From IMG/VR virus record IMGVR_UViG_2698536506_000012: 23,101 nucleotides of DNA. One strand, given 5' to 3'. This document shows, piece after piece, positions 1 through 23,101 of the stretch. The notes below the pieces were generated by a model. The model was not told where the DNA came from. It did no database searches and was given only the letters and a program-made list of their open reading frames with translations. The DNA comes from a virus. Taxonomy: Duplodnaviria > Heunggongvirae > Uroviricota > Caudoviricetes. Positions within the stretch are counted from its first letter, which is position 1. Each line of letters begins with the position of its first letter. A program made the position numbers and the translations under genes.

Positions 1-483
1 ATGACGAAGAAAAAAGCACATAAACCTGGTTCAGCGACCATCGCGCTTAACAAGCGCGCCCGTCACGAATACTTTATCGAAGAAGAGTTCGAAGCGGGAC
101 TTGCCCTGCAAGGCTGGGAAGTTAAATCCCTGCGCGCAGGAAAAGCCAATATCAGCGACAGCTACGTCCTTCTGCGTGACGGAGAGGCATTTCTGTTTGG
201 CGCTAACATCACGCCAATGGCCGTGGCCTCCACGCATGTGGTGTGCGATCCTACCCGTACCCGCAAGTTACTTCTCAACCAGCGCGAACTGGACTCATTG
301 TACGGTCGCGTCAATCGAGAAGGCTATACCGTAGTGGCGCTCTCCCTGTACTGGAAAAATGCCTGGTGCAAAGTGAAAATCGGCGTCGCCAAAGGTAAGA
401 AACAGCACGATAAACGTTCAGATATCAAAGAGCGCGAATGGCAGGTGGATAAAGCACGTATCATGAAAAACGCCCACCGTTAA
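1..483 (+). CDS. smpB: SsrA-binding protein SmpB, complete (160 aa)
   Basis: ATG at 1-3 and stop at 481-483. The translation ([25 protein letters not shown]...[10 protein letters not shown]) matches enterobacterial SmpB as I recall it, and the gene sits immediately upstream of ssrA as in E. coli. Confidence 0.96.
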
Positions 484-677
484 ACCTGCACTCCAATTAT
501 TGACCAGTTCCTCACCGCGCCTCCCTCTCCGGCGGCGCGAATGAACATCTTATTGGCTATCACATCCGACACAAATGTTGCCATCCCATTGCTTAATCGA
601 ATAAAAATCAGGCTACATGGGTGCTAAATCTTTAACGATAACGCCATTGAGGCTGGTCATGGCGCTCATAAATCTGG

Positions 678-683
678 TATACT
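678..683 (+). promoter_or_regulatory. Candidate -10 hexamer (TATACT) of the ssrA promoter
   Basis: TATACT lies about 15 nt upstream of the mature tmRNA 5' end, consistent with a short 5' leader removed by processing. I could not find a convincing -35 element at 17 bp spacing. Confidence 0.3.
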
Positions 684-697
684 TACCTTTACACATT

Positions 698-1060
698 GGG
701 GCTGATTCTGGATTCGACGGGATTTGCGAAACCCAAGGTGCATGCCGAGGGGCGGTTGGCCTCGTAAAAAGCCGCAAAAAATAGTCGCAAACGACGAAAA
801 CTACGCTTTAGCAGCTTAATAACCTGCTTAGAGCCCTCTCTCCCTAGCCTCCGCTCTTAGGACGGGGATCAAGAGAGGTCAAACCCAAAAGAGATCGCGT
901 GGAAGCCCTGCCTGGGGTTGAAGCGTTAAAACTTAATCAGGCTAGTTTGTTAGTGGCGTGTCCGTCCGCAGCTGGCAAGCGAATGTAAAGACTGACTAAG
1001 CATGTAGTACCGAGGATGTAGGAATTTCGGACGCGGGTTCAACTCCCGCCAGCTCCACCA
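698..1060 (+). ncRNA. ssrA: tmRNA (SsrA, 10Sa RNA), mature 363 nt
   Basis: Starts GGGGCTGATTCTGGATTCGACGGG and ends GGTTCAACTCCCGCCAGCTCCACCA, giving the tRNA-like acceptor/T-arm with encoded CCA. It contains the internal tag reading frame. Confidence 0.95.
787..819 (+). other. tmRNA tag-peptide reading frame (ANDENYALAA, stop)
   Basis: GCA AAC GAC GAA AAC TAC GCT TTA GCA GCT TAA read directly from the sequence; this is the canonical E. coli degradation tag. Confidence 0.9.
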
Positions 1061-1178
1061 CTTTTGATAGGACCACAACCGGACAGAGACTATAAAAACA
1101 GTCACTTACGGACACTGACCAGACAGCGTTCTGACCAGAAAAAGACAAAAATATACACACAGAATGCACGTGCATTTC

Positions 1179-1216
1179 AAAAAAGCCTCTGATTATGAAG
1201 TCAGAGGCTTTTCTGT
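1179..1216. terminator. Bidirectional rho-independent terminator between ssrA and the prophage late operon
   Basis: Stem GCCTCTGA (1185-1192), loop TTATGAAG, stem TCAGAGGC (1201-1208). An A-run lies 5' and TTTTCTGTTT 3' on the + strand, so both strands read hairpin followed by U-tract. Confidence 0.65.
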
Positions 1217-1259
1217 TTGTAACTAAGGGTAACAATTCAGCATGATGCATACTTACCAA

Positions 1260-1823
1260 TTACGTAACGTCAAACGCTCGAACTGAAGCCAAATCCTCCA
1301 GATTATTCAGTTCTTCCTTCATCTCTCGCTGACGGAAATAAATTTCATCATTGCGATCAACCTGCGCATGAAGCATTGCCGTAAGTAGTTCATCCAGTTG
1401 TTGCATTGACAACTTTACCTGCTGATTAACAGCATCACCCCACGTCATGACGTCCCGTGCTGTGTCGGATTTCGATGCCATCACCACCGGATAAAGACGG
1501 GCCATCGAATCCGGTCCCCCATTCCAGCTATGGCCGTTCCATTCAAAAATGAATGGCTGCGCTTCCTGTTCTGTACGCCATGCTTCAATTTCCCGGCGTT
1601 TGGCTGCTTTTGCTGCTTCCAGCATCTCTGACGTGACGGTGAACGGCGTTATTTCTCCCCATCTCCCGCTTTGCAGCTCCTGCCAGACTCGCTGCCCTGT
1701 CTCTGCTGTATCCGTGGCAGTTGCCGTATACGGAACCGGTTCATCCATGCCATCAAACAACACCCCACAGTCAATCGCGCCATTTTCAAGATAACGCGCA
1801 TTTTCGATGCGTTTTATTTCCAT
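1260..1823 (-). CDS. Tail fibre assembly/chaperone protein, DUF4376-like (about 187 aa)
   Basis: ATG at 1823 with AGGTG 5 nt upstream; stop TAA at 1262-1260. The C-terminal half (EMLEAAKAAKRREIEAWRTEQE...WGDAVNQQVKLSMQQLDELLTAMLHAQ) follows the pattern I recall for DUF4376 fibre chaperones, and it lies immediately 3' of a fibre gene. The ORF-track start at 1856 overlaps the upstream gene and is less likely. Confidence 0.7.
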   Translation of the reverse strand: MEIKRIENARYLENGAIDCGVLFDGMDEPVPYTATATDTAETGQRVWQELQSGRWGEITPFTVTSEMLEAAKAAKRREIEAWRTEQEAQPFIFEWNGHSWNGGPDSMARLYPVVMASKSDTARDVMTWGDAVNQQVKLSMQQLDELLTAMLHAQVDRNDEIYFRQREMKEELNNLEDLASVRAFDVT

Positions 1824-1830
1824 AAAACAC

Positions 1831-3255
1831 CTACGCAATACGTATGAACAAACCAATCATGACACTGGCTGACCCGGCAGACCCGAGCCCATCGCCTGAC
1901 AGTGCCCGATACGACCCCGGCATACCACCACCAGAACCCCGCACATATACGGAAACGCTGTCGTTATATCCAACCCCGCTACCGGTCGTGCCGTGACACA
2001 TAAATTCAACCGCGCTCAGGCGTGAACCCGGATAGCTGTAACCGCGTTTTATCCGGCGGTCGGTGTCTGCGTCTCCCTTACCGTTATAAGCCGCCAGTAC
2101 AAGGCTGCCTGCACCGTACCAGCCGTCCGTGGTACCGGGAGCAATACCGGACAGAAGATAGATAATGTCCTGTGAGGTAATCTTCAGATTTTCCCAGCCA
2201 GTCAGATAACCATTACCTGTTGTCCAGTAGCGGTTGTAATAAACATCGCCATTAATACCGTAGAAAATAATGGCCTTTGCTGTATATCGCGGCTCCGGTG
2301 GATTATTGCGTGCCTCAACCCACCGGATGCGGACCATCCCGTTAAACAACACACCTCCGGATATGATTTTACTGTCACCCTCAACAAAATATTCACCCGG
2401 CGTCGCATTCCTTACCCAGGACAGAAAATCATCCTCTGTGTTAAAACGGATACGCTCTGCGGGCAAAAAAATATGCCCAAAACCAAATGCACCGGGTGTC
2501 GCCAGACGGCCTTCAGTCCGGTCACGAATGTCGCTCTGTGGCGTCATTGTGGCTGCGCTTTTCAGTCCAAGATTATCACGGGATTCCTGCTGAGCCTCTT
2601 CACCTTCATCAGCCAGCTCTGATAAACGATTCGCCGTTTTCAGTGTCGCAGATAACGCAGTATCAATATCCTCCCTGACATGCTCTGCATCAGATGCGGC
2701 CTTTTTCGCGGCTTCAGCATCCTGCCTGACCTCTGCGGCGGTATCCTCAACCTGTGAGACCAGAGTTTCGGCCTGTTGTTTACCCTCCGCAACCGCGTCG
2801 GCGTTCTGCTGAACACCTTCCACCAGTTTTTTTACATCTTCTTTTGCCCGGGCGGCAGCGTCTGCATGTTGCCCTGCCTGTCGTTCGCTTTCTGTTGCAG
2901 TTTCCGCGCTCTGCTGCGCCTGCGCCACCATTTCCTCAAATCGTTTGACGACATCCGGCTTCAGGTCACCTTCATCGATGGCTGTCAGAAAATCATTCAG
3001 CGTGCCGGGCTTTGAATCGTGGTAAACCGAAATATCACCGACACAGTATTCCCTTTCAATACACGACCGAAGATAAACTTCATATTTTCCGGTCTGAGCT
3101 TCAAAAGCATATTCTCCTGCCGGACCTGTCACCACTGTAGCCACCGTTCTCATGACCACTGCGGATGTATTCTGTCGGGCTTTCAGAAGAATATGATGAC
3201 CGGACATAGGACGGCCAGCGCCATCAGCAAGAATCCCTGAGATGAGTGTGGACAT
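1831..3255 (-). CDS. Second side tail fibre protein (about 474 aa) with a Stf-like N-terminal anchor domain
   Basis: ATG at 3255; the ORF-track start at 3324 is a TTG. The N-terminus (MSTLISGILADGAGRPMSGHHILLKARQNTS...[12 protein letters not shown]...) aligns by eye with the Stf N-terminus in this window ([31 protein letters not shown]...[12 protein letters not shown]). It continues into a charged, probably coiled region and a distinct Gly/Tyr-rich C-terminal domain. Confidence 0.8.
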   Translation of the reverse strand: MSTLISGILADGAGRPMSGHHILLKARQNTSAVVMRTVATVVTGPAGEYAFEAQTGKYEVYLRSCIEREYCVGDISVYHDSKPGTLNDFLTAIDEGDLKPDVVKRFEEMVAQAQQSAETATESERQAGQHADAAARAKEDVKKLVEGVQQNADAVAEGKQQAETLVSQVEDTAAEVRQDAEAAKKAASDAEHVREDIDTALSATLKTANRLSELADEGEEAQQESRDNLGLKSAATMTPQSDIRDRTEGRLATPGAFGFGHIFLPAERIRFNTEDDFLSWVRNATPGEYFVEGDSKIISGGVLFNGMVRIRWVEARNNPPEPRYTAKAIIFYGINGDVYYNRYWTTGNGYLTGWENLKITSQDIIYLLSGIAPGTTDGWYGAGSLVLAAYNGKGDADTDRRIKRGYSYPGSRLSAVEFMCHGTTGSGVGYNDSVSVYVRGSGGGMPGSYRALSGDGLGSAGSASVMIGLFIRIA

Positions 3256-3295
3256 AAATTTTTCCCCAAAAAAGCCAGCTTTCGCCGGCAATGCT

Positions 3296-3877
3296 TTAAC
3301 TGACAGGTTGCTGCGGCCACTCAATTTCCGGCGCTAAAGATGTATCAACCCGGTTCAACAACACCCGATACTTCTTCCAGGCCGCCAGCAACGAGGTTTC
3401 TTCCTCCGTTGCAATTTCCAGATCTGCAGCATCCTGAAGCGGTGAAATATGCTCACTGGCTACCTGCATCAGGCTGTTTTTTGTTTCTTCCGCCTCCCGG
3501 ATCCGGAACAGTTTTTCTGCTTCCGTATCCTTCACCCAGGCTGTGCCGTTCCACTTCTGATATTCCCCTCCCGGCGATAACCAGGTAACATTTTCCGGTA
3601 ACGGACCAGGTTCAGAAATAAATAATGCATCCCCTGATGCCACGTCATAGACGGTTTTACCCCGATGGTCTTCAACGAGATGCCACGATGCCTCATCACT
3701 GTTGAAAACAGCCACGAAGCCAGCCGGAATATCTGGCGGTGCAATATCGGTACTGTTTGCTGGCAGACCTGTATGAGGTGGAATGTATGCATCACCTTCA
3801 CCAATAAATTCATTGGTTCCGGCCAGCAGATTATAAATTTTTATGGTCCGTGGTAGTTCACTCATTCTGAATGCCAT
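3296..3877 (-). CDS. tfa: Tail fibre assembly protein Tfa (193 aa)
   Basis: [54 protein letters not shown]... closely matches lambda Tfa as I recall it. ATG at 3877 overlaps the stf stop (TAATG). Confidence 0.93.
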
Positions 3878-6201
3878 TATGCAAGCCTCACAATATAGTT
3901 AAATGCGATGTTTTTAACGGTGTTTTCCGCGTTACCCGCAGCGTCAACAGTAATGGTATGTCCGTGTGAACCAATACTGAAAGAATGGGCATGAGCACCG
4001 ATAACAACCGGATGCTGGTGCGCACCAATACCAACTGTATGCGCATGTGCACCGGCACTCACGGCTGTACCGGACAATGAGTGACTGTGGTTGCCCTGGC
4101 TGTCCGTTTTCGATAAATAAGCAATACCCTGTGTGTTGGTTCCTTTAACTGTGGATAAACTTCCTGTAATGGTTGCTGTTCCATACTGACTCCAGCCAGA
4201 ACTGTTCATCCTTAAACCACTTGTGTGGGCATGAGCACCCGCGGCCCCTGTTGAACCGCTCAGACTGTGAGCATGAGCCCCCGTGTTATTCGTCGATTTG
4301 GTGCCGTAATCGAAACTGCCTGTTGTTTTCGTCCCGTAATCAAACGACGATGTGGTTTTCGTCCCCAAATCCGTACCGGATGCACTGGCACTGTGGGTGT
4401 GCGACTTAATTCCATCCTGTTCCTGAGACAATACAGCACGACCGCTGGCGGGTTTCCCCTTGATTGTCCAGCCTCGCATATCAGGAAGCACACCCGATGG
4501 ATACGCGACAGCAAGTTTTGGGTAGGCTGATTTGTCAAACGCCTGCCCCTGCATCAGGACGTAGCCAGACGGAACGATATCTGATGGCCACGGGATCGGC
4601 GCACCTGCCGGAAAGGCCGAATTCTCTCCGGCCCCAAGGTATTCAAGAACATCTGCAACGGAATTTTTTGCCAGAATATCCCTGCCAACCTGAGTCAGTT
4701 CAGTCAGGCTGGCGGCATCATTTTCCGTAAAATACGGTAATTTATTTTTCGCCGTGGAAAGCCCTGCCAGCGCCGTCAGTGTCGCATTCTTCGGTTGTTT
4801 ACCCGCAAGCGCGTTAGTCATGGTGGTAGCAAAATCTGGATCATTCCCGAGCGCTGCGGCCAGTTCATTCAGCGTATTCAGTGCGTCAGGTGACGCGTCG
4901 ATAACATCTGCAATCGCGGCCAGTACAAAATCGGTGTTCGCAATCTGGGTATTGTTTGTTCCCCTGAGCGCGGTTGGTGCTGTTGGCGTTCCGGTCAGTG
5001 CCGGACTGTCCAGTGGGGCTTTTCTGTTCGTTTCATCCATTACCACCTTAACCGCCTTTGGCGTTGCAGCAAGCGTTTCAGACGTGCTGTTGGTTGCACT
5101 GCTGAGCTGCACTATCCCCTTTCTCGTTGTGTCCGCATCCTCAAGCGCGACAGCTGAAGCTATATCTTCTGCACGTTTTGCCGAATTTTCTGCACGTATT
5201 GCCGCCGCTTCTGCCGCACTTTTGCTCTGCGATGCTGATACCGCACTTCCCGCAGCCTCTGTCGCCTTCGTGGATGCCGTTGACGCACTCCCCGCCGCCG
5301 CTGTTTTTGCGTCTGCCGCGGCAGAAGCGCTCCGTTCCGCTGCTGTTTCAGATGACCTGGCATTCGTCTCGGACGTTTTTGCCGCCCTGGCAGAATTTTC
5401 TGCCGCCGTTGCCGAGGAAGCTGCACGACCGGCACTTGATGATGCGTTCGTTTCTGATGATTTTGCTGCCTCTTTTGAGGCCACCGCATCTCGTGCTGAA
5501 GTGGCGGCCTCTGACGCTTTCGTGGTCGCGGTGGAGGCAGACGTGGCGGCTGATTGTTGTGACGCTGCAGCATTCGTTTCTGACGTTTTCGCCGCACCGG
5601 CACTGGTGGCCGCCGCGTTTTTTGAGGACTCTGCGGCTGCGGCACTTTTTTCCGCTTCAGTGGCCTTTGCTGATGCCGCTTCTGCGCCGGAGGACGCTTC
5701 CTGAGCTGACGATGCAGCCTGTCCGGCGGACGTGCTGGCGGCGCGTGCTGAGTCAGTTGCATCAGTCACAAGGGCCGCGACCTGAGCAGCTGATGCACTG
5801 GCATCGCCGGCTGATTTCTTCGCGTCTGCCGTACTCTGTGCCACCACGGACGCGTTACGCGCCACCTCTTCCACCATCAGTTCAAGACGGCGCAGCACCT
5901 CCGGCCGGGCATCATCCTCCGTCATGGCACAGAGAAAATCATTCAGTGTCCCCGGTTGTGAATCTTCATACACGGTGATGGTCCCGGCGTGCGATGGTGG
6001 AAAACCGTCAACCTGCAGGATGACACTGTACTGACCGTACTCCACATCCATGCTGTAACGCCCGGCTTCATCCGGATTCTCTGAGCCCACCGTGTTCACC
6101 ACCACCGTGGTGCTGTTACGTCTGGCTTTCAGCTGAATGGTGCAGTTCTGTACCGGTTTTCCTGTGCCGTCTTTCAGGACTCCTGAAATCTTTACTGCCA
6201 T
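3877..6201 (-). CDS. stf: Side tail fibre protein Stf, full length (774 aa)
   Basis: ATG at 6201; the ORF-track start at 6207 is a GTG two codons upstream. The N-terminus [26 protein letters not shown] matches lambda Stf. It has a long Ala/Ser/Thr-rich shaft and a C-terminal region with repeated GAHAHS, GNHSHS and GSHGHT (HxH) motifs. Confidence 0.93.
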
Positions 6202-6212
6202 ATTCACCCCAC

Positions 6213-6238
6213 AAAAAAGCCCACCGGTTCCGGCGGGC
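6213..6238 (-). terminator. Rho-independent terminator downstream of lom
   Basis: On the - strand: AGCCCGCCGG-AA-CCGGTGGGCT (one mismatch) followed by TTTTTT. It sits between the lom stop (6266) and the stf start (6201). Confidence 0.6.
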
Positions 6239-6265
6239 TGTCATAACACTGTGTTACCTGGCTAA

Positions 6266-6886
6266 TCAGAATTTATAACCGACCCCAACGATGAATCCGT
6301 CAGTACGCCAGTCGCCACTGCCGGAGCCTTCATAAGCAATATCAACAACGACGGACGCTGCCGGATTAATCTGTATACCTGCACTCCACGCCACTGAGGT
6401 ATGCCGCATTGCTCTTTCGTCCCTGGCGGTGGTCGTCTCTTTCATATACCCGGGAGTGATTTCCGTCTTACGGTAATCCCTTGTACTGCCGGACCACCGA
6501 CTGTGAGCCACTCCGGCCATGGCGTACGCACTGACCTGCTTACTGATTTGTAAAACCGGTCCGGCCATCACGCTCACATAACGTCCACGCAGGCTCTCAT
6601 AGTGAAACGTATCCTCCCCGGTCATCACTGTGCTGCTCTTTTTCGACGCGGCGAACCCCAGGGAAGCCATCACCCCCACACTGTCCGTCAGTTCATAACG
6701 GTACTTCACGTTAATCCCTTTCAGATGACTCACACCGGTATCCCCGCCCGACAACGACGGCAATGTACCCGGTTTCACCTGAAAATAGCCCACCGTAAAC
6801 GTACCATGTCCACCTTCCGCACGGGCCGGAGTGACTGTCACCGCAAGTGCGGCAAAGACAGCAACGGCAATACACACATTACGCAT
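6266..6886 (-). CDS. lom: Outer membrane protein Lom (Ail/Lom family, 206 aa)
   Basis: ATG at 6886 with a GAGGTGA ribosome-binding site. It has an N-terminal signal peptide (MRNVCIAVAVFAALAVTVTPARA) and a beta-barrel-like alternating sequence ending ...GFIVGVGYKF. Size and position between J and stf are as in lambda. Confidence 0.92.
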   Translation of the reverse strand: MRNVCIAVAVFAALAVTVTPARAEGGHGTFTVGYFQVKPGTLPSLSGGDTGVSHLKGINVKYRYELTDSVGVMASLGFAASKKSSTVMTGEDTFHYESLRGRYVSVMAGPVLQISKQVSAYAMAGVAHSRWSGSTRDYRKTEITPGYMKETTTARDERAMRHTSVAWSAGIQINPAASVVVDIAYEGSGSGDWRTDGFIVGVGYKF

Positions 6887-6911
6887 CGTTCACCTCTCAC
6901 TGTTTTATAAT

Positions 6912-6931
6912 AAAACGCCCGTTCCCGGACG
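6912..6931 (-). terminator. Weak hairpin plus U-tract (possible attenuator) between J and lom
   Basis: On the - strand: CGTCCG-GGAA-CGGGCG (6-bp stem with one G-U pair) followed by TTTTATTAT. Confidence 0.35.
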
Positions 6932-6947
6932 AACCTCTGTAACACAC

Positions 6948-9900
6948 TCAGACCACGCTGATGCCCAGCGTCTGTTTCTTAATCACCATAACCTGCACAT
7001 CGCTGGCAAACGTATCCGGCGGAATATCTGCCGAATGCCGTGTGGACGTAAGCGTGAACGTCAGGATCACGTTTCCCCGACCCGCTGGCATGTCAACAAT
7101 ACGGGAGAACACCTGTACCGCCTCGTTCGCCGCGCCATCATAAATCACCGCACCGTTCATCAGTACTTTCAGATAACACATCGAATACGTTGTCCTGCCG
7201 CTGACAGTACGCTTACTTCCGCGAAACGTCAGCGGAAGCACCACTATCTGGCGATCAAAAGGATGGTCATCGGTCACGGTGACAGTACGGGTACCTGACG
7301 GCCAGTCCACACTGCTTTCACGCTGGCGCGGAAAAGCCGCACTCGCCGCCTTTACAATGTCCCCGACGATTTTTTCCGCCCTCAGCGTACCGTTTATCGT
7401 ACAGTTTTCAGCTATCGTCACATTACTGAGCGTCCCGGCGTTCGCATTCACGTTACCACTGATATCGGCATTTTTCGCCGTCAGCCGGCCATCAGGTGTC
7501 AGGGAAAATGCCGGAGGATTACCGCCGCTGGTAATGGTGGGGGCCGTCAGGCGTTTCAGGAACACGTCATTCATGAATATCTGATTGCCCTGCGCCACAA
7601 ACATCGGCGTTTCATTCCCGTTTGCCGGGTCAATAAACGCGATACGATTGGCGGCAACCAGAAACTGGCTCAGTTTGCCTTCCTCTGTATCCTCCATGCT
7701 GAGGCCAAGTCCCGCGACATAATGTCTGCCGTCTCTGGTCTGCTCAATTTTGACGCCCCACATGGCATTCCATTTATCACTGGCGTCTTTCCACTCTTTC
7801 GAAAACTCATCCAGTCTGCTGGCGTTATCCTCCGTCAGGTCGACTTTTTCCAGCAACTCCTTGCCGAGATGAGATTCGGTTATCTTGCCTTTGAAAAAAT
7901 CCAGGTAACCTTCCGCATCATCGCTCGCCCGACCGACAGCCTCCACGAATGCCGATTTGCCAACGGTGTTCACACTGCGAACGTAAAAATAATAATCATG
8001 GCCCGGCCTGATATTGATACTGGCGGCTATCCAGTACAGCGCCGTACCAAGATAACGCGCGCTGGTTTCAACCTGCCTGATATCGGTAATCTGCTTTTCC
8101 GAGAACCAGAACTCAAACTGCACTGTCGGGTCATATACAGCCAGTTTCGGGACCGCCGTTATCTGAAAATAGCCCGGCGTCAGCTCAATCTGTGACGGTG
8201 CAGCCGGTGCGGCAATCCGGAAAGAGACCGACGCCGCATCGCCCTGTTGCCCCCACGCATTTACCGCCCGGACCGTCAGCGTGTAATGCCCCAGCGCCAG
8301 TTGCCTGAAGCGGTATGTGGTTTCCGTCGTCCTGGCCGTGCTGACCAGCCGCTCACTGCCGTCATCCGCTGCCACGGTCAGGCGAAGCAGGAAGCTCACG
8401 CCCTTCACCACCTTCGGCGTGTCCCAGCGCGCCAGCACCTGATACTCCCCGCTGTCTGCGGTGACTTCGGCGGTCAGGTGCTGCACCGCTGGCGGCGTGA
8501 CACCATTCACCGTGCCGCTCTGGTCGCCGTCAAAGTGCGCCCCGTTATCCACGATGGCCTCTTTTTCCGGTACATGCTGCACGGCGGTGATGGCATACGT
8601 GCCGTCGTCGTTCTCACGGATACTCACGCAGCGGAACAGGCGCTGGCGCAACGTCGGCAGCTTCAGCCCCCATACGCTGTATTCAGCAACGCCGTCAGGA
8701 ACACGGCTCACTTTCACCTTCACGCCGTCGGTGACGGACTGAACCTCCACGCTGACCGGACTCCCCTGCCCGTCAACCAGGCTTATCAGCGTGGTGCCGG
8801 AAGATGGCAGCGTGATTTCACGGTCGAGCGTCAGCGTCCGGGTCTGGCTGTTTACCGCCAGCACGCGCCCGCCGGTGCTGATACCGGCATAGTCATCATC
8901 ACAGATTTCAATGACATCGCCCGGCACATGGCGAAGCCCTTCTGCGCCCACGCTGAAGTCCACGGTCTGCGTTTCCAGCAGTTCTGTTTTAATCAGCCAC
9001 AGCCCGGCGCGGTGTGCCTGCCCCCGGCTGGTACAGCCAAAAGCATCCATCTTCGTGACGTTACGACCGTAACGGGCAATGGCCTGCGTATCCTCCACAA
9101 GCTCCGTCGCCGTCTCCCAGCCGTTATCCGGGTCAATCCAGTTCACCTCCACGGCATTATGGCGGTCTTTCAGGGCGCTGAAGCTGTAACGGAACGGCGC
9201 GCCATCATCCGGTATCACCACATTGCTGCGGTTATAGGTCCACACCTTATCCGACGGTCTGTCCTGCACGAACGTCAGCGTCTGTCCGTTCCATACCGGC
9301 ATACAGCGCATCGCCGAGCAGAAATCGCTGAGCACATCCCACGCCTTACGCTGTGATGCCAGATAAGCATTACAGGTGATACGCGGCTCCGTGCCACCAT
9401 AGCCATCCGGTACTGACTGGTCACAGTACTGACCGATAACATACAGGGTCCATTTATCCACCTCCGCTGCCCCGAGACGTTGTCCCATGCCATAACGCGG
9501 ATGGGTGAGCATGTCCCACAGGCACCAGGCCATGTTGTTACTGTATGCCGGTTTAAGTGTCCCGTCCCAGATACCGCTGTACTGCCGCGTCTGTGGATCA
9601 TAGTTCGACGGTACCTGCAGAATGCGTCCACGAAGATGGTAATTACGGCCCACCTGCTGGCTGCCAAACTGCTCTGAATCCACCTGTACGCCGACCAGTG
9701 CCGTGTTCGGGTATCCCTGTTTCACATCGATGATTTCGGTGTATGACGACCAGAGCGTTTTATTCTGCAGCTGGTCTGTGGTGCTGTCAGGTGTCATCCT
9801 GCGCATCCGGATACTGAACGGGCGCGGCGGCAGGTTATCCACCACCACCGAGGCCAGATACTGCGAGGTGGTTTTACCCTTAATGGTGATGTCTTTTTCT

Positions 9901-10346
9901 GTCACCCAGGCGCCGTTACGCTGGATCTGGGCCAGTAATCTCACTTCTGACGGATTGCGGTCCCCCTGAGACGTGGTTTCCACCAGAGCCTGCACACCAA
10001 ACGTAAAACGCAGGCGGTCGATATTTTCTGATGTGATGGTCCGGGTGATCGGCGTGTCATATTTCACTTCCGTACCCAGTACCGTCTCGGAGCCGGAGGA
10101 CTCAAAACCCTCCGGCGGAGTCTGCTCCTGCTCACCGGCACGGAACACCACCGTGACCCCGGAGAAATTGGCCTTACCTTCACTGTCCAGCACCGGCGTA
10201 CTGTTCAGCAACACGCTTTTCATTCCGTCCACCGGTCCTTCAATCGGCCCTTCACTGATCGCATCAATCACGCTCAGTAACTGCGTGGATTTCAGGTTAT
10301 CTTTCGCTTCGCGAGGAGTGTGCCCCTTGCTGCCACCTTTACCCAT
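6948..10346 (-). CDS. J: Central tail fibre / host specificity protein J (1132 aa)
   Basis: ATG at 10346. The N-terminus [24 protein letters not shown] and the overall length match lambda J, and it lies between I and lom. Confidence 0.95.
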
Positions 10347-10406
10347 TTATCTGGCTCCATTAACAACAAAACCGCCCGGAGGCGGTTTCACATAAAACGT
10401 TTTACA

Positions 10407-11054
10407 TTAGCGACCAATCACCACAACCTGACCACCATCACCCTCATCAGCAGTACTGATACTCTGTGAAATCACACGCGACCCCACACGCATCTCACCA
10501 TACAGTACCGGTAACGGATTCCCCTGGGCGATCATATTATCCAGCGAGGAAAAAAAGGTGTTCTGTTTGCCGTTATCCGCGGACTCCATGGACGGCGTTT
10601 TGATGGCCGGTGTCAGCATCTGCGCTATCCCGCCGAGGATCATACTGGCCCCGGCGGCATACATCCCCGTAAGTGCTGCCGCACCCAGCCAGCCCGCGGG
10701 GTTCCACCAGGCTACCGCAACAACCACAGCACCCAGGATGGTCTGAAAAATTCCGCCATGCTTTGCACCGGCAAGCCGGGGAACAATGTGGATCACCGCA
10801 CCGTCCGGTAACGGCTCATGGAGCTGTGCCGTTACCCCGGACTCGCTGACATCCCGCCCGGCGATACGTACCTGATACCAGCCGTCACTCAGTTTCTGAC
10901 GAAACGACGGAAGTTGTGTGGCCAGCGCCCGGATGGCTTCAGCCCCCGTTTTCACACGAAGGTCGATACGGCGACCAAATCGTTGCAAATCCCCGTAAAG
11001 GCAGAGGCGTGCCATGCCCGGTGCCGCCAGAGGGAGTGTGTGCGTCGCTGCCAT
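10407..11054 (-). CDS. I: Tail assembly protein I (215 aa)
   Basis: ATG at 11054. MAATHTLPLAAPGMARLCLYGDLQRFGRRIDLRVKTGAEAIRALATQL... and the C-terminus ...EGDGGQVVVIGR match lambda I. Its 5' end overlaps the 3' end of K, as in lambda. Confidence 0.9.
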   Translation of the reverse strand: MAATHTLPLAAPGMARLCLYGDLQRFGRRIDLRVKTGAEAIRALATQLPSFRQKLSDGWYQVRIAGRDVSESGVTAQLHEPLPDGAVIHIVPRLAGAKHGGIFQTILGAVVVAVAWWNPAGWLGAAALTGMYAAGASMILGGIAQMLTPAIKTPSMESADNGKQNTFFSSLDNMIAQGNPLPVLYGEMRVGSRVISQSISTADEGDGGQVVVIGR

Positions 11055-11695
11055 TTTTCTGTATACCTCTCTCGTTTACTCAGTTGTTCAGGAATATGGT
11101 GCAGCAGCTCGCCGTCACCACAGTAAATGGCGGCATGATTCGGCACCGATGAACCAAAGCAGCACAGCAACACATCGCCCGGCTGCGCCGCTGACAGGGT
11201 GACCGGGTAAAAGCCGGTATCTGCCATGTTGTCCAGGTAAAGATTCTGACCGTTACGCCACCAGTCATCCTCACGATGAAAATCCGGTATCTCAATTCCT
11301 GCCAGATGATAAGCGTCCCGGAACAGCGTGTAACAGTCCGTCACCCCGTGATCAAAGCGCCTTCCGGTCAGATGTGGCACGCAGCGGAATTTATGGAGAG
11401 CCCCCCGACAGACCAGCCACCACGGCAAATCACTCTGTACCTGCAGCTGACGGTCGGCTTCACTCAGCCAGGGCAGACCACCGGGATGGCTGTGGACCAG
11501 CGCCACCACCTCGCCCTGTATTTGTGCCCGCAGCCAGTCTTCCGGTACCATCCGGAAACACGCCTCCGGAGTACCGGAGATATTCACGCAGGGAAGATAC
11601 CTTTCCCCCTCCGGCGTTCTCACCACGAAGCCGCACGACTCCGCTGGCGCACATCGCCGGGCGTGCGCCAGAATCACTGATTCAGTCTCTGTCAT
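10952..11695 (-). CDS. K: Tail assembly protein K (MPN/JAMM plus NlpC/P60 domains, about 247 aa)
   Basis: ATG at 11695, 4 nt after the L stop. It carries a JAMM motif HSHPGGLPWLSEAD (HxH-x7-S-x2-D) with an upstream Glu, and an NlpC/P60-like Cys (GVTDCYTLF) and His (NHAAIY). The ORF-track start at 11770 is a GTG inside L and is unlikely. Confidence 0.85.
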   Translation of the reverse strand: MTETESVILAHARRCAPAESCGFVVRTPEGERYLPCVNISGTPEACFRMVPEDWLRAQIQGEVVALVHSHPGGLPWLSEADRQLQVQSDLPWWLVCRGALHKFRCVPHLTGRRFDHGVTDCYTLFRDAYHLAGIEIPDFHREDDWWRNGQNLYLDNMADTGFYPVTLSAAQPGDVLLCCFGSSVPNHAAIYCGDGELLHHIPEQLSKRERYTEKWQRRTHSLWRHRAWHASAFTGICNDLVAVSTFV

Positions 11696-11699
11696 GGAT

Positions 11700-12398
11700 T
11701 TACTGCGAAAGTTTATTGATGGAAAGGAAACCGCCAAAGTTACCGACGTTATGACGTGACTTACAGCCACTCAGGCATTTACTGCATTTATCCTTCGTGA
11801 TATCAGACGTCGGCTGGTCATATTCATCCGCGACAGCCGGACCGTGATAACCGCACTCATCACCGCGATAGGTCCAGGTACAGGTGTTGGCCAGCATGGT
11901 ACGTCCCGGGAAAACCGCACCGTCTGTCTCCGCTGGCGAGGCCAGAACAAACGTTGCCGTCACCGCCGTCAGATCGCTGCACTGTTCAATACGCCAGTAA
12001 CTGATCACCTCCTGTTCCGGATCGGCTTCACTGTTTCCGTTGGTAAAATTCACCGCATCCAGAAAACGGGCGTAAACCTTACGCCGGATCACCGTTCCGC
12101 CAGCCAGACTCTGTAAATCCTCCACCATCCCGGTAACCATCCCGTACAGATTGGACACCGTCAGGGTGGGGCGGGCGCTGCTTCCCTTGCCTTTCATTTC
12201 AAACCCTGCTCCCTGAACAGGATACACCTCATATTTCCGGCCCTGCCAGGTGACGGCCTCCCCCTTCTCGTTAGGCTCATTACTGAAAAAATAACGCTCC
12301 CCGCCAATCTCTGTCAGATCAATTTCCCAGAGTACCAGACTGGCAGACTGCTCCGTACGGGTACATTCATTCAGTGTTTCCTGCCGGATATCCTGCAT
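11700..12398 (-). CDS. L: Minor tail protein L (232 aa)
   Basis: ATG at 12398 preceded by GGAGG. The sequence carries the Cys-rich C-terminal stretch (CSKCLSGCKSRHN) I recall for lambda L, and the gene sits between M and K. Confidence 0.92.
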   Translation of the reverse strand: MQDIRQETLNECTRTEQSASLVLWEIDLTEIGGERYFFSNEPNEKGEAVTWQGRKYEVYPVQGAGFEMKGKGSSARPTLTVSNLYGMVTGMVEDLQSLAGGTVIRRKVYARFLDAVNFTNGNSEADPEQEVISYWRIEQCSDLTAVTATFVLASPAETDGAVFPGRTMLANTCTWTYRGDECGYHGPAVADEYDQPTSDITKDKCSKCLSGCKSRHNVGNFGGFLSINKLSQ

Positions 12399-12407
12399 CC
12401 GTCCTCC

Positions 12408-12737
12408 TCATACCACGACCTGTTCAAAATTTGCGGTTACCGTGACCCACAGCGCCCCCACACTGGACGACCATTTACGGCAGACCACCCGGACAGGTGT
12501 CCAGCCATAAGGCGGTGTCCACTGAAACGCCCTGACCCCACCGTGCCGGGCCAGAAACGCTTCCAGCGCCTGATGCTCCCCTTTACGGACACGGATCGTG
12601 ACACTGTACGTTGGCAACAGAGGATTCAGTCCCGCCGGACGACGCTGTTCATAACCATCACCCAGTTTAACTGTCACCACTTTTGGCTCTGAATCCACCT
12701 TCATATCCGGACGGACTTTCCAGCTAAATATCTCCAT
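12408..12737 (-). CDS. M: Minor tail protein M (109 aa)
   Basis: ATG at 12737 overlaps the H stop (ATGA coupling). MEIFSWKVRPDMKVD...WTPPYGWTPVRVVCRKWSS...FEQVV matches lambda M. Confidence 0.9.
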   Translation of the reverse strand: MEIFSWKVRPDMKVDSEPKVVTVKLGDGYEQRRPAGLNPLLPTYSVTIRVRKGEHQALEAFLARHGGVRAFQWTPPYGWTPVRVVCRKWSSSVGALWVTVTANFEQVVV

Positions 12738-15700
12738 CACCGGTATACTCCGCTTAACTGCCCGCCATCACGGGACTGTTGTTGCATAAAATCTTCTGCA
12801 GCCCTTTTCCCCAGGTTGTAAACCGCCTGCATGACTTCCGGCCCAATCTGTCCGTTCTGGCCATCATTATTGATCTCGATGTTGTACTGCGGCGCAAACA
12901 TCACCATCCCCGAACCACAGGTCGCTGCCACAACACCCAGCTTACCGTCAGCCCCCCTGCGCAAGGGCAGGATAGCCTCAGGCCCCGCTTCACCCATCAC
13001 CCCCGCGCCTTTTGCAAAAGCAAAAAACGTTGGACGGTTAACCACCGTGCCACTGTAGCGACTCAAATCAGCAGACTGATAAACACCACCTTCTGCATTG
13101 GTTTTCACATCACCGAAATCAAACCCCATCACACTGCCAATCCCTTTGACAGCCTTCATCATGGTTGCCTGCGCCAGAATTTTTGCCATATCTGACAGCA
13201 CAGATGAGGTGAAAGATTTGAAATTGAGTTTGCCGGTGGTAACAAAAGTTGCCAGACCATTTCCCATACTACTGAAAGCAGACATAAACATCTGTTCTGC
13301 AGTCCCGGCAGCATTATCCGCGTCGGCAGTAAAATTCATGAACGCGCGTTTTGTACCGTTTTTCCACTCCCCCTGCGCAGCATCCATCTGTTGCCAGTAG
13401 CGGCGATTCTCATTCAGTTTCCGGTTCAGACTGTCTGTCAGCGTCTGTTCAGCCTTCCGGTATGCGTCAGAACCATACGAGCCTTTCTGCTTACTGTCCC
13501 GTTCAAGTTGCTCCAGCTGTTGCTGGTACTGCTGTCGTAGACGCAACTGCGACTGGTACCGCTGCCGTTGCTTATCGCCCATTCCCGCCATGGCAACGTC
13601 CAGATCGTGTTGCTGACGCTGTGCGCGCTCTTCCTCAGCCAGTTGACTGGTCAGCTGAATGGTCTTTTTCTTCAGGTCATTGAGGGCAGTCTGCTTCTGC
13701 AGCTCCTGCTGTTTTGCATCCAGCAGCGTCAGTGCCTGAATCAGCTCATCCTTGTGAGCCAGAACACTTTTTTCATCTGCTGTCAGTTTTTTACCGGCTA
13801 AATCGCTGATACGCTGCTGAAGGGCCAGAAGCTGTTTATGCGCTTCTGTCATCCTTTCAGTAGCCATGCCCGCTGACTGTCTGGCGGCGGCAATCTGTCC
13901 CTCCACCTGCGCCTGTTGCTGGCTGTACTGCAGTAATAACCGGGTGGCCTCATCATTACGGGTGGCAGGCGTTTTTTTCTTAATGGCTTTTTCGTAACGT
14001 TCATTTTCACGCTGTATCGCTGCGTCCCTGACCGCCTGATCGGCGTACTGCATGGCATTAATACGCGCAATTTCACGCTGATGTCGTGCTGCTTCCGTTT
14101 CGTTCATCCGGTTCAGCGCGGCATTTTCAGCATTCCGGCGTTTCTGCTGCTCCTGATAATTTCGCTCAGCCTGCTCTTTTGCATCCTGCAAATCCTGCTG
14201 GCGTTTTCGCTCTTGCAGCGCATCCAGTTGTTGCTGATCGTATTCCCCCGTGGTGGACGCCTTAGTCCACGGAAATTTCTTCGCCCGCTGAATTTTTTCC
14301 TGCAGCGACGCAATCTGCGCATCAAGGGAATCTTCCCGACCAATGTTCATGGCCGCATCCCAGAACTGCTTCCACCAGTCAGACAAGGTTTGCAGCGTAC
14401 TGCCCAGCGCATTGAGGTTATTATCAATATCCGACGTACGTTTACCGGTTTCCTCTGCCAGTGCAGACATGGCTATCCGGGCGGCGTCACTGGTGCGCCC
14501 CTGCTCTCCGAGCACACGGATCTGTTCAAGCTGGGTGGCTGTCAGAAAATGCAGTTCATCATCCAGCGCCTTCGCAGCACTGACCGGATCATCCTTCAGC
14601 CGTTTAAACTGACTGATGGTGTCACTGACAGACTGCCCTACCGAGCGTTCCATCTGTGCGGCAGCTTTCGCCACCATACCAATATCGTTACCGTGAAATG
14701 CACCGCTCCCCACTACCTGCGCCAGTGACCCCGCCATGGCATGTTGCGTGATGCCATTACCGGAAAGATTTTTACTGAGCGCCCACAACTGCCCGGCTGT
14801 CACACCGGCATAGTGTCCGGTGAGCTCAAGCTGCCGGTTAAAGGCTTCGCCTTCTTCCTGCCCCTCCATCCAGGCTTTACCCAGACCAATAACCGCAGCA
14901 GTGATCCCTCCGATAACTCCCCCCACCGCCAGGCCTTTCGGCGTCATTAATTTATCAATCCAGCCGGCACGGTTAGCCAGGGTGATCCCGGAGCCACGAA
15001 GCGCACCGAAATTACCACGCGCCAGTTCACCAATCATGACCCCCAGCTCCCGACGGGCTGCCGCACTTTTCAGTCCCAGCGAATGTGTGGTGTTTCCGGC
15101 TTTCTCCATTTTACGGATGTACACCTCCGCGGCACTGCTGCACCCAAGTTGTGCCGCCTTTGCCCGAAGCAGTTCCGTCGTGGTCATTTTCTGGCGACTT
15201 GTCTGTTCTTTCAGCTGACGAATAAATGCGGTTTTCTGGCGGGTGGCCGTTTCCTCTGCCTGTGTCAGAACGCGGGTTTTCGCTGTCACCTCAGAAATCA
15301 GGGCCAGATAATCCTGCTGAGCAATCCCGCCACTGTTTCTGGCCTGTCGGATCTGCTGCTGAATACGCTGTAACTCCTGCAGCCCCGCACTGGCCTGTTT
15401 TACGCTGTCGATCTGACGATAAAATGCGGCAGCCATCTTATCCTGCGCCGCAGCCAGCGCAGCCGCCTGAACCTGCTCCTCCCGCATCTGACGACTCAGG
15501 GCCTCCATCCGCAGGCGCGCCCTTTCCACATCTTCCGCCAGCGAAACATGCCCCTGCGCATGCTTCACCACGGCCTGAGTCTGTATCACCGTCGCGCTGG
15601 CAGCCTGTTTCTGACTTTCCTCAAACCGTTTCATACGGGCTTCGGCCCGCTCCGCCTCCCTTGCTGTACCATTCAGCAGATTTTTTACACGCGGAAGCTG

Positions 15701-15760
15701 CTCTTTAAAATCGGCGGTATCAATGCTTAAATCAATGACAAGGTCAGCAATCTGGTCCAA
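12737..15760 (-). CDS. H: Tail tape measure protein H (1007 aa)
   Basis: The N-terminus (M)DQIADLVIDLSIDTADFKEQ aligns with the lambda H N-terminus, and the C-terminus ...NNDGQNGQIGPEVMQAVYNLGKRAAEDFMQQQSRDGGQLSGVYR aligns with the lambda H C-terminus. The only in-frame start near the conserved N-terminus is TTG at 15760, with GGAGG about 8 nt upstream. Confidence 0.9.
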   Translation of the reverse strand: MDQIADLVIDLSIDTADFKEQLPRVKNLLNGTAREAERAEARMKRFEESQKQAASATVIQTQAVVKHAQGHVSLAEDVERARLRMEALSRQMREEQVQAAALAAAQDKMAAAFYRQIDSVKQASAGLQELQRIQQQIRQARNSGGIAQQDYLALISEVTAKTRVLTQAEETATRQKTAFIRQLKEQTSRQKMTTTELLRAKAAQLGCSSAAEVYIRKMEKAGNTTHSLGLKSAAARRELGVMIGELARGNFGALRGSGITLANRAGWIDKLMTPKGLAVGGVIGGITAAVIGLGKAWMEGQEEGEAFNRQLELTGHYAGVTAGQLWALSKNLSGNGITQHAMAGSLAQVVGSGAFHGNDIGMVAKAAAQMERSVGQSVSDTISQFKRLKDDPVSAAKALDDELHFLTATQLEQIRVLGEQGRTSDAARIAMSALAEETGKRTSDIDNNLNALGSTLQTLSDWWKQFWDAAMNIGREDSLDAQIASLQEKIQRAKKFPWTKASTTGEYDQQQLDALQERKRQQDLQDAKEQAERNYQEQQKRRNAENAALNRMNETEAARHQREIARINAMQYADQAVRDAAIQRENERYEKAIKKKTPATRNDEATRLLLQYSQQQAQVEGQIAAARQSAGMATERMTEAHKQLLALQQRISDLAGKKLTADEKSVLAHKDELIQALTLLDAKQQELQKQTALNDLKKKTIQLTSQLAEEERAQRQQHDLDVAMAGMGDKQRQRYQSQLRLRQQYQQQLEQLERDSKQKGSYGSDAYRKAEQTLTDSLNRKLNENRRYWQQMDAAQGEWKNGTKRAFMNFTADADNAAGTAEQMFMSAFSSMGNGLATFVTTGKLNFKSFTSSVLSDMAKILAQATMMKAVKGIGSVMGFDFGDVKTNAEGGVYQSADLSRYSGTVVNRPTFFAFAKGAGVMGEAGPEAILPLRRGADGKLGVVAATCGSGMVMFAPQYNIEINNDGQNGQIGPEVMQAVYNLGKRAAEDFMQQQSRDGGQLSGVYR

Positions 15761-16456
15761 ATCTCATTCCTCCCGATATACCTTCCCCCAGATGCATCAG
15801 CTCTTCATCCGTGCGTTCAGGGATCACCCTGTCATCCGTAACCAGACTGAAATCATCCGCCGGAATACGTTCACCGGACACCATCTGAACCATCAGCGAC
15901 TTCAGTGTGGAAATCTGTGCATCCAGCCAGATATCCCCGAAACTCTGCTTCCTGAAGAAATCCCCCCATTCGCCCAGTTCTGACGCTGACATTTCTGATA
16001 ACATCCGCCGCCAGTCTGCCCGCCGGAACTCACGGGCAAGCTGCATCACAAACTGCATCTCCCGCGTCAGGACTTTTCCGGTGTCAGAGGAACCTGTTCA
16101 CCGTTCTGAACATCACCGGTGGAGACCGGCATACCACTCAGGGATAAAACCAGACTGCCCCCGTCGCCAAGCGCGTCATAAGACCAGGTGTTTTTTACAT
16201 CCTCATTCAGCGCATCCACATCCTGTGACGGGTCCGTATTCCACATTGACCGGGAAACCAGCCAGGCGTTGATATCCATCCCCATACGCAGAAATTCAAT
16301 CTGACGTTCAGCCACCGGCATGGCATCATCCAGGGCGTCAAACTCAGCCGTCCGTTTCTGGACAAACGACAGATATTCCACCCGCTGCAGCCCGGACAGT
16401 TCTGTCATAACCACAGACTGATCACCGTAATTAAATGTGTCCTGTTTCAGAAACAT
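15744..16456 (-). CDS. Tail assembly chaperone G-T (fusion made by a programmed -1 frameshift near the end of G)
   Basis: A 104-codon ORF (15744-16058) lies in the -1 frame relative to G and overlaps its 3' end. That frame is open back to a stop at 16100-16098, and the arrangement sits between V and H as in lambda G/GT. Confidence 0.7.
16067..16456 (-). CDS. G: Tail assembly chaperone G (about 129 aa)
   Basis: ATG at 16456 (MFLKQDTFNYGD..., like lambda G MFLK...) with a GGAGAAGG ribosome-binding site; stop TGA at 16069-16067. The ORF-track start at 16477 is a TTG. Confidence 0.85.
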   Translation of the reverse strand: MFLKQDTFNYGDQSVVMTELSGLQRVEYLSFVQKRTAEFDALDDAMPVAERQIEFLRMGMDINAWLVSRSMWNTDPSQDVDALNEDVKNTWSYDALGDGGSLVLSLSGMPVSTGDVQNGEQVPLTPEKS

Positions 16457-16473
16457 AACCTTCTCCGCAAACA

Positions 16474-16498
16474 ACAAAAAAACCCCGGCATACCGGGG
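16474..16498 (-). terminator. Stem-loop plus U-tract immediately downstream of V
   Basis: On the - strand: ACCCCGG-TATG-CCGGGGT followed by TTTTTTTGTTGTTT, lying between the V stop (16517) and the G ribosome-binding site. Confidence 0.6.
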
Positions 16499-16516
16499 TA
16501 CAAACAGACCGTCTGA

Positions 16517-17257
16517 TTAACCACCATTAACGGTAATACTGGCCACTGCGACCTGTGCGCCACCCGCTGTCATCCCGACAATCGAGGTGCTTCCCGCTTT
16601 CACACCTTTCACCGTGGCCACCATGCCACTCAGTGTAACCGTGGCGATCTCAGGAGAGGATGACGCCACACTCACCGTTTTATCAGATGCATCTTCCGGT
16701 ACTGTGCTGAATGTCAGCGTCGTCGTTGCCCCCACCCTGACACTGGCAGATGCCGGTGCCACCGTCAGACCGGTCACGCTAACAAGCCCGGTGCCTTCCT
16801 CTGCCAGATACGGACGTCCCACACCGCTGATTTTCACAGTGCGGGTCATCACCTCTTTAGAGGTAACAGTTTTCCCCAGCGAGCTCAGCCAGCCACGGAA
16901 AACATCAACAGTGCCGTTGGGATATTTGATACGAAACGCACAGACTTCACCAGAGTCGAACAACTGAACCAGTTTTTTCTGCCCGCTGTCACCCGGACGC
17001 CAGGCCAGCGTCGCCGAAGTATCACCGACGGATTTTTGCCCCTGGGTTGTCGTTTTCCAGTCAGCATTTTCATCATCGAGATAATCGTCATCTTCCGCAT
17101 CTGCAGTCATTTCGCCCGGCTGTAAATCCTTCACCATCGCAAGACGCAGCCAGTCAGTATCTGACAACGGAGCCGCAAAGGCGTCCCCTTTGCCGGTATA
17201 CATCCAGAACGTCGTCCCCGCGCCCTTCGTTTTTTCCAGTGGATTCGGTGTTGGCAT
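16517..17257 (-). CDS. V: Major tail protein V with a C-terminal Ig-like (Big_2-type) domain (246 aa)
   Basis: ATG at 17257 with AAGGAG 6 nt upstream. MPTPNPLEKTKGAGTTFWMY...NGTVDVFRGW matches lambda V. The ORF-track start at 17275 is a TTG. Confidence 0.92.
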   Translation of the reverse strand: MPTPNPLEKTKGAGTTFWMYTGKGDAFAAPLSDTDWLRLAMVKDLQPGEMTADAEDDDYLDDENADWKTTTQGQKSVGDTSATLAWRPGDSGQKKLVQLFDSGEVCAFRIKYPNGTVDVFRGWLSSLGKTVTSKEVMTRTVKISGVGRPYLAEEGTGLVSVTGLTVAPASASVRVGATTTLTFSTVPEDASDKTVSVASSSPEIATVTLSGMVATVKGVKAGSTSIVGMTAGGAQVAVASITVNGG

Positions 17258-17271
17258 TACCATCTCCTTGT

Positions 17272-17673
17272 TCAATTTGTATATGTGATCTGATACGTGA
17301 TTTCCGCCATCGCCCAGGTGGCCATCTCGTTATCACGCTGATAGTTAAATCCCTGCGGGATCATGGTATCGATAAGATCTGAAAGTGCCGGAATATCTGT
17401 CAGAGCCGGGTAAATAATGTCATCCATCCACGTATCCAGTTCTGTATCCGGTGCCTGCGCCCGGATAAAGACCGCGACATGCAGAACCGCCTGCCAGTCA
17501 GCCTCATCCACCATTTTTCCGGTGTACTGCGCATCGCTCAGCCATACCGCCACGGCGGGCAGTTCCTGCGCATCAATAAAAGCAGGAAGTCCATCGAACA
17601 GGACGGTATTCTCCCTGCACGTCGCTTTCAGGCACGACAATACGGCCTGACGAATTTGTGTGTGTCGGTTCAT
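17272..17673 (-). CDS. U: Tail terminator protein U (133 aa)
   Basis: ATG at 17673 overlaps the Z stop (ATGA). ...PAVAVWLSDAQYTG...DIPALSDLIDTM... matches lambda U. Confidence 0.92.
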   Translation of the reverse strand: MNRHTQIRQAVLSCLKATCRENTVLFDGLPAFIDAQELPAVAVWLSDAQYTGKMVDEADWQAVLHVAVFIRAQAPDTELDTWMDDIIYPALTDIPALSDLIDTMIPQGFNYQRDNEMATWAMAEITYQITYTN

Positions 17674-18248
17674 CGGGTCAGATATAACCTCAGTTGTTGT
17701 TTCAGGGCATACCCCAGCTGTTTCGGCATCTCGTTATCAATGACGCTTTTACGGGCATCCTCAAATGCCAGTGTCAGCGGACCGGACAGCGGAATTTTCA
17801 CCACATCAATGGGGTAACGATTTTTGCCGTCAATACGCCGCATCACATGCCAGCGACCGTTCGCCAGTTGCTGAATAAAGGCATTCCGGAAGAGATATTT
17901 TCCCACTTTCAGCACACTGCCACGGTAATGTAACCTGCCACCACGCCGGGTCATTCTGACCTGTGCAGCCCCCAGTTTTATGGCGGGCAGGTTGCCGCGA
18001 TTTACGCGAATACGGGCATACATTTTTCCGTCCGGGCTGGCTTTAAGTACCCTGACACGCTCACGCACCAGTTTCAGGGGGATCCCCTTCACCTGGTTAT
18101 CACCAGCCACAGTATTCTGCGCGACCTGCCGTGTGGCGACAGAGACAACCTTTGCCGCCACACGGTTCATCGCCCATGCGCTGGCCTGTGGCACCATACG
18201 GGTATCAAGGATGTCCAGATTACGGATGGCGTTTTCAAGACCTTTCAT
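17670..18248 (-). CDS. Z: Tail completion protein Z (about 192 aa)
   Basis: ATG at 18248 (MKGLENAIRNLDILDTRMVPQASAWAMNRVA..., like the lambda Z N-terminus). The ORF-track start at 18362 lies inside FII and is unlikely. Confidence 0.88.
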   Translation of the reverse strand: MKGLENAIRNLDILDTRMVPQASAWAMNRVAAKVVSVATRQVAQNTVAGDNQVKGIPLKLVRERVRVLKASPDGKMYARIRVNRGNLPAIKLGAAQVRMTRRGGRLHYRGSVLKVGKYLFRNAFIQQLANGRWHVMRRIDGKNRYPIDVVKIPLSGPLTLAFEDARKSVIDNEMPKQLGYALKQQLRLYLTR

Positions 18249-18609
18249 AATATCGCCCCGTACTGATATCACCCCGGGAACTGTCACACCGTTGCAGGCG
18301 GATATAACAGCATCCCCTGTCGTCCGGAGTAATGCGATCCACCCGAAAAAGATCCCCACCAACCTCCAGCGTATCCAGACGGCGCAGTCCCGTAATATCT
18401 GCTGTTTTCACAAACAAAGACGGTGAAGAATCTTCAAACCGTACTCCTCCGGCAACGAACGAAATTTTTTCAGGATCATCAAAAACACCCCTGAGTGTTT
18501 TTCCTTCAAGCTGACCGGACGTAATTACCGCCGTAATCCCCATATGACAAAGAATGACCTCGTCAGCCATGGCGACGGCGGCATCAAACGGATTATCGAA
18601 ATCTGCCAC
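18235..18609 (-). CDS. FII: Head-tail joining protein FII (124 aa)
   Basis: MADFDNPFDAAVAMADE...GVFDDPEKIS...SSPSLFV... matches lambda FII. The first codon is GTG at 18609, with a G-rich ribosome-binding site upstream. Confidence 0.88.
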   Translation of the reverse strand: MADFDNPFDAAVAMADEVILCHMGITAVITSGQLEGKTLRGVFDDPEKISFVAGGVRFEDSSPSLFVKTADITGLRRLDTLEVGGDLFRVDRITPDDRGCCYIRLQRCDSSRGDISTGRYYERS

Positions 18610-18622
18610 CTTTCCCCCACAT

Positions 18623-19003
18623 TCAACACATTTTCACGAGGCCACTTTCTGCCATGCTGGCTGCCACCACAGCAGATACACGAAACACTTCTCCCGGACG
18701 TACAAATGCCACGGGGTTATCCCGTGTGGCGTGGAGTGCATTGACATGTAACATCACCACAGCTTTGACCATGACCATATCCACAGAATTTCGGTTCTCA
18801 CTCTCCCCACGTTCGGATCGTGTTTCGTTTTTTTGTTGTGGTTCTTCATCATCCTTATACAGGCCGTCTGAACCATCACTTAATTCTTCTTCCCACTCCG
18901 CCAGACGTTGTTCAAGATCAGCTTTAGAGCCTGAAATATCGGCATCGCGCCCGAGTACTGCCGCCAGCTCCTGAAGACGCGCTGTTATTTCTTCTTTTGT
19001 CAT
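18623..19003 (-). CDS. FI: DNA packaging protein FI (about 126 aa)
   Basis: ATG at 19003 with an AGGAGAG ribosome-binding site. MTKEEITARLQEL... and the C-terminus ...LHVNALHATRDNPVAFVRPGEVFRVSAVVAASMAESGLVKM match lambda FI. Confidence 0.88.
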   Translation of the reverse strand: MTKEEITARLQELAAVLGRDADISGSKADLEQRLAEWEEELSDGSDGLYKDDEEPQQKNETRSERGESENRNSVDMVMVKAVVMLHVNALHATRDNPVAFVRPGEVFRVSAVVAASMAESGLVKMC

Positions 19004-19025
19004 CACATCTCTCCTGTGCGATAAA

Positions 19026-19048
19026 GAAAAAGGCGGGAATATCCCGCC
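19026..19048 (-). terminator. Stem-loop plus U-tract immediately downstream of E
   Basis: On the - strand: GGCGGGA-TAT-TCCCGCC followed by TTTTTCTTTAT, lying between the E stop (19054) and the FI ribosome-binding site. Confidence 0.6.
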
Positions 19049-19053
19049 TGACC

Positions 19054-20082
19054 TTATTTCACCTGAACCACCACAAATGCGTCCGGATCCGGCAACACCA
19101 TCAACGGCGCAGACTGCGTCATGGTATATTCGCACCCCGGGTCCCCCACCTCTAACCAGTGTTTCGGATAACGAATTGCAGAGGTGATCCCTTCACTCAG
19201 CGCCTGGTTATCCTGGATTGCGCCATAACAACGGACACCCTCCACCTGAGTGTTTCCAAGAATCAGTGTGCCTTCCGGCAGATAACGCTGCTCATCCCCG
19301 TTTTCATCAACATACGTTGTTTTCGCCACCATGATGGCCAGATCACCGTAATAACCTTTAAAAGAAACCACGGAACCCAGATCTTTCAGCGCGGTTTCCA
19401 GTTCAGATTTTGAGCCACGGCGGGTATCCAGTTTTTCACGAAACAGCTTAAAACCGTTCAGCATACGCCAGACAGTACCGTCCATAATCGCAATATTGAT
19501 GGTACCGGAAGCAAAATCGCAGTACGCATCCAGATCATGCGTCGGATCAAAGGTGTCAGCATTCTGTTTTGACCATTCGCGTCCCCCTGCCTGCGTTATG
19601 TTATTGGCGGCAGAACGTCCAAAATCCACTTCCACCGTCTCAAACTGTTCACCGCTCATGGTGTACTTACCCTGCAGAACAGCGCTGACCGCCTGCATTT
19701 CTTCCACCTGCACAATCGCTTGCTCTTCCTGTTTCAGGTTGTCAGTCAGAATACGCAGGCGACGGTAGGCCGGGTCATTAAGACGGGCCGGATCTTCCCC
19801 CGGAAGACGCTCCACCGCCTGCTGATAATCCAGCCGGTGTTTTGGTTTAACATAGCCGGGGCGTAACACGCGGGTTTCACCACCACGACTGCGCAGTACC
19901 TTACCTGACACAACCGGAGACACATATGCCGCAACCGGTGTTTTTCCGGTGATTTTATCCAGCATCACTTCCTGAGTATGGAAAGTGACCGTACGACGAA
20001 AAAACAGCTCCAGAAACAGCGCACGGAATTTCACTTTCTGCTCGGTGTAGCCGAGCAACTGACGCGTGGTAAATAACCCCAT
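19054..20082 (-). CDS. E: Major capsid protein E (about 342 aa)
   Basis: ATG at 20082 with an AAGGAAAG ribosome-binding site. ...GYVKPKH..., ...QVEEMQAVSAVLQGKYTM..., ...KLDTRRGSKSELETA..., ...TMTQSAPLMVLPDPDAFVVVQ match lambda E. Confidence 0.95.
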   Translation of the reverse strand: MGLFTTRQLLGYTEQKVKFRALFLELFFRRTVTFHTQEVMLDKITGKTPVAAYVSPVVSGKVLRSRGGETRVLRPGYVKPKHRLDYQQAVERLPGEDPARLNDPAYRRLRILTDNLKQEEQAIVQVEEMQAVSAVLQGKYTMSGEQFETVEVDFGRSAANNITQAGGREWSKQNADTFDPTHDLDAYCDFASGTINIAIMDGTVWRMLNGFKLFREKLDTRRGSKSELETALKDLGSVVSFKGYYGDLAIMVAKTTYVDENGDEQRYLPEGTLILGNTQVEGVRCYGAIQDNQALSEGITSAIRYPKHWLEVGDPGCEYTMTQSAPLMVLPDPDAFVVVQVK

Positions 20083-20097
20083 AATTGACTTTCCTTT

Positions 20098-20128
20098 AAA
20101 AACACAAACGGGCCGCATCACGACCCGT
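20098..20128 (-). terminator. Stem-loop plus U-rich tract at the 3' end of D
   Basis: On the - strand: ACGGGUCG-UGAUG-CGGCCCGU (8-bp stem with one G-U pair; the loop contains the putative D stop TGA) followed by TTGTGTTTTT, upstream of the E ribosome-binding site. Confidence 0.4.
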
Positions 20129-20390
20129 TTTTTNNNNNNNNNNNNNNNNNNNNNNNNNNNNNNNNNNNNNNNNNNNNNNNNNNNNNNNNNNNNNNNNNNN
20201 NNNNNNNNNNNNNNNNNNNNNNNNNNNNNNNNNNNNNNNNNNNNNNNNNNNNNNNNNNNNNNNNNNNNNNNNNNNNNNNNNNNNNNNNNNNNNNAACACT
20301 GATACCACTGGTACCTGTTGCGGTATACACCGGATCGCTTCCGGCAAAAATGCGCCCGTCCGCGCGCTTTTCTGTGGTGGTTTTAATCAT
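20118..20390 (-). CDS. D: Head decoration protein D, interrupted by an assembly gap
   Basis: ATG at 20390 with an AGGAG ribosome-binding site. The N-terminus MIKTTTEKRADGRIFAGSDPVYTATGTSGISV resembles lambda D (...GNSDPAHTATAPGG...), and it sits between C and E. The frame and length across the N-run are unknown, so the stop at 20118 is tentative. Confidence 0.65.
   Translation of the reverse strand: MIKTTTEKRADGRIFAGSDPVYTATGTSGISVXXXXXXXXXXXXXXXXXXXXXXXXXXXXXXXXXXXXXXXXXXXXXXXXXXXXXXKNGS
20134..20294. other. Assembly gap (161 N)
   Basis: A run of N in the sequence, beginning directly after a T6 homopolymer. Confidence 0.99.
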
Positions 20391-20430
20391 TTTCTCAGTC
20401 TCCTGATTTATCTGAATCACGGATCCCCGC

Positions 20431-21990
20431 TTACGGCATACTCATCAGCAGTTCTTCTTCCCCGTTCCCGGCAGTTCCGCCACCGGAAACGGCACTGGCG
20501 GCATGCTGTGCCATGAAGCGCTCAAAAAGTGTTACCTGTGACGGTTGCGATACTGATGGCGCAGCTGCCAGCAGTGTTTTCGCCTGCTCCACTGTCATTC
20601 CCGGNNNNNNNNNNNNNNNNNNNNNNNNNNNNNNNNNNNNNNNNNNNNNNNNNNNNNNNNNNNNNNNNNNNNNNNNNNNNNNNNNNNNNNNNNNNNNNNN
20701 NNNNNNNNNNNNNNNNNNNNNNNNNNNNNNNNNNNNNNNNNNNNNNNNNNNNNNNNNNNNNNNNNNNNNNNNNNNCGGTGCCGCTGCCAGTAACGTTTTC
20801 GCCTGCTCCACCGTCATTCCCGGCTGTTCAGCCAGCGTCCGTGCCAGTTGTTCACGTCCTTTTGCTTCCGGAAGTGCCACAATCTGATCGCCTGTGCTGT
20901 CAGTACCGGCAACCGGTGCTGCCGCCAGTAATGTTTTTGCCTGCTCAACTGACATTCCCTGCTGACCTGCCAGCATCTGCGCCAGTTTTTCGCGTCCTTT
21001 CGCCTCCTGACAATTCAGGATCCCCATCACGCGCTGATTTTCCTGGGACACCGCTTCAGCAACGGTGAGATTTTTTGTTGTCATCGTATTCTCCTGTGTA
21101 ACAGAGTCGTTCAGAGCAGAAACCATTACATCAACGGCATCTGCAGCATTAATCAGTTGATCAGCCAGGCCTGTATCAATGCCTGCCTGACCGTCATAAA
21201 CGGCAGCCTCGGTATTCATCACCACCTCTGAACTCAGCCCCGTATAAAGTGCCACCTTGTCGACAAACATCCGGCGGGCCTCATCAATACGGCGCTGAAA
21301 ATCCGCACGCACACCTGTCGGCAACGCCTGAATACTGTTGCCGTCAACCTTGTGCTGCCCGGAATAAATCAGCGTGATATCCACGCCTTCCTGTGCCAGT
21401 TGTTTCTCGTAACTGGTGTGCGCCATCATCACACCAATCGAACCAATTTTTGCCGTCTGCGTGACCAGCCGACGCGTACAGGCCGCCGCCAGCAACATGG
21501 CGGCTGAACAGGCCATGTCATTACACAGCGCCCACACGGGCTTCTGTTCCCGCAGACGGTAAATCATGTCAGCACAGTCAAACGCCCCGGCAGCCTGACC
21601 GCCCGGGCTGTCGATATCCAGTAAAATACCGCGTACATCCGGGTCGTTCACCGCTGACTTAAGACGGGCAGTCAGACCGTCATAACCGGTCATACCGGAA
21701 TATGGCCGCAGGGTACCCATTTTATGTACCAGCGTGCCGCTCACCGGCAGAATGGCAATCCCATTTTTCACCTGGTAACTCTTTACCGGACGCGGACCAC
21801 CAGTCATATAATCGGTAACCGCCAGCTGCATACCATCGGCATCAAGCTGAACGGCCTGCTGCGGAACGGCAAGGCTGCCCGCCCCAATTTCCTTACCCAG
21901 TGCGCAAAAGAAAACCCGCGCATAGGCGGGTTCCAGTAAAAGCGGCTCATTAAATGCCATCGCGGCAATATGTGATAAATTACAGCGCAT
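20431..21990 (-). CDS. C: Head maturation protease / scaffold C (S49/ClpP-like; Nu3-like scaffold region in its C-terminal part), gap-interrupted
   Basis: ATG at 21990. The N-terminus ...HIAAMAFNEPLLLEPAYARVFFCAL... and ...PVWALCNDMACSAAMLLAAACTRRLVTQTAKIGSIGVMMAH...ITLIYSGQHKVDGN... match lambda C. ...RVMGILNCQEAKGRE... corresponds to the lambda ...RIMGILNCEEAHGRE... region. Confidence 0.9.
   Translation of the reverse strand: MRCNLSHIAAMAFNEPLLLEPAYARVFFCALGKEIGAGSLAVPQQAVQLDADGMQLAVTDYMTGGPRPVKSYQVKNGIAILPVSGTLVHKMGTLRPYSGMTGYDGLTARLKSAVNDPDVRGILLDIDSPGGQAAGAFDCADMIYRLREQKPVWALCNDMACSAAMLLAAACTRRLVTQTAKIGSIGVMMAHTSYEKQLAQEGVDITLIYSGQHKVDGNSIQALPTGVRADFQRRIDEARRMFVDKVALYTGLSSEVVMNTEAAVYDGQAGIDTGLADQLINAADAVDVMVSALNDSVTQENTMTTKNLTVAEAVSQENQRVMGILNCQEAKGREKLAQMLAGQQGMSVEQAKTLLAAAPVAGTDSTGDQIVALPEAKGREQLARTLAEQPGMTVEQAKTLLAAAPXXXXXXXXXXXXXXXXXXXXXXXXXXXXXXXXXXXXXXXXXXXXXXXXXXXXXXXXXPGMTVEQAKTLLAAAPSVSQPSQVTLFERFMAQHAASAVSGGGTAGNGEEELLMSMP
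20560..20965 (-). repeat. Tandem in-frame 138-bp (46-codon) repeats inside C; at least 3 copies spanning the gap
   Basis: The block GCCAGTAA(C/T)GTTTT(T)GCCTGCTC(C/A)AC(C/T)G(T/A)CATTCC recurs starting at 20786 and 20924 (exact 138-bp spacing), with a further copy ending at 20604. The protein motif (Q/P)GM(S/T)VEQAKTLLAAAP occurs three times. Confidence 0.75.
20605..20775. other. Assembly gap (171 N) inside the C repeat region
   Basis: A run of N flanked on both sides by copies of the 138-bp repeat. Confidence 0.99.
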
Positions 21991-23101
21991 CGCCTTTTTC
22001 TCCCGTTGTCTGTCGGATCTGCTGTTGAAACGCGTCCTTTATCCAGACCGGACGCGGAAGACCGGCAGCCTGTCGCTCCTGAGTTTCCCGTAGCTGCTGG
22101 CGGAAAATCTCCTGATAGTCATCCCCCATCAGGGCCAGCTCTTTCTCGTATGTACTCAGGCCGCCTTCAATGCGCATCACCGCTTCCTGCACTTCCTTAA
22201 GGCCATCAATCGCCATACGACCGGCACCAATCCACTCGGCACGGCACCACCCGGAACGAGCCTCCCAGAATGAGAAACGGGATTTCGGCGGACGGATCAC
22301 ACCACGAATAAGGGCTTCCTCCAGCCAGCAGGCAAACATCTGTGACGCCAGGCGACTGGCCACAAATTTTCGTTTTCCCATAAAATACCGCCACGACTCA
22401 TTGGCGGATGCCCTGGCACTGGAATAACTGACCTGTGAATAATCCCGGGAAAGCTGCTCATACGACACACCCAGTCCGGCAGCAATGTAACGTAACAGCG
22501 CCTTTTCCAGTTCAGAAAAACCATTATCCGCATTCTGGGCTGTCTGCAGATTCAGTGAATCTCCCGGGTAAAGATGCGGAATACGGACTCCGCCCAGTTT
22601 TACCGTATTGGTGGCGTAATAACGCGCGTAGCCTTTCATGATGGTGTTCAGGGGATTTTTACCTCCATCTCCCACCCCGGCGATATATTCAAACGCTTTT
22701 TCCGAATCCAGTGTGGATTCAATCGTGGCGGCATACATGGCGCGAACCACCGCCGACTGCAGTTGCGTGGCCTGCAGTGTGTCGAGCATCTTGAGACGCT
22801 CCATTACAGAATAAAACTGGTTGGCCCCGCGGGTCTGCCCGTCTTCCTGTGGCTGAAACACATGGATCATTCCCGGTCGTCCGGAAGGCAGTGTTGCCGT
22901 AATTCGTGTCCATTTACTGACACCGTAGCCGGGCCAGTCATCATCCTGAACATGGTAGGCCAGCGCTTTTCCGTGTCGGTTTATTTCCACCCCGGCACGC
23001 ATAAAACGATCGCCGGTACCATAACCGGGTGTACTGACACGCTTCGGGCTGATGGTTTTGAATTTCGTCCGGAATAATGACGTGGATTCCGCATCCCATA
23101 C
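21980..23101 (-). CDS. B: Portal protein B, C-terminal part (5' end lies beyond the window)
   Basis: The frame stays open from 23002 to the window edge; my hand translation reads ...KFKTISPKRVSTPGYGTGDRFMRAGVEINRHG..., which aligns with lambda B ...FRMVSPKRISNPNNTGDSRNCRAGVQINDSG.... Downstream, ...HVFQPQEDGQTRGANQFYSVMERLKMLDTLQATQLQSAVVRAMYAATIES...GRMAIDGLKEVQEAVM... also matches. Confidence 0.93.
   Translation of the reverse strand, partial: VWDAESTSLFRTKFKTISPKRVSTPGYGTGDRFMRAGVEINRHGKALAYHVQDDDWPGYGVSKWTRITATLPSGRPGMIHVFQPQEDGQTRGANQFYSVMERLKMLDTLQATQLQSAVVRAMYAATIESTLDSEKAFEYIAGVGDGGKNPLNTIMKGYARYYATNTVKLGGVRIPHLYPGDSLNLQTAQNADNGFSELEKALLRYIAAGLGVSYEQLSRDYSQVSYSSARASANESWRYFMGKRKFVASRLASQMFACWLEEALIRGVIRPPKSRFSFWEARSGWCRAEWIGAGRMAIDGLKEVQEAVMRIEGGLSTYEKELALMGDDYQEIFRQQLRETQERQAAGLPRPVWIKDAFQQQIRQTTGEKGDAL

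Follow-up and report, generated by a model that had tools for sequence, protein, structure and literature searches.

Positions 1034-1259 of the DNA analysed here (a stretch of 23,101 nucleotides from IMG/VR record IMGVR_UViG_2698536506_000012, referred to below as the window) most probably represent attL, the left junction of a lambda-like prophage that looks complete, measures ~48 kb and is integrated into the 3' end of ssrA, the E. coli tmRNA gene, and we put the probability of this reading at about 0.92. It fixes the prophage boundary at 1060/1061 and the attachment core at 1034-1060, which is of little import beyond correct annotation. It also implies that the last part of the tmRNA gene, together with its terminator, is probably supplied by the phage, and the geometry of attP explains why in this phage group the tail-fibre end, and not the integrase gene (int), lies beside ssrA. 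The junction between ssrA and the adjoining phage arm can further serve as a reliable marker for lambdoid prophages of the ssrA type, including Stx1 and Stx2f phages and phages carrying type III secretion system (T3SS) effectors.

On the host side, the window contains smpB (1-483, plus strand), found as an open reading frame (ORF) whose product in E. coli C5 and other genomes is WP_000162574.1, and downstream of it ssrA (698-1060, plus strand), which was detected by ARAGORN with the tag peptide ANDENYALAA and is covered over its full length by Rfam RF00023 with 295.8 bits. One end of the element thus bears its target tDNA intact, as expected in the Islander/Williams scheme. The first ORF past ssrA (1260-1823, minus strand) has its stop codon at 1260-1262, so that ARAGORN, Rfam and the ORF list all bear out the limits of 1060 and 1260 that the preliminary description gives for where the tmRNA gene ends and the first phage gene stops. 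This last gene of the late region encodes a protein of 187 aa, annotated in C5 as well, that matches DUF4376 in Pfam (E = 1.5e-15) and PHROG 1141, 'tail fiber protein' (E = 3.5e-83). It had been called a fibre chaperone. The association with tail fibres holds, while the chaperone role is a prediction from its placement after a tail-fibre gene, in the slot of a fibre assembly factor. The protein does not belong to Caudo_TAP; the real Caudo_TAP gene is the one at 3296-3877.

All the phage genes that follow lie on the minus strand and converge with ssrA, among them the second fibre gene, tfa, stf, lom, J and the tape measure gene, in agreement with the earlier claim that the late end of a lambda-like prophage adjoins ssrA. 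The DUF4376 gene is followed by a second tail-fibre gene (1831-3255) with an N-terminal phage_tail_N domain (PF08400, E = 1.2e-52; also in the C5 annotation), and this by the first tail-fibre module (3296-6207; ORFs, Pfam and C5 annotation), composed of the Caudo_TAP tfa gene (3296-3877, E = 1.7e-43) and an stf-like gene that extends over 3877-6207 as an ORF and starts at 6201 in the C5 annotation. The remainder of the late operon occupies 6266-23101 and continues past the end of the window; with the C5 annotation mapped onto the window, it holds lom, J, tail assembly genes and genes for tape measure, tail tube, head proteins, an S49 peptidase and the portal. The order matches that of lambda (terminase, portal, protease, capsid, tail tube, G/T, tape measure, M/L/K/I, J, lom, stf, tfa), as judged from the C5 annotation, which is colinear with the window, and from the Pfam matches of the fibre genes. 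The other lambdoid traits, a Q antiterminator, immunity of the CI/Cro type and replication genes of the O/P type, are present according to the C5 annotation alone, outside the window.

Within 1260-6207 there are two consecutive tail-fibre modules, stf with the Caudo_TAP tfa and then the phage_tail_N fibre gene with the DUF4376 protein. A breakpoint was noticed near 3314: the stretch 3314-23101 is common to other genomes at ~97% identity, at other chromosomal sites and without 1-3313, so the second fibre module travels with the attachment arm as a mosaic unit of its own. A match to the Rfam 'sRNA' family IS009 (206.9 bits, 3336-3534, minus strand) falls wholly within the 3' half of the Caudo_TAP gene 3296-3877; what this family captures is probably the coding sequence of tfa genes in prophages, not an RNA in its own right.

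The far end of the prophage lies outside the window and was read in the genome of E. coli C5 (NZ_CP010122.1), used as a proxy for the source genome. C5 is identical to window positions 1-20133 at 99.94% without gaps, and coordinates were converted as window = 49562 - position in the C5 region L001. The sole stretch that is not colinear with C5 is 20134-20775, of which 20295-20604 alone matches, at an offset; by coordinate mapping it falls in the S49 peptidase gene. In C5 the prophage measures ~48 kb and runs from ssrA through late, lysis, Q, replication and immunity genes to int. The latter (L001 321-1493), ~47 kb from ssrA, encodes a tyrosine integrase of 390 aa with Arm-DNA-bind_2, SAM-like and catalytic (Phage_integrase) domains in Pfam, which provides, in C5 and outside the window, the integrase inside the element that the Islander/Williams scheme expects. 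It is transcribed toward the sequence CGGGTTCAACTCCCGCCAGCTCCACCA (L001 162-188), which sits 132 nt past its stop codon and is an exact direct copy of all 27 nt of window 1034-1060. The 27-mer occurs only twice in 50 kb of C5, with 0 matches expected by chance, and no second copy of the ssrA 3' end was found within the window itself, which holds a single one. Hence, in the proxy genome, the prophage does carry a displaced 3' tDNA fragment in direct orientation, the repeat that the preliminary description had proposed to look for, and both the integrase and the second att copy lie past the end of the window, as it had predicted.

The DNA past the distal repeat in C5 (L001 1-320; L002 23815-25056) shows no likeness to ssrA. 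A further GC-rich hairpin, ending in a T-run, comes first there, and after it a gene for a P4-type integrase with Arm-DNA-bind_3, Phage_int_M and catalytic domains. The ssrA locus of C5 is therefore a tandem array formed by the lambda-like prophage and a CP4-57-like island. A third ssrA fragment, either the exact 27-mer or its delta-T357 form, was sought in the 26 kb past the array and was absent there; these 26 kb hold IS3 elements and truncated gene remnants of the ypjA type. Outside the window, the early region of the C5 prophage has acquired an IS110 transposase gene, and the prophage further carries a toxin-antitoxin pair of the RelE/ParE kind, a porin gene resembling ompC that follows Q, and a gene for tRNA-Gly that precedes the lysis genes (cargo and insertions at L001 2741-3760, 10217-10844, 16499-17602 and 19726-19797).

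With the integrases of phages LMessi, phi467, PhiR12_1-5 and Cronobacter phiES15, that of C5 shares 87-89% identity, and the complete genome of the free phage LMessi displays the corresponding region uninterrupted: int, a P arm of 132 nt, the same 27-mer, the P' arm, a dinI-like gene and tail-fibre genes on the opposite strand. The P' arm of LMessi shows 83.5% identity to window 1030-1235 and has a hairpin at the same place. Judged from this arrangement, the LMessi junction is an undisrupted attP, and it has the 3' part of the tDNA between both arms, as the Islander/Williams scheme expects of the attP of a free element. The records of phiES15 and of the PhiR12 phages end in the same P' arm. 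While int and the core-proximal P arm span only 132 nt in C5 and LMessi, 1.3-1.5 kb separate them in phi467 (L006 5175-6600), PhiR12_1 (L007 1-1520) and phiES15 (1-1560), and these stretches hold one to three small genes. They may be insertions into the P arm that left a pair of wATGCAC motifs (see below) beside the core, and the differing lengths indicate that the spacing between int and attP is not fixed. A literature search on PhiR12 and LMessi retrieved a paper for neither phage. As a group, LMessi, PhiR12 and phiES15 share with the window a homologous P' arm, and phi467, an Stx2f phage, a related integrase, whereas the structural and early modules of LMessi, PhiR12_1-5, phi467 and phiES15 differ from those of the C5 prophage.

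The strongest competing view accepts a true attL but regards the prophage as a fixed, cryptic remnant, in which the arm and its hairpin would persist only as a terminator for ssrA and the late operon. We consider this possible, at odds of about one to three. The IS110 transposase gene in the early region speaks in its favour, and this insertion may render the C5 copy immobile; likewise, Sp17, the O157 prophage at ssrA, lacks int and is not excised (PMC2669165), and in prophages using other integrases the arm persists with a degenerate core as a fossil. On the other hand, both att copies of C5 are perfect, its int is full length, with 390 codons' worth of protein and all domains, the late, lysis and replication genes are annotated as intact, and the close relatives of the integrase belong to isolated or induced phages.

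The limit between host and phage DNA was located by comparison among complete E. coli genomes. A query covering 700-1400 found a match in 5426 out of 5426 of them and, in K-12 MG1655 and most E. coli, similarity ends at query base 361, that is, at window position 1060, the CCA end of ssrA; in K-12 the DNA past this end is annotated as CP4-57. Since the similarity shared across E. coli stops there, the boundary between host and variable DNA is, by alignment, 1060/1061. Together with the identity block at 1034-1060, this agrees with the earlier proposal that the attachment boundary falls inside 1040-1260. The contiguous junction of ssrA and arm was present in 519 of the 5426 genomes (query 960-1240, coverage of at least 80%). 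Any homologue of 1061-1259 was found in 572, and every copy examined stands beside phage genes; this larger figure was rejected as a count of ssrA junctions, given that some copies lie inside prophages at prfC and ompW.

The core (1034-1060, plus strand) is the attL copy of the direct repeat, a 27-bp block of identity with the second copy in C5 and with the attP of LMessi. It comprises the T stem-loop, CGGG-TTCAACT-CCCG, the 3' strand of the acceptor stem and CCA. The first identical position is the second base of the T stem, and a 7-bp spacer separates the perfect inverted half-sites CGGG and CCCG. In the sublocation classification of Williams, a 7-bp spacer between symmetric T-stem halves is the pattern of a crossover in the T-loop. 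Strand exchange would accordingly take place within the 7-bp T-loop TTCAACT (1038-1044), our candidate overlap, and on this model 1045-1060 plus part of 1038-1044, i.e. the last 16-23 nt of ssrA, would be phage-supplied yet identical in sequence to what they replaced. The two repeat copies being identical, sequence alone cannot assign the ssrA 3' end to host or phage, a point already made in the preliminary description.

The proposed mechanism is site-specific recombination by the tyrosine integrase into the ssrA 3' end. In the phage circle, int reads toward attP, followed by a P arm of ~130 bp, the 27-bp core and a P' arm of ~176 bp that ends in the probable terminator hairpin, past which the late tail-fibre operon ends, reading toward attP from the other side. 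The ssrA-like core and int share one orientation. When this attP recombines with ssrA on the chromosome, the P' arm and the tail-fibre end therefore come to lie beside an intact ssrA, whereas int goes to the opposite end together with the P arm and the 3' fragment that the phage displaced. Having the tail fibres first follows from this lambda-type attP geometry, in which core and int share one direction, and needs no rearrangement. With no mismatch between the two att copies, the prophage should be able to excise without damage to ssrA, unlike CP4-57 in K-12.

One could instead suppose that the tail-fibre end came to lie beside ssrA through a secondary event (inversion, recombination between prophages or loss of an integrase) and not by direct integration. 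Lambdoid prophages do recombine often, the terminal module 1-3313 is mosaic with respect to the rest, with 3314-23101 shared at 97% without it, and in CP4-57 and similar P4-type islands int does sit beside ssrA. However, the core and both arms of the LMessi attP are already oriented so as to predict the layout, C5 has clean 27-bp direct repeats at both ends with int beside the distal copy, and 519 genomes from many lineages have this layout. On the grounds of the LMessi attP geometry and the C5 repeats we rejected a rearrangement, which in our estimation is very improbable.

The phage side of the junction begins with the P' arm of attP, the arm distal to the integrase, delimited at 1061-1236 (~176 bp, plus strand) by homology to phage arms. 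Across 12 phages and prophages, core and arm align nearly without gaps at 86% mean column identity and diverge past ~1236; the remaining 1237-1259 form a variable spacer up to the stop codon of the first phage gene. Conserved elements of the arm include three CNGGACAS repeats (1078-1086, 1107-1115 and 1118-1126), a AAAGACAAAAATAT tract and two wATGCAC motifs (1151-1158 and 1162-1169) spaced by 11 bp, which are joined at 1170-1176 by a third copy in inverted orientation. In the P arm of C5, LMessi and phi467 this wATGCAC pair is found again, at -79/-68 from the core. The occurrence of these pairs in both arms and the arm-DNA-binding domain of the integrase make the motifs candidate arm-type Int sites. 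In many relatives a dinI-like gene lies between the P' arm and the fibre genes, and the window is without it. Such genes are annotated in CP-1639, O157, TB06052 and PhiR12 and readable in the LMessi sequence; most relatives have the gene, with LexA-box-like CTGT-N8-ACAG repeats ahead of it (regions compared with window 1237-1259: L004 6261-6509, L008 4056-4304 and L005 ~5606-5870).

From these comparisons, 1061-1236 belongs to the phage and not to the host: the arm is joined to core and int in LMessi, a free phage, it is present in the PhiR12 and phiES15 records, and the stretch up to 1259 recurs only in prfC prophages, which upholds the earlier claim that 1061-1259 is not of host origin. That this stretch should be conserved host DNA past ssrA, with the true prophage boundary elsewhere, is hardly conceivable, for although it is geneless and holds a terminator suited to ssrA, the divergence of K-12 and most E. 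coli exactly at 1060 and the presence of the arm in LMessi, PhiR12 and phiES15 led us to reject this option, against which also stand the restriction of homologues to 572 of 5426 genomes, with all examined copies beside phage genes, and the arms inside prophages at prfC and ompW.

A terminator scan detected in the arm a hairpin at 1181-1212 (stems 1181-1192 and 1201-1212), preceded by an A-run and followed by a T-run. It folds at -22.9 kcal/mol (z = -4.9) when read from the plus strand and at -23.5 kcal/mol (z = -5.4) from the minus strand, and 0 out of 200 shuffled sequences were as stable. In the alignment of 12 relatives, 93.8% of the cells of the paired positions hold standard pairs, a value that drops to 30-62% when the 3' partners are slid by 1-3 columns, and four of the 12 pairs change on both sides, e.g. 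GCCUCUGA/UCAGAGGC versus ACCCCAGA/UCUGGGGU. The stem is followed by TTTTCTGTTTGT on the plus strand, where the ssrA precursor could end, and by TTTTTTGAAAT on the minus strand, where the run TTTTTT would fit an end of the late operon, so that a G+C-rich hairpin with a U tract, as in intrinsic terminators, exists on both strands. This conserved structure on a variable sequence, together with the A- and T-runs, suggests that the hairpin is probably a bidirectional intrinsic terminator for ssrA (plus strand) and for the late tail-fibre operon (minus strand). Of the bidirectional terminator described earlier between ssrA and the phage, the hairpin itself is thus supported by folding and covariation, while termination on both strands is a deduction from them. 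As integration parts ssrA from its prior terminator, the phage arm plausibly supplies a replacement for the native one.

Copies of the arm were also seen away from ssrA, inside lambdoid prophages at prfC (strains GB089 and E10) and ompW (GF4). There, 23-26 of the 27 ssrA core bases precede the arm with its hairpin (GB089 L010 1474-1698; E10 L011; GF4 L013 1473-1660), reading ...GGTTTCAACTCCCGCCAGCTCCACCA or ...CGGTTCAACTCCCGCCAGCTCCACCA, with a degenerate left half-site and with sequence unrelated to ssrA upstream. The integrases of these prophages are of other types, and in the prfC-type prophages dinI lies on the other side of the core copy. A nested prophage of the ssrA type was considered for the prfC copy of GB089 and discarded, for that prophage has no more than one integrase, which is of a different type, and its phage modules occur only once. 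This combination points to a fossil of an ssrA-type attP, and the internal copies look like half-attP sequences that stayed with the tail-fibre end when the int module was exchanged. More speculatively, core and P' arm could be a self-contained module that is retained after an integrase switch, the internal copies acting as secondary attB sites and/or being kept for their terminator, but we hold this to be unlikely. If it were true, ssrA-type phages could integrate into resident prophages via the internal copies, and prophage-in-prophage integration has been described for other att sequences (PMC8112680); the module could also be retained as a bidirectional terminator that insulates the late operon and the host genes from each other.

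When compared with known systems, this phage group resembles lambda in having the end of the late genes (the b region in lambda) on one side of attP and int reading toward attP on the other, candidate arm-type sites on both arms and an integrase that would be heterobivalent. In both, the prophage map runs from int to J and the tail fibres. Lambda differs in its location between gal and bio, in its 15-bp core without an RNA gene and in the N-terminal domain of its integrase, which belongs to another Pfam family.

CP4-57 and other P4-type islands have in common with this prophage the ssrA target and the restoration of the ssrA 3' end by the element, but their int lies directly beside ssrA, is transcribed away from it and encodes Arm-DNA-bind_3 and Phage_int_M domains. 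In these islands attP is upstream of int, which integration therefore brings next to the target tRNA or tmRNA gene, and such an int-proximal layout is seen in the second island of the C5 array. Directly past ssrA the window has a tail-fibre gene instead of a P4-type integrase gene; the P4-type integrase of C5 belongs to the next island of the array, and the architecture of the prophage integrase is a different one. Excision of CP4-57 deprives ssrA of T357 and inactivates tmRNA (PMC10107115).

Among lambdoid phages, ssrA is an accepted insertion site of those carrying Stx and effectors (PMC2323221, PMC8065619, PMC10673567). Stx1 phages occupy it in O111 (PMC2323221), and it is the commonest site of Stx2f prophages in E. 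albertii (PMC10673567). In all inspected loci (WS4202, ETEC4085, TB06052, 2013C-4538 and CP-1639), the side that adjoins ssrA is that of tail fibres or cargo; the ssrA prophage of O157:H7 WS4202 carries espM2 and espW, that of 2013C-4538 carries espK, and ETEC4085 is an ETEC strain. The O157:H7 prophage at ssrA is named Sp17 in Sakai (PMC2323221) and consists of two prophages in tandem, Sp17a-b (PMC2669165), resembling the tandem array in C5. The WS4202/Sp17 and 2013C-4538 prophages coincide with the window in the ssrA-arm junction and its orientation, but they are heavily degraded, carry T3SS effectors (espM2, espW, espK) and have arms that are 78-79% identical. Another counterpart is CP-1639 (AJ304858), a cryptic Stx1 prophage at ssrA of E. 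coli O111:H- 1639/77 (Creuzburg et al. 2005, as cited in PMC8065619 and PMC10673567), whose GenBank record was deposited together with its chromosomal integration site. Like the window, it has the tail-fibre end beside the ssrA 3' end and an identical 27-mer, and its P' arm, hairpin included, is a homologue with 80.7% identity; unlike the window, it has stx1, dinI between arm and fibre genes and different tail-fibre genes, and it is described as cryptic. The tail-fibre-first junction at ssrA is therefore already known and common, present in about one in ten complete E. coli genomes.

Follow-up and report, generated by a model that had tools for sequence, protein, structure and literature searches.

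The locus studied here raises the question of why a prophage with a lambda-type tail would carry two side tail fibre genes, and whether the second of these fibres could be mounted on its virions. The window, a stretch of 23,101 nucleotides, stems from a lambda-like prophage in ssrA of Escherichia coli C5, a cattle strain (RefSeq NZ_CP010122.1). The segment is the right end of this prophage, and its late operon closes with two complete fibre-plus-chaperone units. Starting from J, the order on the minus strand is J, lom, stf (stf1), tfa, stf2 and a DUF4376 gene, and this block adjoins ssrA. The four fibre and chaperone genes lie where the original prediction had placed them, and RefSeq annotates the same four in NZ_CP010122.1. 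Whereas lambda has one fibre gene, the window adds a fibre with a clade B collar and an unrelated shaft, binding domain and chaperone family. The explanation that we favour, with a probability of roughly 55%, is that this second pair is a captured cassette which is made late and mounted on the lambda-type tail. The features concerned are as follows.

698..1060, plus strand: ssrA (tmRNA), found by ARAGORN with the tag ANDENYALAA; RefSeq agrees
1061..1259, minus strand: non-coding prophage arm from the att site to the last gene
1181-1212, minus strand: terminator-like hairpin followed by a T run (terminator scan)
1260..1823, minus strand: DUF4376-family protein, 187 aa (Pfam DUF4376, E=1.5e-15)
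1831-3255, minus strand: stf2, second fibre gene, 474 aa, RefSeq WP_073521232.1 (Pfam phage_tail_N, E=1e-52)
3274..3289, minus strand: terminator-like hairpin GCCGGC-GAAA-GCTGGC followed by T6 (terminator scan)
3296..3877, minus strand: tfa, lambda-type tail fibre assembly protein for Stf1, 193 aa (Pfam Caudo_TAP, E=1.7e-43)
3877..6201, minus strand: stf1, intact Ur-lambda-type side tail fibre, 774 aa, RefSeq WP_072301589.1
6266..6886, minus strand: lom, outer-membrane protein gene (moron; Pfam Ail_Lom, E=2e-53)
6948..10346, minus strand: J, central tail fibre, 1132 aa (RefSeq: gpJ)
12408..12737, minus strand: gpM homologue (Pfam Phage_min_tail)
16517..17257, minus strand: gpV homologue, major tail tube protein (Pfam Phage_TTP_12 and Big_2)

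The 3' end of ssrA is the attachment site and marks the prophage boundary. Bases 1061-1235 are 77-81% shared with the genome ends of the temperate phages PhiR12, phiES15 and CP-1639. The hairpin at 1181-1212 folds with -22.3 kcal/mol (z=-5.85), a stability that none of 200 shuffled sequences equalled, and is likely the end of the late operon. The position of the second unit at the extreme prophage end, next to ssrA, would also suit a remnant of a degraded prophage that was once integrated in tandem at this site. However, a single copy of the ssrA 3' end and no second copy or att fragment was found within the window, and the 40 nt between tfa and stf2 hold no att or integrase remnant. Four or more genomes or contigs share this junction, and in myovirus prophages the module is equally the last late pair before the att site. 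A tandem remnant is therefore extremely improbable and effectively refuted by the single att copy and the 40-nt gap.

The first unit is that of lambda. J is 86-100% identical to lambda J, with identity climbing toward its 3' end, and the lom-stf-tfa block shares 98.5% nucleotide identity with phage lambda, with no frameshift in stf1; lom itself is bracketed by terminator-like hairpins at 6931-6916 and 6239-6218. Stf1 matches phage_tail_N (E=9e-75), Phage_fiber_2, Collar and Phage_fiber repeats in Pfam. The unit is essentially the same as Ur-lambda Stf/Tfa (PDB 9e7m; Yu et al. 2025, PMC12617516), and its collar domain (aa 1-94, 5920-6201, minus strand) is identical to chain Ta of that structure. 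The collar is followed by a shaft and an HxH-repeat tip. The composition matches the Ala/Ser-rich shaft and HxH repeats predicted for this fibre: Ala, Ser and Thr make up 63% of residues 135-400, and eight HxH motifs span residues 601 to 746. Homology to lambda breaks off at window position 3315, 19 nt short of the tfa stop codon.

The second fibre can be divided into three parts, all on the minus strand.

2971..3255: N-terminal collar domain, aa 1-95, subtype B2
2476..2970: linker and charged, Ala-rich region, about aa 96-260
1831..2475: C-terminal domain, about aa 261-474, putative receptor-binding domain

Its collar aligns without gaps to the Ur-lambda StfN collar of PDB 9e7m (E=2e-18) and is 43-44% identical to clade A collars, 73-75% to B1 collars and 91% to that of the P2-like PapRG prophage. 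Like Ur-lambda Stf, Stf2 has a similar coiled-coil start and a chaperone gene downstream. The charged region, which matches the proximal coiled coil of lambda Stf as far as residue 191, is read, by analogy to that fibre, as a coiled-coil shaft. Acidic and basic residues (D/E/K/R) account for 32% of residues 100-260, Ala for 19% of the charged region, and Gly and Tyr together for 23% of the C-terminal domain, in line with the predicted charged region and Gly/Tyr-rich C-terminus. HxH motifs are absent from Stf2, and its terminal motif YRALSG...IGLFIRIA is common to other fibres with DUF4376 partners. With 474 aa compared to mostly about 470-490 aa in its relatives, Stf2 has the full length of its family and is neither a fragment nor a pseudogene.

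The start codon of the DUF4376 gene lies 7 nt past the stf2 stop codon. Its product scores 58 bits against a cutoff of 25 for DUF4376, matches PHROG 1141 'tail fiber protein' (E=3.5e-83), has 1,742 relatives, nearly all from Escherichia, and yields an AlphaFold2 model with a pLDDT of 89. DUF4376 proteins were experimentally shown to be required as fibre chaperones in Alteromonas phage V22 and Campylobacter CJIE1 prophages (PMC7289586, PMC7882524). In V22 gp27 and the CJIE1 H-fibre chaperone the domain occupies the C-terminal part and the gene lies directly 3' of the fibre, like in the window. The window protein is predicted to be the assembly chaperone of Stf2.

The N-terminal 191 residues of Stf1 and Stf2 are 37% identical (E=1e-29); no other part of the two proteins could be aligned. 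The two chaperones show no similarity in BLASTP or in profile-profile comparison (hhalign probability 0.5%), which bears out the proposed difference in type, Caudo_TAP versus DUF4376. Thus the description of two consecutive modules with homologous N-termini and unrelated remainders holds, although the original estimate of roughly 110 residues fell somewhat short of the homologous stretch. The proposal of a shared anchor stands as far as homology is concerned, but not as identity of type: the collars fall into separate clades A and B that are 43-47% identical. Clade A is associated with lambda-type tails, clade B with contractile ones, so that the two fibres need not attach at the same site. 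Two fibre-chaperone pairs with homologous N-termini might also point to alternative fibres that are switched in the style of the invertible segments of Mu and P1, with one fibre per particle. In the Mu G segment, one constant N-terminal exon is common to the alternatives. This layout is not matched here, as both genes are complete, have their own N-termini and point the same way; no ORF of invertase size is present between the genes or next to them, and a search for long direct repeats flanking them found none. Switching is inconsistent with the anatomy of the locus and has hardly any probability.

The closest relatives of the second module occur in myovirus prophages of the P2-like and Rac-SA53-like kinds, and lie there at the att-proximal end, as the last late gene pair ahead of the att site. 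The same fibre (92-94% amino acid identity) and chaperone (88-91%) occur in the P2-like PapRG-04-4 prophage, where they come after gpD, and in the Rac-SA53-like GmM062 prophage, where they come after a first fibre-chaperone pair. In a second P2-like prophage, the gene after gpD encodes a fibre of 93% identity that belongs to cluster P0001 (368 member sequences). Remoter homologues take the same end position in P2-like UMNF18, Mu-like phiP27, A8 and STEC346, Rac-SA53, and Salmonella and Yersinia prophages. The accessory fibre that P2-like E. coli prophages carry after gene D (for example PapRG-04-4, UMNF18 and the prophage with the P0001 fibre) has the same B2 subtype and the same DUF4376 partner, and is 93-94% identical to Stf2 in PapRG-04-4 and P0001; in these contractile-tail genomes the sheath, tube and tape-measure genes part the module from the H/G fibre genes. 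No P2-like prophage with such a fibre was found among deposited phage genomes, and no experimental work on it in the literature searched. In the Stx2e phage phiP27 (L54-L57) and in phage Rac-SA53 (tail1-tail4) the order is that of the window, namely fibre, Caudo_TAP-type chaperone, PF08400-type fibre and DUF4376 protein, and the pairs are likewise the last late genes ahead of the att site; collars are 73-74% and chaperones 73-75% identical to those of the window. However, these phages have contractile tails with a baseplate, whereas the window encodes a non-contractile lambda-type tail with collars on both fibres. The PF08400 N-domain was not detectable in the first fibre of phiP27 and Rac-SA53, so that their two fibres share no anchor type.

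Comparison of stf2 with its GmM062 homologue revealed a nucleotide identity of 65-77% over the first 285 nt and of 93-100% thereafter, which places a recombination breakpoint at about nt 285, the collar/linker boundary. A single Stf of Shigella fuses an A collar to an Stf2-type shaft. Judged by these sequences, the collar appears to be an exchangeable module. Collar subtype was further compared with tail type in 80 related IMG/VR viral loci. P2-like loci carried B2 in 20 of 20 cases, Rac-SA53-like loci B1 in 10 of 10, Mu-like loci B1 in 10 of 12, and single-fibre lambda-like loci A in all 17. Subtype tracks tail type in 77 of the 80, and the only mismatches are three two-fibre lambda-like loci. 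One of these is the window lineage, with collars A plus B2. An independent A plus B1 case, L083, has a frameshifted second fibre, and L032 is a decayed derivative of the window lineage. Because collar subtype follows tail type and is mismatched only in two-fibre lambda-like loci, the second unit is very probably a captured accessory cassette of myovirus type. Its normal home is the end of contractile-tailed prophages (P2-like, Mu-like and Rac-SA53-like) that lies next to att, and recombination immediately 3' of tfa very probably brought it into the lambda-like lineage. The end of lambda homology within tfa, the relatives in myovirus prophages and the rarity of the arrangement agree with the suggestion of a recently captured host-range cassette at the prophage end. 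The composition check that had been proposed did not set the module apart, as GC (0.50-0.52) and GC3 (0.48) do not depart from those of stf1 and tfa.

Both units would be transcribed late on the Q-antiterminated tail transcript, which would end at the hairpin past the DUF4376 gene. The hairpin at 3274-3289, within the 40 nt that separate tfa from stf2, is a modest one, as its stability is not exceptional (-11.5 kcal/mol, z=-0.9); conservation of this spacer extends to strain 2013C-3264 and two IMG/VR contigs. The scan found no promoter-like site 5' of stf2 and a strong terminator only past the DUF4376 gene. Location within the lambda-like late operon without a promoter of its own speaks against a supply in trans, in which the module would serve a co-resident P2-like or Mu-like prophage or tailocin through phenotypic mixing on co-induction. 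B2 is the collar subtype of P2-like prophages, and the module matches seven places in the C5 chromosome, indicating related sequences elsewhere in the genome. However, such a supply is purely speculative, no precedent was found in the literature searched, and we regard it as very unlikely.

In the favoured reading, each chaperone would fold its own fibre trimer, starting at the C-terminus. Lambda Stf docks by a 12-mer ring of residues 1-94 that makes only loop contacts to gpV and gpM (PMC12617516). Stf1 would dock as in Ur-lambda, with four trimers placing 12 collar domains around the gpV/gpM junction. For the contact residues named in PMC12617516, the gpM homologue (56% identical to lambda gpM) retains W6 but carries K2->E and R80->T, and the gpV homologue (57% identical) retains E63. 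An identical collar facing divergent gpM and gpV with two of four named contacts changed implies that the contacts tolerate variation. Stf2 trimers, with a homologous collar of equal length, might take some of the four ring positions, giving mosaic virions. Alternatively, their ring might surround some other exposed part of tube-like form, for example the neck, in the manner of gp40 of Vibrio myophage XM1. This protein has the same architecture, with an N-terminal Ig-like domain of roughly 100 residues that forms the ring and a trimeric coiled coil behind it (PDB 7kjk; PMC10457771), and its eighteen copies attach to the neck (gp4/gp5) rather than to the tail tip. Stf2 matches it weakly over residues 1-204 (E=7e-5), but the match is lost when the N-domain alone is the query, so the anchors are at most tentatively homologous. 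According to the summary in PMC12617516, LtfA and LtfB of the T5-like siphovirus DT57C provide two side-fibre specificities, and a separate 12-copy collar protein on the tail tube, LtfC, holds one branched fibre, whereas in the window each fibre has a collar domain; a branching adaptor is not evident at this locus. As in the dual receptor specificity suggested originally, mounting of Stf2 would add a second primary-adsorption specificity beside Stf1 (OmpC in lambda) and J (LamB in lambda). From these sequence comparisons, incorporation of Stf2 into the virions of this prophage is put forward tentatively, at a little short of an even chance.

That collar subtype and tail type agree almost without exception speaks for tail-specific anchors. 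Fibres with the Stf2 type of shaft and binding domain carry an A collar in all 17 lambda-like loci in which they are the sole side fibre, so on a lambda-type tail the B2 collar could be out of place. Stf2 might thus be a passenger that came by recombination with a myovirus-type prophage, is expressed and folded but cannot dock, and persists, useless to the virion, because it is young or refreshed by recombination. The 77 of 80 agreement, the relatives in P2-like prophages, the frameshift in L083 and the decay in L032 fit such a passenger, as does the rarity of the arrangement. It was found in 2 of 5,426 complete E. coli genomes. Only two of 281 deposited phage records match this N-domain at two places; the one that was inspected consists of two concatenated prophages, and among these records no single-phage genome with two fibres was identified. 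Rare as it is, the arrangement may add a second cell-binding route for the virus.

Several observations stand against a passenger, which we consider possible but with the odds against it. Neither ORF is disrupted in C5 or in 2013C-3264, and the junction is kept in two IMG/VR contigs that end inside stf2. The split seen in L083 recurs in much the same form in single-fibre Shigella loci, so splitting is not specific to second fibres. Between the lambda-like prophages of C5 and 2013C-3264, which are only 75-82% identical in J and tail genes but 92% in the ssrA-to-stf1 block (stf2 97%, tfa 96%, DUF4376 gene 86%), dN/dS amounts to 0.24 in stf2 and to 0.17 in the DUF4376 gene. These low values could have been inherited by recombination from functional copies in myovirus prophages rather than reflect selection in the lambda context. 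Finally, B2 collars in lambda context have five N-terminal substitutions in common that are absent from all P2-context B2 collars and, coming from a single lineage, carry no statistical weight; one of them, L15R, matches K15 of all A collars.

The second of the two side fibre units encoded at the end of this lambda-like prophage is complete and part of the prophage itself, being integrated in its late operon. The window is 99.8% identical to the chromosome of Escherichia coli strain C5 (a cattle isolate, NZ_CP010122.1). Transcription of the head part runs through portal, S49 protease/scaffold, the major capsid protein E and FI, and that of the tail part through Z, U, V, the G/T ORFs, H, M, L, K, I, J and lom. 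The order ends with stf, tfa, stf2 and a DUF4376 gene, and both fibres, Stf1 and Stf2, are thus encoded downstream of J and lom. A stretch of low GC content (0.35-0.38 at 20001-21000, compared to about 0.53 elsewhere) takes in the 3' portion of the gene for the S49 protease/scaffold (20431-21990), together with an ORF of 100 aa (20118-20420) that is unnamed and lacks a Pfam match. All features named in the original prediction were found where it had placed them, and the genes between the window start and J are as follows.

1-483: smpB, at the window start
698-1060: ssrA (tmRNA gene), directly followed by the right end of the lambda-like prophage, all on the minus strand
1260-1823, minus strand: DUF4376 gene (Pfam PF14301, 58 bits versus a cutoff of 25, residues 70-176), partner of stf2 in unit 2
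1831-3255, minus strand: stf2, the second fibre (Pfam phage_tail_N, E=1e-52)
3296-3877, minus strand: tfa (Pfam Caudo_TAP, PF02413, E=1.7e-43), the start of which overlaps the stf1 stop codon
3877-6201, minus strand: stf (stf1), the first fibre (Pfam phage_tail_N, E=9e-75), forming unit 1 with tfa
6266-6886, minus strand: lom
6948-10346, minus strand: J

Positions 3315-6951 are 98.5% identical to lambda over lom, stf and tfa, and the stf reading frame is unbroken, as in Ur-lambda. Stf1 does not differ in residues 1-94 from the chain resolved in the tail-tip structure of Ur-lambda (PDB 9e7m). It has been shown for Ur-lambda that residues 1-91 of Stf comprise a six-stranded beta domain and a helix, that twelve copies of this domain (four trimers) encircle the gpV/gpM junction as a collar in which only four trimer positions are available, and that a linker of about ten residues joins the collar domain to a trimeric coiled coil (PMC12617516). 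The collar contacts the tail only via the beta4-beta5 loop, at E63 of gpV and at K2, W6 and R80 of gpM (PMC12617516). In the prophage of the window, gpV (16517-17257) is 57% identical to lambda gpV and keeps E63, and gpM (12408-12737) is 56% identical to lambda gpM and keeps W6, with K2 changed to E and R80 to T. As an unchanged lambda collar is here paired with a diverged gpV and gpM, the collar-tail contacts appear to tolerate change. The best nucleotide matches of the tail genes are mEp460-type phages (about 84%), and the identity of J to lambda J climbs from 86% to 100% toward the 3' end. Since the remaining tail genes are not those of lambda, the block of lom, stf and tfa is a mosaic insert in its own right.

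The two fibres had been proposed to share an N-terminal anchor and to be otherwise unrelated. Their N-termini are homologous (BLASTP, 37% identity over residues 1-191, E=1e-29), and the alignment extends nowhere beyond these residues. Stf1 shows the shaft and the repeats described for it, with 63% Ala/Ser/Thr in the shaft and eight HxH motifs. Stf2 likewise agrees with its description: it contains no HxH motif and has a C-terminal domain with 23% Gly+Tyr and a charged, Ala-rich middle (about residues 96-260), which aligns with the beginning of the lambda coiled coil. Over residues 1-93, Stf2 and the lambda collar domain can be aligned gap-free (E=2e-18 versus PDB 9e7m). The C-terminal 234 residues yielded a confident AlphaFold2 model with a pLDDT of 81, for which a Foldseek search of the PDB gave no significant match. 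The Stf2-type shaft and C-terminus were also found joined to P2 H-type (PF12571) anchors, which argues that this region is a working, putative binding module.

Homology to lambda ends 19 nt short of the tfa stop codon. A 40-nt spacer carrying a GGGG ribosome-binding site separates tfa from stf2, and the DUF4376 start codon lies 7 nt past the stf2 stop codon. An own promoter for unit 2 was rejected, as no sigma-70-like site was found upstream of stf2 and the sole match lies inside coding sequence. The spacer hairpin (3274-3289, GCCGGC-GAAA-GCTGGC followed by T6) is too weak for a strong terminator (-11.5 kcal/mol, z=-0.9), and the sole strong terminator-like structure is located after the DUF4376 gene (1181-1212, -22.3 kcal/mol, z=-5.85). 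Together with hairpins at 6916-6931 and 6218-6239, these terminator-like structures bracket lom, stf-tfa and unit 2 in turn. The series would fit a late transcript that is antiterminated and passes through the internal hairpins.

A pseudogene or fibre fragment was rejected for stf2, because Stf2 has the same length as its closest relatives (474 aa), which is typical of a family with more than 1,100 protein clusters. Derivation of the second module from a separate degraded prophage was rejected on the basis of the short spacer, the conserved junction and the absence of a second ssrA/att copy; the ssrA 3' end is present in a single copy in the window, which thus gives no hint of a prophage remnant in tandem. 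Invertible alternative-fibre systems such as the Mu G segment, the P1 C segment or e14 pin combine one constant N-terminal exon with variable parts in opposite orientation and a site-specific invertase. In the window, by contrast, each of the two fibre genes is complete and both have the same orientation, and no invertase ORF was found in positions 1-7000.

A fibre gene followed by a DUF4376 gene is usually the last late gene pair in contractile-tailed prophages. This module is located after gene D in P2-like prophages (PapRG-04-4, UMNF18, A10 and cluster P0001 with 368 member sequences) and after the baseplate fibre and Tfa in Mu-like prophages (phiP27 L54-L57, A8, STEC346 and a Salmonella prophage), and it occupies the same position in Rac-SA53-like prophages (Rac-SA53 tail1-4, GmM062 and a Yersinia similis prophage). 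The sole side fibre after lom in lambda-like prophages of Shigella, and in some of E. coli, has the Stf2-type shaft and C-terminus and is accompanied by a DUF4376 gene. The PF08400-type fibre gene is separated from the first chaperone gene by 23-40 nt in E. coli, compared to about 1.4 kb of unassigned sequence in a myovirus prophage of Salmonella (L010, 8636-10001) and one of Yersinia (L014, 8638-10001). A literature search retrieved nothing on PF08400 fibres in P2-like phages and no experimental work on the accessory fibre that is common among P2-like and Mu-like prophages of E. coli.

The N-terminal collars of these fibres fall into two clades, A and B, which are 43-47% identical to each other, whereas identities within clade B reach 65-99%. 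Clade A, the clade of lambda-type tails, harbors lambda Stf, both Stf1 of the window and that of E. coli 2013C-3264, and the Shigella single Stf; every accessory fibre belongs to clade B. A scan of genome contigs retrieved only 11 loci, because that collection holds one genome per species. The scan of IMG/VR was more informative and provided 80 loci related to Stf2 (L032-L111), which were sorted by their neighbouring genes.

Collar of the DUF4376-paired fibre in 80 IMG/VR loci, by gene context
P2-like, 20 loci: all B2
Rac-SA53-like, 10 loci: all B1
Mu-like, 12 loci: 10 B1, 2 divergent B
Myovirus-type fibre and Tfa upstream, remainder cut off, 16 loci: 15 B1, 1 without detected collar
Lambda-like with one fibre, 17 loci: all A
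Lambda-like with two fibres, 3 loci: B2, B2 and B1, each behind an A-collar first fibre
Unclassified, 2 loci: 1 B2 (L032), 1 without detected collar

The Stf2 collar belongs to clade B2, being 43-44% identical to A collars and 86-92% to collars of P2-like prophages; judged by sequence, it is of the subtype seen in the latter. The proposed shared anchor therefore holds for the homology of the two domains but not for their subtype, which is B2 in Stf2 and A in Stf1. Recombination breakpoints were located at about residue 95, the boundary of collar and linker. The fibre genes of C5 and GmM062 are 65-77% identical in the first 285 nt and 93-100% thereafter, and the Shigella single Stf combines an A collar with a shaft identical to that of a B1 fibre. 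The match of subtype and context and the position of the breakpoints indicate that the collar is an exchangeable module, the subtype of which follows the tail type. The suggestion that unit 2 is a captured cassette is thus supported and can be sharpened, in that the cassette encodes an accessory fibre of the contractile-tail type, bears a P2-type collar and is positioned behind the stf-tfa of lambda. A compositional anomaly, for which the module was checked, is not present (GC 0.50-0.52, GC3 0.48, close to stf1 and tfa).

The whole 5.2-kb region occurs in two of 5,426 complete E. coli genomes, those of C5 and 2013C-3264. Both prophages sit at ssrA, and the first fibre of 2013C-3264 differs (1023 aa). 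The exact tfa-stf2 junction is shared by two further IMG/VR contigs, both ending inside stf2. A third IMG/VR locus (L032, IMGVR_UViG_2703718846_000005) derives from the same prophage lineage by deletion: window position 21127 in the head protease gene is joined directly to 3195, at about codon 20 of stf2 (locus 9002-9004), with loss of roughly 18 kb of head and tail genes. One independent lambda-like double with A and B1 collars was found (L083, IMGVR_UViG_2874945390_000002, 6297-10839). Behind an A collar, its first fibre ends in a C-terminus of myovirus type, and its Tfa is likewise of this type, which suggests that a crossover inside this fibre may have carried the downstream module along. 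The second, B1-collared fibre of this locus is partnered by a DUF4376 protein, and its gene is frameshifted into 304 and 117 aa; a similar split also occurs in single-fibre Shigella loci. The 281 deposited phage records with this N-domain hold 283 places, and of the two records with two places the one inspected is a concatenation of two prophages. No description of a double Stf in lambdoid phages was found in the literature.

Co-mounting of Stf2, and hence dual side-fibre specificity, is plausible, if unproven, and a probability of about 0.45 is assigned to it. With its homologous collar, Stf2 may dock in a dodecameric ring at the gpV/gpM junction. The rarity of the double arrangement, the almost perfect match of collar subtype and tail type, and the use of A collars by single-fibre lambda-like versions of the Stf2 fibre type would fit an unmounted passenger cassette, an explanation that is possible but somewhat doubtful. 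However, both unit 2 ORFs are intact in C5 and 2013C-3264. In a comparison of these two strains, dN/dS was 0.24 in stf2, with 18 changes being non-synonymous and 23 synonymous, and 0.17 in the DUF4376 gene, although such low values may have been inherited from myovirus prophage copies. The two prophages share only 75-82% identity in J and the tail genes, whereas the block from ssrA to stf1 is 92% identical (stf2 97%, tfa 96%, DUF4376 gene 86%). The location of unit 2 within the late operon and the tolerance of the lambda collar for a diverged gpV and gpM also speak against a mere passenger, as do the collar residues. The B2 collars in lambda context (C5, 2013C-3264, L041 and L100; Stf2 residues 1-20, window 3196-3255) share T3, I8, A10, R15 and H20, whereas every B2 collar in P2 context contains V3, V8, T10, Y20 and a hydrophobic residue at position 15 (L; V in one). 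R15 in lambda context mimics K15, which all A collars possess. Over its first 95 nt, stf2 is only 76% identical to the P2-type gene, which indicates that the 5' end was replaced.

Co-mounting could form part of a wider scheme, which is considered unlikely in its entirety. StfN collar fibres with their DUF4376 partners would be portable accessory fibres with a subtype matched to the tail (A in lambda-like, B1 in Mu-like and Rac-SA53-like, B2 in P2-like prophages). The C5 lineage would have captured a P2-type fibre that is re-adapting via its replaced 5' end, including L15R, and this fibre might enter a mixed 12-mer collar together with lambda Stf or encircle the neck as a second ring. An architecture of the same kind as in Stf2 is found in gp40 of Vibrio phage XM1, which forms a neck ring of 18 copies (PMC10457771). 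Homology of the Stf2 anchor to this neck fibre was not supported, since the match (E=7e-5) requires the coiled coil and is lost with the N-domain alone.

In lambda-like phages, side tail fibres govern the speed of adsorption and the strains adsorbed to, and engineers swap them to retarget lambda-based delivery particles. If Stf2 is mounted, natural siphovirus particles with two kinds of side fibres plus J would possess three receptor specificities; if not, the locus simply illustrates mosaic cargo at the end of a prophage. A prophage encoding two collar-bearing fibres is a ready-made test of collar mixing and, following the 2025 Ur-lambda structure, a natural test case for the specificity of collars for tails. 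The comparison yields a rule that can be tested when fibres are transplanted between siphoviruses and myoviruses, with collar subtype following tail type and exchange at about residue 95. Attention is also drawn to an accessory fibre that is common in P2-like and Mu-like prophages of E. coli.

The two chaperones differ in type, as had been claimed: the DUF4376 protein shows no similarity to Tfa by BLASTP or by profile-profile comparison (hhalign probability 0.5%), so that a kinship with Caudo_TAP (PF02413) was not detected with these methods. DUF4376 proteins are experimentally required as fibre chaperones in Alteromonas phage V22 and Campylobacter CJIE1 prophages (PMC7289586, PMC7882524). By analogy with these distant members, for which alone the requirement has been demonstrated, the DUF4376 protein of the window is the predicted chaperone of Stf2. 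In all examined loci with the region 3' of the fibre present, the DUF4376 gene follows a fibre or a J-like protein. These partners, where read, end in ...LF[IV]R[IV][AVE], and the C-terminal motif YxALSG...IGLF[IV]RI[AE] is common to DUF4376-partnered fibres, the J-like protein of E. coli GB089 included. In that strain (L009, 8199-12913), a DUF4376 gene is located directly 3' of a 1375-aa J-like central fibre, the C-terminus of which (...YTALSG...GLFVRIE) resembles that of Stf2. This adjacency indicates that DUF4376 chaperones appear to serve extended J proteins, too. Lambda-type Tfa with its N-terminal half and the DUF4376 protein with its C-terminal half both match PHROG 1807, which implies that hybrids of the two chaperone families exist elsewhere.

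Follow-up and report, generated by a model that had tools for sequence, protein, structure and literature searches.

The two hairpin-containing blocks that precede the fibre genes of this lambda-like prophage, site A between lom and stf and site B between tfa and stf2, are probably two independent intrinsic terminators, which would keep the fibre genes silent in the lysogen and would be read through by Q-modified RNA polymerase after induction. Judged from the sequence, both are real and non-random as predicted terminators, and their mutual likeness is what would be expected of any pair of terminators with a ribosome-binding site directly downstream. The initial annotation had described them as one and the same block, a conserved linker at the 5' boundary of fibre genes. 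The descent of A and B from a single ancestral block was rejected, since their similarity lies in the range of unrelated terminators and the relatives of stf2 are without the block. A terminator placed directly before the ribosome-binding site of the next gene is routine in lambda-like prophages and already known, and the finding matters little in itself.

The features of the window (the whole 23,101-nt stretch of DNA that was analysed) are listed in Table 1. The prophage is integrated at ssrA, which is convergent with the late strand, and it carries a Q-family antiterminator gene that is co-oriented with the lysis and structural genes and lies upstream of them. The Stf and Stf2 proteins, both with a PF08400 domain, were 37% identical over 191 amino acids.

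Table 1. Genes, hairpins and leader segments around sites A and B, and other hairpin and T-run sites of the window.
Feature	Position	Strand	Remarks
DUF4376 gene	1260..1823	-	downstream of stf2, last gene of the late strand
stf2, second fibre gene, 474 aa	1831..3255	-	PF08400 N-terminal domain
tfa, tail fibre assembly protein	3296..3877	-	PF02413
stf, side tail fibre, 774 aa	3877..6201	-	PF08400 N-terminal, fibre-repeat and collar domains
lom, Ail/Lom outer-membrane protein	6266..6886	-	upstream of site A
Site A hairpin, AGCCCGCCG-GAAC-CGGTGGGCT	6218..6239	-	pattern scan and folding
Site A U-tract, T6	6213..6218	-	first T also paired with A6239
stf 5' leader, GTGGGGTGAAT	6202..6212	-	Shine-Dalgarno GGGGTGA, then ATG 6201; sole conserved stretch before lambda-type stf where the hairpin differs
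Site B hairpin, GCCGGC-GAAA-GCTGGC	3274..3289	-	after tfa; pattern scan and folding
Site B U-tract, T6	3268..3273	-	sequence
stf2 leader, GGGGAAAAATTT	3256..3267	-	GGGG as Shine-Dalgarno; not conserved in stf2 relatives
Site B G-run, GGGG, then AAAAATTT	3267-3264 (G-run)	-	then ATG 3255
J-lom hairpin, CGTCCG-GGAA-CGGGCG, then TTTTATTAT	6916..6931	-	identical to lambda; approximate d-score +9.0
Palindromic hairpin, AAAAGCCTCTGA...TCAGAGGCTTTT	1181..1212		T-runs in both directions; between late-strand end and ssrA
Internal control, ACCCCGG-TATG-CCGGGGT + T7, then GGAGAAGG, ATG	16482..16499	-	approximate d-score +45.2
Internal control, AGGCGGGA-TAT-TCCCGCCT + TTTTCTTT, then AGGAGAG, ATG	19031..19049	-	approximate d-score +29.7
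Internal control, 11-pair hairpin, GTGTTTTT, then AAGGAAAG, ATG of capsid-position ORF	20106..20130	-	adjoins masked N run

The upstream sequences and coordinates quoted in the initial annotation were exact, and a GC hairpin, six T's and a G-run do precede both fibre genes, a pattern scan listing both sites as terminator-like. The stem of site A is composed of 9 pairs, 7 of them G-C, and that of site B of 6 pairs, 5 of them G-C, with the loops GAAC and GAAA, respectively. Folding energies bore out both hairpins, at -17.7 kcal/mol for site A (z-score -2.35 compared with shuffles) and -11.5 kcal/mol for site B (z-score -2.19). The approximate d'Aubenton-Carafa scores (d-scores), calculated with ViennaRNA energies, were +31.6 for site A (tail score 4.04) and +21.9 for site B (tail score 4.22). 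Canonical features of an intrinsic terminator were thus present at both sites, namely a GC stem with an adjacent U-tract, located after a stop codon, intergenic and oriented with transcription, which agrees with the earlier suggestion that the blocks act as terminators. Moreover, both sites are unidirectional, the T-run being on the late strand only. The hairpin begins 27 nt past the lom stop codon at site A and 7 nt past the tfa stop codon at site B. Both lie at boundaries between gene modules, towards the far end of the late operon. Because the intergenic gaps are only 40-64 nt, each terminator is followed directly by the Shine-Dalgarno sequence of the gene downstream. The G-run, which had been proposed to double as a ribosome-binding site, is a plausible Shine-Dalgarno sequence in both cases, with calculated duplexes to the 16S anti-Shine-Dalgarno sequence of -10.6 kcal/mol (A) and -5.5 kcal/mol (B).

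The claim that the two blocks are the same did not survive an alignment. Only GGCTTTTTTG and the G-run were common to A and B. The window holds 3 copies of this 10-mer, each of them on the late strand. Two belong to A and B, and the third, at 1178-1187, ends the operon-final terminator, which precedes no gene. When anchored on their T-runs, A and B were 46% identical over 46 nt, a value to which the 6 T's of the anchor contribute. Site A was compared with 47 unrelated hairpin+T5 blocks from prophage DNA, and the mean identity was 39 +/- 8%; in 25% of the blocks the match to A equalled or exceeded that of B. Of the same 47 blocks, 6% matched B at least as well as A does. Furthermore, the exact 21-mer of site B recurs in approximately 10 unrelated metagenome contexts, and identity of such hairpins therefore need not mean shared descent.

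Nor was the layout specific to fibre genes, because a hairpin with a T-run and a ribosome-binding site also occurs behind J and behind the V-like and capsid-like genes, and hence before non-fibre genes of the same window. The internal controls at 16482..16499 and 19031..19049 follow ORFs in the lambda V position and the lambda E position, respectively, both assignments being made by position only. Among the 8 strongest hairpin and T-run sites of the late strand, 6 were wholly intergenic, 1 lay beside a masked stretch and 1 lay within an ORF; of the late strand as a whole, only about 2.3% is intergenic. Where a hairpin, a T-run and a G-run precede a phage gene, they should be interpreted as the terminus of the preceding transcription unit and the next ribosome-binding site, and not as evidence for a shared linker. 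The comparison with unrelated terminators, with homologous junctions and with the layout before other genes provides a worked control for claims of this kind.

The sites resemble the terminators within the late operons of lambdoid phages, such as those flanking lambda E, in the GC hairpin with a U-tract, the short co-directional gaps, the late orientation and the expected bypass by Q, and this window too has sites flanking the capsid-position ORF. No difference in kind was seen, site B being one more such terminator, so far undescribed, from a rare lineage of prophages. The strong terminators on both sides of lambda E are described in PMC1151598, which cites Juhala et al. 2000 for them. No terminator features are annotated between 15 and 24 kb in NC_001416 or J02459. 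Stems of 6-9 bp were seen at the J, lom and tfa junctions, and one of 12-14 bp in the hairpin at 1181-1212, whose minus-strand end holds the third copy of GGCTTTTTTG. In stem length, this operon-end hairpin, and not A or B, is similar to TerR of plasmid pLS20, a long-stem terminator that closes an operon and resists antitermination (PMC10325885); the internal hairpin at 20106-20130 also reaches 11 pairs.

Site A is most likely lambda's own intrinsic terminator, which would close the lom unit. Lambda nt 19,561-19,671 were 100% identical to the site A sequence, the hairpin lying within lambda nt 19,610-19,652 and the U-tract at about nt 19,633-19,638, and the junction was found in 4,307 of the 5,426 complete E. 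coli genomes. Across 10 variants, 97.5% of the cells were paired, and the 4 pairs that vary do so by wobble only, with no double changes. The J-type hairpin found at the equivalent position in other phages kept 100% of its pairing, 2 pairs showing compensatory changes. A hairpin with a T-run preceded stf at every junction of three kinds (102 Lom-to-stf, 3 J-to-stf and 1 IS200-to-stf), with several different hairpin sequences. The hairpin before stf varied with the upstream gene (Lom-family, J or IS200 tnpA), and the conservation upstream of lambda-type stf was limited to the 14-nt GTGGRGTGAATATG. Among the other stf2-type junctions, a hairpin with a T-run was found in 0 of 76; the gene before stf2 was tfa with a 23-nt gap in 43 of them, tfa with a 63-nt gap in 5, and a GPD-like gene in 28. 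A linker conserved with the fibre cassette found no support in these junctions.

The initial annotation had also proposed modular exchange at the block, and a part of this proposal stood. One J terminator has stf as the next gene in 42 loci and lom in 31+1 loci, the similarity breakpoint of J|lom|stf falls 3-4 nt past the T-run of this terminator, and the segment with lom closes with a terminator T-run that leads directly into the conserved stf leader. Such breakpoints within a few bases of T-runs fit the gain and loss of modules at the ends of transcription units. It would be a further step to regard the terminator foot and T-run as a short homology through which the lom or fibre cassette is gained, lost or swapped, and we consider this distinctly unlikely, although A, B and the operon-end terminator all carry the shared 10-mer. 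At site B, however, the similarity to lambda stops approximately 25-45 nt upstream of the hairpin, at about 3315-3335 within the 3' end of tfa, and the homology among stf2 relatives starts at the ATG, the sequences upstream being unrelated. In addition, junction B has one context only in the 5,426 genomes, and A and B are similar only in the features that terminators generally share. Recombinants in which a gene is broken are discarded by selection, so that breakpoints at gene boundaries are to be expected in any case.

Site B is most likely a lineage-specific terminator, located between a lambda-type tfa and an appended fibre module of the phiP27 type. It was seen in only 7 of the 5,426 E. 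coli genomes, with almost no variation among the copies, and it co-occurs with a rare tfa 3' end. The nearest relatives of stf2, 83-94% identical in the N-terminal domain, sit in phiP27-type phages 24 nt behind a GPD-like gene, without a terminator in between. Because the 76 related stf2 junctions are without a terminator, site B may have little function. It could be a functionless relic or a chance by-product, for example an old operon-end terminator from a state in which tfa was the last gene, to which the phiP27-type module was later appended. The terminator-less arrangement of the closest relatives, the coupling of the hairpin to the rare tfa 3' end and the repeated origin of generic terminators, as with the 21-mer in metagenomes, are consistent with such a relic, which we regard as rather unlikely. 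However, wherever this tfa 3' end was found with hairpin B, the next gene was stf2. Near and distant BLAST searches of the E. coli genomes for tfa and hairpin B without stf2 led only to the same 7 genomes, each of them matching over the full length, and none was found in IMG/VR, where 2 contigs were recovered, both of the site B type with stf2. Canonical terminators after tfa are also rare, being present in 9 of 85 loci, 8 of which are of the site B type. A match to Rfam IS009, 47 nt upstream of hairpin B, was rejected, as it falls inside the coding sequence of tfa.

Termination at A and B, with read-through after induction, is the most likely way in which the two predicted terminators work. 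In the lysogen, RNA polymerase without Q, including polymerase on lom or from stray starts, would stop at A and B. With Q-unmodified polymerase terminated at these sites, the fibre genes would therefore be silent, and no transcription would run toward the convergent ssrA. After induction, Q-loaded polymerase would pass A and B, and stf, tfa, stf2 and the DUF4376 gene would be included in the late transcript. It has been reported that lom is transcribed in lysogens (PMC1151598, PMC7067206), and the idea that such terminators silence aberrant prophage transcription is attributed in PMC1151598 to Juhala et al. 2000. Q-loaded polymerase is reported to disregard terminators across tens of kilobases, and the Q-lambda nozzle is described as an effectively absolute barrier to the formation of terminator hairpins, with antitermination maintained over tens of thousands of steps (PMC9388147). 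A full-text literature search found no experimental 3'-end or promoter data for lom or stf. A small RNA region that lies downstream of lom in Phi24B was set aside, as it is absent from lambda according to its authors.

The properties of Q also bear on whether A and B may act as attenuators in lytic growth. Through partial termination despite Q, or as 3' barriers that stabilise the upstream mRNA, they would hold the expression of stf and stf2 below that of the genes before them, and the proportion of the two fibre types would depend on site B. Hairpin and T-run sites do follow the V- and capsid-position genes, whose products would be abundant by lambda synteny; the two PF08400 fibres presumably dock alike, so their ratio could matter; and in the pLS20 operon, which has processive antitermination, internal terminators lead to differential expression of gene subsets (PMC10325885). 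Nevertheless, the barrier formed by the nozzle argues against partial termination, and most of the related second-fibre junctions have no hairpin. Furthermore, no competing antiterminator structure was found, the 71-76 nt folds giving the terminator hairpin only as a stable element (whole-segment z-scores -1.69 for A and +1.23 for B), and the gaps are too small for a leader ORF. An attenuator role that lowers fibre expression is thus unlikely. A combined reading, in which terminator feet and U-tracts are preferred joints for lambdoid late modules (lom; the phiP27-type second fibre) and B tunes Stf:Stf2 through incomplete Q read-through in virions with two PF08400 fibres, appears very improbable.

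The lom gene, which site A would close, was also compared with morons ('more DNA', a term of Juhala and Hendrix). Morons bring their own terminators, and Lom has been discussed among the moron-encoded proteins (PMC3594210). Like a moron, lom is reported to be expressed in the lysogen (see above), is found between J and stf in some related phages and missing from others, and has a terminator at its 3' side, as found in 102 of 102 Lom-to-stf junctions. A promoter of its own and a deviating base composition are the other textbook features of a moron. Neither of these was seen for lom. A simple consensus scan, which weak or non-canonical promoters could escape, found no sigma-70-like match on the minus strand near 6887-6990, the 61-nt gap between J and lom included. 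At 54.8%, lom is close in GC content to J (57.0%) and stf (55.1%).

The hairpin, T6 and G-run lying between lom and stf, the side tail fibre gene (site A), and between tfa and stf2, the second fibre gene (site B), had been read in the initial annotation as one block conserved at both fibre genes. The strings quoted for both sites matched the window exactly. In a terminator scan of the window, both were among the top matches; the folding energies were -17.7 kcal/mol (z about -2.3) for site A and -11.5 kcal/mol (z about -2.2) for site B, the approximate d'Aubenton-Carafa score was positive at each, and the T-runs were present in the direction of late transcription only. The G-runs paired with the 16S 3' end at -10.6 kcal/mol (A) and -5.5 kcal/mol (B), and are thus credible Shine-Dalgarno sequences. 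Both fibre genes encode the PF08400 fibre N-terminal domain, with 37% identity over 191 aa. The positions are collected in the following table.

Genes and hairpins of the fibre region and the late strand
Feature	Position	Strand	Details
ssrA (tmRNA)	698-1060	plus	convergent with DUF4376 gene
Long palindromic hairpin	1181-1212		between DUF4376 gene and ssrA
DUF4376 gene	1260-1823	minus	
stf2	1831-3255	minus	
Site B	hairpin 3289-3274; T6 3273-3268; ATG 3255	minus	6 pairs, loop GAAA; GGGGAAAAATTT
tfa	3296-3877	minus	
stf	3877-6201	minus	
Site A	hairpin 6239-6218; T6 6218-6213; ATG 6201	minus	9 pairs, loop GAAC; GTGGGGTGAAT
lom	6266-6886	minus	
Hairpin after J	6931-6916	late (minus)	
J	6948-10346	minus	
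Hairpin after ORF in lambda V position	16499-16482	late (minus)	V named by position only
Hairpin after capsid-position ORF	19049-19031	late (minus)	capsid named by position only
Hairpin before capsid-position ORF	20130-20106	late (minus)	adjoins N run 20134-20294

The shared layout was therefore real, but the likeness did not extend beyond that of a generic terminator and ribosome-binding site. With their T-runs aligned, the two sites had 46% identity across 46 nt; the mean identity of site A to 47 unrelated, mutually dissimilar hairpin+T5 blocks, drawn from some 1.5 Mb of prophage DNA, was 39 +/- 8%, and a quarter of these blocks matched A at least as well as B did. Common to the two sites were GGCTTTTTTG and the G-run. 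Three copies of this 10-mer were present in the window, where chance would give 0.05; each lies on the late strand, and the one besides A and B (1178-1187) forms the foot of the operon-end hairpin. Since that copy precedes no gene, GGCTTTTTTG is a signature of terminators, not of fibre genes. Moreover, the 21 nt at the core of site B, CCGGCGAAAGCTGGCTTTTTT, had exact matches in 20 metagenome contigs in about 10 unrelated sequence contexts, none of which had tfa- or stf2-like surroundings; hairpins like that of B evidently arise convergently. What A and B have in common is the shape that intrinsic terminators with a ribosome-binding site behind them generally take.

Nor is the layout confined to fibre genes. 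A hairpin, a T-run, a purine-rich ribosome-binding site and an ATG within 11-25 nt occurred at four further late-strand places, those at J and at the V- and capsid-position ORFs. Intergenic gaps make up about 2.3% of the late strand, and among its eight strongest hairpin+T-run sites six were wholly intergenic, one adjoined an N run and one lay within an ORF. Lambda E is likewise flanked by strong Rho-independent terminators (Chen et al. 2005, PMC1151598), and such terminators have been proposed to help silence aberrant prophage transcription (Juhala et al. 2000, as cited in PMC1151598). Two N runs in the head-gene region (20134-20294, 161 bases; 20605-20775, 171 bases) leave the ORF between the protease-like and capsid-position genes mostly unreadable.

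The initial annotation had also proposed a conserved linker at the 5' boundary of fibre genes; in view of the distribution of the two sites, this reading fails by the refuting condition set in that annotation. Site A is lambda sequence: window 6290-6180 matched lambda nt 19,561-19,671 at 100% identity, and no difference from lambda was seen in the J-lom gap either. Of 5,426 complete E. coli genomes, 4,307 contained the lom-hairpin-stf junction, at 11,919 places in total, one of them Rac (stfR) of K-12; site B occurred in only 7 of the 5,426, always in the same context. Among PF08400-encoding loci from IMG/VR and GTDB, the presence of a hairpin+T-run varied with the upstream gene, as shown in the following table.

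Sequences upstream of 194 fibre-gene starts (51 distinct 60-nt upstream sequences; some loci are one contig fetched twice, so distinct-sequence counts are safer than locus counts)
Upstream gene	Loci	Distinct sequences	Hairpin+T-run
Lom-family	102	16	102
J	3	3	3
IS200 tnpA	1	1	1
tfa, 40-nt gap (site B type)	6	2	6
tfa, 23-nt gap	43	12	0
tfa, 63-nt gap	5	2	0
GPD-like, 24-nt gap	28	10	0
Ambiguous or incomplete ORF	6		2

Upstream ORFs were checked with Pfam, the GPD match being below the cut-off (22.9 vs 30.1 bits). Canonical terminators after tfa were rare (9 of 85 loci, 8 of them of the site B type). Upstream of lambda-type stf only a 14-nt leader, GTGGRGTGAATATG, was conserved, the hairpin differing from one upstream gene to another, and homology among stf2 relatives started at the ATG. 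Given this variation and the rarity of B, the hairpin is part of the upstream unit, not of the fibre cassette. Site A has long been available as lambda sequence and is a feature of a familiar type; site B is a further example of that type, rare and lineage-specific. The observation holds but is an ordinary one.

Several individual loci were observed in the survey. In L014 (IMGVR_UViG_2563366879_000003), the gene immediately before stf encodes an IS200-family transposase (PF01797), and its own hairpin, CCTCCGGC-TAT-GCCGGAGG, stands in for the lom terminator. Before a distant PF08400 gene of Salmonella enterica CP191473 (L113, about 2960-3003), ...CCACTGGCTTTTTATGGAGTGAATAATG retains the T-run and the conserved stf-type leader with no left hairpin arm upstream, as if a rearrangement had cut through the former terminator. 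The lambda stf N-terminal region was present at 99-100% identity on GTDB genome contigs (L083-L100, L103, L107) assigned to Leeuwenhoekiella, Pseudomonas, Shewanella, Desulfosporosinus, Oceanobacillus, Kitasatospora, Bradyrhizobium and other genera, many with about 1x coverage in the contig name; the pattern suggests that these assemblies are contaminated with lambda DNA.

Exchange at the blocks, as initially suggested, received limited support from the J-lom-stf breakpoints. One J terminator sequence stood before stf in 42 loci and before lom in 31+1 loci, and the two arrangements parted 3-4 nt after its T6. The lom segment (L199 and L010 types, IMG/VR) started right after the J terminator T6ATT and closed with a terminator T-run of its own, to which the stf leader is joined. 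This fits the gain or loss of lom as a unit, in line with the moron concept (PMC3594210), although two textbook features, an own promoter and deviant GC content, were not seen: no sigma-70-like promoter was found in the J-lom gap, the lom ribosome-binding site of these segments follows the J terminator too closely to leave room for one, and lom has the GC content of its neighbours. Little is known of the lom promoter (PMC2147009). At site B, however, the hairpin does not mark the limit of lambda similarity, which was lost within the tfa 3' end (3315-3335). The stf2 N-terminal domain was closest (83-94% identity) to fibres following a GPD-like baseplate gene in phiP27-type phages, and the stf2 3' part with the DUF4376 gene had 77% nucleotide identity to phiP27. 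A second fibre module with an apparent origin in a myovirus-type phage is thus carried by a lambda-like siphovirus prophage (observations at window 1260-3255 and at L145, L152 and related loci). More than 50 IMG/VR loci had PF08400 fibre genes in tandem behind tfa.

The J-type terminator, GGGCGCCA-GAAA-TGGCGCCT, kept 100% pairing across 8 distinct variants, with compensatory changes at two pairs (C-G to U-A via a U-G intermediate, and G-C to A-U), which speaks for selection on the structure. Variants of site A kept 97.5% pairing, with changes mostly in the loop and wobble-only changes in the stem; this is suggestive of structural selection, though not compensatory.

The lambda-like prophage adjoins ssrA, and an E. 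coli C5 chromosomal prophage was 99.8% identical to the window over its first 7 kb. In C5 the integrase lies at the far end of the remaining prophage, and a Q-family antiterminator gene precedes the lysis and structural genes and shares their orientation. The terminator grammar, orientation and placement of A and B and the presence of a Q gene were observed directly. Polymerase without Q would stop at A and B in the lysogen, and so would polymerase on lom, a gene reported to be expressed in lysogens (PMC1151598, PMC7067206); once the prophage is induced, polymerase loaded with Q would read through both. A strong attenuator effect on late transcripts seems unlikely, because Q-lambda is described as a nozzle that blocks formation of terminator hairpins, with antitermination that lasts tens of thousands of steps (PMC9388147). 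In a different operon under antitermination, graded expression does result from internal terminators (PMC10325885). The operon-end hairpin has a 12-14 bp stem and T-runs in both directions, whereas stems at the J, lom and tfa junctions are 6-9 bp; in a different system of processive antitermination, terminators with long stems are resistant (PMC10325885).

Directly after the Q-family gene of C5, on the opposite strand, lies a porin gene annotated ompC (L305 21599-22702; C5 record 1709598-1710701, outside the window), with a tRNA-Gly gene beyond it and before the lysis genes. An Rfam match to IS009 (RF02111; 206.9 bits vs a gathering score of 117) at window 3336-3534, minus strand, falls wholly within the coding strand of the tfa coding sequence, stopping 47 nt short of hairpin B. 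Finally, a conserved long inverted repeat without a U-tract, GCCGCAGAAACGTT...AACGTTCTGCGG, follows lambda-type tfa (L083 5909-5960, about lambda nt 22,560-22,610; also L201, L042 and L108), and its variants, e.g. GCCGCAGACACGTCG...GAACGTGCTGCGG, appear to keep the pairing.

Follow-up and report, generated by a model that had tools for sequence, protein, structure and literature searches.

The long open reading frame at positions 12737..15760 (minus strand) of this viral DNA raises three connected questions, namely where a tape measure protein that exceeds its lambda counterpart carries the additional residues, whether its translation begins at TTG, and whether the phage would have a longer tail than lambda. 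The window, i.e., the whole stretch of 23,101 nucleotides that was analyzed, is a lambda-like prophage that adjoins ssrA and smpB in E. coli. Identity to the bovine E. coli strain C5 covers window positions 1-20100, and positions 20102-23101 are out of register relative to that genome. As the earlier note had read it, the open reading frame (hereafter H, the tail tape measure gene and lambda H homolog) consists of 1007 codons and a stop codon with TTG as the start, which is the result given by the ORF list, translation, Pfam, BLASTP, and RefSeq. The product of H is the tail length tape measure protein of an E. coli prophage that is lambda-like and integrated beside ssrA. It is highly probable that this protein is a long-form lambda-like tape measure with a TTG start, one extra N-proximal block, and a predicted longer tail.

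The domain content, sequence similarity, and gene position of H all point to this identity. Pfam searches identify TMP_2 at residues 217-415 (14516..15112, minus strand; E 4.5e-47; 160.9 bits against a gathering cut-off of 30.2), which aligns with lambda H 54-256, and Tape_meas_lam_C at residues 797-871 (13148..13372, minus strand; E 6.4e-22; 77.8 bits against a cut-off of 23). TMP_4 is also present at residues 602-682 (E 4.4e-17). The BLASTP alignment between H and lambda H (4e-47) shows 25% identity between residues 281-1004 and lambda 113-850 and 43% identity between residues 2-41 and lambda 3-42. Both termini thus align with lambda H, as had been proposed. A hydrophobic Gly-rich stretch is found at about residues 281-305, inside TMP_2, and its lambda counterpart (gpH 116-140) is the favored membrane-spanning prediction (PMC12617516). 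Lambda gpH is cleaved C-terminally to gpH* during assembly (PMC12617516), and the alignment indicates that a Gly-rich C-terminal region is present in the window H. In the RefSeq annotation of the identical C5 locus, the G/T chaperone pair precedes H and the tip genes M-L-K-I-J follow it. Each of the window genes Z, U, V, G, T, M, and L is a homolog of the lambda gene of that name (T is 37% identical), and the neighboring tail genes are all intact. G, a tail assembly chaperone according to RefSeq annotation and homology, occupies 16067..16456 (minus strand), and the T reading frame, which is the -1 frame part of the G-T chaperone, occupies 15744..16058 (minus strand). The likely slip site for this -1 shift from G to T is G GAA AAG at 16079-16073 (minus strand), and the slip motif CCGGAAAAGTCCTGA was found in all 61 of the 61 related loci. 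Judged from sequence, the two Pfam domains above threshold and the position of the gene place H among the lambda-type tape measures. A species-diversity scan of genome contigs returned four loci only, all from E. coli or Shigella.

The net length difference between the window H and lambda H is +154 aa, and the 853 aa that the earlier note had given for lambda H is correct (NC_001416 10542..13103). The extra length was located by using Pfam domains as anchors in the two proteins. TMP_2 starts at residue 217 in the window H and residue 54 in lambda H, corresponding to an offset of +163 aa. Tape_meas_lam_C starts at residues 797 and 627, respectively, such that the cumulative offset is +170 aa and only +7 aa are added between the two domains. 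The segment after Tape_meas_lam_C has 136 aa in the window H and 152 aa in lambda H (-16 aa). Because the anchor offsets are +163, +7, and -16, the net +154 aa is essentially one N-proximal block, located between the conserved N-terminal motif and TMP_2 (residues 42-216; 15113..15637, minus strand). BLASTP and a three-way MAFFT alignment agree with the placement by Pfam anchors. The extra block has approximately 165-175 residues, and outside it H follows lambda H in a roughly collinear manner. Where the extra residues lie is the one point on which the earlier reading, which placed them internally in the Gln/Arg/Glu-rich coiled region, is corrected. The compositional part of that description is fair, as the block is rich in Gln, Arg, Glu, and Ala and predicted to be helical, but the block is not in the central coiled region of lambda H. 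When the alignment with lambda H that the earlier note had suggested is made, both ends align and the insertion is a single N-proximal block (about residues 42-216) rather than being spread centrally.

The composition of H is consistent with a helical protein, and the block contains no Pro, 3% Gly, 32% Gln, Arg, and Glu combined, and 18% Ala. A single-sequence AlphaFold model of residues 2-320 is almost wholly helical with a mean pLDDT of 60, which is low confidence. In this model, a helix extends across about residues 15-204 with one short break, and the pLDDT is 72-94 between residues 110 and 180. The block is thus predicted, with low confidence, to form a near-continuous helix. Homologous segments are found in the tape measures of cdtI and mEp460 (72-73%), Fels-1, Gifsy-1, and Gifsy-2 (57-63%), and phi80, mEp213, and mEp043 (47-49%). 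The dN/dS of the block is 0.10-0.18, indicating purifying selection as in the rest of H. Internal duplication was considered as a source of the extra length and rejected, given that neither the block, searched by BLASTP for matches elsewhere in H, nor a self-comparison of H produced a significant hit (best E of 0.46).

Upstream of the conserved N-terminal motif, the H frame reads, in order, TGA (15764..15766, minus strand), GAT, and TTG (15758..15760, minus strand). The TGA closes the H frame two codons upstream of TTG; the earlier description of TTG as standing right after a stop is correct in that the stop is in frame, but a GAT codon intervenes. The Shine-Dalgarno sequence GGAGG is read directly at 15769..15773 (minus strand), 8 nt upstream of TTG as had been noted, and doubles as codons for Gly-Gly near the C-terminus of T. 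T does overlap the start of H (by 17 nt), but the T stop TGA (15746-15744) is inside H and not on TTG as had been stated. The codon homologous to this TTG is ATG in the H genes of lambda, phi80, Gifsy-1, mEp213, mEp460, and Ayreon, and the GGAGG with an 8-nt spacer is common to these phages and the allele of E. coli 52F4 (WP_473258116.1). Protein sequencing has established the N-terminus of lambda gpH (Walker et al., as cited in PMC12617516), which anchors the homologous start position. IMG/VR and GTDB genomes supplied 58 related loci, of which 31 have ATG and 27 have TTG as the homologous start codon. The TTG loci form two allele groups, each with an in-frame stop two codons upstream. The window-type allele reads ...AATGAGAT TTG GAC..., and the 52F4-type allele reads ...AATAAGAA TTG AGC.... 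Across the whole gene, the two groups differ by a dS of about 0.96 and a dN of about 0.10 (dN/dS 0.10); therefore, TTG has been retained over substantial divergence in intact and constrained genes. In the overlapping T frame, the ATG/TTG difference in H corresponds to Tyr/Phe (TAT/TTT). The other tail genes that were checked (Z, U, V, G, T, and M) all have ATG starts. Two other candidates for the start of H were rejected. The first, an ATG at 15767 located 1 nt past GGAGG, belongs to the T frame and opens an 8-codon stretch to the T stop; it is a Met within T. The next in-frame ATG, at codon 43, would cost the conserved N-terminal motif. The proposal that H starts at TTG is upheld by the positional homology to the ATG of the relatives, the conservation in two diverged alleles, and the agreement of RefSeq, where PGAP picks TTG in both allele groups. 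Translation of H very likely starts at TTG 15760, and GGAGG, lying inside the end of the overlapping T frame, would direct initiation there.

Two alternative readings of these observations concern the integrity of the gene. The long open reading frame could have resulted from a sequencing or assembly artifact that joined H to extra sequence. Nothing was found in favor of this reading, which is already refuted by matches in C5 and other complete genomes, the RefSeq annotation, and the IMG/VR contigs, and has practically no probability left. The chromosome of C5 contains, at 100% identity, a 3164-bp stretch that spans H together with the region upstream, and the same stretch is found at 99% identity or higher in 16 independent complete E. 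coli genomes. RefSeq/PGAP annotates the C5 copy as one CDS with the same ends and the same start (WP_061351885.1, "phage tail tape measure protein"), and further IMG/VR contigs carry window-type (99-100% identical) H N-terminal regions. Moreover, isolated phages have homologs of 1010-1086 aa, and H is flanked by T and M as in lambda, each with the customary short overlap. The frameshift or fusion with a neighboring frame that the earlier note had allowed for is not seen. The other reading is that TTG represents an ATG-to-TTG mutation that silences H, the prophage being in decay and the gene recently dead. This reading can draw on the higher frequency of ATG among the relatives (31 of the 58 loci) and on the annotation of a related copy in strain RM8082 as frameshifted. 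In addition, an 80-90% identical H homolog occurs in about 1,830 further E. coli genomes, i.e., approximately 1,800 genomes with this class compared to about 20 with the TTG alleles. However, TTG is kept across a dS of about 0.96 while the flanking codons vary (GAT/GAA upstream and GAC/AGC downstream), the open reading frames of 1007-1010 codons are intact with a dN/dS of about 0.1 in every segment, the strong GGAGG is preserved at the canonical 8-nt spacing, and the adjoining tail genes have no lesions. TTG is also a standard and accepted start codon in bacteria. A silenced H is thus very unlikely, and an intact gene that starts at TTG is the preferred reading.

The control of tail length by the tape measure is established (Katsura, 1987, cited in PMC10721106 and PMC12617516; PMC1796659), and the proportionality between the two is well established across siphophages (PMC1796659; Katsura, 1987). 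The lambda tail comprises 32 gpV rings, and the rise per ring is about 42 Å (PMC10721106). The window V has 246 aa, the same length as lambda V; because the two are 57% identical, a similar ring rise is a fair assumption. Proportional scaling and an increment of 1.5 Å per extra helical residue lead to the same computed tube, which has about 38 gpV rings and measures about 158-159 nm, compared to 32 rings and 134 nm in lambda. Polymerization of the tube around the extended tape measure would stop at the end of the latter, i.e., at about 38 rings or ~158 nm. It is a reasonable inference that the tail of this phage is longer than that of lambda, with about 38 rings. Published tail lengths were sought for mEp460, Tritos, phi458, phi80/Lula, and lambdoid phages, but these searches yielded no usable number; the only figure was that of Ayreon, for which a genome announcement gives tails of "±120 nm" as an approximate and uncalibrated value (PMC5764929). 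Taken roughly, this value is shorter than the lambda tail and does not fit the expectation for a 1021-aa tape measure, but it was given little weight because it is approximate.

The Ayreon value also supports the alternative in which the N-proximal block has no ruler function, as the tape measure of this phage has the same block. In this case, the block may fold back, bind the G/GT chaperones, or sit in the neck or terminator, and the tail would be no longer than that of lambda. It also fits this alternative that the extra residues form a discrete module beside the conserved N-terminal motif instead of enlarging the central region. On the other hand, the lack of Pro, the low Gly content, the coiled-coil-like composition, and the single long predicted helix give the block the look of a ruler segment, and the well-established proportionality between tape measure and tail length (Katsura, 1987, in later citations; PMC1796659) and the uncalibrated nature of the Ayreon figure argue in the same direction. 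A block that does not measure the tail is therefore considered unlikely. A related possibility, which is rated as quite unlikely, is that the block is a discrete, exchangeable module that divides long-form (cdtI, Gifsy, and phi80) from short-form (lambda) tape measures and, in line with the rough Ayreon value, has a role other than that of a ruler, such as chaperone docking or a function at the DNA end or neck, with the weak TTG tuning the dosage of H. The reading in which the block extends the ruler is preferred to both.

Since H and its TTG start are already annotated in RefSeq, nothing new is added in this respect. Long-form tape measures are common in lambdoid phages, and the locus has little importance beyond correct annotation. 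Its one useful aspect is that a single N-proximal block, predicted to be helical, accounts for the length gap to lambda. Therefore, lambda and the phages of the cdtI/phi80 type provide a tidy natural pair for the question of an N-terminal ruler.

In comparison with lambda gpH, the window H shares its place in the gene order V-G-T-H-M-L-K-I-J, the TMP_2 and Tape_meas_lam_C domains, the N-terminal DLVxDLSxD motif, and the C-terminal INNDGxNGQIGP...RDGG end. The GGAGG with its 8-nt spacer and the overlap with T are also the same. The two differ in that the identity is only ~25% over the aligned part, 163 more residues precede TMP_2 in the window H, TMP_4 is detected in the window H only, the window H has a shorter Gly-rich C-terminal region, and the start is TTG in the window and ATG in lambda. 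Among known tape measures, the lengths are 853 aa in lambda, 1007 aa in the window, 1010 aa in the 52F4 allele, 1021 aa in mEp460 and Ayreon, 1031 aa in Gifsy-1, 1045 aa in phi80, and 1086 aa in mEp213. A length of 1007-1086 aa is usual in many lambdoid phages and lambda is the short one among the relatives compared; for this reason, framing the window H as a departure from lambda is misleading. H belongs to a long-form class together with cdtI, mEp460, Ayreon, Gifsy-1, and phi80. At about 81% nucleotide identity, mEp460, cdtI, Ayreon, Tritos, and phi458 are the isolated phages closest to it. The tape measures of mEp460, cdtI, Ayreon, and Tritos (1021 aa) share the domain layout of the window H, including the N-proximal block, as well as the G-T slip motif, and that of mEp460 has 82% amino-acid identity to the window H. 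However, these homologs start with ATG, exceed the window H by 14 aa, to which an 11-aa indel near residue 53 contributes, and have first ~80 codons that are too diverged for megablast. More distant overall are phi80, mEp213, Gifsy-1, and Fels-1, which belong to the same long-form lambda family and have an N-proximal segment 47-63% identical to the block, but differ in their ATG start and in length. Finally, the 52F4 allele shares with the window H the TTG, the GGAGG 8 nt upstream, the in-frame stop two codons upstream, and the domain coordinates, whereas the two alleles are separated by the dS and dN given above and differ in the second codon, which is AGC (Ser) in 52F4 and GAC (Asp) in the window.

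The genes for the tail assembly chaperones G (16067-16456, minus strand) and T (frame 15744-16058, minus strand) lie upstream of the tape measure gene. The -1 frame at the end of G is open only from position 16097 onward, and the sole slip-prone motif ahead of the G stop in this open frame is G GAA AAG. On sequence grounds, this heptamer is a putative programmed -1 slip site (about 16079-16073, within 16067-16097, minus strand), and the G-T frameshift appears to occur there. All 61 related loci contain the motif CCGGAAAAGTCCTGA. In RefSeq, T is annotated as its own CDS with an ATG start and no G-T fusion. A T protein identical to that of the window (WP_001161001.1) is encoded by a second prophage of E. 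coli RM8082 (locus L069; NZ_CP043825, 1450238-1453269), whose tape measure gene carries the annotation of a frameshifted pseudogene.

Among phages with similar long-form tape measures, Ayreon (locus L067) has one of 1021 aa. Its tails, at only about 120 nm according to the genome announcement (PMC5764929), are shorter than those of lambda. This value, which is probably a rough measurement, was the sole tail-length figure for the clade found in the literature.

Positions 1-20100 are nearly identical to E. coli C5, whereas register with that chromosome is lost at 20102-23101, a region that includes the portal, protease, and decoration-protein genes. An indel in the head genes could account for this loss, as could a mosaic junction there. 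At the opposite end, two consecutive side-tail-fibre modules (1260-6207, minus strand) lie on the downstream side of J and lom. Two proteins here carry the RefSeq annotation "prophage tail fiber N-terminal domain"; after one of them comes a tail fibre assembly protein, and after the other a DUF4376 protein. Just past the tail-fibre end of the prophage are smpB (1-483, plus strand) and the tmRNA gene ssrA (698-1060, plus strand; tag ANDENYALAA), and this placement suggests that the prophage integrated at ssrA or beside it.

Compared with lambda, the G-T slip site appears to differ, with G GAA AAG in place of G GGA AAG. The major tail protein V is 57% identical to its lambda counterpart over the whole protein, and its C-terminal third (16517-16800, minus strand) reads like an Ig-like decoration domain of the Big_2 type, similar to that in lambda gpV.

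What the first reader, a model, noticed from the sequence alone, without database searches (positions are those of the whole stretch)
16069..16098. G-T programmed -1 frameshift with an apparently non-canonical slippery site
The T-frame ORF (15744-16058) is -1 relative to G. It is open only as far back as a stop at 16100-16098, so the shift must happen within the last 10 codons of G (- strand ...ACA GGT TCC TCT GAC ACC GGA AAA GTC CTG A...). Lambda uses G GGA AAG (established). Here the only candidate is CCG GAA AAG (GGAAAAG, - strand 16081-16073), which does not fit the canonical X XXY YYZ pattern in the P-site half. Either the frameshift uses A-site-dominated slippage on A AAG or a different mechanism, or the efficiency differs from lambda.
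Basis: partly seen in the sequence, partly recalled or inferred. Interest (0 to 1): 0.5.

Follow-up and report, generated by a model that had tools for sequence, protein, structure and literature searches.

The report
Known relaxed slippery site in G-T
This is the ordinary lambda-type G/G-T tail-chaperone frameshift site of an E. coli prophage; its slightly imperfect slippery sequence G GAA AAG is the commonest form in this phage family and is already annotated as such in phages N15 and phi80.

Summary
On the - strand, G (16456-16067, PF06894) is followed by a T reading frame (PF06223) in the -1 frame. That frame is open only back to TGA 16100-16098, and the only slip-prone sequence in the 34-nt overlap is G GAA AAG (16079-16073).

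The heptamer lies exactly where lambda has G GGA AAG, one base different. It is not unusual. It occurs in 123 of 146 related loci and 27 of 33 divergent lineages. Heptamer bases 1, 2, 4, 5 and 6 are invariant while the flanking synonymous sites are saturated. GenBank records of N15 and phi80 already label GGAAAAG at this spot as the "slippery sequence for -1 translational frameshift".

The invariant G at base 1 is a synonymous third position behind five different amino acids. This argues for two-tRNA slippage, with tRNA-Glu re-pairing GAA to GGA through a middle G-U pair, rather than A-site-only slippage. I found no conserved downstream structure or upstream Shine-Dalgarno stimulator.

One point stays open. 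In vitro work used G GAA AAG as its "unfavourable" control, so the in vivo efficiency is worth measuring. Low novelty, low to moderate interest.

The parts
16067..16456 (-). Gene G, tail assembly chaperone (129 aa plus TGA stop at 16069-16067)
   Evidence: Translation. Pfam PF06894 Phage_TAC_2, E 1.2e-37. PGAP names it 'phage tail assembly chaperone G' in the 100%-identical E. coli C5 record.
16073..16079 (-). Slippery heptamer G GAA AAG. P-site codon GAA is 16078-16076 and A-site codon AAG is 16075-16073.
   Evidence: Direct reading. Aligned with lambda G GGA AAG. The same heptamer is annotated as the slippery sequence in N15 and phi80. Bases 1, 2, 4, 5 and 6 are invariant in 33 lineages.
16098..16100 (-). 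TGA stop in the -1 (T) frame, the upstream limit of the frameshift window
15744..16073 (-). -1-frame T segment of the G-T fusion. It starts by re-reading G16073 (GTC = Val) and ends at the stop 15746-15744. The predicted GT fusion is 237 aa.
   Evidence: Translation. Pfam PF06223 Phage_tail_T, E 1.5e-13. -1-frame protein conservation begins directly after the heptamer: KVLTREMQFVMQLAREF here against lambda KVFDGELSFALKLAREM.
16056..16058 (-). ATG used by PGAP and the ORF lister as the 'start' of a stand-alone T. It is probably not a real start.
   Evidence: This position is CTG in 30 of 33 lineages (relative positions 22-24). GGGAG abuts the ATG with no spacer.
12737..15760 (-). Tape measure gene H, downstream context
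   Evidence: Pfam TMP_2, Tape_meas_lam_C and TMP_4; PGAP annotation
16517..17275 (-). Major tail tube gene V, upstream context (ORF as listed; the PGAP start is at 17257)
   Evidence: Pfam Phage_TTP_12 and Big_2

Best explanation
The window carries the tail genes of a lambda-like prophage and is 100% identical to E. coli strain C5. Most ribosomes translate G and stop at TGA 16069-16067. A small fraction slips back one base on G GAA AAG (16079-16073) and carries on in the T frame, making a 237-aa G-T fusion (...T-P-E-K-V-L-T-R...). In lambda this fusion links the tape measure protein to the tail tube subunit.

The most likely slip involves two tRNAs.
- tRNA-Lys (anticodon mnm5s2UUU) moves from AAG to AAA, a better match.
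- tRNA-Glu (anticodon mnm5s2UUC) moves from GAA to GGA. It keeps G:C at codon position 1 and A:U at position 3, and accepts a G-U wobble in the middle.

The heptamer appears to act alone, with no conserved RNA structure or Shine-Dalgarno stimulator, as is thought for lambda.

Shown here: the gene identities, the frame geometry, homology of the site with lambda's, nucleotide-level selection on the heptamer, and the absence of conserved stimulators. Inferred: that slippage occurs at all, the two-tRNA mechanism, and the efficiency (expected in the low per-cent range).
For: Locus identity.
- G is PF06894, T is PF06223, and they sit between V and H.
- T is -1 relative to G in all 146 related loci, and the -1 frame is always open across the heptamer.

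Site identity.
- The site aligns base for base with lambda GCG GGA AAG, and the fusion proteins align across it.
- The heptamer is GGAAAAG in 123 of 146 loci. That covers 39 of 61 genome loci from many Enterobacterales genera and 80 of 80 viral contigs.
- N15 (NC_001901, 10027-10033) and phi80 (FN582354.1, 10194-10200, with a joined gpG-T CDS) annotate this exact heptamer as the 'slippery sequence for -1 translational frameshift'.
- The Gifsy-1 record calls its T 'part of ... gpG by translational frameshifting'.

Nucleotide-level selection.
- In 33 lineages below 93% identity, bases 1, 2, 4, 5 and 6 are 33/33. Base 3 is A27/G4/C2 and base 7 is G30/A3.
- Neighbouring third codon positions carry 1.5-2.0 bits of entropy.
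- Base 1 is the synonymous third position of CCG, GCG, CTG, TTG, GTG, ACG or ATG. The chance that it is always G, given codon usage in these genes, is about 1e-13 if lineages are treated as independent.
- GAA is never replaced by GAG (about 1e-6).
- Other clades keep base 1 equal to base 2: A AAA AAG in Stx phages and C CCA AAA in Vibrio phages.

Literature.
- 'G_GA' in place of X_XX is a recognised relaxed P-site class, and G_GU is used in T7 gene 10 (PMC5009743).
- G:U re-pairing of GAA to GGA is discussed in PMC10885494.
- A_AAG is the most shift-prone tetramer in E. coli (PMC4066793).
Against: - No direct evidence of a G-T protein from this prophage or from any G GAA AAG phage was found in the searchable literature.
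- In a purified E. coli system, AUG GAA AAG was chosen as the 'unfavourable' sequence and gave mainly 0-frame product with wild-type EF-G (PMC6924986).
- A_AAG without a stimulator gave only about 0.15% in vivo (PMC4066793), and I found no stimulator here. Window downstream folds have z -1.46 and -0.9. RNAalifold gives -1.35 kcal/mol with 0 covarying pairs. The upstream anti-SD duplex is -3.7 kcal/mol here, and the family mean of -4.35 compares with a background of -3.76.
- Two lineages (G GCA AAA TAG) cannot re-pair the P-site tRNA well, so tRNA-Lys alone can evidently suffice in some contexts.
- Lineages are related, so the independence-based probabilities overstate significance.
Confidence: 0.7

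Rival explanations
1. Single-tRNA slippage. Only tRNA-Lys slips on the tetramer A AAG, either in the A site or in the P site while UCC waits. The GAA codon matters only because it supplies the A before AAG.
For: - A_AAG is the strongest tetramer in E. coli, 5.6% with a pseudoknot (PMC4066793).
- The G GCA AAA TAG lineages L013 and L016 lack good P-site re-pairing.
Against: - Heptamer bases 1 and 2 should then be free, yet they are invariant in 33 of 33 lineages. Base 1 is a synonymous site whose neighbouring synonymous sites are saturated.
- P-site codons are only GAA, GGA or GCA (AAA or CCA in other clades), always with base 1 equal to base 2. No other NNA codon appears.
- The tetramer alone gives about background frameshifting without a stimulator, and none is conserved here.
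Confidence: 0.2
2. There is no frameshift. T is made on its own from ATG 16058, as in the PGAP annotation with separate G and T CDSs.
For: - An ATG exists at 16058-16056, preceded by GGGAG.
- PGAP and most phage records annotate T as a separate CDS.
Against: - The GGGAG abuts the ATG with no spacer.
- The ATG is CTG in 30 of 33 lineages and no other start is conserved.
- -1-frame codons between the heptamer and that ATG are conserved as protein.
- The -1 frame is open across the heptamer in 146 of 146 loci.
- In lambda the G:GT ratio of 30:1 set by frameshifting is crucial for tail assembly (PMC5009743).
Confidence: 0.05
3. The frame change arises in the mRNA, by RNA polymerase slippage on the A run, or the prophage is decayed and the arrangement is meaningless.
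For: - A run of four A is present.
- One related contig (L230) has lost the site by deletion.
Against: - Four A is far shorter than the long homopolymer runs known to cause transcriptional slippage (my own knowledge of the field).
- The arrangement and the heptamer are conserved across genera.
- All flanking tail genes in the window are intact.
Confidence: 0.02

Closest known systems
Phage lambda G/G-T programmed -1 frameshift (Levin, Hendrix and Casjens 1993; Xu, Hendrix and Duda 2004, 2013, 2014; as summarised in PMC5009743)
   Same: - Same gene order V-G-T-H.
- Same Pfam families.
- Same -1 geometry.
- The shift site is at the aligned codon pair.
- The fusion sequence continues K-V-(L/F) after the site.
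- No evident stimulator.
   Different: - Heptamer base 3 is A instead of G (G GAA AAG against G GGA AAG), so the P-site tRNA is Glu rather than Gly, and re-pairing needs a middle-position G-U.
- The G stop follows 1 codon after the site rather than 5.
- The proteins are only 34% identical to lambda's.
N15 genes 14/15 and phi80 gene G-T (GenBank NC_001901 and FN582354.1)
   Same: The identical heptamer GGAAAAG, at the homologous position, is explicitly annotated as the 'slippery sequence for -1 translational frameshift'. The phi80 record also carries a joined gpG-T CDS.
   Different: - The preceding codon is GCG (Ala), not CCG (Pro).
- The G stop is 5 codons downstream.
- The T domains are about 40-45% identical to the window's.
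- I found no experimental test of these sites in the searchable literature.
cdtI / mEp460 / Gifsy-1 / Fels-1 G and T genes
   Same: These are the closest sequenced phages, 69-76% nucleotide identity. They share CCG GAA AAG (T/C)CC TGA, and the Gifsy-1 record notes the frameshift.
   Different: They are merely diverged copies. Most records annotate T as a separate CDS.
Relaxed 'G_GA' heptamers of eukaryotic RNA viruses, with G_GA in place of X_XX in insect-specific flaviviruses, dianthoviruses, umbraviruses and mesoniviruses, and G_GU in T7 gene 10
   Same: The same kind of departure from X XXY YYZ. Heptamer bases 1 and 2 are G and base 3 differs, so P-site re-pairing keeps position 1 (PMC5009743).
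   Different: - Different ribosomes and tRNAs.
- Those viral sites usually depend on a downstream structure, and none is conserved here.
dnaX and IS3/IS911-type -1 frameshift signals in E. coli
   Same: They use the same shifty tRNA-Lys on an A AAG A-site codon (PMC4066793).
   Different: Those have fully re-pairing heptamers (A AAA AAG) plus Shine-Dalgarno and hairpin or pseudoknot stimulators. Neither stimulator is found here.

Membership tests
Lambda-type G/G-T tail assembly chaperone frameshift | Two small ORFs lie between the major tail tube gene and the tape measure gene | tested here: met
   V (PF16461), G, T and H (PF06791, PF09718) are in order on the - strand
Lambda-type G/G-T tail assembly chaperone frameshift | The upstream ORF is a gpG-family chaperone and the downstream frame encodes a gpT domain | tested here: met
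   PF06894 E 1.2e-37; PF06223 E 1.5e-13
Lambda-type G/G-T tail assembly chaperone frameshift | The downstream frame is -1 relative to G and is open across the 3' end of G | tested here: met
   The same holds in 146 of 146 related loci.
Lambda-type G/G-T tail assembly chaperone frameshift | A slippery sequence lies in the overlap at the position homologous to lambda's | tested here: met
   G GAA AAG aligns with lambda G GGA AAG, is conserved, and is annotated as slippery in N15 and phi80
Lambda-type G/G-T tail assembly chaperone frameshift | A G-T fusion protein is made at a few per cent of G and is needed for tail assembly | not testable with these tools
   Needs a reporter assay, western blot or mass spectrometry. 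The 30:1 ratio is known for lambda only (PMC5009743).
Canonical X XXY YYZ slippery heptamer | Heptamer bases 1-3 are identical and bases 4-6 are identical | tested here: not met
   The sequence is G G A A A A G, so base 3 differs from bases 1 and 2. No canonical heptamer lies anywhere in the 34-nt overlap.
Relaxed heptamer with near-cognate P-site re-pairing (the G_GA class; the N15/phi80 GGAAAAG) | Base 1 equals base 2, so the first codon position re-pairs; the A-site codon re-pairs fully; the middle mismatch is a G-U | tested here: met
   Sequence. Bases 1 and 2 are invariant in 33 of 33 lineages. The class is described in PMC5009743 and PMC10885494. That the G-U pair actually forms on the ribosome is inferred.
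Stimulated bacterial -1 frameshift signal (dnaX or IS type) | A downstream hairpin or pseudoknot starts about 5-9 nt after the heptamer | tested here: not met
   Window folds are no better than shuffles (z -1.46 and -0.9), and the one stable hairpin starts about 33 nt downstream. There is no consensus structure in 31 sequences and no Rfam match.
Stimulated bacterial -1 frameshift signal (dnaX or IS type) | A Shine-Dalgarno-like sequence lies 6-17 nt upstream | tested here: not met
   The best anti-SD duplex in the window is -3.7 kcal/mol. The family distribution is no stronger than the gene background.

The most novel reading that the evidence does not exclude
G GAA AAG, which ribosome biophysicists used as their 'unfavourable, less slippery' control, may give lambda-like frameshifting of a few per cent in vivo with no RNA stimulator. 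That would mean one of two things. Either a middle-position G-U pair in the P site costs almost nothing during slippage. Or this family carries an unrecognised stimulator, for example the conserved E-x-(V/L)-x-x nascent peptide or mRNA pattern just upstream, or the invariant NNG codon before the site.
Probability: 0.25. Interest if true: 0.4.

Novelty: already known. Interest (0 to 1): 0.2.

Why it matters
For genome annotation, it matters that T in this prophage family should be annotated as a G-T fusion by ribosomal slippage at G GAA AAG. PGAP and most phage records instead give a stand-alone CDS from a non-conserved ATG. This arrangement occurs in about 1,670 of 5,426 complete E. coli genomes.

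For translation mechanics, the family offers a natural, strongly conserved test case. The heptamer's P-site half re-pairs only through a middle G-U, and it sits one mutation away from the textbook G GGA AAG. Measuring the two side by side in their native contexts would show how much P-site pairing really contributes in vivo.

Beyond that, the finding is ordinary.

Tried and rejected
- **Downstream RNA stimulator.** I folded 58 and 98 nt after the heptamer and ran RNAalifold on 31 diverse sequences. Nothing was conserved. The stable hairpin in the LAREFRR-coding stretch starts about 33 nt downstream and does not covary. Rejected.
- **Upstream Shine-Dalgarno stimulator.** Anti-SD duplex energies were no stronger than the gene background. 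Only two lineages (L037, L015) have strong ones. Rejected as a family feature and for this window.
- **Rfam scan of 15700-16500.** It gave only sub-threshold hits to the V-G terminator hairpin.
- **Independent initiation of T.** Rejected on start-codon non-conservation and SD spacing.
- **Transcriptional slippage.** The A run is too short.
- **Literature.** I searched for any experimental test or discussion of GGAAAAG as a phage G-T site and found none in the open library. Xu et al. 2004 could not be read, so I cannot say whether that paper lists this heptamer. The thermodynamic frameshift model paper (PMC6787027) does not cover second-position changes. The PRFect supplement held nothing relevant.
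- **Not run.** I did not run the large protein searches or structure prediction, because they could not change the verdict.

Full report
**What is in the sequence.**
On the - strand the window carries a lambda-like tail gene block.
- V runs 17275/17257-16517 and matches Phage_TTP_12 plus Big_2.
- G runs 16456-16067 (129 aa) and matches PF06894 at E 1.2e-37.
- An open frame matching PF06223 (minor tail protein T, E 1.5e-13) follows.
- The tape measure gene H runs 15760-12737.

G-frame codons at the 3' end are GAA CAG GTT CCT CTG ACA CCG GAA AAG TCC TGA. The T frame lies one base 5' of it (-1). It is closed upstream by TGA 16100-16098 and runs to the stop at 15746-15744.

Two details are wrong. 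The codon string it printed as the end of G (ACA GGT TCC TCT GAC ACC GGA AAA GTC CTG A) is the T frame. The heptamer GGAAAAG is 16079-16073, while 16081-16073 is the 9-mer CCGGAAAAG.

The overlap holds no X XXY YYZ heptamer. G GAA AAG is the only A AAR site.

**Where the window comes from.**
The 821 bases around the site are 100% identical to the chromosome of E. coli strain C5 from a cow (NZ_CP010122.1). PGAP there annotates 'phage tail assembly chaperone G' and a separate 'phage tail assembly protein T' starting at the ATG at 16058, with no slippage. About 1,670 of 5,426 complete E. coli genomes hold a G/T of this general type, mostly at 60-80% identity. The nearest named phages are mEp460, cdtI and relatives (about 76% identity), then Gifsy-1 and Fels-1.

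**Comparison with lambda and relatives.**
Lambda reads ...TCT GCG GGA AAG TGT TCG... at the same place. The window differs from lambda's heptamer by one base, A for G at heptamer base 3. The fusion proteins align straight across the site: window ...TPEKVLTREMQFVMQLAREF, lambda ...SAGKVFDGELSFALKLAREM. mEp460, Gifsy-1 and Fels-1 all have CCG GAA AAG.

I then collected 69 loci from one-genome-per-species bacterial assemblies and 80 from viral contigs.
- In all 146 loci where both G and T could be placed, T is -1 relative to G and the -1 frame is open across the site.
- The heptamer is GGAAAAG in 123 loci, GGGAAAG in 20, GGCAAAA in 2 and GGGAAAA in 1.
- Most of the GGGAAAG loci appear to be lambda itself.
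- Further clades use A AAA AAG (Stx phages) and C CCA AAA (Vibrio phages) at the same position.

**It is already annotated.**
The GenBank record of phage N15 (NC_001901) carries a misc_feature 'slippery sequence for -1 translational frameshift' at 10027-10033, which reads GGAAAAG. The phi80 record (FN582354.1) carries the same label on GGAAAAG at 10194-10200, plus a joined gpG-T CDS. Gifsy-1's T is annotated as 'part of ... gpG by translational frameshifting'.

Homologues do not place the shift at a different, canonical heptamer. They place it at this same spot, mostly with this same heptamer. The site is therefore not new.

**Is the whole heptamer under selection, or only A AAG?**
I reduced the set to 33 lineages below 93% identity over 157 nt.
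- Heptamer bases 1, 2, 4, 5 and 6 are invariant (33/33).
- Base 3 is A in 27, G in 4 and C in 2.
- Base 7 is G in 30 and A in 3.
- The bases on either side vary freely.

Base 1 is the third position of the preceding codon, which is CCG, GCG, CTG, TTG, GTG, ACG or ATG. The amino acid changes but the G stays. Third positions of the four codons upstream carry 1.5-2.0 bits of entropy, against 0 bits at base 1. Given codon usage in these same genes, an all-G outcome has a probability of about 1e-13, and GAA never being GAG about 1e-6, if lineages are treated as independent, which they are not fully.

In neither slippage model is base 1 decoded in the -1 frame, so protein coding cannot explain its conservation. 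It makes sense only if the P-site tRNA must re-pair. tRNA-Glu moving from GAA to GGA keeps G:C at the first position and A:U at the third, with G-U in the middle. Other clades also keep base 1 equal to base 2 (A AA., C CC.).

I do not exclude that option. The two G GCA AAA TAG lineages show that tRNA-Lys next to a stop codon can apparently manage with poor P-site re-pairing.

**Stimulators.**
- The 58 and 98 nt after the heptamer fold no better than shuffled sequence (z -0.9 and -1.46). The one stable hairpin lies about 33 nt downstream, too far to meet the ribosome while the heptamer is being decoded.
- RNAalifold on 31 diverse sequences finds essentially nothing: -1.35 kcal/mol, 4 pairs, none covarying.
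- Upstream pairing to the anti-Shine-Dalgarno sequence is -3.7 kcal/mol in the window. Across the family it is no stronger than in the body of the G genes.
- No Rfam frameshift element matches.
- The distance from the heptamer to the G stop is 0, 1 or 5 codons in different lineages, so the nearby stop is not a constant feature.

**How this sits with the literature.**
- The review by Atkins et al. lists 'G_GA' in place of X_XX as a known relaxed class in several RNA virus groups, and G_GU in T7 gene 10. It describes lambda G-T frameshifting as low-level, setting a 30:1 ratio that is crucial for tail assembly (PMC5009743).
- PRFect's authors note that GAA-to-GGA re-pairing is fully complementary if G:U is allowed (PMC10885494).
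- Sharma et al. found A_AAG to be the best tetramer in E. coli. It was near background (about 0.15%) without a stimulator and 5.6% with the IS3 pseudoknot. G_GGA_AAG was among the best heptamers (PMC4066793).
- Peng et al. chose AUG GAA AAG, that is G GAA AAG, as the sequence 'unfavorable for slippage' because of the second-position mismatch. They saw mainly 0-frame product with wild-type EF-G, although EF-G mutants raised shifting on it too (PMC6924986).

That is the one mildly interesting tension. The laboratory's 'poor' sequence is nature's preferred one in this phage family. A low efficiency may be exactly what is wanted, since lambda needs only about 3% G-T. 'Mainly 0-frame' is compatible with that. 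I found no measurement of this heptamer in vivo or of G-T from any phage that uses it, and I could not read Xu et al. 2004.

**Rivals.**
- Independent translation of T from ATG 16058 is unlikely. That codon is CTG in 30 of 33 lineages, no other start is conserved, GGGAG abuts the ATG without a spacer, and the -1-frame codons between the heptamer and the ATG are conserved as protein.
- Transcriptional slippage is unlikely on a run of only four A.
- Prophage decay is unlikely, given intact neighbours and cross-genus conservation. One related contig (L230) has deleted the site.

**Verdict.**
The interpretation 'G-T -1 frameshift at a heptamer that is non-canonical in its P-site half' is correct. 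The suggestion that this is unusual or needs a different mechanism is not supported. It is the standard site of a large clade, already labelled in N15 and phi80, and best explained by ordinary two-tRNA slippage with a G-U-tolerant P site and no stimulator. Novelty: already known. Interest: low (0.2). A modest open question remains about its real efficiency relative to G GGA AAG.

Noticed in passing
window 16482-16499 (- strand), followed by a T run, between V and G: A strong terminator-like hairpin (7 pairs, 6 of them G-C, then TTTTTTGTTG) sits in the V-G intergenic gap. The N15 and mEp460 records annotate a rho-independent terminator at the same place. It may be a conserved partial terminator that lowers expression of G, T, H and downstream genes relative to V.
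   Followed up: partly
window 16056-16058 (- strand); PGAP CDS WP_001161001.1 in NZ_CP010122.1: PGAP, like most phage records, annotates T as a stand-alone CDS from an ATG that is CTG in 30 of 33 lineages. This looks like a systematic mis-annotation of G-T fusions across roughly 1,670 complete E. coli genomes.
   Followed up: partly
L013 and L016 (Ewingella, Kluyvera), L045 (Providencia rustigianii), L033 and L034 (Providencia): In these variants the Lys codon of the heptamer abuts the G stop codon: CTG GCA AAA TAG, ATG GGA AAA TAG and CTG GAA AAG TAG. In the GCA form the P-site tRNA cannot re-pair well, which suggests stop-codon-assisted slippage of tRNA-Lys alone.
   Followed up: no
L158, L159 and L166-L245 (Stx-converting phages); L160, L164 and L165 (Vibrio phages): At the homologous position the Stx phages use the dnaX-type heptamer A AAA AAG (TCA AAA AAG) and the Vibrio phages use C CCA AAA. 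The family has therefore swapped heptamers repeatedly while keeping the position.
   Followed up: partly
relative positions -13 to -2 upstream of the heptamer in 33 lineages; window 16092-16081: A Glu codon (GAR) four codons upstream is nearly invariant (30-32 of 33). The second positions of the next three codons are conserved (C, T, C) while their third positions are free, giving the peptide pattern E-(P/A)-(V/L)-(T/S)-x-(E/G)-K. The window matches it only partly: it keeps the V, but its Glu lies three codons further upstream. The cause is unexplained. It could be a G tail or linker motif, or a nascent-peptide effect.
   Followed up: no
L047-L058: Assemblies of Neobacillus, Oceanobacillus, Kitasatospora, Chromatium, Shewanella, Pseudomonas, Leeuwenhoekiella, Paenibacillus and others gave tblastn scores matching one another and close to lambda's. 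Some sit on contigs of about 48.5 kb, and the assembler-reported coverage is low, where given. This looks like lambda control-DNA contamination. MAGs labelled Bacillota (L006) and Geobacteraceae (L030) also carry enterobacterial prophage G/T.
   Followed up: no
L230 (IMGVR_UViG_2869970738_000006), locus positions about 1190-1210: A Stx-type G/T locus in which about 30 nt, including the slippery heptamer and the G stop, are deleted. The G frame then reads through out of register with T. It is probably a decayed prophage.
   Followed up: partly
window, 7 sites: GGAAAAG occurs 7 times on the two strands of the window against 3.05 expected (6 of 100 shuffles reach 7). The copy at 12804-12810 (-) near the end of H is not in the H reading frame. 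I did not examine the others.
   Followed up: partly

Follow-up and report, generated by a model that had tools for sequence, protein, structure and literature searches.

A terminator-type hairpin between tail genes V and G of a lambdoid prophage: a recurrent but dispensable element and candidate conditional terminator

Terminators inside lambdoid late operons have already been recognised, and the closest known relative of the element described here, a hairpin between tail genes V and G, is a homologous one annotated in two phages. GenBank lists a 'rho-independent terminator' between the major tail protein gene and a gpG-like gene of mEp460 (NC_019716: 8751-8774), and one more in Ayreon, at its homologous V-G site (MF807953: 8742-8782). 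Both annotations are computational and not experimental, and both records carry a second terminator after the capsid/protease gene. The post-procapsid terminator of the P22-like phage L is likewise predicted, and lies at a module boundary in an antiterminated late operon with a single promoter (10.1101/2020.10.05.325894). In that work, partial termination or the blocking of spurious transcription was proposed for such internal terminators, and their roles were described as not known. Phage L differs from the present prophage in being a podovirus of the P22-like group with other flanking genes, and the two show no sequence relationship.

Protective hairpins at the 3' ends of intercistronic segments, such as those of the Rhodobacter puf operon and the REP sequence of E. 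coli malEFG, form another point of comparison. They follow a gene that is needed in excess, and differential stability of the mRNA segments is the proposed outcome; in a study cited in PMC6938266, Dar and Sorek are said to have described programmed operon decay of this kind in 2018. As a rule, the puf and malEFG elements have no U-run or consist of repeated REP units, whereas the V-G element is single-copy and has a full terminator U-run.

Two systems outside the lambdoid phages also bear on the question. The T-phi terminator of T7 resembles the V-G element in lying directly past the most abundant structural gene; it is leaky, with less RNA downstream (PMC6938266). It differs in acting on T7 RNA polymerase, in its 12-bp stem (PMC10325885), in having no Q-type antitermination, and in that its function has been shown experimentally. 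The conjugation operon of pLS20 contains several ordinary terminators that are passed only by polymerase antiterminated by conAn; experiments on pLS20 showed that such terminators, together with antitermination, keep spurious transcription down and permit differential expression (PMC8191782, PMC10325885). However, pLS20 is a Gram-positive plasmid, and its antiterminator consists of RNA plus protein instead of Q.

How does the present locus compare? The window, that is, the whole stretch of 23,101 nucleotides analysed (IMG/VR record IMGVR_UViG_2698536506_000012), comes from a lambda-like (lambdoid) E. coli prophage, and every late gene in it lies on the minus (coding) strand. The 2 kb that were tested are 100% identical to a prophage of strain C5 that is located next to ssrA. 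The tmRNA gene ssrA also adjoins the prophage end in the window (698-1060, plus strand; Rfam, 295.8 bits), which makes ssrA the insertion site of the prophage. Near ssrA and the prophage end, the hairpin at 1185-1208 has a terminator score on both strands. The strain C5 prophage has a Q-family antiterminator gene some 16 kb further upstream, on the same strand, and the genes from lysis through tail fibres are all co-oriented. This gene order, together with Q, is that of a standard lambdoid late operon; to judge by the Q-family gene and the shared orientation, the operon that holds the V-G element has a processive antiterminator. The V-G junction is composed as follows, all on the minus strand:

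16517-17257, minus: gene V, major tail tube protein, 246 aa (Pfam Phage_TTP_12, E=2.6e-66, plus Big_2)
16519-16517, minus: V stop codon TAA
16516-16500, minus: 17-nt spacer from the V stop to the stem, UCAGACGGUCUGUUUGU
16499-16482, minus: hairpin ACCCCGG-UAUG-CCGGGGU, 7 bp of which 6 are G-C (fold and scanner match)
16499-16493, minus: 5' arm, ACCCCGG
16492-16489, minus: loop, UAUG
16488-16482, minus: 3' arm, CCGGGGU
16482-16476, minus: run of 7 U, the first U doubling as the stem-closing base (T-score 5.53)
16475-16467, minus: GUUGUUUGC, between the U-run and the Shine-Dalgarno sequence
16466-16459, minus: Shine-Dalgarno sequence of G, GGAGAAGG, 2 nt upstream of the AUG
16456-16454, minus: AUG of G
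16067-16456, minus: gene G, tail assembly chaperone, 129 aa (Pfam Phage_TAC_2, E=1.2e-37; gpG in PGAP)

On the identical strain C5 prophage, PGAP names V a 'phage tail tube protein', and Pfam backs the gene names of an earlier, preliminary description of the window: T (Phage_tail_T), E (Phage_cap_E) and FI (Packaging_FI), as well as U, J and Lom. At the far end of G, the coding sequence closes with ...CCG GAA AAG UCC UGA (16067-16090, minus), and the T open reading frame (16058-15744) is in the -1 frame; GGAAAAG in the window occupies the place of the GGGAAAG G-T frameshift site of lambda.

The preliminary description had placed an intrinsic-terminator-like element between the V stop and the ribosome-binding site of G, and on the minus strand it is found there, in a gap of 60 nt, with 17 nt separating the element from the V stop and 19 nt from the G AUG. 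The range given for it (16474-16498) marks the right site and omits the outermost base, 16499. The stem followed by seven T is also present in the sequence, although one of the seven is the base that closes the stem, and stem and U-run can be counted as 7 bp plus 6 U or as 6 bp plus 7 U. On the plus strand the hairpin has no U-run following it; the element is therefore unidirectional, and a bidirectional terminator can be rejected for the same reason. A scan detected no promoter-like site in or near the U-V and V-G junctions. An internal promoter for G was rejected because the spacer has no such site, and a moron terminator because the upstream gene is the core gene V, with no promoter of its own nearby.

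Is the element more than a chance fold? The hairpin folds at -13.3 kcal/mol and accounts for 77% of the ensemble. In the shuffle control for the isolated hairpin, 4 of 200 shuffles fold as well, and the 71-nt context taken alone is unexceptional (z = -1.47), since short GC-rich stems readily re-form in shuffled sequence. The exceptional feature is the combination of the hairpin with an abutting U-run: the d'Aubenton-Carafa score of d = 50.5 is the highest on either strand of the whole 23-kb window, and among 1000 dinucleotide shuffles of the 60-nt spacer none reaches 50.5, while 22 exceed 0. The built-in terminator scanner lists the site, one of 31 terminator-like sites in the window against 13.5 +/- 3.4 expected, the strong ones being on the coding strand. 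The stem is GC-rich and within about 5-11 bp, the loop is within 3-8 nt, a U-rich tract abuts the 3' side of the stem, and the whole lies past a stop codon in non-coding DNA of the transcribed strand. By its anatomy the V-G element is a canonical Rho-independent terminator-type signal, and that it is real and non-random is confirmed.

Rfam gave no match for the element at gathering thresholds, and permissive thresholds returned only sub-threshold matches, to unrelated sRNAs at their terminator ends (9-18 bits, where 38-100 are needed). The motif occurs once in the window, with looser matches at chance level, and all 16 exact copies of the hairpin in IMG/VR sit at V-G junctions. A REP/BIME element, a dispersed repeat and a mobile cassette were rejected on these grounds.

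The Shine-Dalgarno sequence of G, GGAGAAGG, is mostly paired with codons 2-3 of G (UUUCUG) in the prediction (16440-16470, minus). Its predicted probability of being unpaired is 0.22 in the window, 0.16 in the related L006 type and 0.52 in lambda; such pairing could damp the translation of G. A role of the U-run as an anti-Shine-Dalgarno sequence for G is unsupported, as with a context longer than the 71-nt fold the Shine-Dalgarno sequence pairs with codons 2-3.

The homologous elements of mEp460 and Ayreon read GCCCCGG-UUAU(U)-(C/U)CGGGGC followed by U6. They share with the window the CCCCGG/CCGGGG core, the 4-nt loop, a run of six T and the 60-nt spacer. They differ in the closing pair, which is G-C and not A-U, and in the loop, which is UUAU or UUAUU and not UAUG; the flanks of the spacer have diverged. 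Across ten homologous junctions the five central stem pairs are invariant, and the sixth, loop-proximal pair is kept in seven of the nine junctions that have letters there (five G-C, two G-U). The closing pair shows a single compensatory switch from A-U to G-C within the clade. A run of T5-T7 is kept throughout the window/mEp460 clade with the sole exception of a Citrobacter junction (L091, TTTG). Stem and U-run are thus conserved while the flanks diverge. One compensatory pair and five invariant ones are too weak for covariation to serve as proof of structure. The stronger argument is the convergent recurrence of unrelated stems at the same position.

Could the hairpin have no selected function, being a passenger carried along neutrally or left over from mosaic recombination where the V and G modules meet? 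Compared with mEp460-type prophages (L018/L002), V is 86-88% identical and G only 65-67% (16067-17257), a contrast that places a mosaic recombination joint at or near the V-G spacer; the weak covariation and the lack of the hairpin in lambda and many relatives are compatible with a passenger as well. Against this, the shuffled spacers never attain the observed score, the exact IMG/VR copies keep to V-G junctions and are not dispersed, nearly all long spacers of the operon hold such hairpins, and in five or more lineages unrelated stems recur in the V-G slot, without exception on the coding strand. The absence of any selected function is very improbable.

Terminator-like hairpins are found elsewhere in the late operon. 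A stricter scan (d'Aubenton-Carafa d>0, both strands of the 23-kb window) returned ten sites, all but one of them on the coding strand. Eight of the nine coding-strand sites are intergenic, falling between D and E, E and FI, V and G, I and J, J and lom, lom and stf, and tfa and the next gene, and at the prophage end. A d>0 hairpin occurs in seven of the nine operon spacers of at least 40 nt; the 40-nt S49-D and 52-nt FI-FII spacers have none. Besides the V-G element, the sites include the following:

21930-21915, minus: weak site inside the S49 peptidase gene (d>0)
20127-20109, minus: D-E terminator-like hairpin (d>0)
19049-19031, minus: E-FI element, AGGCGGGA-UAU-UCCCGCCU followed by UUUUCUUUAU (d = 37.6)
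10385-10372, minus: I-J terminator-like hairpin (d>0)
6931-6916, minus: J-lom terminator-like hairpin (d>0)
6238-6219, minus: lom-stf terminator-like hairpin (d = 40), which fits a moron terminator for lom
3289-3274, minus: terminator-like hairpin between tfa and the next gene (d>0)

A full-length Rfam match to IS009 (206.9 bits; 3336-3534, minus) lies within the tail-fibre-assembly gene (3296-3877).

The preliminary description had seen in the V-G element the same architecture as after E, and from this a repeated design for differential expression. The repetition holds and reaches well beyond the E and V pair, to the eight intergenic hairpins. The likeness to E-FI is partial: the order of stop, hairpin, U-run and Shine-Dalgarno sequence is common to both, but the stem starts 4-5 nt past the stop of E as against 17 nt past that of V. 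The two elements thus have a common outline, and their designs are not identical. The E-FI hairpin, which follows the major capsid gene, folds at -14.4 kcal/mol (z = -5.2); so close to the stop, its stem would be occluded by the terminating ribosome (PMC4824070). Lambda has a hairpin at the corresponding site, AUGGCCC-UUCG-GGGCCAU followed by UGUUUCUCU, with a poor U-run (d = 10). At E-FI, in lambda and the window alike, a GC hairpin separates the stop of a structural gene of very high copy number from the next Shine-Dalgarno sequence, and both stems begin 2-5 nt past that stop, in contrast to the 17 nt at V-G of the window.

How widespread is the V-G element? From IMG/VR and one-genome-per-species contigs, 160 related loci were gathered and reduced to distinct V-G junctions. 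Of 59 representative junctions sampled, two (L115 and L120) were dropped as lambda-vector chimeras. The 57 usable junctions comprise 25 with a hairpin and U-tract, 11 with a hairpin only and 21 with neither, where the Shine-Dalgarno sequence stands alone. In the class with a U-tract, the stems are of at least five unrelated kinds, which fall on separate branches of the V-protein tree:

CCCCGG: window/mEp460 clade
GGCUCC: Kluyvera
GCCCC, with a 6-nt loop: Ewingella
GCCACA(C): Providencia and Buttiauxella
CCCGCC: Edwardsiella

GGGGC-UUCG-GCCCC, found in Buttiauxella, Kosakonia, Atlantibacter, Trabulsiella and Leclercia, is an example of a hairpin alone. The distance from stop to stem is 15-20 nt in the junctions with a U-tract and mostly 4-5 nt (range 0-9) in those with a hairpin only.

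A set of contigs (L109-L120, L124 and L127, from the genome contigs) consists of short or low-coverage sequences filed under unrelated taxa such as Neobacillus, Pseudomonas, Shewanella, Kitasatospora and Chromatium. They match the query as well as lambda V does (56-57% identity), and 14 loci have the very same 15-nt V-G junction as lambda. L115 and L120 are 100% identical to lambda V, and L115, L117 and L120 are chimeric just past the start of G. These contigs appear to be lambda or lambda-vector contamination of the assemblies.

The lambda V-G junction, which the preliminary description had proposed for comparison, offers no parallel, being only 15 nt long and free of a hairpin. Since lambda and 20 other junction types lack the hairpin, the V-G element is dispensable, and its effect must be modest or replaceable by translational control; on the junctions sampled, it is recurrent but dispensable.

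Across 58 representative loci, the scan assigned 97 sites to the coding strand and 18 to its complement. The coding-strand sites form two pile-ups: 26 directly follow the V stop, and 53 lie some 2.5 kb upstream of it, past the capsid gene. Of 59 loci, 54 have a post-capsid site, including 20 of the 21 loci without a V-G hairpin. The post-capsid site is thus near-universal, in contrast to the V-G site, which occurs in only about 60% of junction types. Post-capsid hairpins (for example, L003 2164-2181 and L001 1877-1911 in related loci) fall into two families. UGGCCC-UUCG-GGGCCA, 3-10 nt past the stop, belongs to heads of the lambda-E type, and GCCCGUAAGGGC followed by U7, 19-31 nt past the stop, to mEp460/HK97-like heads.

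Do these hairpins act on transcription or on the RNA that has been made? The V-G element could be purely a determinant of mRNA stability, an exonuclease barrier or decay boundary for V mRNA with negligible termination and an incidental U-run. Hairpin-only variants fill the V-G slot in other lineages, where 11 junction types have a GC hairpin without a U-run. In addition, post-capsid hairpins of the lambda-E type stand only 3-10 nt past the stop, with a poor U-run in lambda, and a stop-proximal stem with a poor U-run fits a post-transcriptional role better than termination. Formation of terminator hairpins is prevented by Q-loaded RNA polymerase (PMC9388147), and terminator hairpins raise the abundance of the upstream transcript about 2.2-fold (PMC11696848). 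The window clade, however, conserves the U-run as well as the stem. That the abutting T5-T7 run was retained in all clade variants but one while adjacent spacer bases diverged argues for selection on terminator function, and the unrelated hairpin families at V-G, at least five in number, all have U-runs. A stabiliser also needs an RNA 3' end nearby, for which termination is the simplest source. A role in stability alone is therefore rather unlikely.

What would a terminator do in an operon that is antiterminated? The features to be accounted for are the anatomy of the element, its non-randomness and strand specificity, the recurrence of its position in unrelated lineages and the upstream Q gene. 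The reading favoured here, with a probability of about 0.6, is that the V-G hairpin is a conditional terminator, which would stop unmodified RNA polymerase, be read through under Q, and then serve as a protective 3' hairpin. Termination, readthrough and stabilisation at V-G are steps that we infer from sequence. RNA polymerase without the Q modification, arising from spurious initiation in the lysogen or from complexes that were never loaded with Q or have lost it, would terminate at the hairpin, which would keep the tail assembly genes G-T-H-M-L-K-I-J silent. During lytic growth, Q-loaded polymerase from pR' would pass, perhaps with a small loss. Once transcribed, the GC hairpin would block 3'-to-5' exonucleases on transcripts ending at that point or cleaved further along, and V-containing mRNA would outlast the mRNA of the distal tail genes. 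Such protection accords with the higher upstream mRNA abundance that terminator hairpins bring about (PMC11696848). The net outcome would favour V over downstream genes whose products are needed in few copies; lambda V is present at roughly 200 copies per virion.

Conditional termination is favoured on three grounds. With Q as a nozzle at the RNA exit channel, terminator hairpins cannot form (PMC9388147). Processive antitermination bypasses stems of 7-11 bp, and only unusually long stems resist it (PMC10325885). There are also seven other hairpins in the operon, and if each terminated efficiently, little transcription would be left for the distal genes. A block on stray transcription of this kind was proposed for phage L (10.1101/2020.10.05.325894) and demonstrated for pLS20 (PMC8191782). 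By analogy, Q-dependent readthrough of the V-G hairpin would be expected from its 7-bp stem (PMC10325885) and from the mechanism of Q (PMC9388147). The position of the stem can be held against the reading: at 17 nt from the stop it is within the range of ribosome-suppressed termination. Termination efficiency is 0.12-0.8 at 17-18 nt from the stop, depending on the trailing ribosome, and reaches its maximum beyond 27-30 nt (PMC4824070). As regards transcripts, the literature yielded no direct mapping by Term-seq or RNA-seq of a lambdoid V-G terminator; a Term-seq paper on EHEC covers tR'/StxS only.

Alternatively, the hairpin might be a leaky attenuator at which Q-modified polymerase also stops, at a substantial fixed fraction, so that transcription steps down between V and the low-copy tail genes. 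Such a device would be expected directly past the tail gene of highest copy number, where the hairpin is, and a sister element follows the capsid gene; T-phi after capsid gene 10 of T7 is an analogue (PMC6938266). Weak or leaky terminators tune phage operons (PMC9163698), and partial termination is among the roles offered by the authors of the phage L study (10.1101/2020.10.05.325894). Yet Q-type antitermination is processive and bypasses ordinary terminators of 7-11 bp (PMC10325885, PMC9388147), and if a substantial fraction of transcripts were lost at each of the seven further hairpins of the operon, too few would reach J and the tail-fibre genes. Moreover, lambda reaches the same virion stoichiometry with no V-G hairpin. 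Attenuation of Q-modified polymerase is accordingly judged quite unlikely.

The differential expression proposed in the preliminary description may come about through termination. Any effect on expression may instead be post-transcriptional, because the operon lies downstream of a Q gene and Q-loaded polymerase ignores such hairpins (PMC9388147). One tentative extension, with the balance of probability against it, is that the slot after V and after the capsid gene is a convergent 'expression boundary' of lambdoid phages, acting mainly after transcription and partly setting virion stoichiometry. If this were true, a bare Shine-Dalgarno sequence, a GC hairpin alone and a hairpin with a U-run would be three interchangeable solutions, and the boundary of programmed mRNA decay could not be erased by Q antitermination. 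Sampson et al. (PNAS, 1988) reportedly put down the relative expression of lambda late genes mainly to translation initiation; under the expression-boundary idea, stoichiometry would come partly from segmental mRNA stability and not from translation initiation alone.

For the purposes of annotation, the V-G element is an ordinary predicted terminator. What the present analysis adds is modest and comparative: unrelated hairpins have come to occupy the V-G slot time and again, in three design classes, and lambda has none there. Relatives such as mEp460 and lambda therefore form natural pairs with and without the V-G hairpin, which can be set against the near-universal hairpin after the capsid gene. 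The hairpin, should it act in the way proposed, would help to explain how prophage tail genes are kept silent against stray transcription, and how hundreds of copies of V and few of the distal tail proteins are obtained from one antiterminated transcript of 20+ kb.

Follow-up and report, generated by a model that had tools for sequence, protein, structure and literature searches.

The window, by which we mean the whole stretch of 23,101 nucleotides that was analysed, contains the morphogenetic half of a lambda-like E. coli prophage whose genes are read on the minus strand. The 901-nt E-FI stretch that was searched occurs with 100% identity in E. coli C5. The genes annotated there are collinear with the window, the annotation running from portal, S49 protease, head decoration and major capsid genes through gpFI, head-tail joining and tail genes to J, lom and the tail fibres. 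The capsid reading frame shares 58.7% amino-acid identity with lambda E, and PGAP names the product of the identical sequence 'major capsid protein'. The window starts with smpB (1-483, plus strand) and the tmRNA gene ssrA (698-1060, plus strand; tag ANDENYALAA), from which it follows that the prophage is inserted beside ssrA; just past ssrA, at 1178-1215, comes a long inverted repeat that has T-runs on each strand. A second gene for a tail-fibre N-terminal domain and a DUF4376 gene (1260-3324, minus strand) come after the first stf/tfa pair, so that the prophage end has two alternative fibre cassettes. A search with GGGAAAG for the G-T frameshift site gave chance-level matches only.

Just past the stop codon of the capsid gene E, in the gap that separates it from the DNA-packaging chaperone gene FI, the coding strand holds a hairpin with six G-C pairs in its stem, directly followed by a U-rich tract (Table 1). 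In an intrinsic terminator a stem of some 5-14 bp, rich in G-C and closed by a loop of 3-8 nt, is directly followed on the transcribed strand by some 7-9 nt rich in U; the E-FI element has both parts. That the gap is structured is clear from folding computations: the isolated hairpin has a free energy of -13.8 kcal/mol, and its 71-nt context reaches -25 kcal/mol (z = -2.97), with none of 200 shuffles folding as well. The preliminary description of this DNA had recognised a 7-bp stem (GGCGGGA/TCCCGCC) in the 50-nt gap and called it intrinsic-terminator-like. The stem was correct, an extra A-U pair making it 8 bp, and pattern scans and folding recovered all sequence features of a terminator on the transcribed strand. 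The range then given, 19026-19048, is in the right place, but stops short of the outermost base pair and of half the T-tract. A minimal start-stop reading frame (AUG UGA) at 19001-19008 on the minus strand, in AUGUGAUG, overlaps the FI start codon; it is not kept in all variants of the family, two of which read GAUUUGAUG (L041) and AAUGCGAUG (L042).

Table 1. Coordinates of the E-FI element, its neighbouring genes and the other terminator-like hairpins of the late block.
Feature	Position	Strand	Sequence or remark
Major capsid gene, lambda E family	19054..20082	-	ATG at 20082, TAA at 19056-19054
E-FI gap	19053..19004	-	50 nt
E-FI element, stem and U-tract	19021..19049	-	
E-FI hairpin	19049..19031	-	AGGCGGGA-UAU-UCCCGCCU; 8 bp; begins 4 nt past the capsid gene stop
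E-FI hairpin, 5' arm	19049..19042	-	AGGCGGGA
E-FI hairpin, loop	19041..19039	-	UAU, 3 nt
E-FI hairpin, 3' arm	19038..19031	-	UCCCGCCU
E-FI U-tract	19030..19021	-	UUUUCUUUAU, directly 3' of the stem; 7 U in the first 8
FI Shine-Dalgarno sequence	19015..19009	-	AGGAGAG; just 3' of the E-FI U-tract
FI, DNA-packaging chaperone gene	18623..19003	-	ATG at 19003..19001
D-E gap hairpin	20106..20130	-	11 pairs (2 G·U); tail GUGUUUUU at 20105..20098; strict match
V-G gap hairpin	16482..16499	-	ACCCCGG-UAUG-CCGGGGU followed by UUUUUUGUUG; strict match
I-J gap hairpin	10366..10391	-	AAACCGCC-UCCG-GGCGGUUU followed by UGUUGUU; weaker
Hairpin after J (J-lom gap)	6916..6931	-	CGUCCG-GGAA-CGGGCG followed by UUUUAUUAU; weaker
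Terminator after lom	6218..6239	-	9-bp stem followed by UUUUUG; strict match
tfa-stf2 gap hairpin	gap 3256-3295	-	terminator-like; weaker

The E-FI element has counterparts in the same block. Junctions between the late genes fall into two classes, since most genes overlap or lie at most 14 nt apart and ten gaps measure 40-70 nt. A GC hairpin with a U-rich tail is present in seven of these ten gaps (D-E, E-FI, V-G, I-J, J-lom, lom-stf and tfa-stf2); the W-portal and protease-D gaps hold weak structures only, and the annotated FI-FII gap has a structure with a large loop, perhaps because the FII start is mis-called. Terminator-like elements had been proposed to mark the three virion proteins of highest abundance. 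D, E and V are each followed by one, but elements are also found after I, J, lom and tfa, and the similar hairpins after the low-copy I, J and tfa mean that the link with abundance is not exclusive. The element assigned in the same proposal to the end of D exists as well, but it sits in the 70-nt D-E gap, as the E. coli C5 sequence shows; it had been misplaced because 160 N at 20134-20293 mask the 3' part and the stop codon of the D-like head-decoration gene. Reading frames called across the N run (e.g. 20118..20420) are artefacts, D ending 70 nt before E in the identical C5 sequence. Lambda has a D-E hairpin that differs in sequence from that of the window, and its V-G gap, 15 nt long, has no hairpin.

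The occurrence of these elements is neither random nor indifferent to strand. A strict scan of the window (perfect stem of at least 7 bp with at least 5 G-C pairs, loop of 3-8 nt, at least 6 T in 8) returned four sites on the minus strand and none on the plus strand. All four are intergenic, in the D-E, E-FI, V-G and lom-stf gaps. From 300 first-order Markov simulations the expectation is 0.10 ± 0.31 sites per strand, and none of the simulations reached four. A looser scan places the E-FI site third in the window. An antisense terminator on the plus strand at E-FI was considered and rejected, as its tail, GACCUUAUUU, is poor and it passes the loose scan alone and fails the strict one. A chance inverted repeat at E-FI is largely refuted by the 0.1 strict sites expected per strand. 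The region 15500-21000 had no match to an Rfam family at E <= 1.

For the comparison across relatives, E stop codons were located by tblastn anchoring at 91 and then at 201 loci, from which 71 distinct sequences past the stop were obtained. With the E-FI region as query, megablast gave no match in the phage collection, and a distant search mode gave homologues; a locus search with lambda E as the single protein brought almost only near-identical copies, and the diversity came from tblastn against annotated phages. A hairpin that folds at -12 kcal/mol or lower begins 0-37 nt past the stop in nearly all of the 71 distinct sequences, and at least ten unrelated stem sequences occur among the 201 loci. 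Over the 71 sequences the post-stop minimum free energy has a median z of -2.56, with 72% below -2. As a control, the 60 nt after each of the next two genes are unstructured (median z -0.73 and 0.08). The D-E gap is structured: for the 60 nt that precede E the median z is -3.08, and 75% of the distinct loci have structure there.

A comparison with the E-FI region of lambda had been suggested in the preliminary description, and its outcome was positive: lambda carries AUGGCCC-UUCG-GGGCCAU followed by UGUUUCUCU, a different hairpin at the same position. In phage 21 and PhiR5_1 the place is taken by CGGGGGC-GAAAU-GCCCCCG followed by UGUCUUUUUU, and hairpins unrelated to one another occupy the E-FI gaps of lambda, phage 21, phi80/mEp237, Gifsy-1 and prophages of Providencia, Trabulsiella and Serratia. 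The pattern extends well past the lambdoids, as 18 of 21 diverse annotated phages in the tblastn set have a strong hairpin in a 42-81-nt gap past the capsid gene, the hairpin energies past E-family capsid genes ranging from -12 to -25 kcal/mol. This set includes Gifsy-1, phi80, an Aeromonas phage, Chi, Enc34 and other Casjensviridae, the Casjensviridae being from Xylella, Xanthomonas, Klebsiella, Proteus, Pseudomonas, Ruegeria and Loktanella. The exceptions (L199, L200, L203) are Cylindrospermopsis phage Cr-LKS3 and Vibrio phage XM1, which have no gap past the capsid gene, and Nitratiruptor phage NrS-4, in which a 141-nt gap holds weak structure only. A stable stem-loop 3' of the highest-expressed gene that is kept in orthologous operons, the feature by which elements of the type known as selective RNA processing and stabilisation (SRPS) are recognised, is what these operons contain. 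Broad positional conservation with complete turnover of sequence, together with a split between versions with and without a U-tract, is the modest new point of this work.

Within the lineage of the window the sequence itself is conserved. The preliminary description had made its reading depend on conservation of the hairpin in closely related prophages, and among 12 distinct variants of the window hairpin family the core is indeed conserved: the only change in the six core G-C pairs is a C to U that leaves a U·G pair, and none of the nine scored columns of the U-tract varies. Core stem and U-tract together have one variable column in 21, against 18 of 23 in the other intergenic columns (Fisher p = 5e-7, a test that overstates independence because the variation of the flanks is in part recombinational block replacement). 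In two variants (L033 and L050) the A-U pair that closes the loop is broken, with A·A and A·C in its place. The phage-21 family has standard pairs in all 104 pair cells (100% paired), and one position runs from G-C (ten sequences) through G·U (one) to A-U (two), a compensatory series with its intermediate. Stem changes in the lambda-type variants are A-U to G·U only. Three one-sided changes in the lambda and window families keep their position paired, each with G·U in the sense RNA. As one-sided changes are nearly all G·U in the sense RNA, where the other strand would have A·C, they point to the late mRNA as the functional molecule, and judging from this pattern of variation the E-FI hairpin is under selection.

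The distribution of the element in E. coli agrees with a fixed genomic position. A 53-nt cassette containing it was found in 47 of 5426 complete E. coli genomes, at one or two copies per genome, and it follows or adjoins the major capsid gene in all 25 rows among the matches listed. Between prophages that share only about 89% identity in their E/FI DNA, the cassette still has 96%. A dispersed REP/BIME-like repeat was therefore rejected, because a cassette that occurs once or twice per genome and, in the rows listed, always beside a gene annotated 'major capsid protein' is not of the REP type. E genes of the phage-21 and lambda types are homologous to the window DNA up to the E stop and no further (about 19054; query position 447), and homology to PhiR5_1-type phages runs about 170 bp into FI. 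The E-FI gap is thus a mosaic recombination junction, and the hairpin travels with E.

The wider operon gives the hairpin a plausible setting. In E. coli C5 the lysis genes (holins) and the head and tail genes through the tail fibres are all co-oriented, and a gene annotated as 'antiterminator Q family protein' lies 13.5 kb upstream of E-FI. The premise that the hairpin lies inside a single late transcript with Q-like antitermination, already made in the earlier description, is reasonable given this co-oriented block and upstream Q gene of the C5 annotation, and we regard the hairpin as a likely internal element of a Q-dependent late transcript. An internal promoter that would make E its own unit was considered and ruled out, since no promoter-like (sigma-70-like) site was found near E on the minus strand of the window. 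The phi80 record (L185, FN582354) predicts a promoter and transcription start at 440-474, just upstream of capsid gene 8; if so, the capsid gene of phi80 would be its own unit between promoter and terminator. In C5 (L204, 5874-9736) reverse-oriented genes for an OmpC-like porin, a DNA methyltransferase and tRNA-Gly lie between Q and the lysis genes, and look like moron-type cargo in the late-promoter region.

On the balance of these observations we lean towards an intrinsic terminator that doubles as a 3'-end-protecting stem-loop within the late operon, with Q-modified polymerase reading through it. The hairpin would form in the sense-strand late mRNA just past E. During lytic growth Q-modified polymerase would pass it, so that FI and the tail genes would still be made, and polymerase without the Q modification would halt in the U-tract. 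Read-through RNA could then be cut in the A/U-rich stretch downstream, and 3'-5' exonucleases would trim it back to the stem. Both routes would leave D-E segments with a protected 3' end, and the mRNA for the capsid shell would thus outlast or outnumber the downstream low-copy message. In this sense the hairpin probably boosts or insulates the capsid message; its dependence on Q, the formation of 3' ends and the effect on mRNA ratios are what we infer from the sequence and its context.

Q renders RNA polymerase highly terminator-resistant (PMC12360218). Read-through in the lytic cycle is therefore expected, and the same property, which may leave hardly any partial termination during lytic growth, argues against the mechanism. 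Furthermore, with the hairpin only 4 nt past the stop codon, a ribosome that terminates at E would overlie part of the 5' arm and might keep the hairpin from folding during coupled transcription. In the literature we found no measurement of transcripts ending at the E-FI or D-E hairpins of lambda. The ratios of lambda late proteins reportedly arise mainly from translation initiation, as concluded by Sampson, Hendrix, Huang and Casjens in PNAS in 1988.

Termination and stabilisation need not contribute equally in all members of the family. We ranked the sites by a score of the d'Aubenton-Carafa type, computed with modern energy parameters, so that the values serve for relative ranking only. The window sites come first (V-G +45, lom-stf +32, E-FI about +30), followed by lambda E-FI (-3.5), phi80 (-13), Chi (-22), the loci L065 (-29) and L090 (-32), Gifsy-1 (-33) and Enc34 (-40); from phi80 downwards the scored sites have little or no U-tract. 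As many relatives keep the hairpin without a U-tract, the core that is conserved across the family is the stem-loop, and for the family as a whole this favours the 3'-exonuclease barrier of the preliminary description over pure termination. A family-wide role of the stem-loop in 3'-end protection would fit what is known of operons for multi-subunit complexes. In the lineage of the window the U-tract is also conserved, so true termination of unmodified polymerase at the E-FI site is likely too. Because some versions have a U-tract and others do not, the choice between stabiliser and terminator is directly testable.

A broader reading, which we offer tentatively and hold to be possible rather than probable, is that the stem-loop after (in lambdoids also before) the E-family capsid gene is a general mRNA-stabilising module. 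It would be common to virulent Chi-like and temperate lambdoid phages and would set the ratio of shell to accessory proteins by selective RNA stabilisation, the U-tracts being an optional add-on in Q-antiterminated phages. In a rarer variant of this reading the hairpin-U-tail end would also yield an Hfq-bound, 3'-derived small RNA. If the stabilising module is real, the late-gene ratios of lambda would not come from translation initiation alone.

Among the alternatives, the one that survives best is that the element is a safety terminator or insulator only, which stops polymerases not modified by Q and keeps the late genes silent in the lysogen, with no effect on capsid mRNA in the lytic cycle. 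This is one of two roles suggested for P22-like intra-operon terminators (PMC8022706), and it agrees with the upstream Q gene, with the invariant U-tract of the window hairpin family and with the spread of seven terminator-like hairpins over the same co-oriented block, including those after the low-copy I, J, lom and tfa. We nevertheless consider it unlikely. Virulent Chi-like phages, which have no lysogenic state to protect, carry hairpins at the same place, and the many relatives without any U-tract could not terminate there. Moreover, in views of about 2 kb from 13 Chi-like and other distant non-lambdoid phages hardly any gap, if any, exceeds the one past the capsid gene, and the next junction is tight.

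Less probable still, in our judgement, is a translational spacer or regulator, in which the stem-loop would uncouple translation of FI from the heavy ribosome traffic on E, or the pyrimidine tract would pair with the FI Shine-Dalgarno sequence, lowering FI. The U-tract abuts that sequence, weak outer pairs of the 71-nt minimum free energy structure reach it, and in both lambda and the window prophage a run of pyrimidines closely precedes a purine-rich Shine-Dalgarno sequence. The outer pairs are, however, short and weak, and the Shine-Dalgarno sequence is unpaired in the core structure. The stretch between U-tract and Shine-Dalgarno sequence is the most variable part of the gap, the distance from hairpin to Shine-Dalgarno sequence differs widely among relatives, and the GC-rich stem and invariant U-tract would be left unexplained.

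We give very little credence to the element as a source of small RNA, in which hairpin and U-tail would be the Hfq-binding 3' module of a capsid-mRNA 3' fragment regulating host or phage genes. A hairpin with a U-tail is the usual Hfq-binding end, and lambda does make Hfq-bound small RNAs, including some from the late operon near pR' (bioRxiv 10.1101/2024.10.31.621285). That study, however, names PreS, LPR2 and 6S only, and among the supplementary-table rows listed for this RIL-seq preprint, searched for E, FI and D, there is no E-FI entry. The sequence upstream of the hairpin is coding, with no conserved seed evident, and the hairpin sequences turn over completely between relatives. Finally, the absence of any RNA function (a chance inverted repeat, a REP-like repeat or a DNA recombination joint at a mosaic boundary) would suit the exact end of phage-21-type E homology at the E stop, which makes the gap a mosaic junction; it is largely refuted, and hardly credible, given the chance expectation of 0.1 sites per strand, the lack of an Rfam match, a cassette confined to one or two copies in each of 47 of 5426 E. 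coli genomes and placed after the capsid gene in all 25 rows listed, and G·U-preserving and compensatory changes that point to pairing in the sense-strand RNA.

Late operons of phages have to deliver hundreds of capsid subunits for a few copies of accessory proteins from one transcript, and terminator-like hairpins inside them have been noticed for decades and annotated in some records. The kind of element described here is already known; as an example it is ordinary, with no new kind of mechanism. The window nevertheless offers a clean, strong example of a post-capsid hairpin, and the element is a candidate for a compact part with which synthetic operons could be given chosen expression ratios. 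Leaky terminators directly past a capsid gene are familiar from T7 (T-phi, after gene 10) and phiX174, where the capsid message exceeds the downstream late messages; T7 has its own polymerase and no antiterminator, and the efficiency of T-phi has been measured. A classic intercistronic stabiliser of E. coli is the REP element between malE and malF, and the window hairpin differs from REP repeats in not being dispersed.

Closest to our element are those of other phages with a Q-antiterminated late operon. In phi80 (FN582354) the E-FI stem-loop between gene 8 (gpE) and gene 9 (FI) is labelled 'rho-independent transcription terminator', and the record of mEp237 has a rho-independent terminator annotated between D and E. 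In phage L a terminator follows the procapsid module within the late operon, its roles being stated as not known (PMC8022706). The window element resembles those of phi80 and of phage L/P22 in its anatomy and in its place directly after capsid or procapsid genes. Its hairpin sequence is unrelated to those of phi80 and lambda, and its U-tract (7 U in 8; score about +30) is much better than that of phi80 (-13) or lambda (-3.5) in the relative ranking. In SPP1, too, stem-loop terminators mark the limits of late gene clusters (PMC6316719).

At the level of the family the likeness is rather to SRPS, as in the cip-cel cellulosome operon of Clostridium cellulolyticum, where 3' stem-loops of the most abundant operon genes set subunit ratios by selective stabilisation (PMC4423207). 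Both cases have a stable stem-loop 3' of the top-expressed gene of an operon for a multi-subunit assembly, kept in orthologues across species while its sequence drifts. SRPS stem-loops are mostly without U-tracts (PMC4423207), like the versions in Chi, Enc34, L065 and L090. The window hairpin differs from them in its conserved canonical U-tract, and could thus add termination to the protection of 3' ends.

Follow-up and report, generated by a model that had tools for sequence, protein, structure and literature searches.

In-frame tandem amplification of a predicted Nu3-type scaffold module in the head protease gene of an Escherichia coli prophage lineage

The window, by which we mean the whole stretch of viral DNA analysed here (23,101 nucleotides), holds a group of genes that all lie on the minus strand and together constitute a lambda-type head module (Table 1). 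Within it, ORF 20431..21990 sits between the portal gene on one side and the decoration and major capsid genes on the other. In the annotation of relatives the order reads portal, S49 peptidase, head decoration, major capsid and FI, and the copies of ORF 20431..21990 carry the label 'S49 family peptidase'. The conceptual translation of the ORF contains ...EAKGREKLAQMLAGQQGMSVEQAKTLLAAAP...EAKGREQLARTLAEQPGMTVEQAKTLLAAAP, then 57 X, then PGMTVEQAKTLLAAAPSVSQ...; its N-terminal part of 302 aa holds the Peptidase_S49 domain, and its C-terminal part holds a repeated motif.

Table 1. Features of the head module and of the tandem array, in window coordinates.
Feature	Position	Strand	Basis or remark
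Portal gene, lambda family	21980..23002	-	Phage_portal_2
Lambda gpC-type gene (predicted S49 prohead protease with in-frame Nu3-type scaffold region)	20431..21990	-	ORF and translation; 171-N run inside
Peptidase_S49 (SppA-like) catalytic domain, aa 146-290	21121..21555	-	Pfam PF01343, E 4.1e-33
Predicted internal start of nested scaffold product: AGGAG (21095-21091), 6-nt spacer, ATG (21084-21082)	21082..21095	-	ACACAGGAGAATACGATGACAACA
Nu3-like scaffold reading frame, 236 aa if four copies as in closest relatives	20431..21084	-	Start and PHROG matches
Repeat copy 1, aa 321-366, VMGILNCQEAKGREKLAQMLAGQQGMSVEQAKTLLAAAPVAGTDST	20893..21030	-	Unit HMM, 91 bits
Repeat copy 2, resolved part, aa 367-405	20776..20892	-	Last 7 codons inside N-run
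171-N scaffolding gap	20605..20775	.	Closest finished relatives have here the end of copy 2, the complete copy 3 and the first half of copy 4
Last repeat copy, resolved 3' half, PGMTVEQAKTLLAAAPSVSQPSQ	20536..20604	-	Matches L001 at 100% identity over 20295-20604
Single-copy C-terminal tail, VTLFERFMAQHAAS...EELLMSMP	20434..20535	-	Counterpart is lambda tail ...ALDRLM...DLLNTPV
Decoration gene, gpD-like	mostly masked by first N-run (20134-20294)	-	
Major capsid gene, gpE-type	19054..20085	-	Phage_cap_E

A profile search with PF01343 yielded 115 bits against a cut-off of 24.9, a score taken on the protein of the near-identical relative L001, whose domain differs from that of the window by one residue. 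NCBIfam SppA_dom, run on the window's own residues 1-302, gave a match at E 5e-32 whose score falls short of the curated cut-off, which is no surprise for a phage relative. The product also matches the PHROG head maturation protease profile phrog_53 (E 4e-218) and, using phmmer, the SppA structures 3rst and 4kwb (E 6e-17). In the phmmer alignment, the serine of ..NDMACSAAM.. pairs with that of the SppA motif ..SMAASGG.., and we take the serine of ..ACSAA.. to occupy the SppA nucleophile position. Domain, aligned serine and position in the head module identify ORF 20431..21990 as a lambda gpC-type prohead protease with predicted catalytic activity.

In lambda, gpC and Nu3 have a common C-terminus, and portal incorporation requires Nu3 (PMC3224144). 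The window shows the hallmarks of this nested arrangement. The internal ATG at 21084 is codon 303 of ORF 20431..21990 and in frame, and an equivalent Shine-Dalgarno sequence and ATG are present in the relatives L001 and L004, in Gifsy-1, in lambda (aa 309) and in phi80 (aa 311). The phi80 record annotates the start at aa 311 as gp6, internal to and in frame within gene 5. With a predicted ribosome-binding site, an in-frame internal start and a shared C-terminus, the region qualifies as a predicted Nu3-type scaffold. In line with this, the PHROG scaffold and capsid-assembly profiles 8399 ('head scaffolding protein') and 8940 match four stretches of the scaffold region; Pfam holds no family for the conserved module. 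The initial annotation had placed the repeats in the Nu3-like part of the gene and raised the question of whether they belong to the internally initiated product. Both points are borne out, as the array lies inside the frame starting at 21084 and would account for 184 of the 236 residues of the nested product in its four-copy form.

The repeat unit measures 138 bp (46 aa) and is arranged in tandem and in frame in the scaffold part. VEQAK occurs at aa 348, 394 and 467, so that the first interval measures 46 aa (138 bp) and the second 73 aa (219 bp). Positions 20776-20872 and 20914-21010 are 80% identical in DNA at an offset of 138, and a partial third copy of 47 nt (20558-20604) follows at an offset of 219, across the N-run. 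One 29-mer of the repeat has two occurrences in the window, where 100 shuffles give an expectation of 0.00. Tandem Repeats Finder missed the array in the window, where the two resolved copies are adjacent (80% alike) and the N-run cuts the rest. The in-frame 138-bp repeats that had been proposed are therefore confirmed by the VEQAK spacing and by the identity at offset 138, and the N-run inside the array counts exactly 171 N, as had been stated. Two details need revision. At least three copies had been described on the resolved side; their spacing is correct, but only two copies are resolved there and the third lies across the gap. Likewise, the array had been located correctly at 20560-20965, but its real span is wider, from 20536 to 21030.

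The unit is not confined to the window. A profile HMM of the unit matches lambda C once (aa 364-404, ILNCEEAHGREEQARVLAETPGMTVKTARRILAAAP, E 3e-17), in agreement with the single copy that had been stated for lambda, and phi80 once (aa 372-411, E 8e-19). Three diverged copies each are present in Gifsy-1 and Escherichia phage PhiR12_1. Two copies occur in stand-alone Bradyrhizobium proteins, and P0040 is a two-copy recombinant of the Gifsy-1/PhiR12_1 type. Judged by these matches, multi-copy scaffolds occur beyond the window's lineage.

The comparison with lambda reveals a shared plan with one conspicuous difference. Lambda and the window have in common the gene order portal, C/Nu3, D, E and an S49 domain, with about 54% identity to lambda-type phages over aa 4-359. 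They also share the internal Shine-Dalgarno sequence and ATG at the equivalent codon, a homologous C-terminal tail, and the homologous module ...ENxR(I/V)MGILNC(E/Q)EA(H/K)GRE...PGM(T/S)V..A..(I/L)LAAAP. Whereas lambda has one module after a low-complexity spacer of about 55 aa, the window's lineage has a short N-terminal segment followed by two to five tandem modules, usually four. This is reflected by the length of the scaffold from the equivalent start, which is 236 aa in the window's lineage and about 131 aa in lambda. Closer in architecture are Gifsy-1 STM2605, whose annotation notes a similarity to phage 21 gp5/gp6, and the PhiR12_1 'head-tail preconnector protein Nu3'. They show 66-67% identity over aa 1-447, and in their scaffold part, too, a short N-terminal segment precedes several copies of the module in tandem. 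However, their three copies are strongly diverged and spaced by 47-48 aa, and the number is three in all 30 IMG/VR loci of this type found. The copies in the window's lineage are more numerous, more alike (up to 89% in DNA, and identical in the five-copy locus L023) and polymorphic in number.

To what extent the number varies can be read from relatives. We fetched four loci from E. coli genomes, namely L001 (strain C5), L002, L003 and L004. L001 is 100% identical to window positions 20295-20604 and 99.65% identical to 20776-22800, and carries four 46-aa units in a protein of 538 aa; the fetched loci encode proteins of 538 aa where four units are present and of 492 aa where there are three. By megablast, the gene is present in 106 of 5,426 complete E. 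coli genomes. An array-spanning query (L001 1600-2500, the array and its flanks with four copies) was covered to at least 80% in 105 of 107 matching complete-genome records. Among the matches listed (the best 60 of the 107 records), 59 complete genomes show a span of 900-901 bp, which fits four copies, and one, PapRG-04-4, has a span of 763 bp, corresponding to three copies. A census of IMG/VR retained 80 loci, of which 50 belong to the high-similarity lineage of the window and 30 to the Gifsy-1/PhiR12_1 type. Within the former, 43 loci have four copies, three have three, two have two and one has five, and one further locus is truncated and of the two-copy class. Wherever this near-identical array is resolved in relatives, neighbouring units follow each other at 46 aa, with the exception of two intervals of 47 aa (L014 and L051). 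Across related prophages the gene thus has two, three, four or five copies, nearly always four. Repeat number had been suggested as a source of length variation between strains; this holds for the existence of alleles with two to five copies, but their frequency is much lower than implied, four copies being dominant.

Other collections supplied the context for these counts. Megablast against 50,697 phage records gave no match, and the near-identical lineage was met as prophages and viral contigs and in no isolated phage of that collection. A protein-database search with the scaffold part returned no full-length close relatives and mostly truncated 'partial' proteins with one to four copies, which were not used for frequencies. 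One 42-aa unit searched with phmmer against 1.84 billion representatives of a 50%-identity library gave 60 matches, mostly single-copy proteins of 430-550 aa, the query being too short for a census of copy number.

The copies themselves record how the array has changed. Copies 2 and 3 are the most alike (89% DNA identity), with copies 1 and 4 more distant. For every copy of L001, the nearest unit in L003 and L004 bears the same number, which implies that the four-copy state predates a DNA divergence of about 13%. In the three-copy L002, the middle unit matches copy 2 of L001 at 95% identity and copy 3 at 94%, and fits a hybrid that would have arisen by unequal crossover. Identical units are shared by L023 (five copies), L047 (three) and L055 (two), all of one sub-lineage, indicating recent expansion and contraction. 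Comparing L001 with L004 gives a dN/dS ratio of 0.13 for the array, against 0.10 for the protease domain. The array is therefore under purifying selection with all copies maintained, and this is the sole argument that the scaffold region is functional. We propose that a conserved helical module of about 46 aa, single in lambda Nu3, was amplified in frame to a tandem array in this E. coli prophage lineage. Four copies would be the ancestral and strongly dominant state, from which occasional unequal recombination or slippage between copies would generate alleles with two, three or five.

Since the region overlaps an assembly gap, and many database homologues are 'partial' and cut at contig ends, duplicated or collapsed reads could have produced the repeats in a gene that truly has a single module like lambda. 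Several independent observations speak against this. The listed complete genomes span four copies (59 of 60) or three (1 of 60), so that the finished sequences show three to four motif copies where an artefact would leave one, and dozens of independent viral contigs contain two to five. Moreover, the copies differ by 11-40% in DNA, are orthologous copy by copy between genomes and evolve with the low dN/dS given above, and the two resolved copies of the window stand within uninterrupted sequence. Finished genomes, divergence between copies, copy-wise orthology and the uninterrupted copies together effectively refute an artefactual origin on sequence grounds, and we give it next to no credence. 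What the record does misrepresent is length. Runs of N occur at exactly two places in the window, 20134-20294 (161 N) and 20605-20775. In the alignment of the four fetched relatives, the 171-N gap corresponds to 228 bp in L001, L003 and L004 and to 90 bp in L002, whereas the 161-N run corresponds to 259 bp in all four and is thus 98 bases short of the relatives' sequence. All 107 matching E. coli records cover at least 80% of that 259-bp gpD segment, and the ten listed have it at full length. Because relatives carry 228 (or 90) and 259 bp at these places, both N-run lengths are evidently estimates, each too short. The initial annotation had suspected the gap length because 219 bp is not a multiple of 138; the 228 bp in three of four relatives and the 46-aa spacing in relatives agree with it. 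A literal reading of the N-run as it stands, with a 219-bp spacing and a partial or aberrant unit of 73 aa, would draw on 171 being divisible by 3 and preserving the frame across the gap. Yet neighbouring copies in relatives are nowhere near 73 aa apart, the two 47-aa intervals being the sole departures from 46, and the other N-run of the same record is wrong (161 N against 259 bp in 107 relatives); we regard an irregular array as very improbable.

By comparison with relatives, the window's gene most likely has four copies and encodes 538 aa, with a gap of about 228 bp. A different number, chiefly a three-copy deletion allele and possibly two or five copies (with a gap of 90 or 366 bp, for example), is conceivable. 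Three copies are found in L002, a close relative (98.6% identical), and at 3 of the 50 IMG/VR loci; relatives with two or five copies are known as well, and the estimate of 171 falls between 90 and 228. We nevertheless consider such an allele improbable here. The four-copy span is present in all 18 listed complete genomes that are at least 98% identical to the four-copy query. Furthermore, the resolved part of the window's copy 2 and its last copy are 100% identical to copies 2 and 4 of L001, whereas the middle unit of L002 resembles a hybrid of copies 2 and 3. The gpD gap, too, is underestimated, by 98 bases, so that underestimation is the pattern of this record. The gene as recorded, with 519 codons including the 57 X, is accordingly wrong; its gap is better taken to hold about 228 bp, and the one in gpD about 259 bp. 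As to what caused the gap, the left contig ends inside a 17-mer (L001 1799-1815) that recurs at 1937 and 2075, and the right contig starts at L001 2038, the start of a 17-mer also found at 1900. Contig ends at the edges of 17-mers shared between copies fit a small-k assembler that broke on the intragenic repeat. A second, paralogous lambdoid prophage in the same genome might instead have confused the short-read assembly, an explanation that bears on the cause of the gap and leaves the reality of the repeats untouched. In its favour, the longest exact repeat inside the gene reaches only 25 bp, the second gap, at a distance of 310 bp, falls within the gpD gene, which is non-repetitive, and strain C5 has two matching places for the C and D segments, with up to five in other relatives. 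The coincidence of the contig ends with the shared 17-mers argues against it, and we hold it to be a serious though not the favoured candidate. Intragenic repeat and prophage paralogy may also have acted jointly.

Predicted structures suggest what the repeated unit may be. AlphaFold2 models of the unit contain three short helices with pLDDT values of about 80-86, in the order of a short helix, a second helix (REQLAxxL), a loop (EQPGMT) and a third helix (VEQAKTLLAA), joined by low-confidence linkers. Modelling a complete four-copy homologue gave an overall pLDDT of 61 and a pTM of 0.29, with copies 3 and 4 at about 85 and poorly defined linkers; the window's own two-copy segment reached a pLDDT of 77. 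On this prediction, each unit would form a small three-helix module joined to the next by a flexible Ala/Gly/Thr/Ser linker. With the four-copy model as query, Foldseek retrieved nothing from the PDB with E < 4.6, an outcome that the pTM of 0.29 renders meaningless. The folds nearest to the single unit are those of protein A, RuvA domain III and UBA/CUE modules, together with the C-terminal parts of other phage S49 proteases. The likeness to tandem three-helix bundles such as the staphylococcal protein A domains, and to RuvA domain III and UBA/CUE, is one of shape alone, with weak scores, no homology and no functional assignment. Pfam matches in the repeat region (T2SSK, Peptidase_C23, Bac_DNA_binding, HTH_15 and others) were discarded as spurious, being short, low-complexity, Ala/Leu-rich and summed over repeats. 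The antisense ORFs 20513..20887(+) and 20529..21068(+) were dismissed as products of mechanical ORF listing, as they cross the N-run and face a conserved, selected frame.

Lambda Nu3 interacts with B, E, C and itself (PMC3224144), and the scaffolds of P22 and other phages bind coat through small C-terminal helical motifs (PMC11565965). We hypothesise that the amplified unit is a protein-protein contact module. The full-length S49 protease and the nested scaffold from the internal start would share one C-terminal region, and tandem copies on flexible linkers would turn the scaffold and the tethered protease into multivalent, 'beads-on-a-string' binders of procapsid partners. Candidate partners are the coat gpE, the portal gpB or the scaffold itself. 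Present once, the C-terminal tail (...FERFM...LLMSMP; in lambda ...DRLM...LLNTPV) would stay unchanged, and this tail could be the coat-binding element instead of the module. At the level of mechanism, the module would be comparable with P22 gp8's helix-turn-helix at the C-terminus and the helical motifs of SPP1, phi29 and 80alpha, in which a small helical motif near the C-terminus of the scaffold contacts the shell while the protein is otherwise flexible (PMC11565965). P22 gp8 differs in having a single motif and no fused protease, and coat binding by the window's module is putative; the module has no sequence match or significant fold match to the P22-type coat-binding helix-turn-helix. Taken as a whole, the account of a gpC/Nu3-type gene with an in-frame amplified module, four copies as the usual state, a misestimated gap and a multivalent contact is in our view probable, and the earlier interpretation of the locus was essentially right.

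A literature search found no description of repeat architecture or copy-number polymorphism in Nu3-type scaffolds. It is tempting to speculate that the number of modules, in alleles of two, three, four and five copies built of identical units, may be a selectable, quickly mutable setting that changes the valency and reach of the scaffold and the tethered protease in the procapsid. Such a setting could tune assembly rate, fidelity or scaffold-to-coat stoichiometry, or aid escape from or adaptation to satellites or defence systems that exploit or sense lambdoid head-assembly proteins, although we deem this rather unlikely. If it were true, the array would be a natural allelic series for scaffold valency against capsid assembly. 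The contacts of lambda Nu3 with its partners are still poorly defined, and the natural series of one module (lambda, phi80), three diverged modules (Gifsy-1, PhiR12_1) and two to five near-identical modules (the window's lineage) bears on what the module binds and whether valency matters. A larger capsid as the consequence of extra copies is unsupported, as near-complete four-copy relatives measure about 44-47 kb, approximately the size of lambda. The finding is a modest architectural variant of a well-known system and overturns nothing known about lambdoid head assembly. For annotation it has a practical side, since many database entries for this gene family end prematurely at the same place, and the four-copy form is carried by about 2% of complete E. 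coli genomes, where it stands without remark under 'S49 family peptidase'.

The gpD-like head-decoration gene, next to the protease-scaffold C gene, has lost its 3′ two-thirds and its stop codon to a run of 161 N. Where this N-run stands, each of the four aligned relatives has 259 bp, and coverage of that segment reaches at least 80% in every one of the 107 matching E. coli records. The recorded gap length is therefore wrong, as is that of the 171-N run in the C gene; here the error is 98 bases, which is not a multiple of 3.

The terminator-like hairpin that separates the gpD stop from the gpE (major capsid) start has counterparts at the equivalent site in lambda, phi80 and Gifsy-1. In each, the hairpin is followed by T-rich sequence, with clear T-runs in lambda and phi80 and a shorter T stretch in Gifsy-1. 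Given this shared placement, the element appears to be conserved among lambdoid phages, with a possible role in setting the D:E expression ratio or in stabilising the mRNA.

Between L001 (strain C5) and L004, two related loci in complete E. coli genomes, dS reaches 0.60 in the 46-aa repeat array of the C gene versus 0.26 in the adjoining protease domain, a more than twofold difference. This elevation may reflect mosaic ancestry or gene conversion between copies. Searching the protein database with the scaffold part of the C gene also retrieved six stand-alone Bradyrhizobium proteins of 160–200 aa (P0081, P0082, P0098, P0099, P0110 and P0074), each with two copies of the module and an A-E-R-x-R-(F/L) helix ahead of each copy. 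No S49 domain was recorded for any of the six in this search, so the module also occurs as a putative free multi-copy scaffold, far beyond the enterobacteria.

At the other end of the window, the tail-fibre end of the prophage starts immediately past ssrA, and the prophage thus appears to have integrated at this tmRNA gene. The genes that follow look like a duplicated side-tail-fibre cassette.

Features of the window
Feature	Position	Strand	Remark
smpB	1-483	+	
ssrA (tmRNA gene)	698-1060	+	tag ANDENYALAA
DUF4376 ORF	1260-1856	-	
Tail-fibre gene	1831-3324	-	phage_tail_N domain
Caudo_TAP assembly gene	3296-3877	-	between both tail-fibre genes
Tail-fibre gene	3877-6207	-	phage_tail_N domain
Lom/Ail-family outer-membrane protein gene	6266-6886	-	
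Terminator-like hairpin	20106-20130	-	AAACGGGTCGTGATGCGGCCCGTTT, then GTGTTTTT
N-run (161 N)	20134-20294		within gpD-like gene

Several related lambdoid prophages in one E. coli genome are common, and they are probably one origin of the numerous 'partial' entries that databases list for the C protein. The C gene segment matches two to five places in several E. coli genomes, and two in strain C5.
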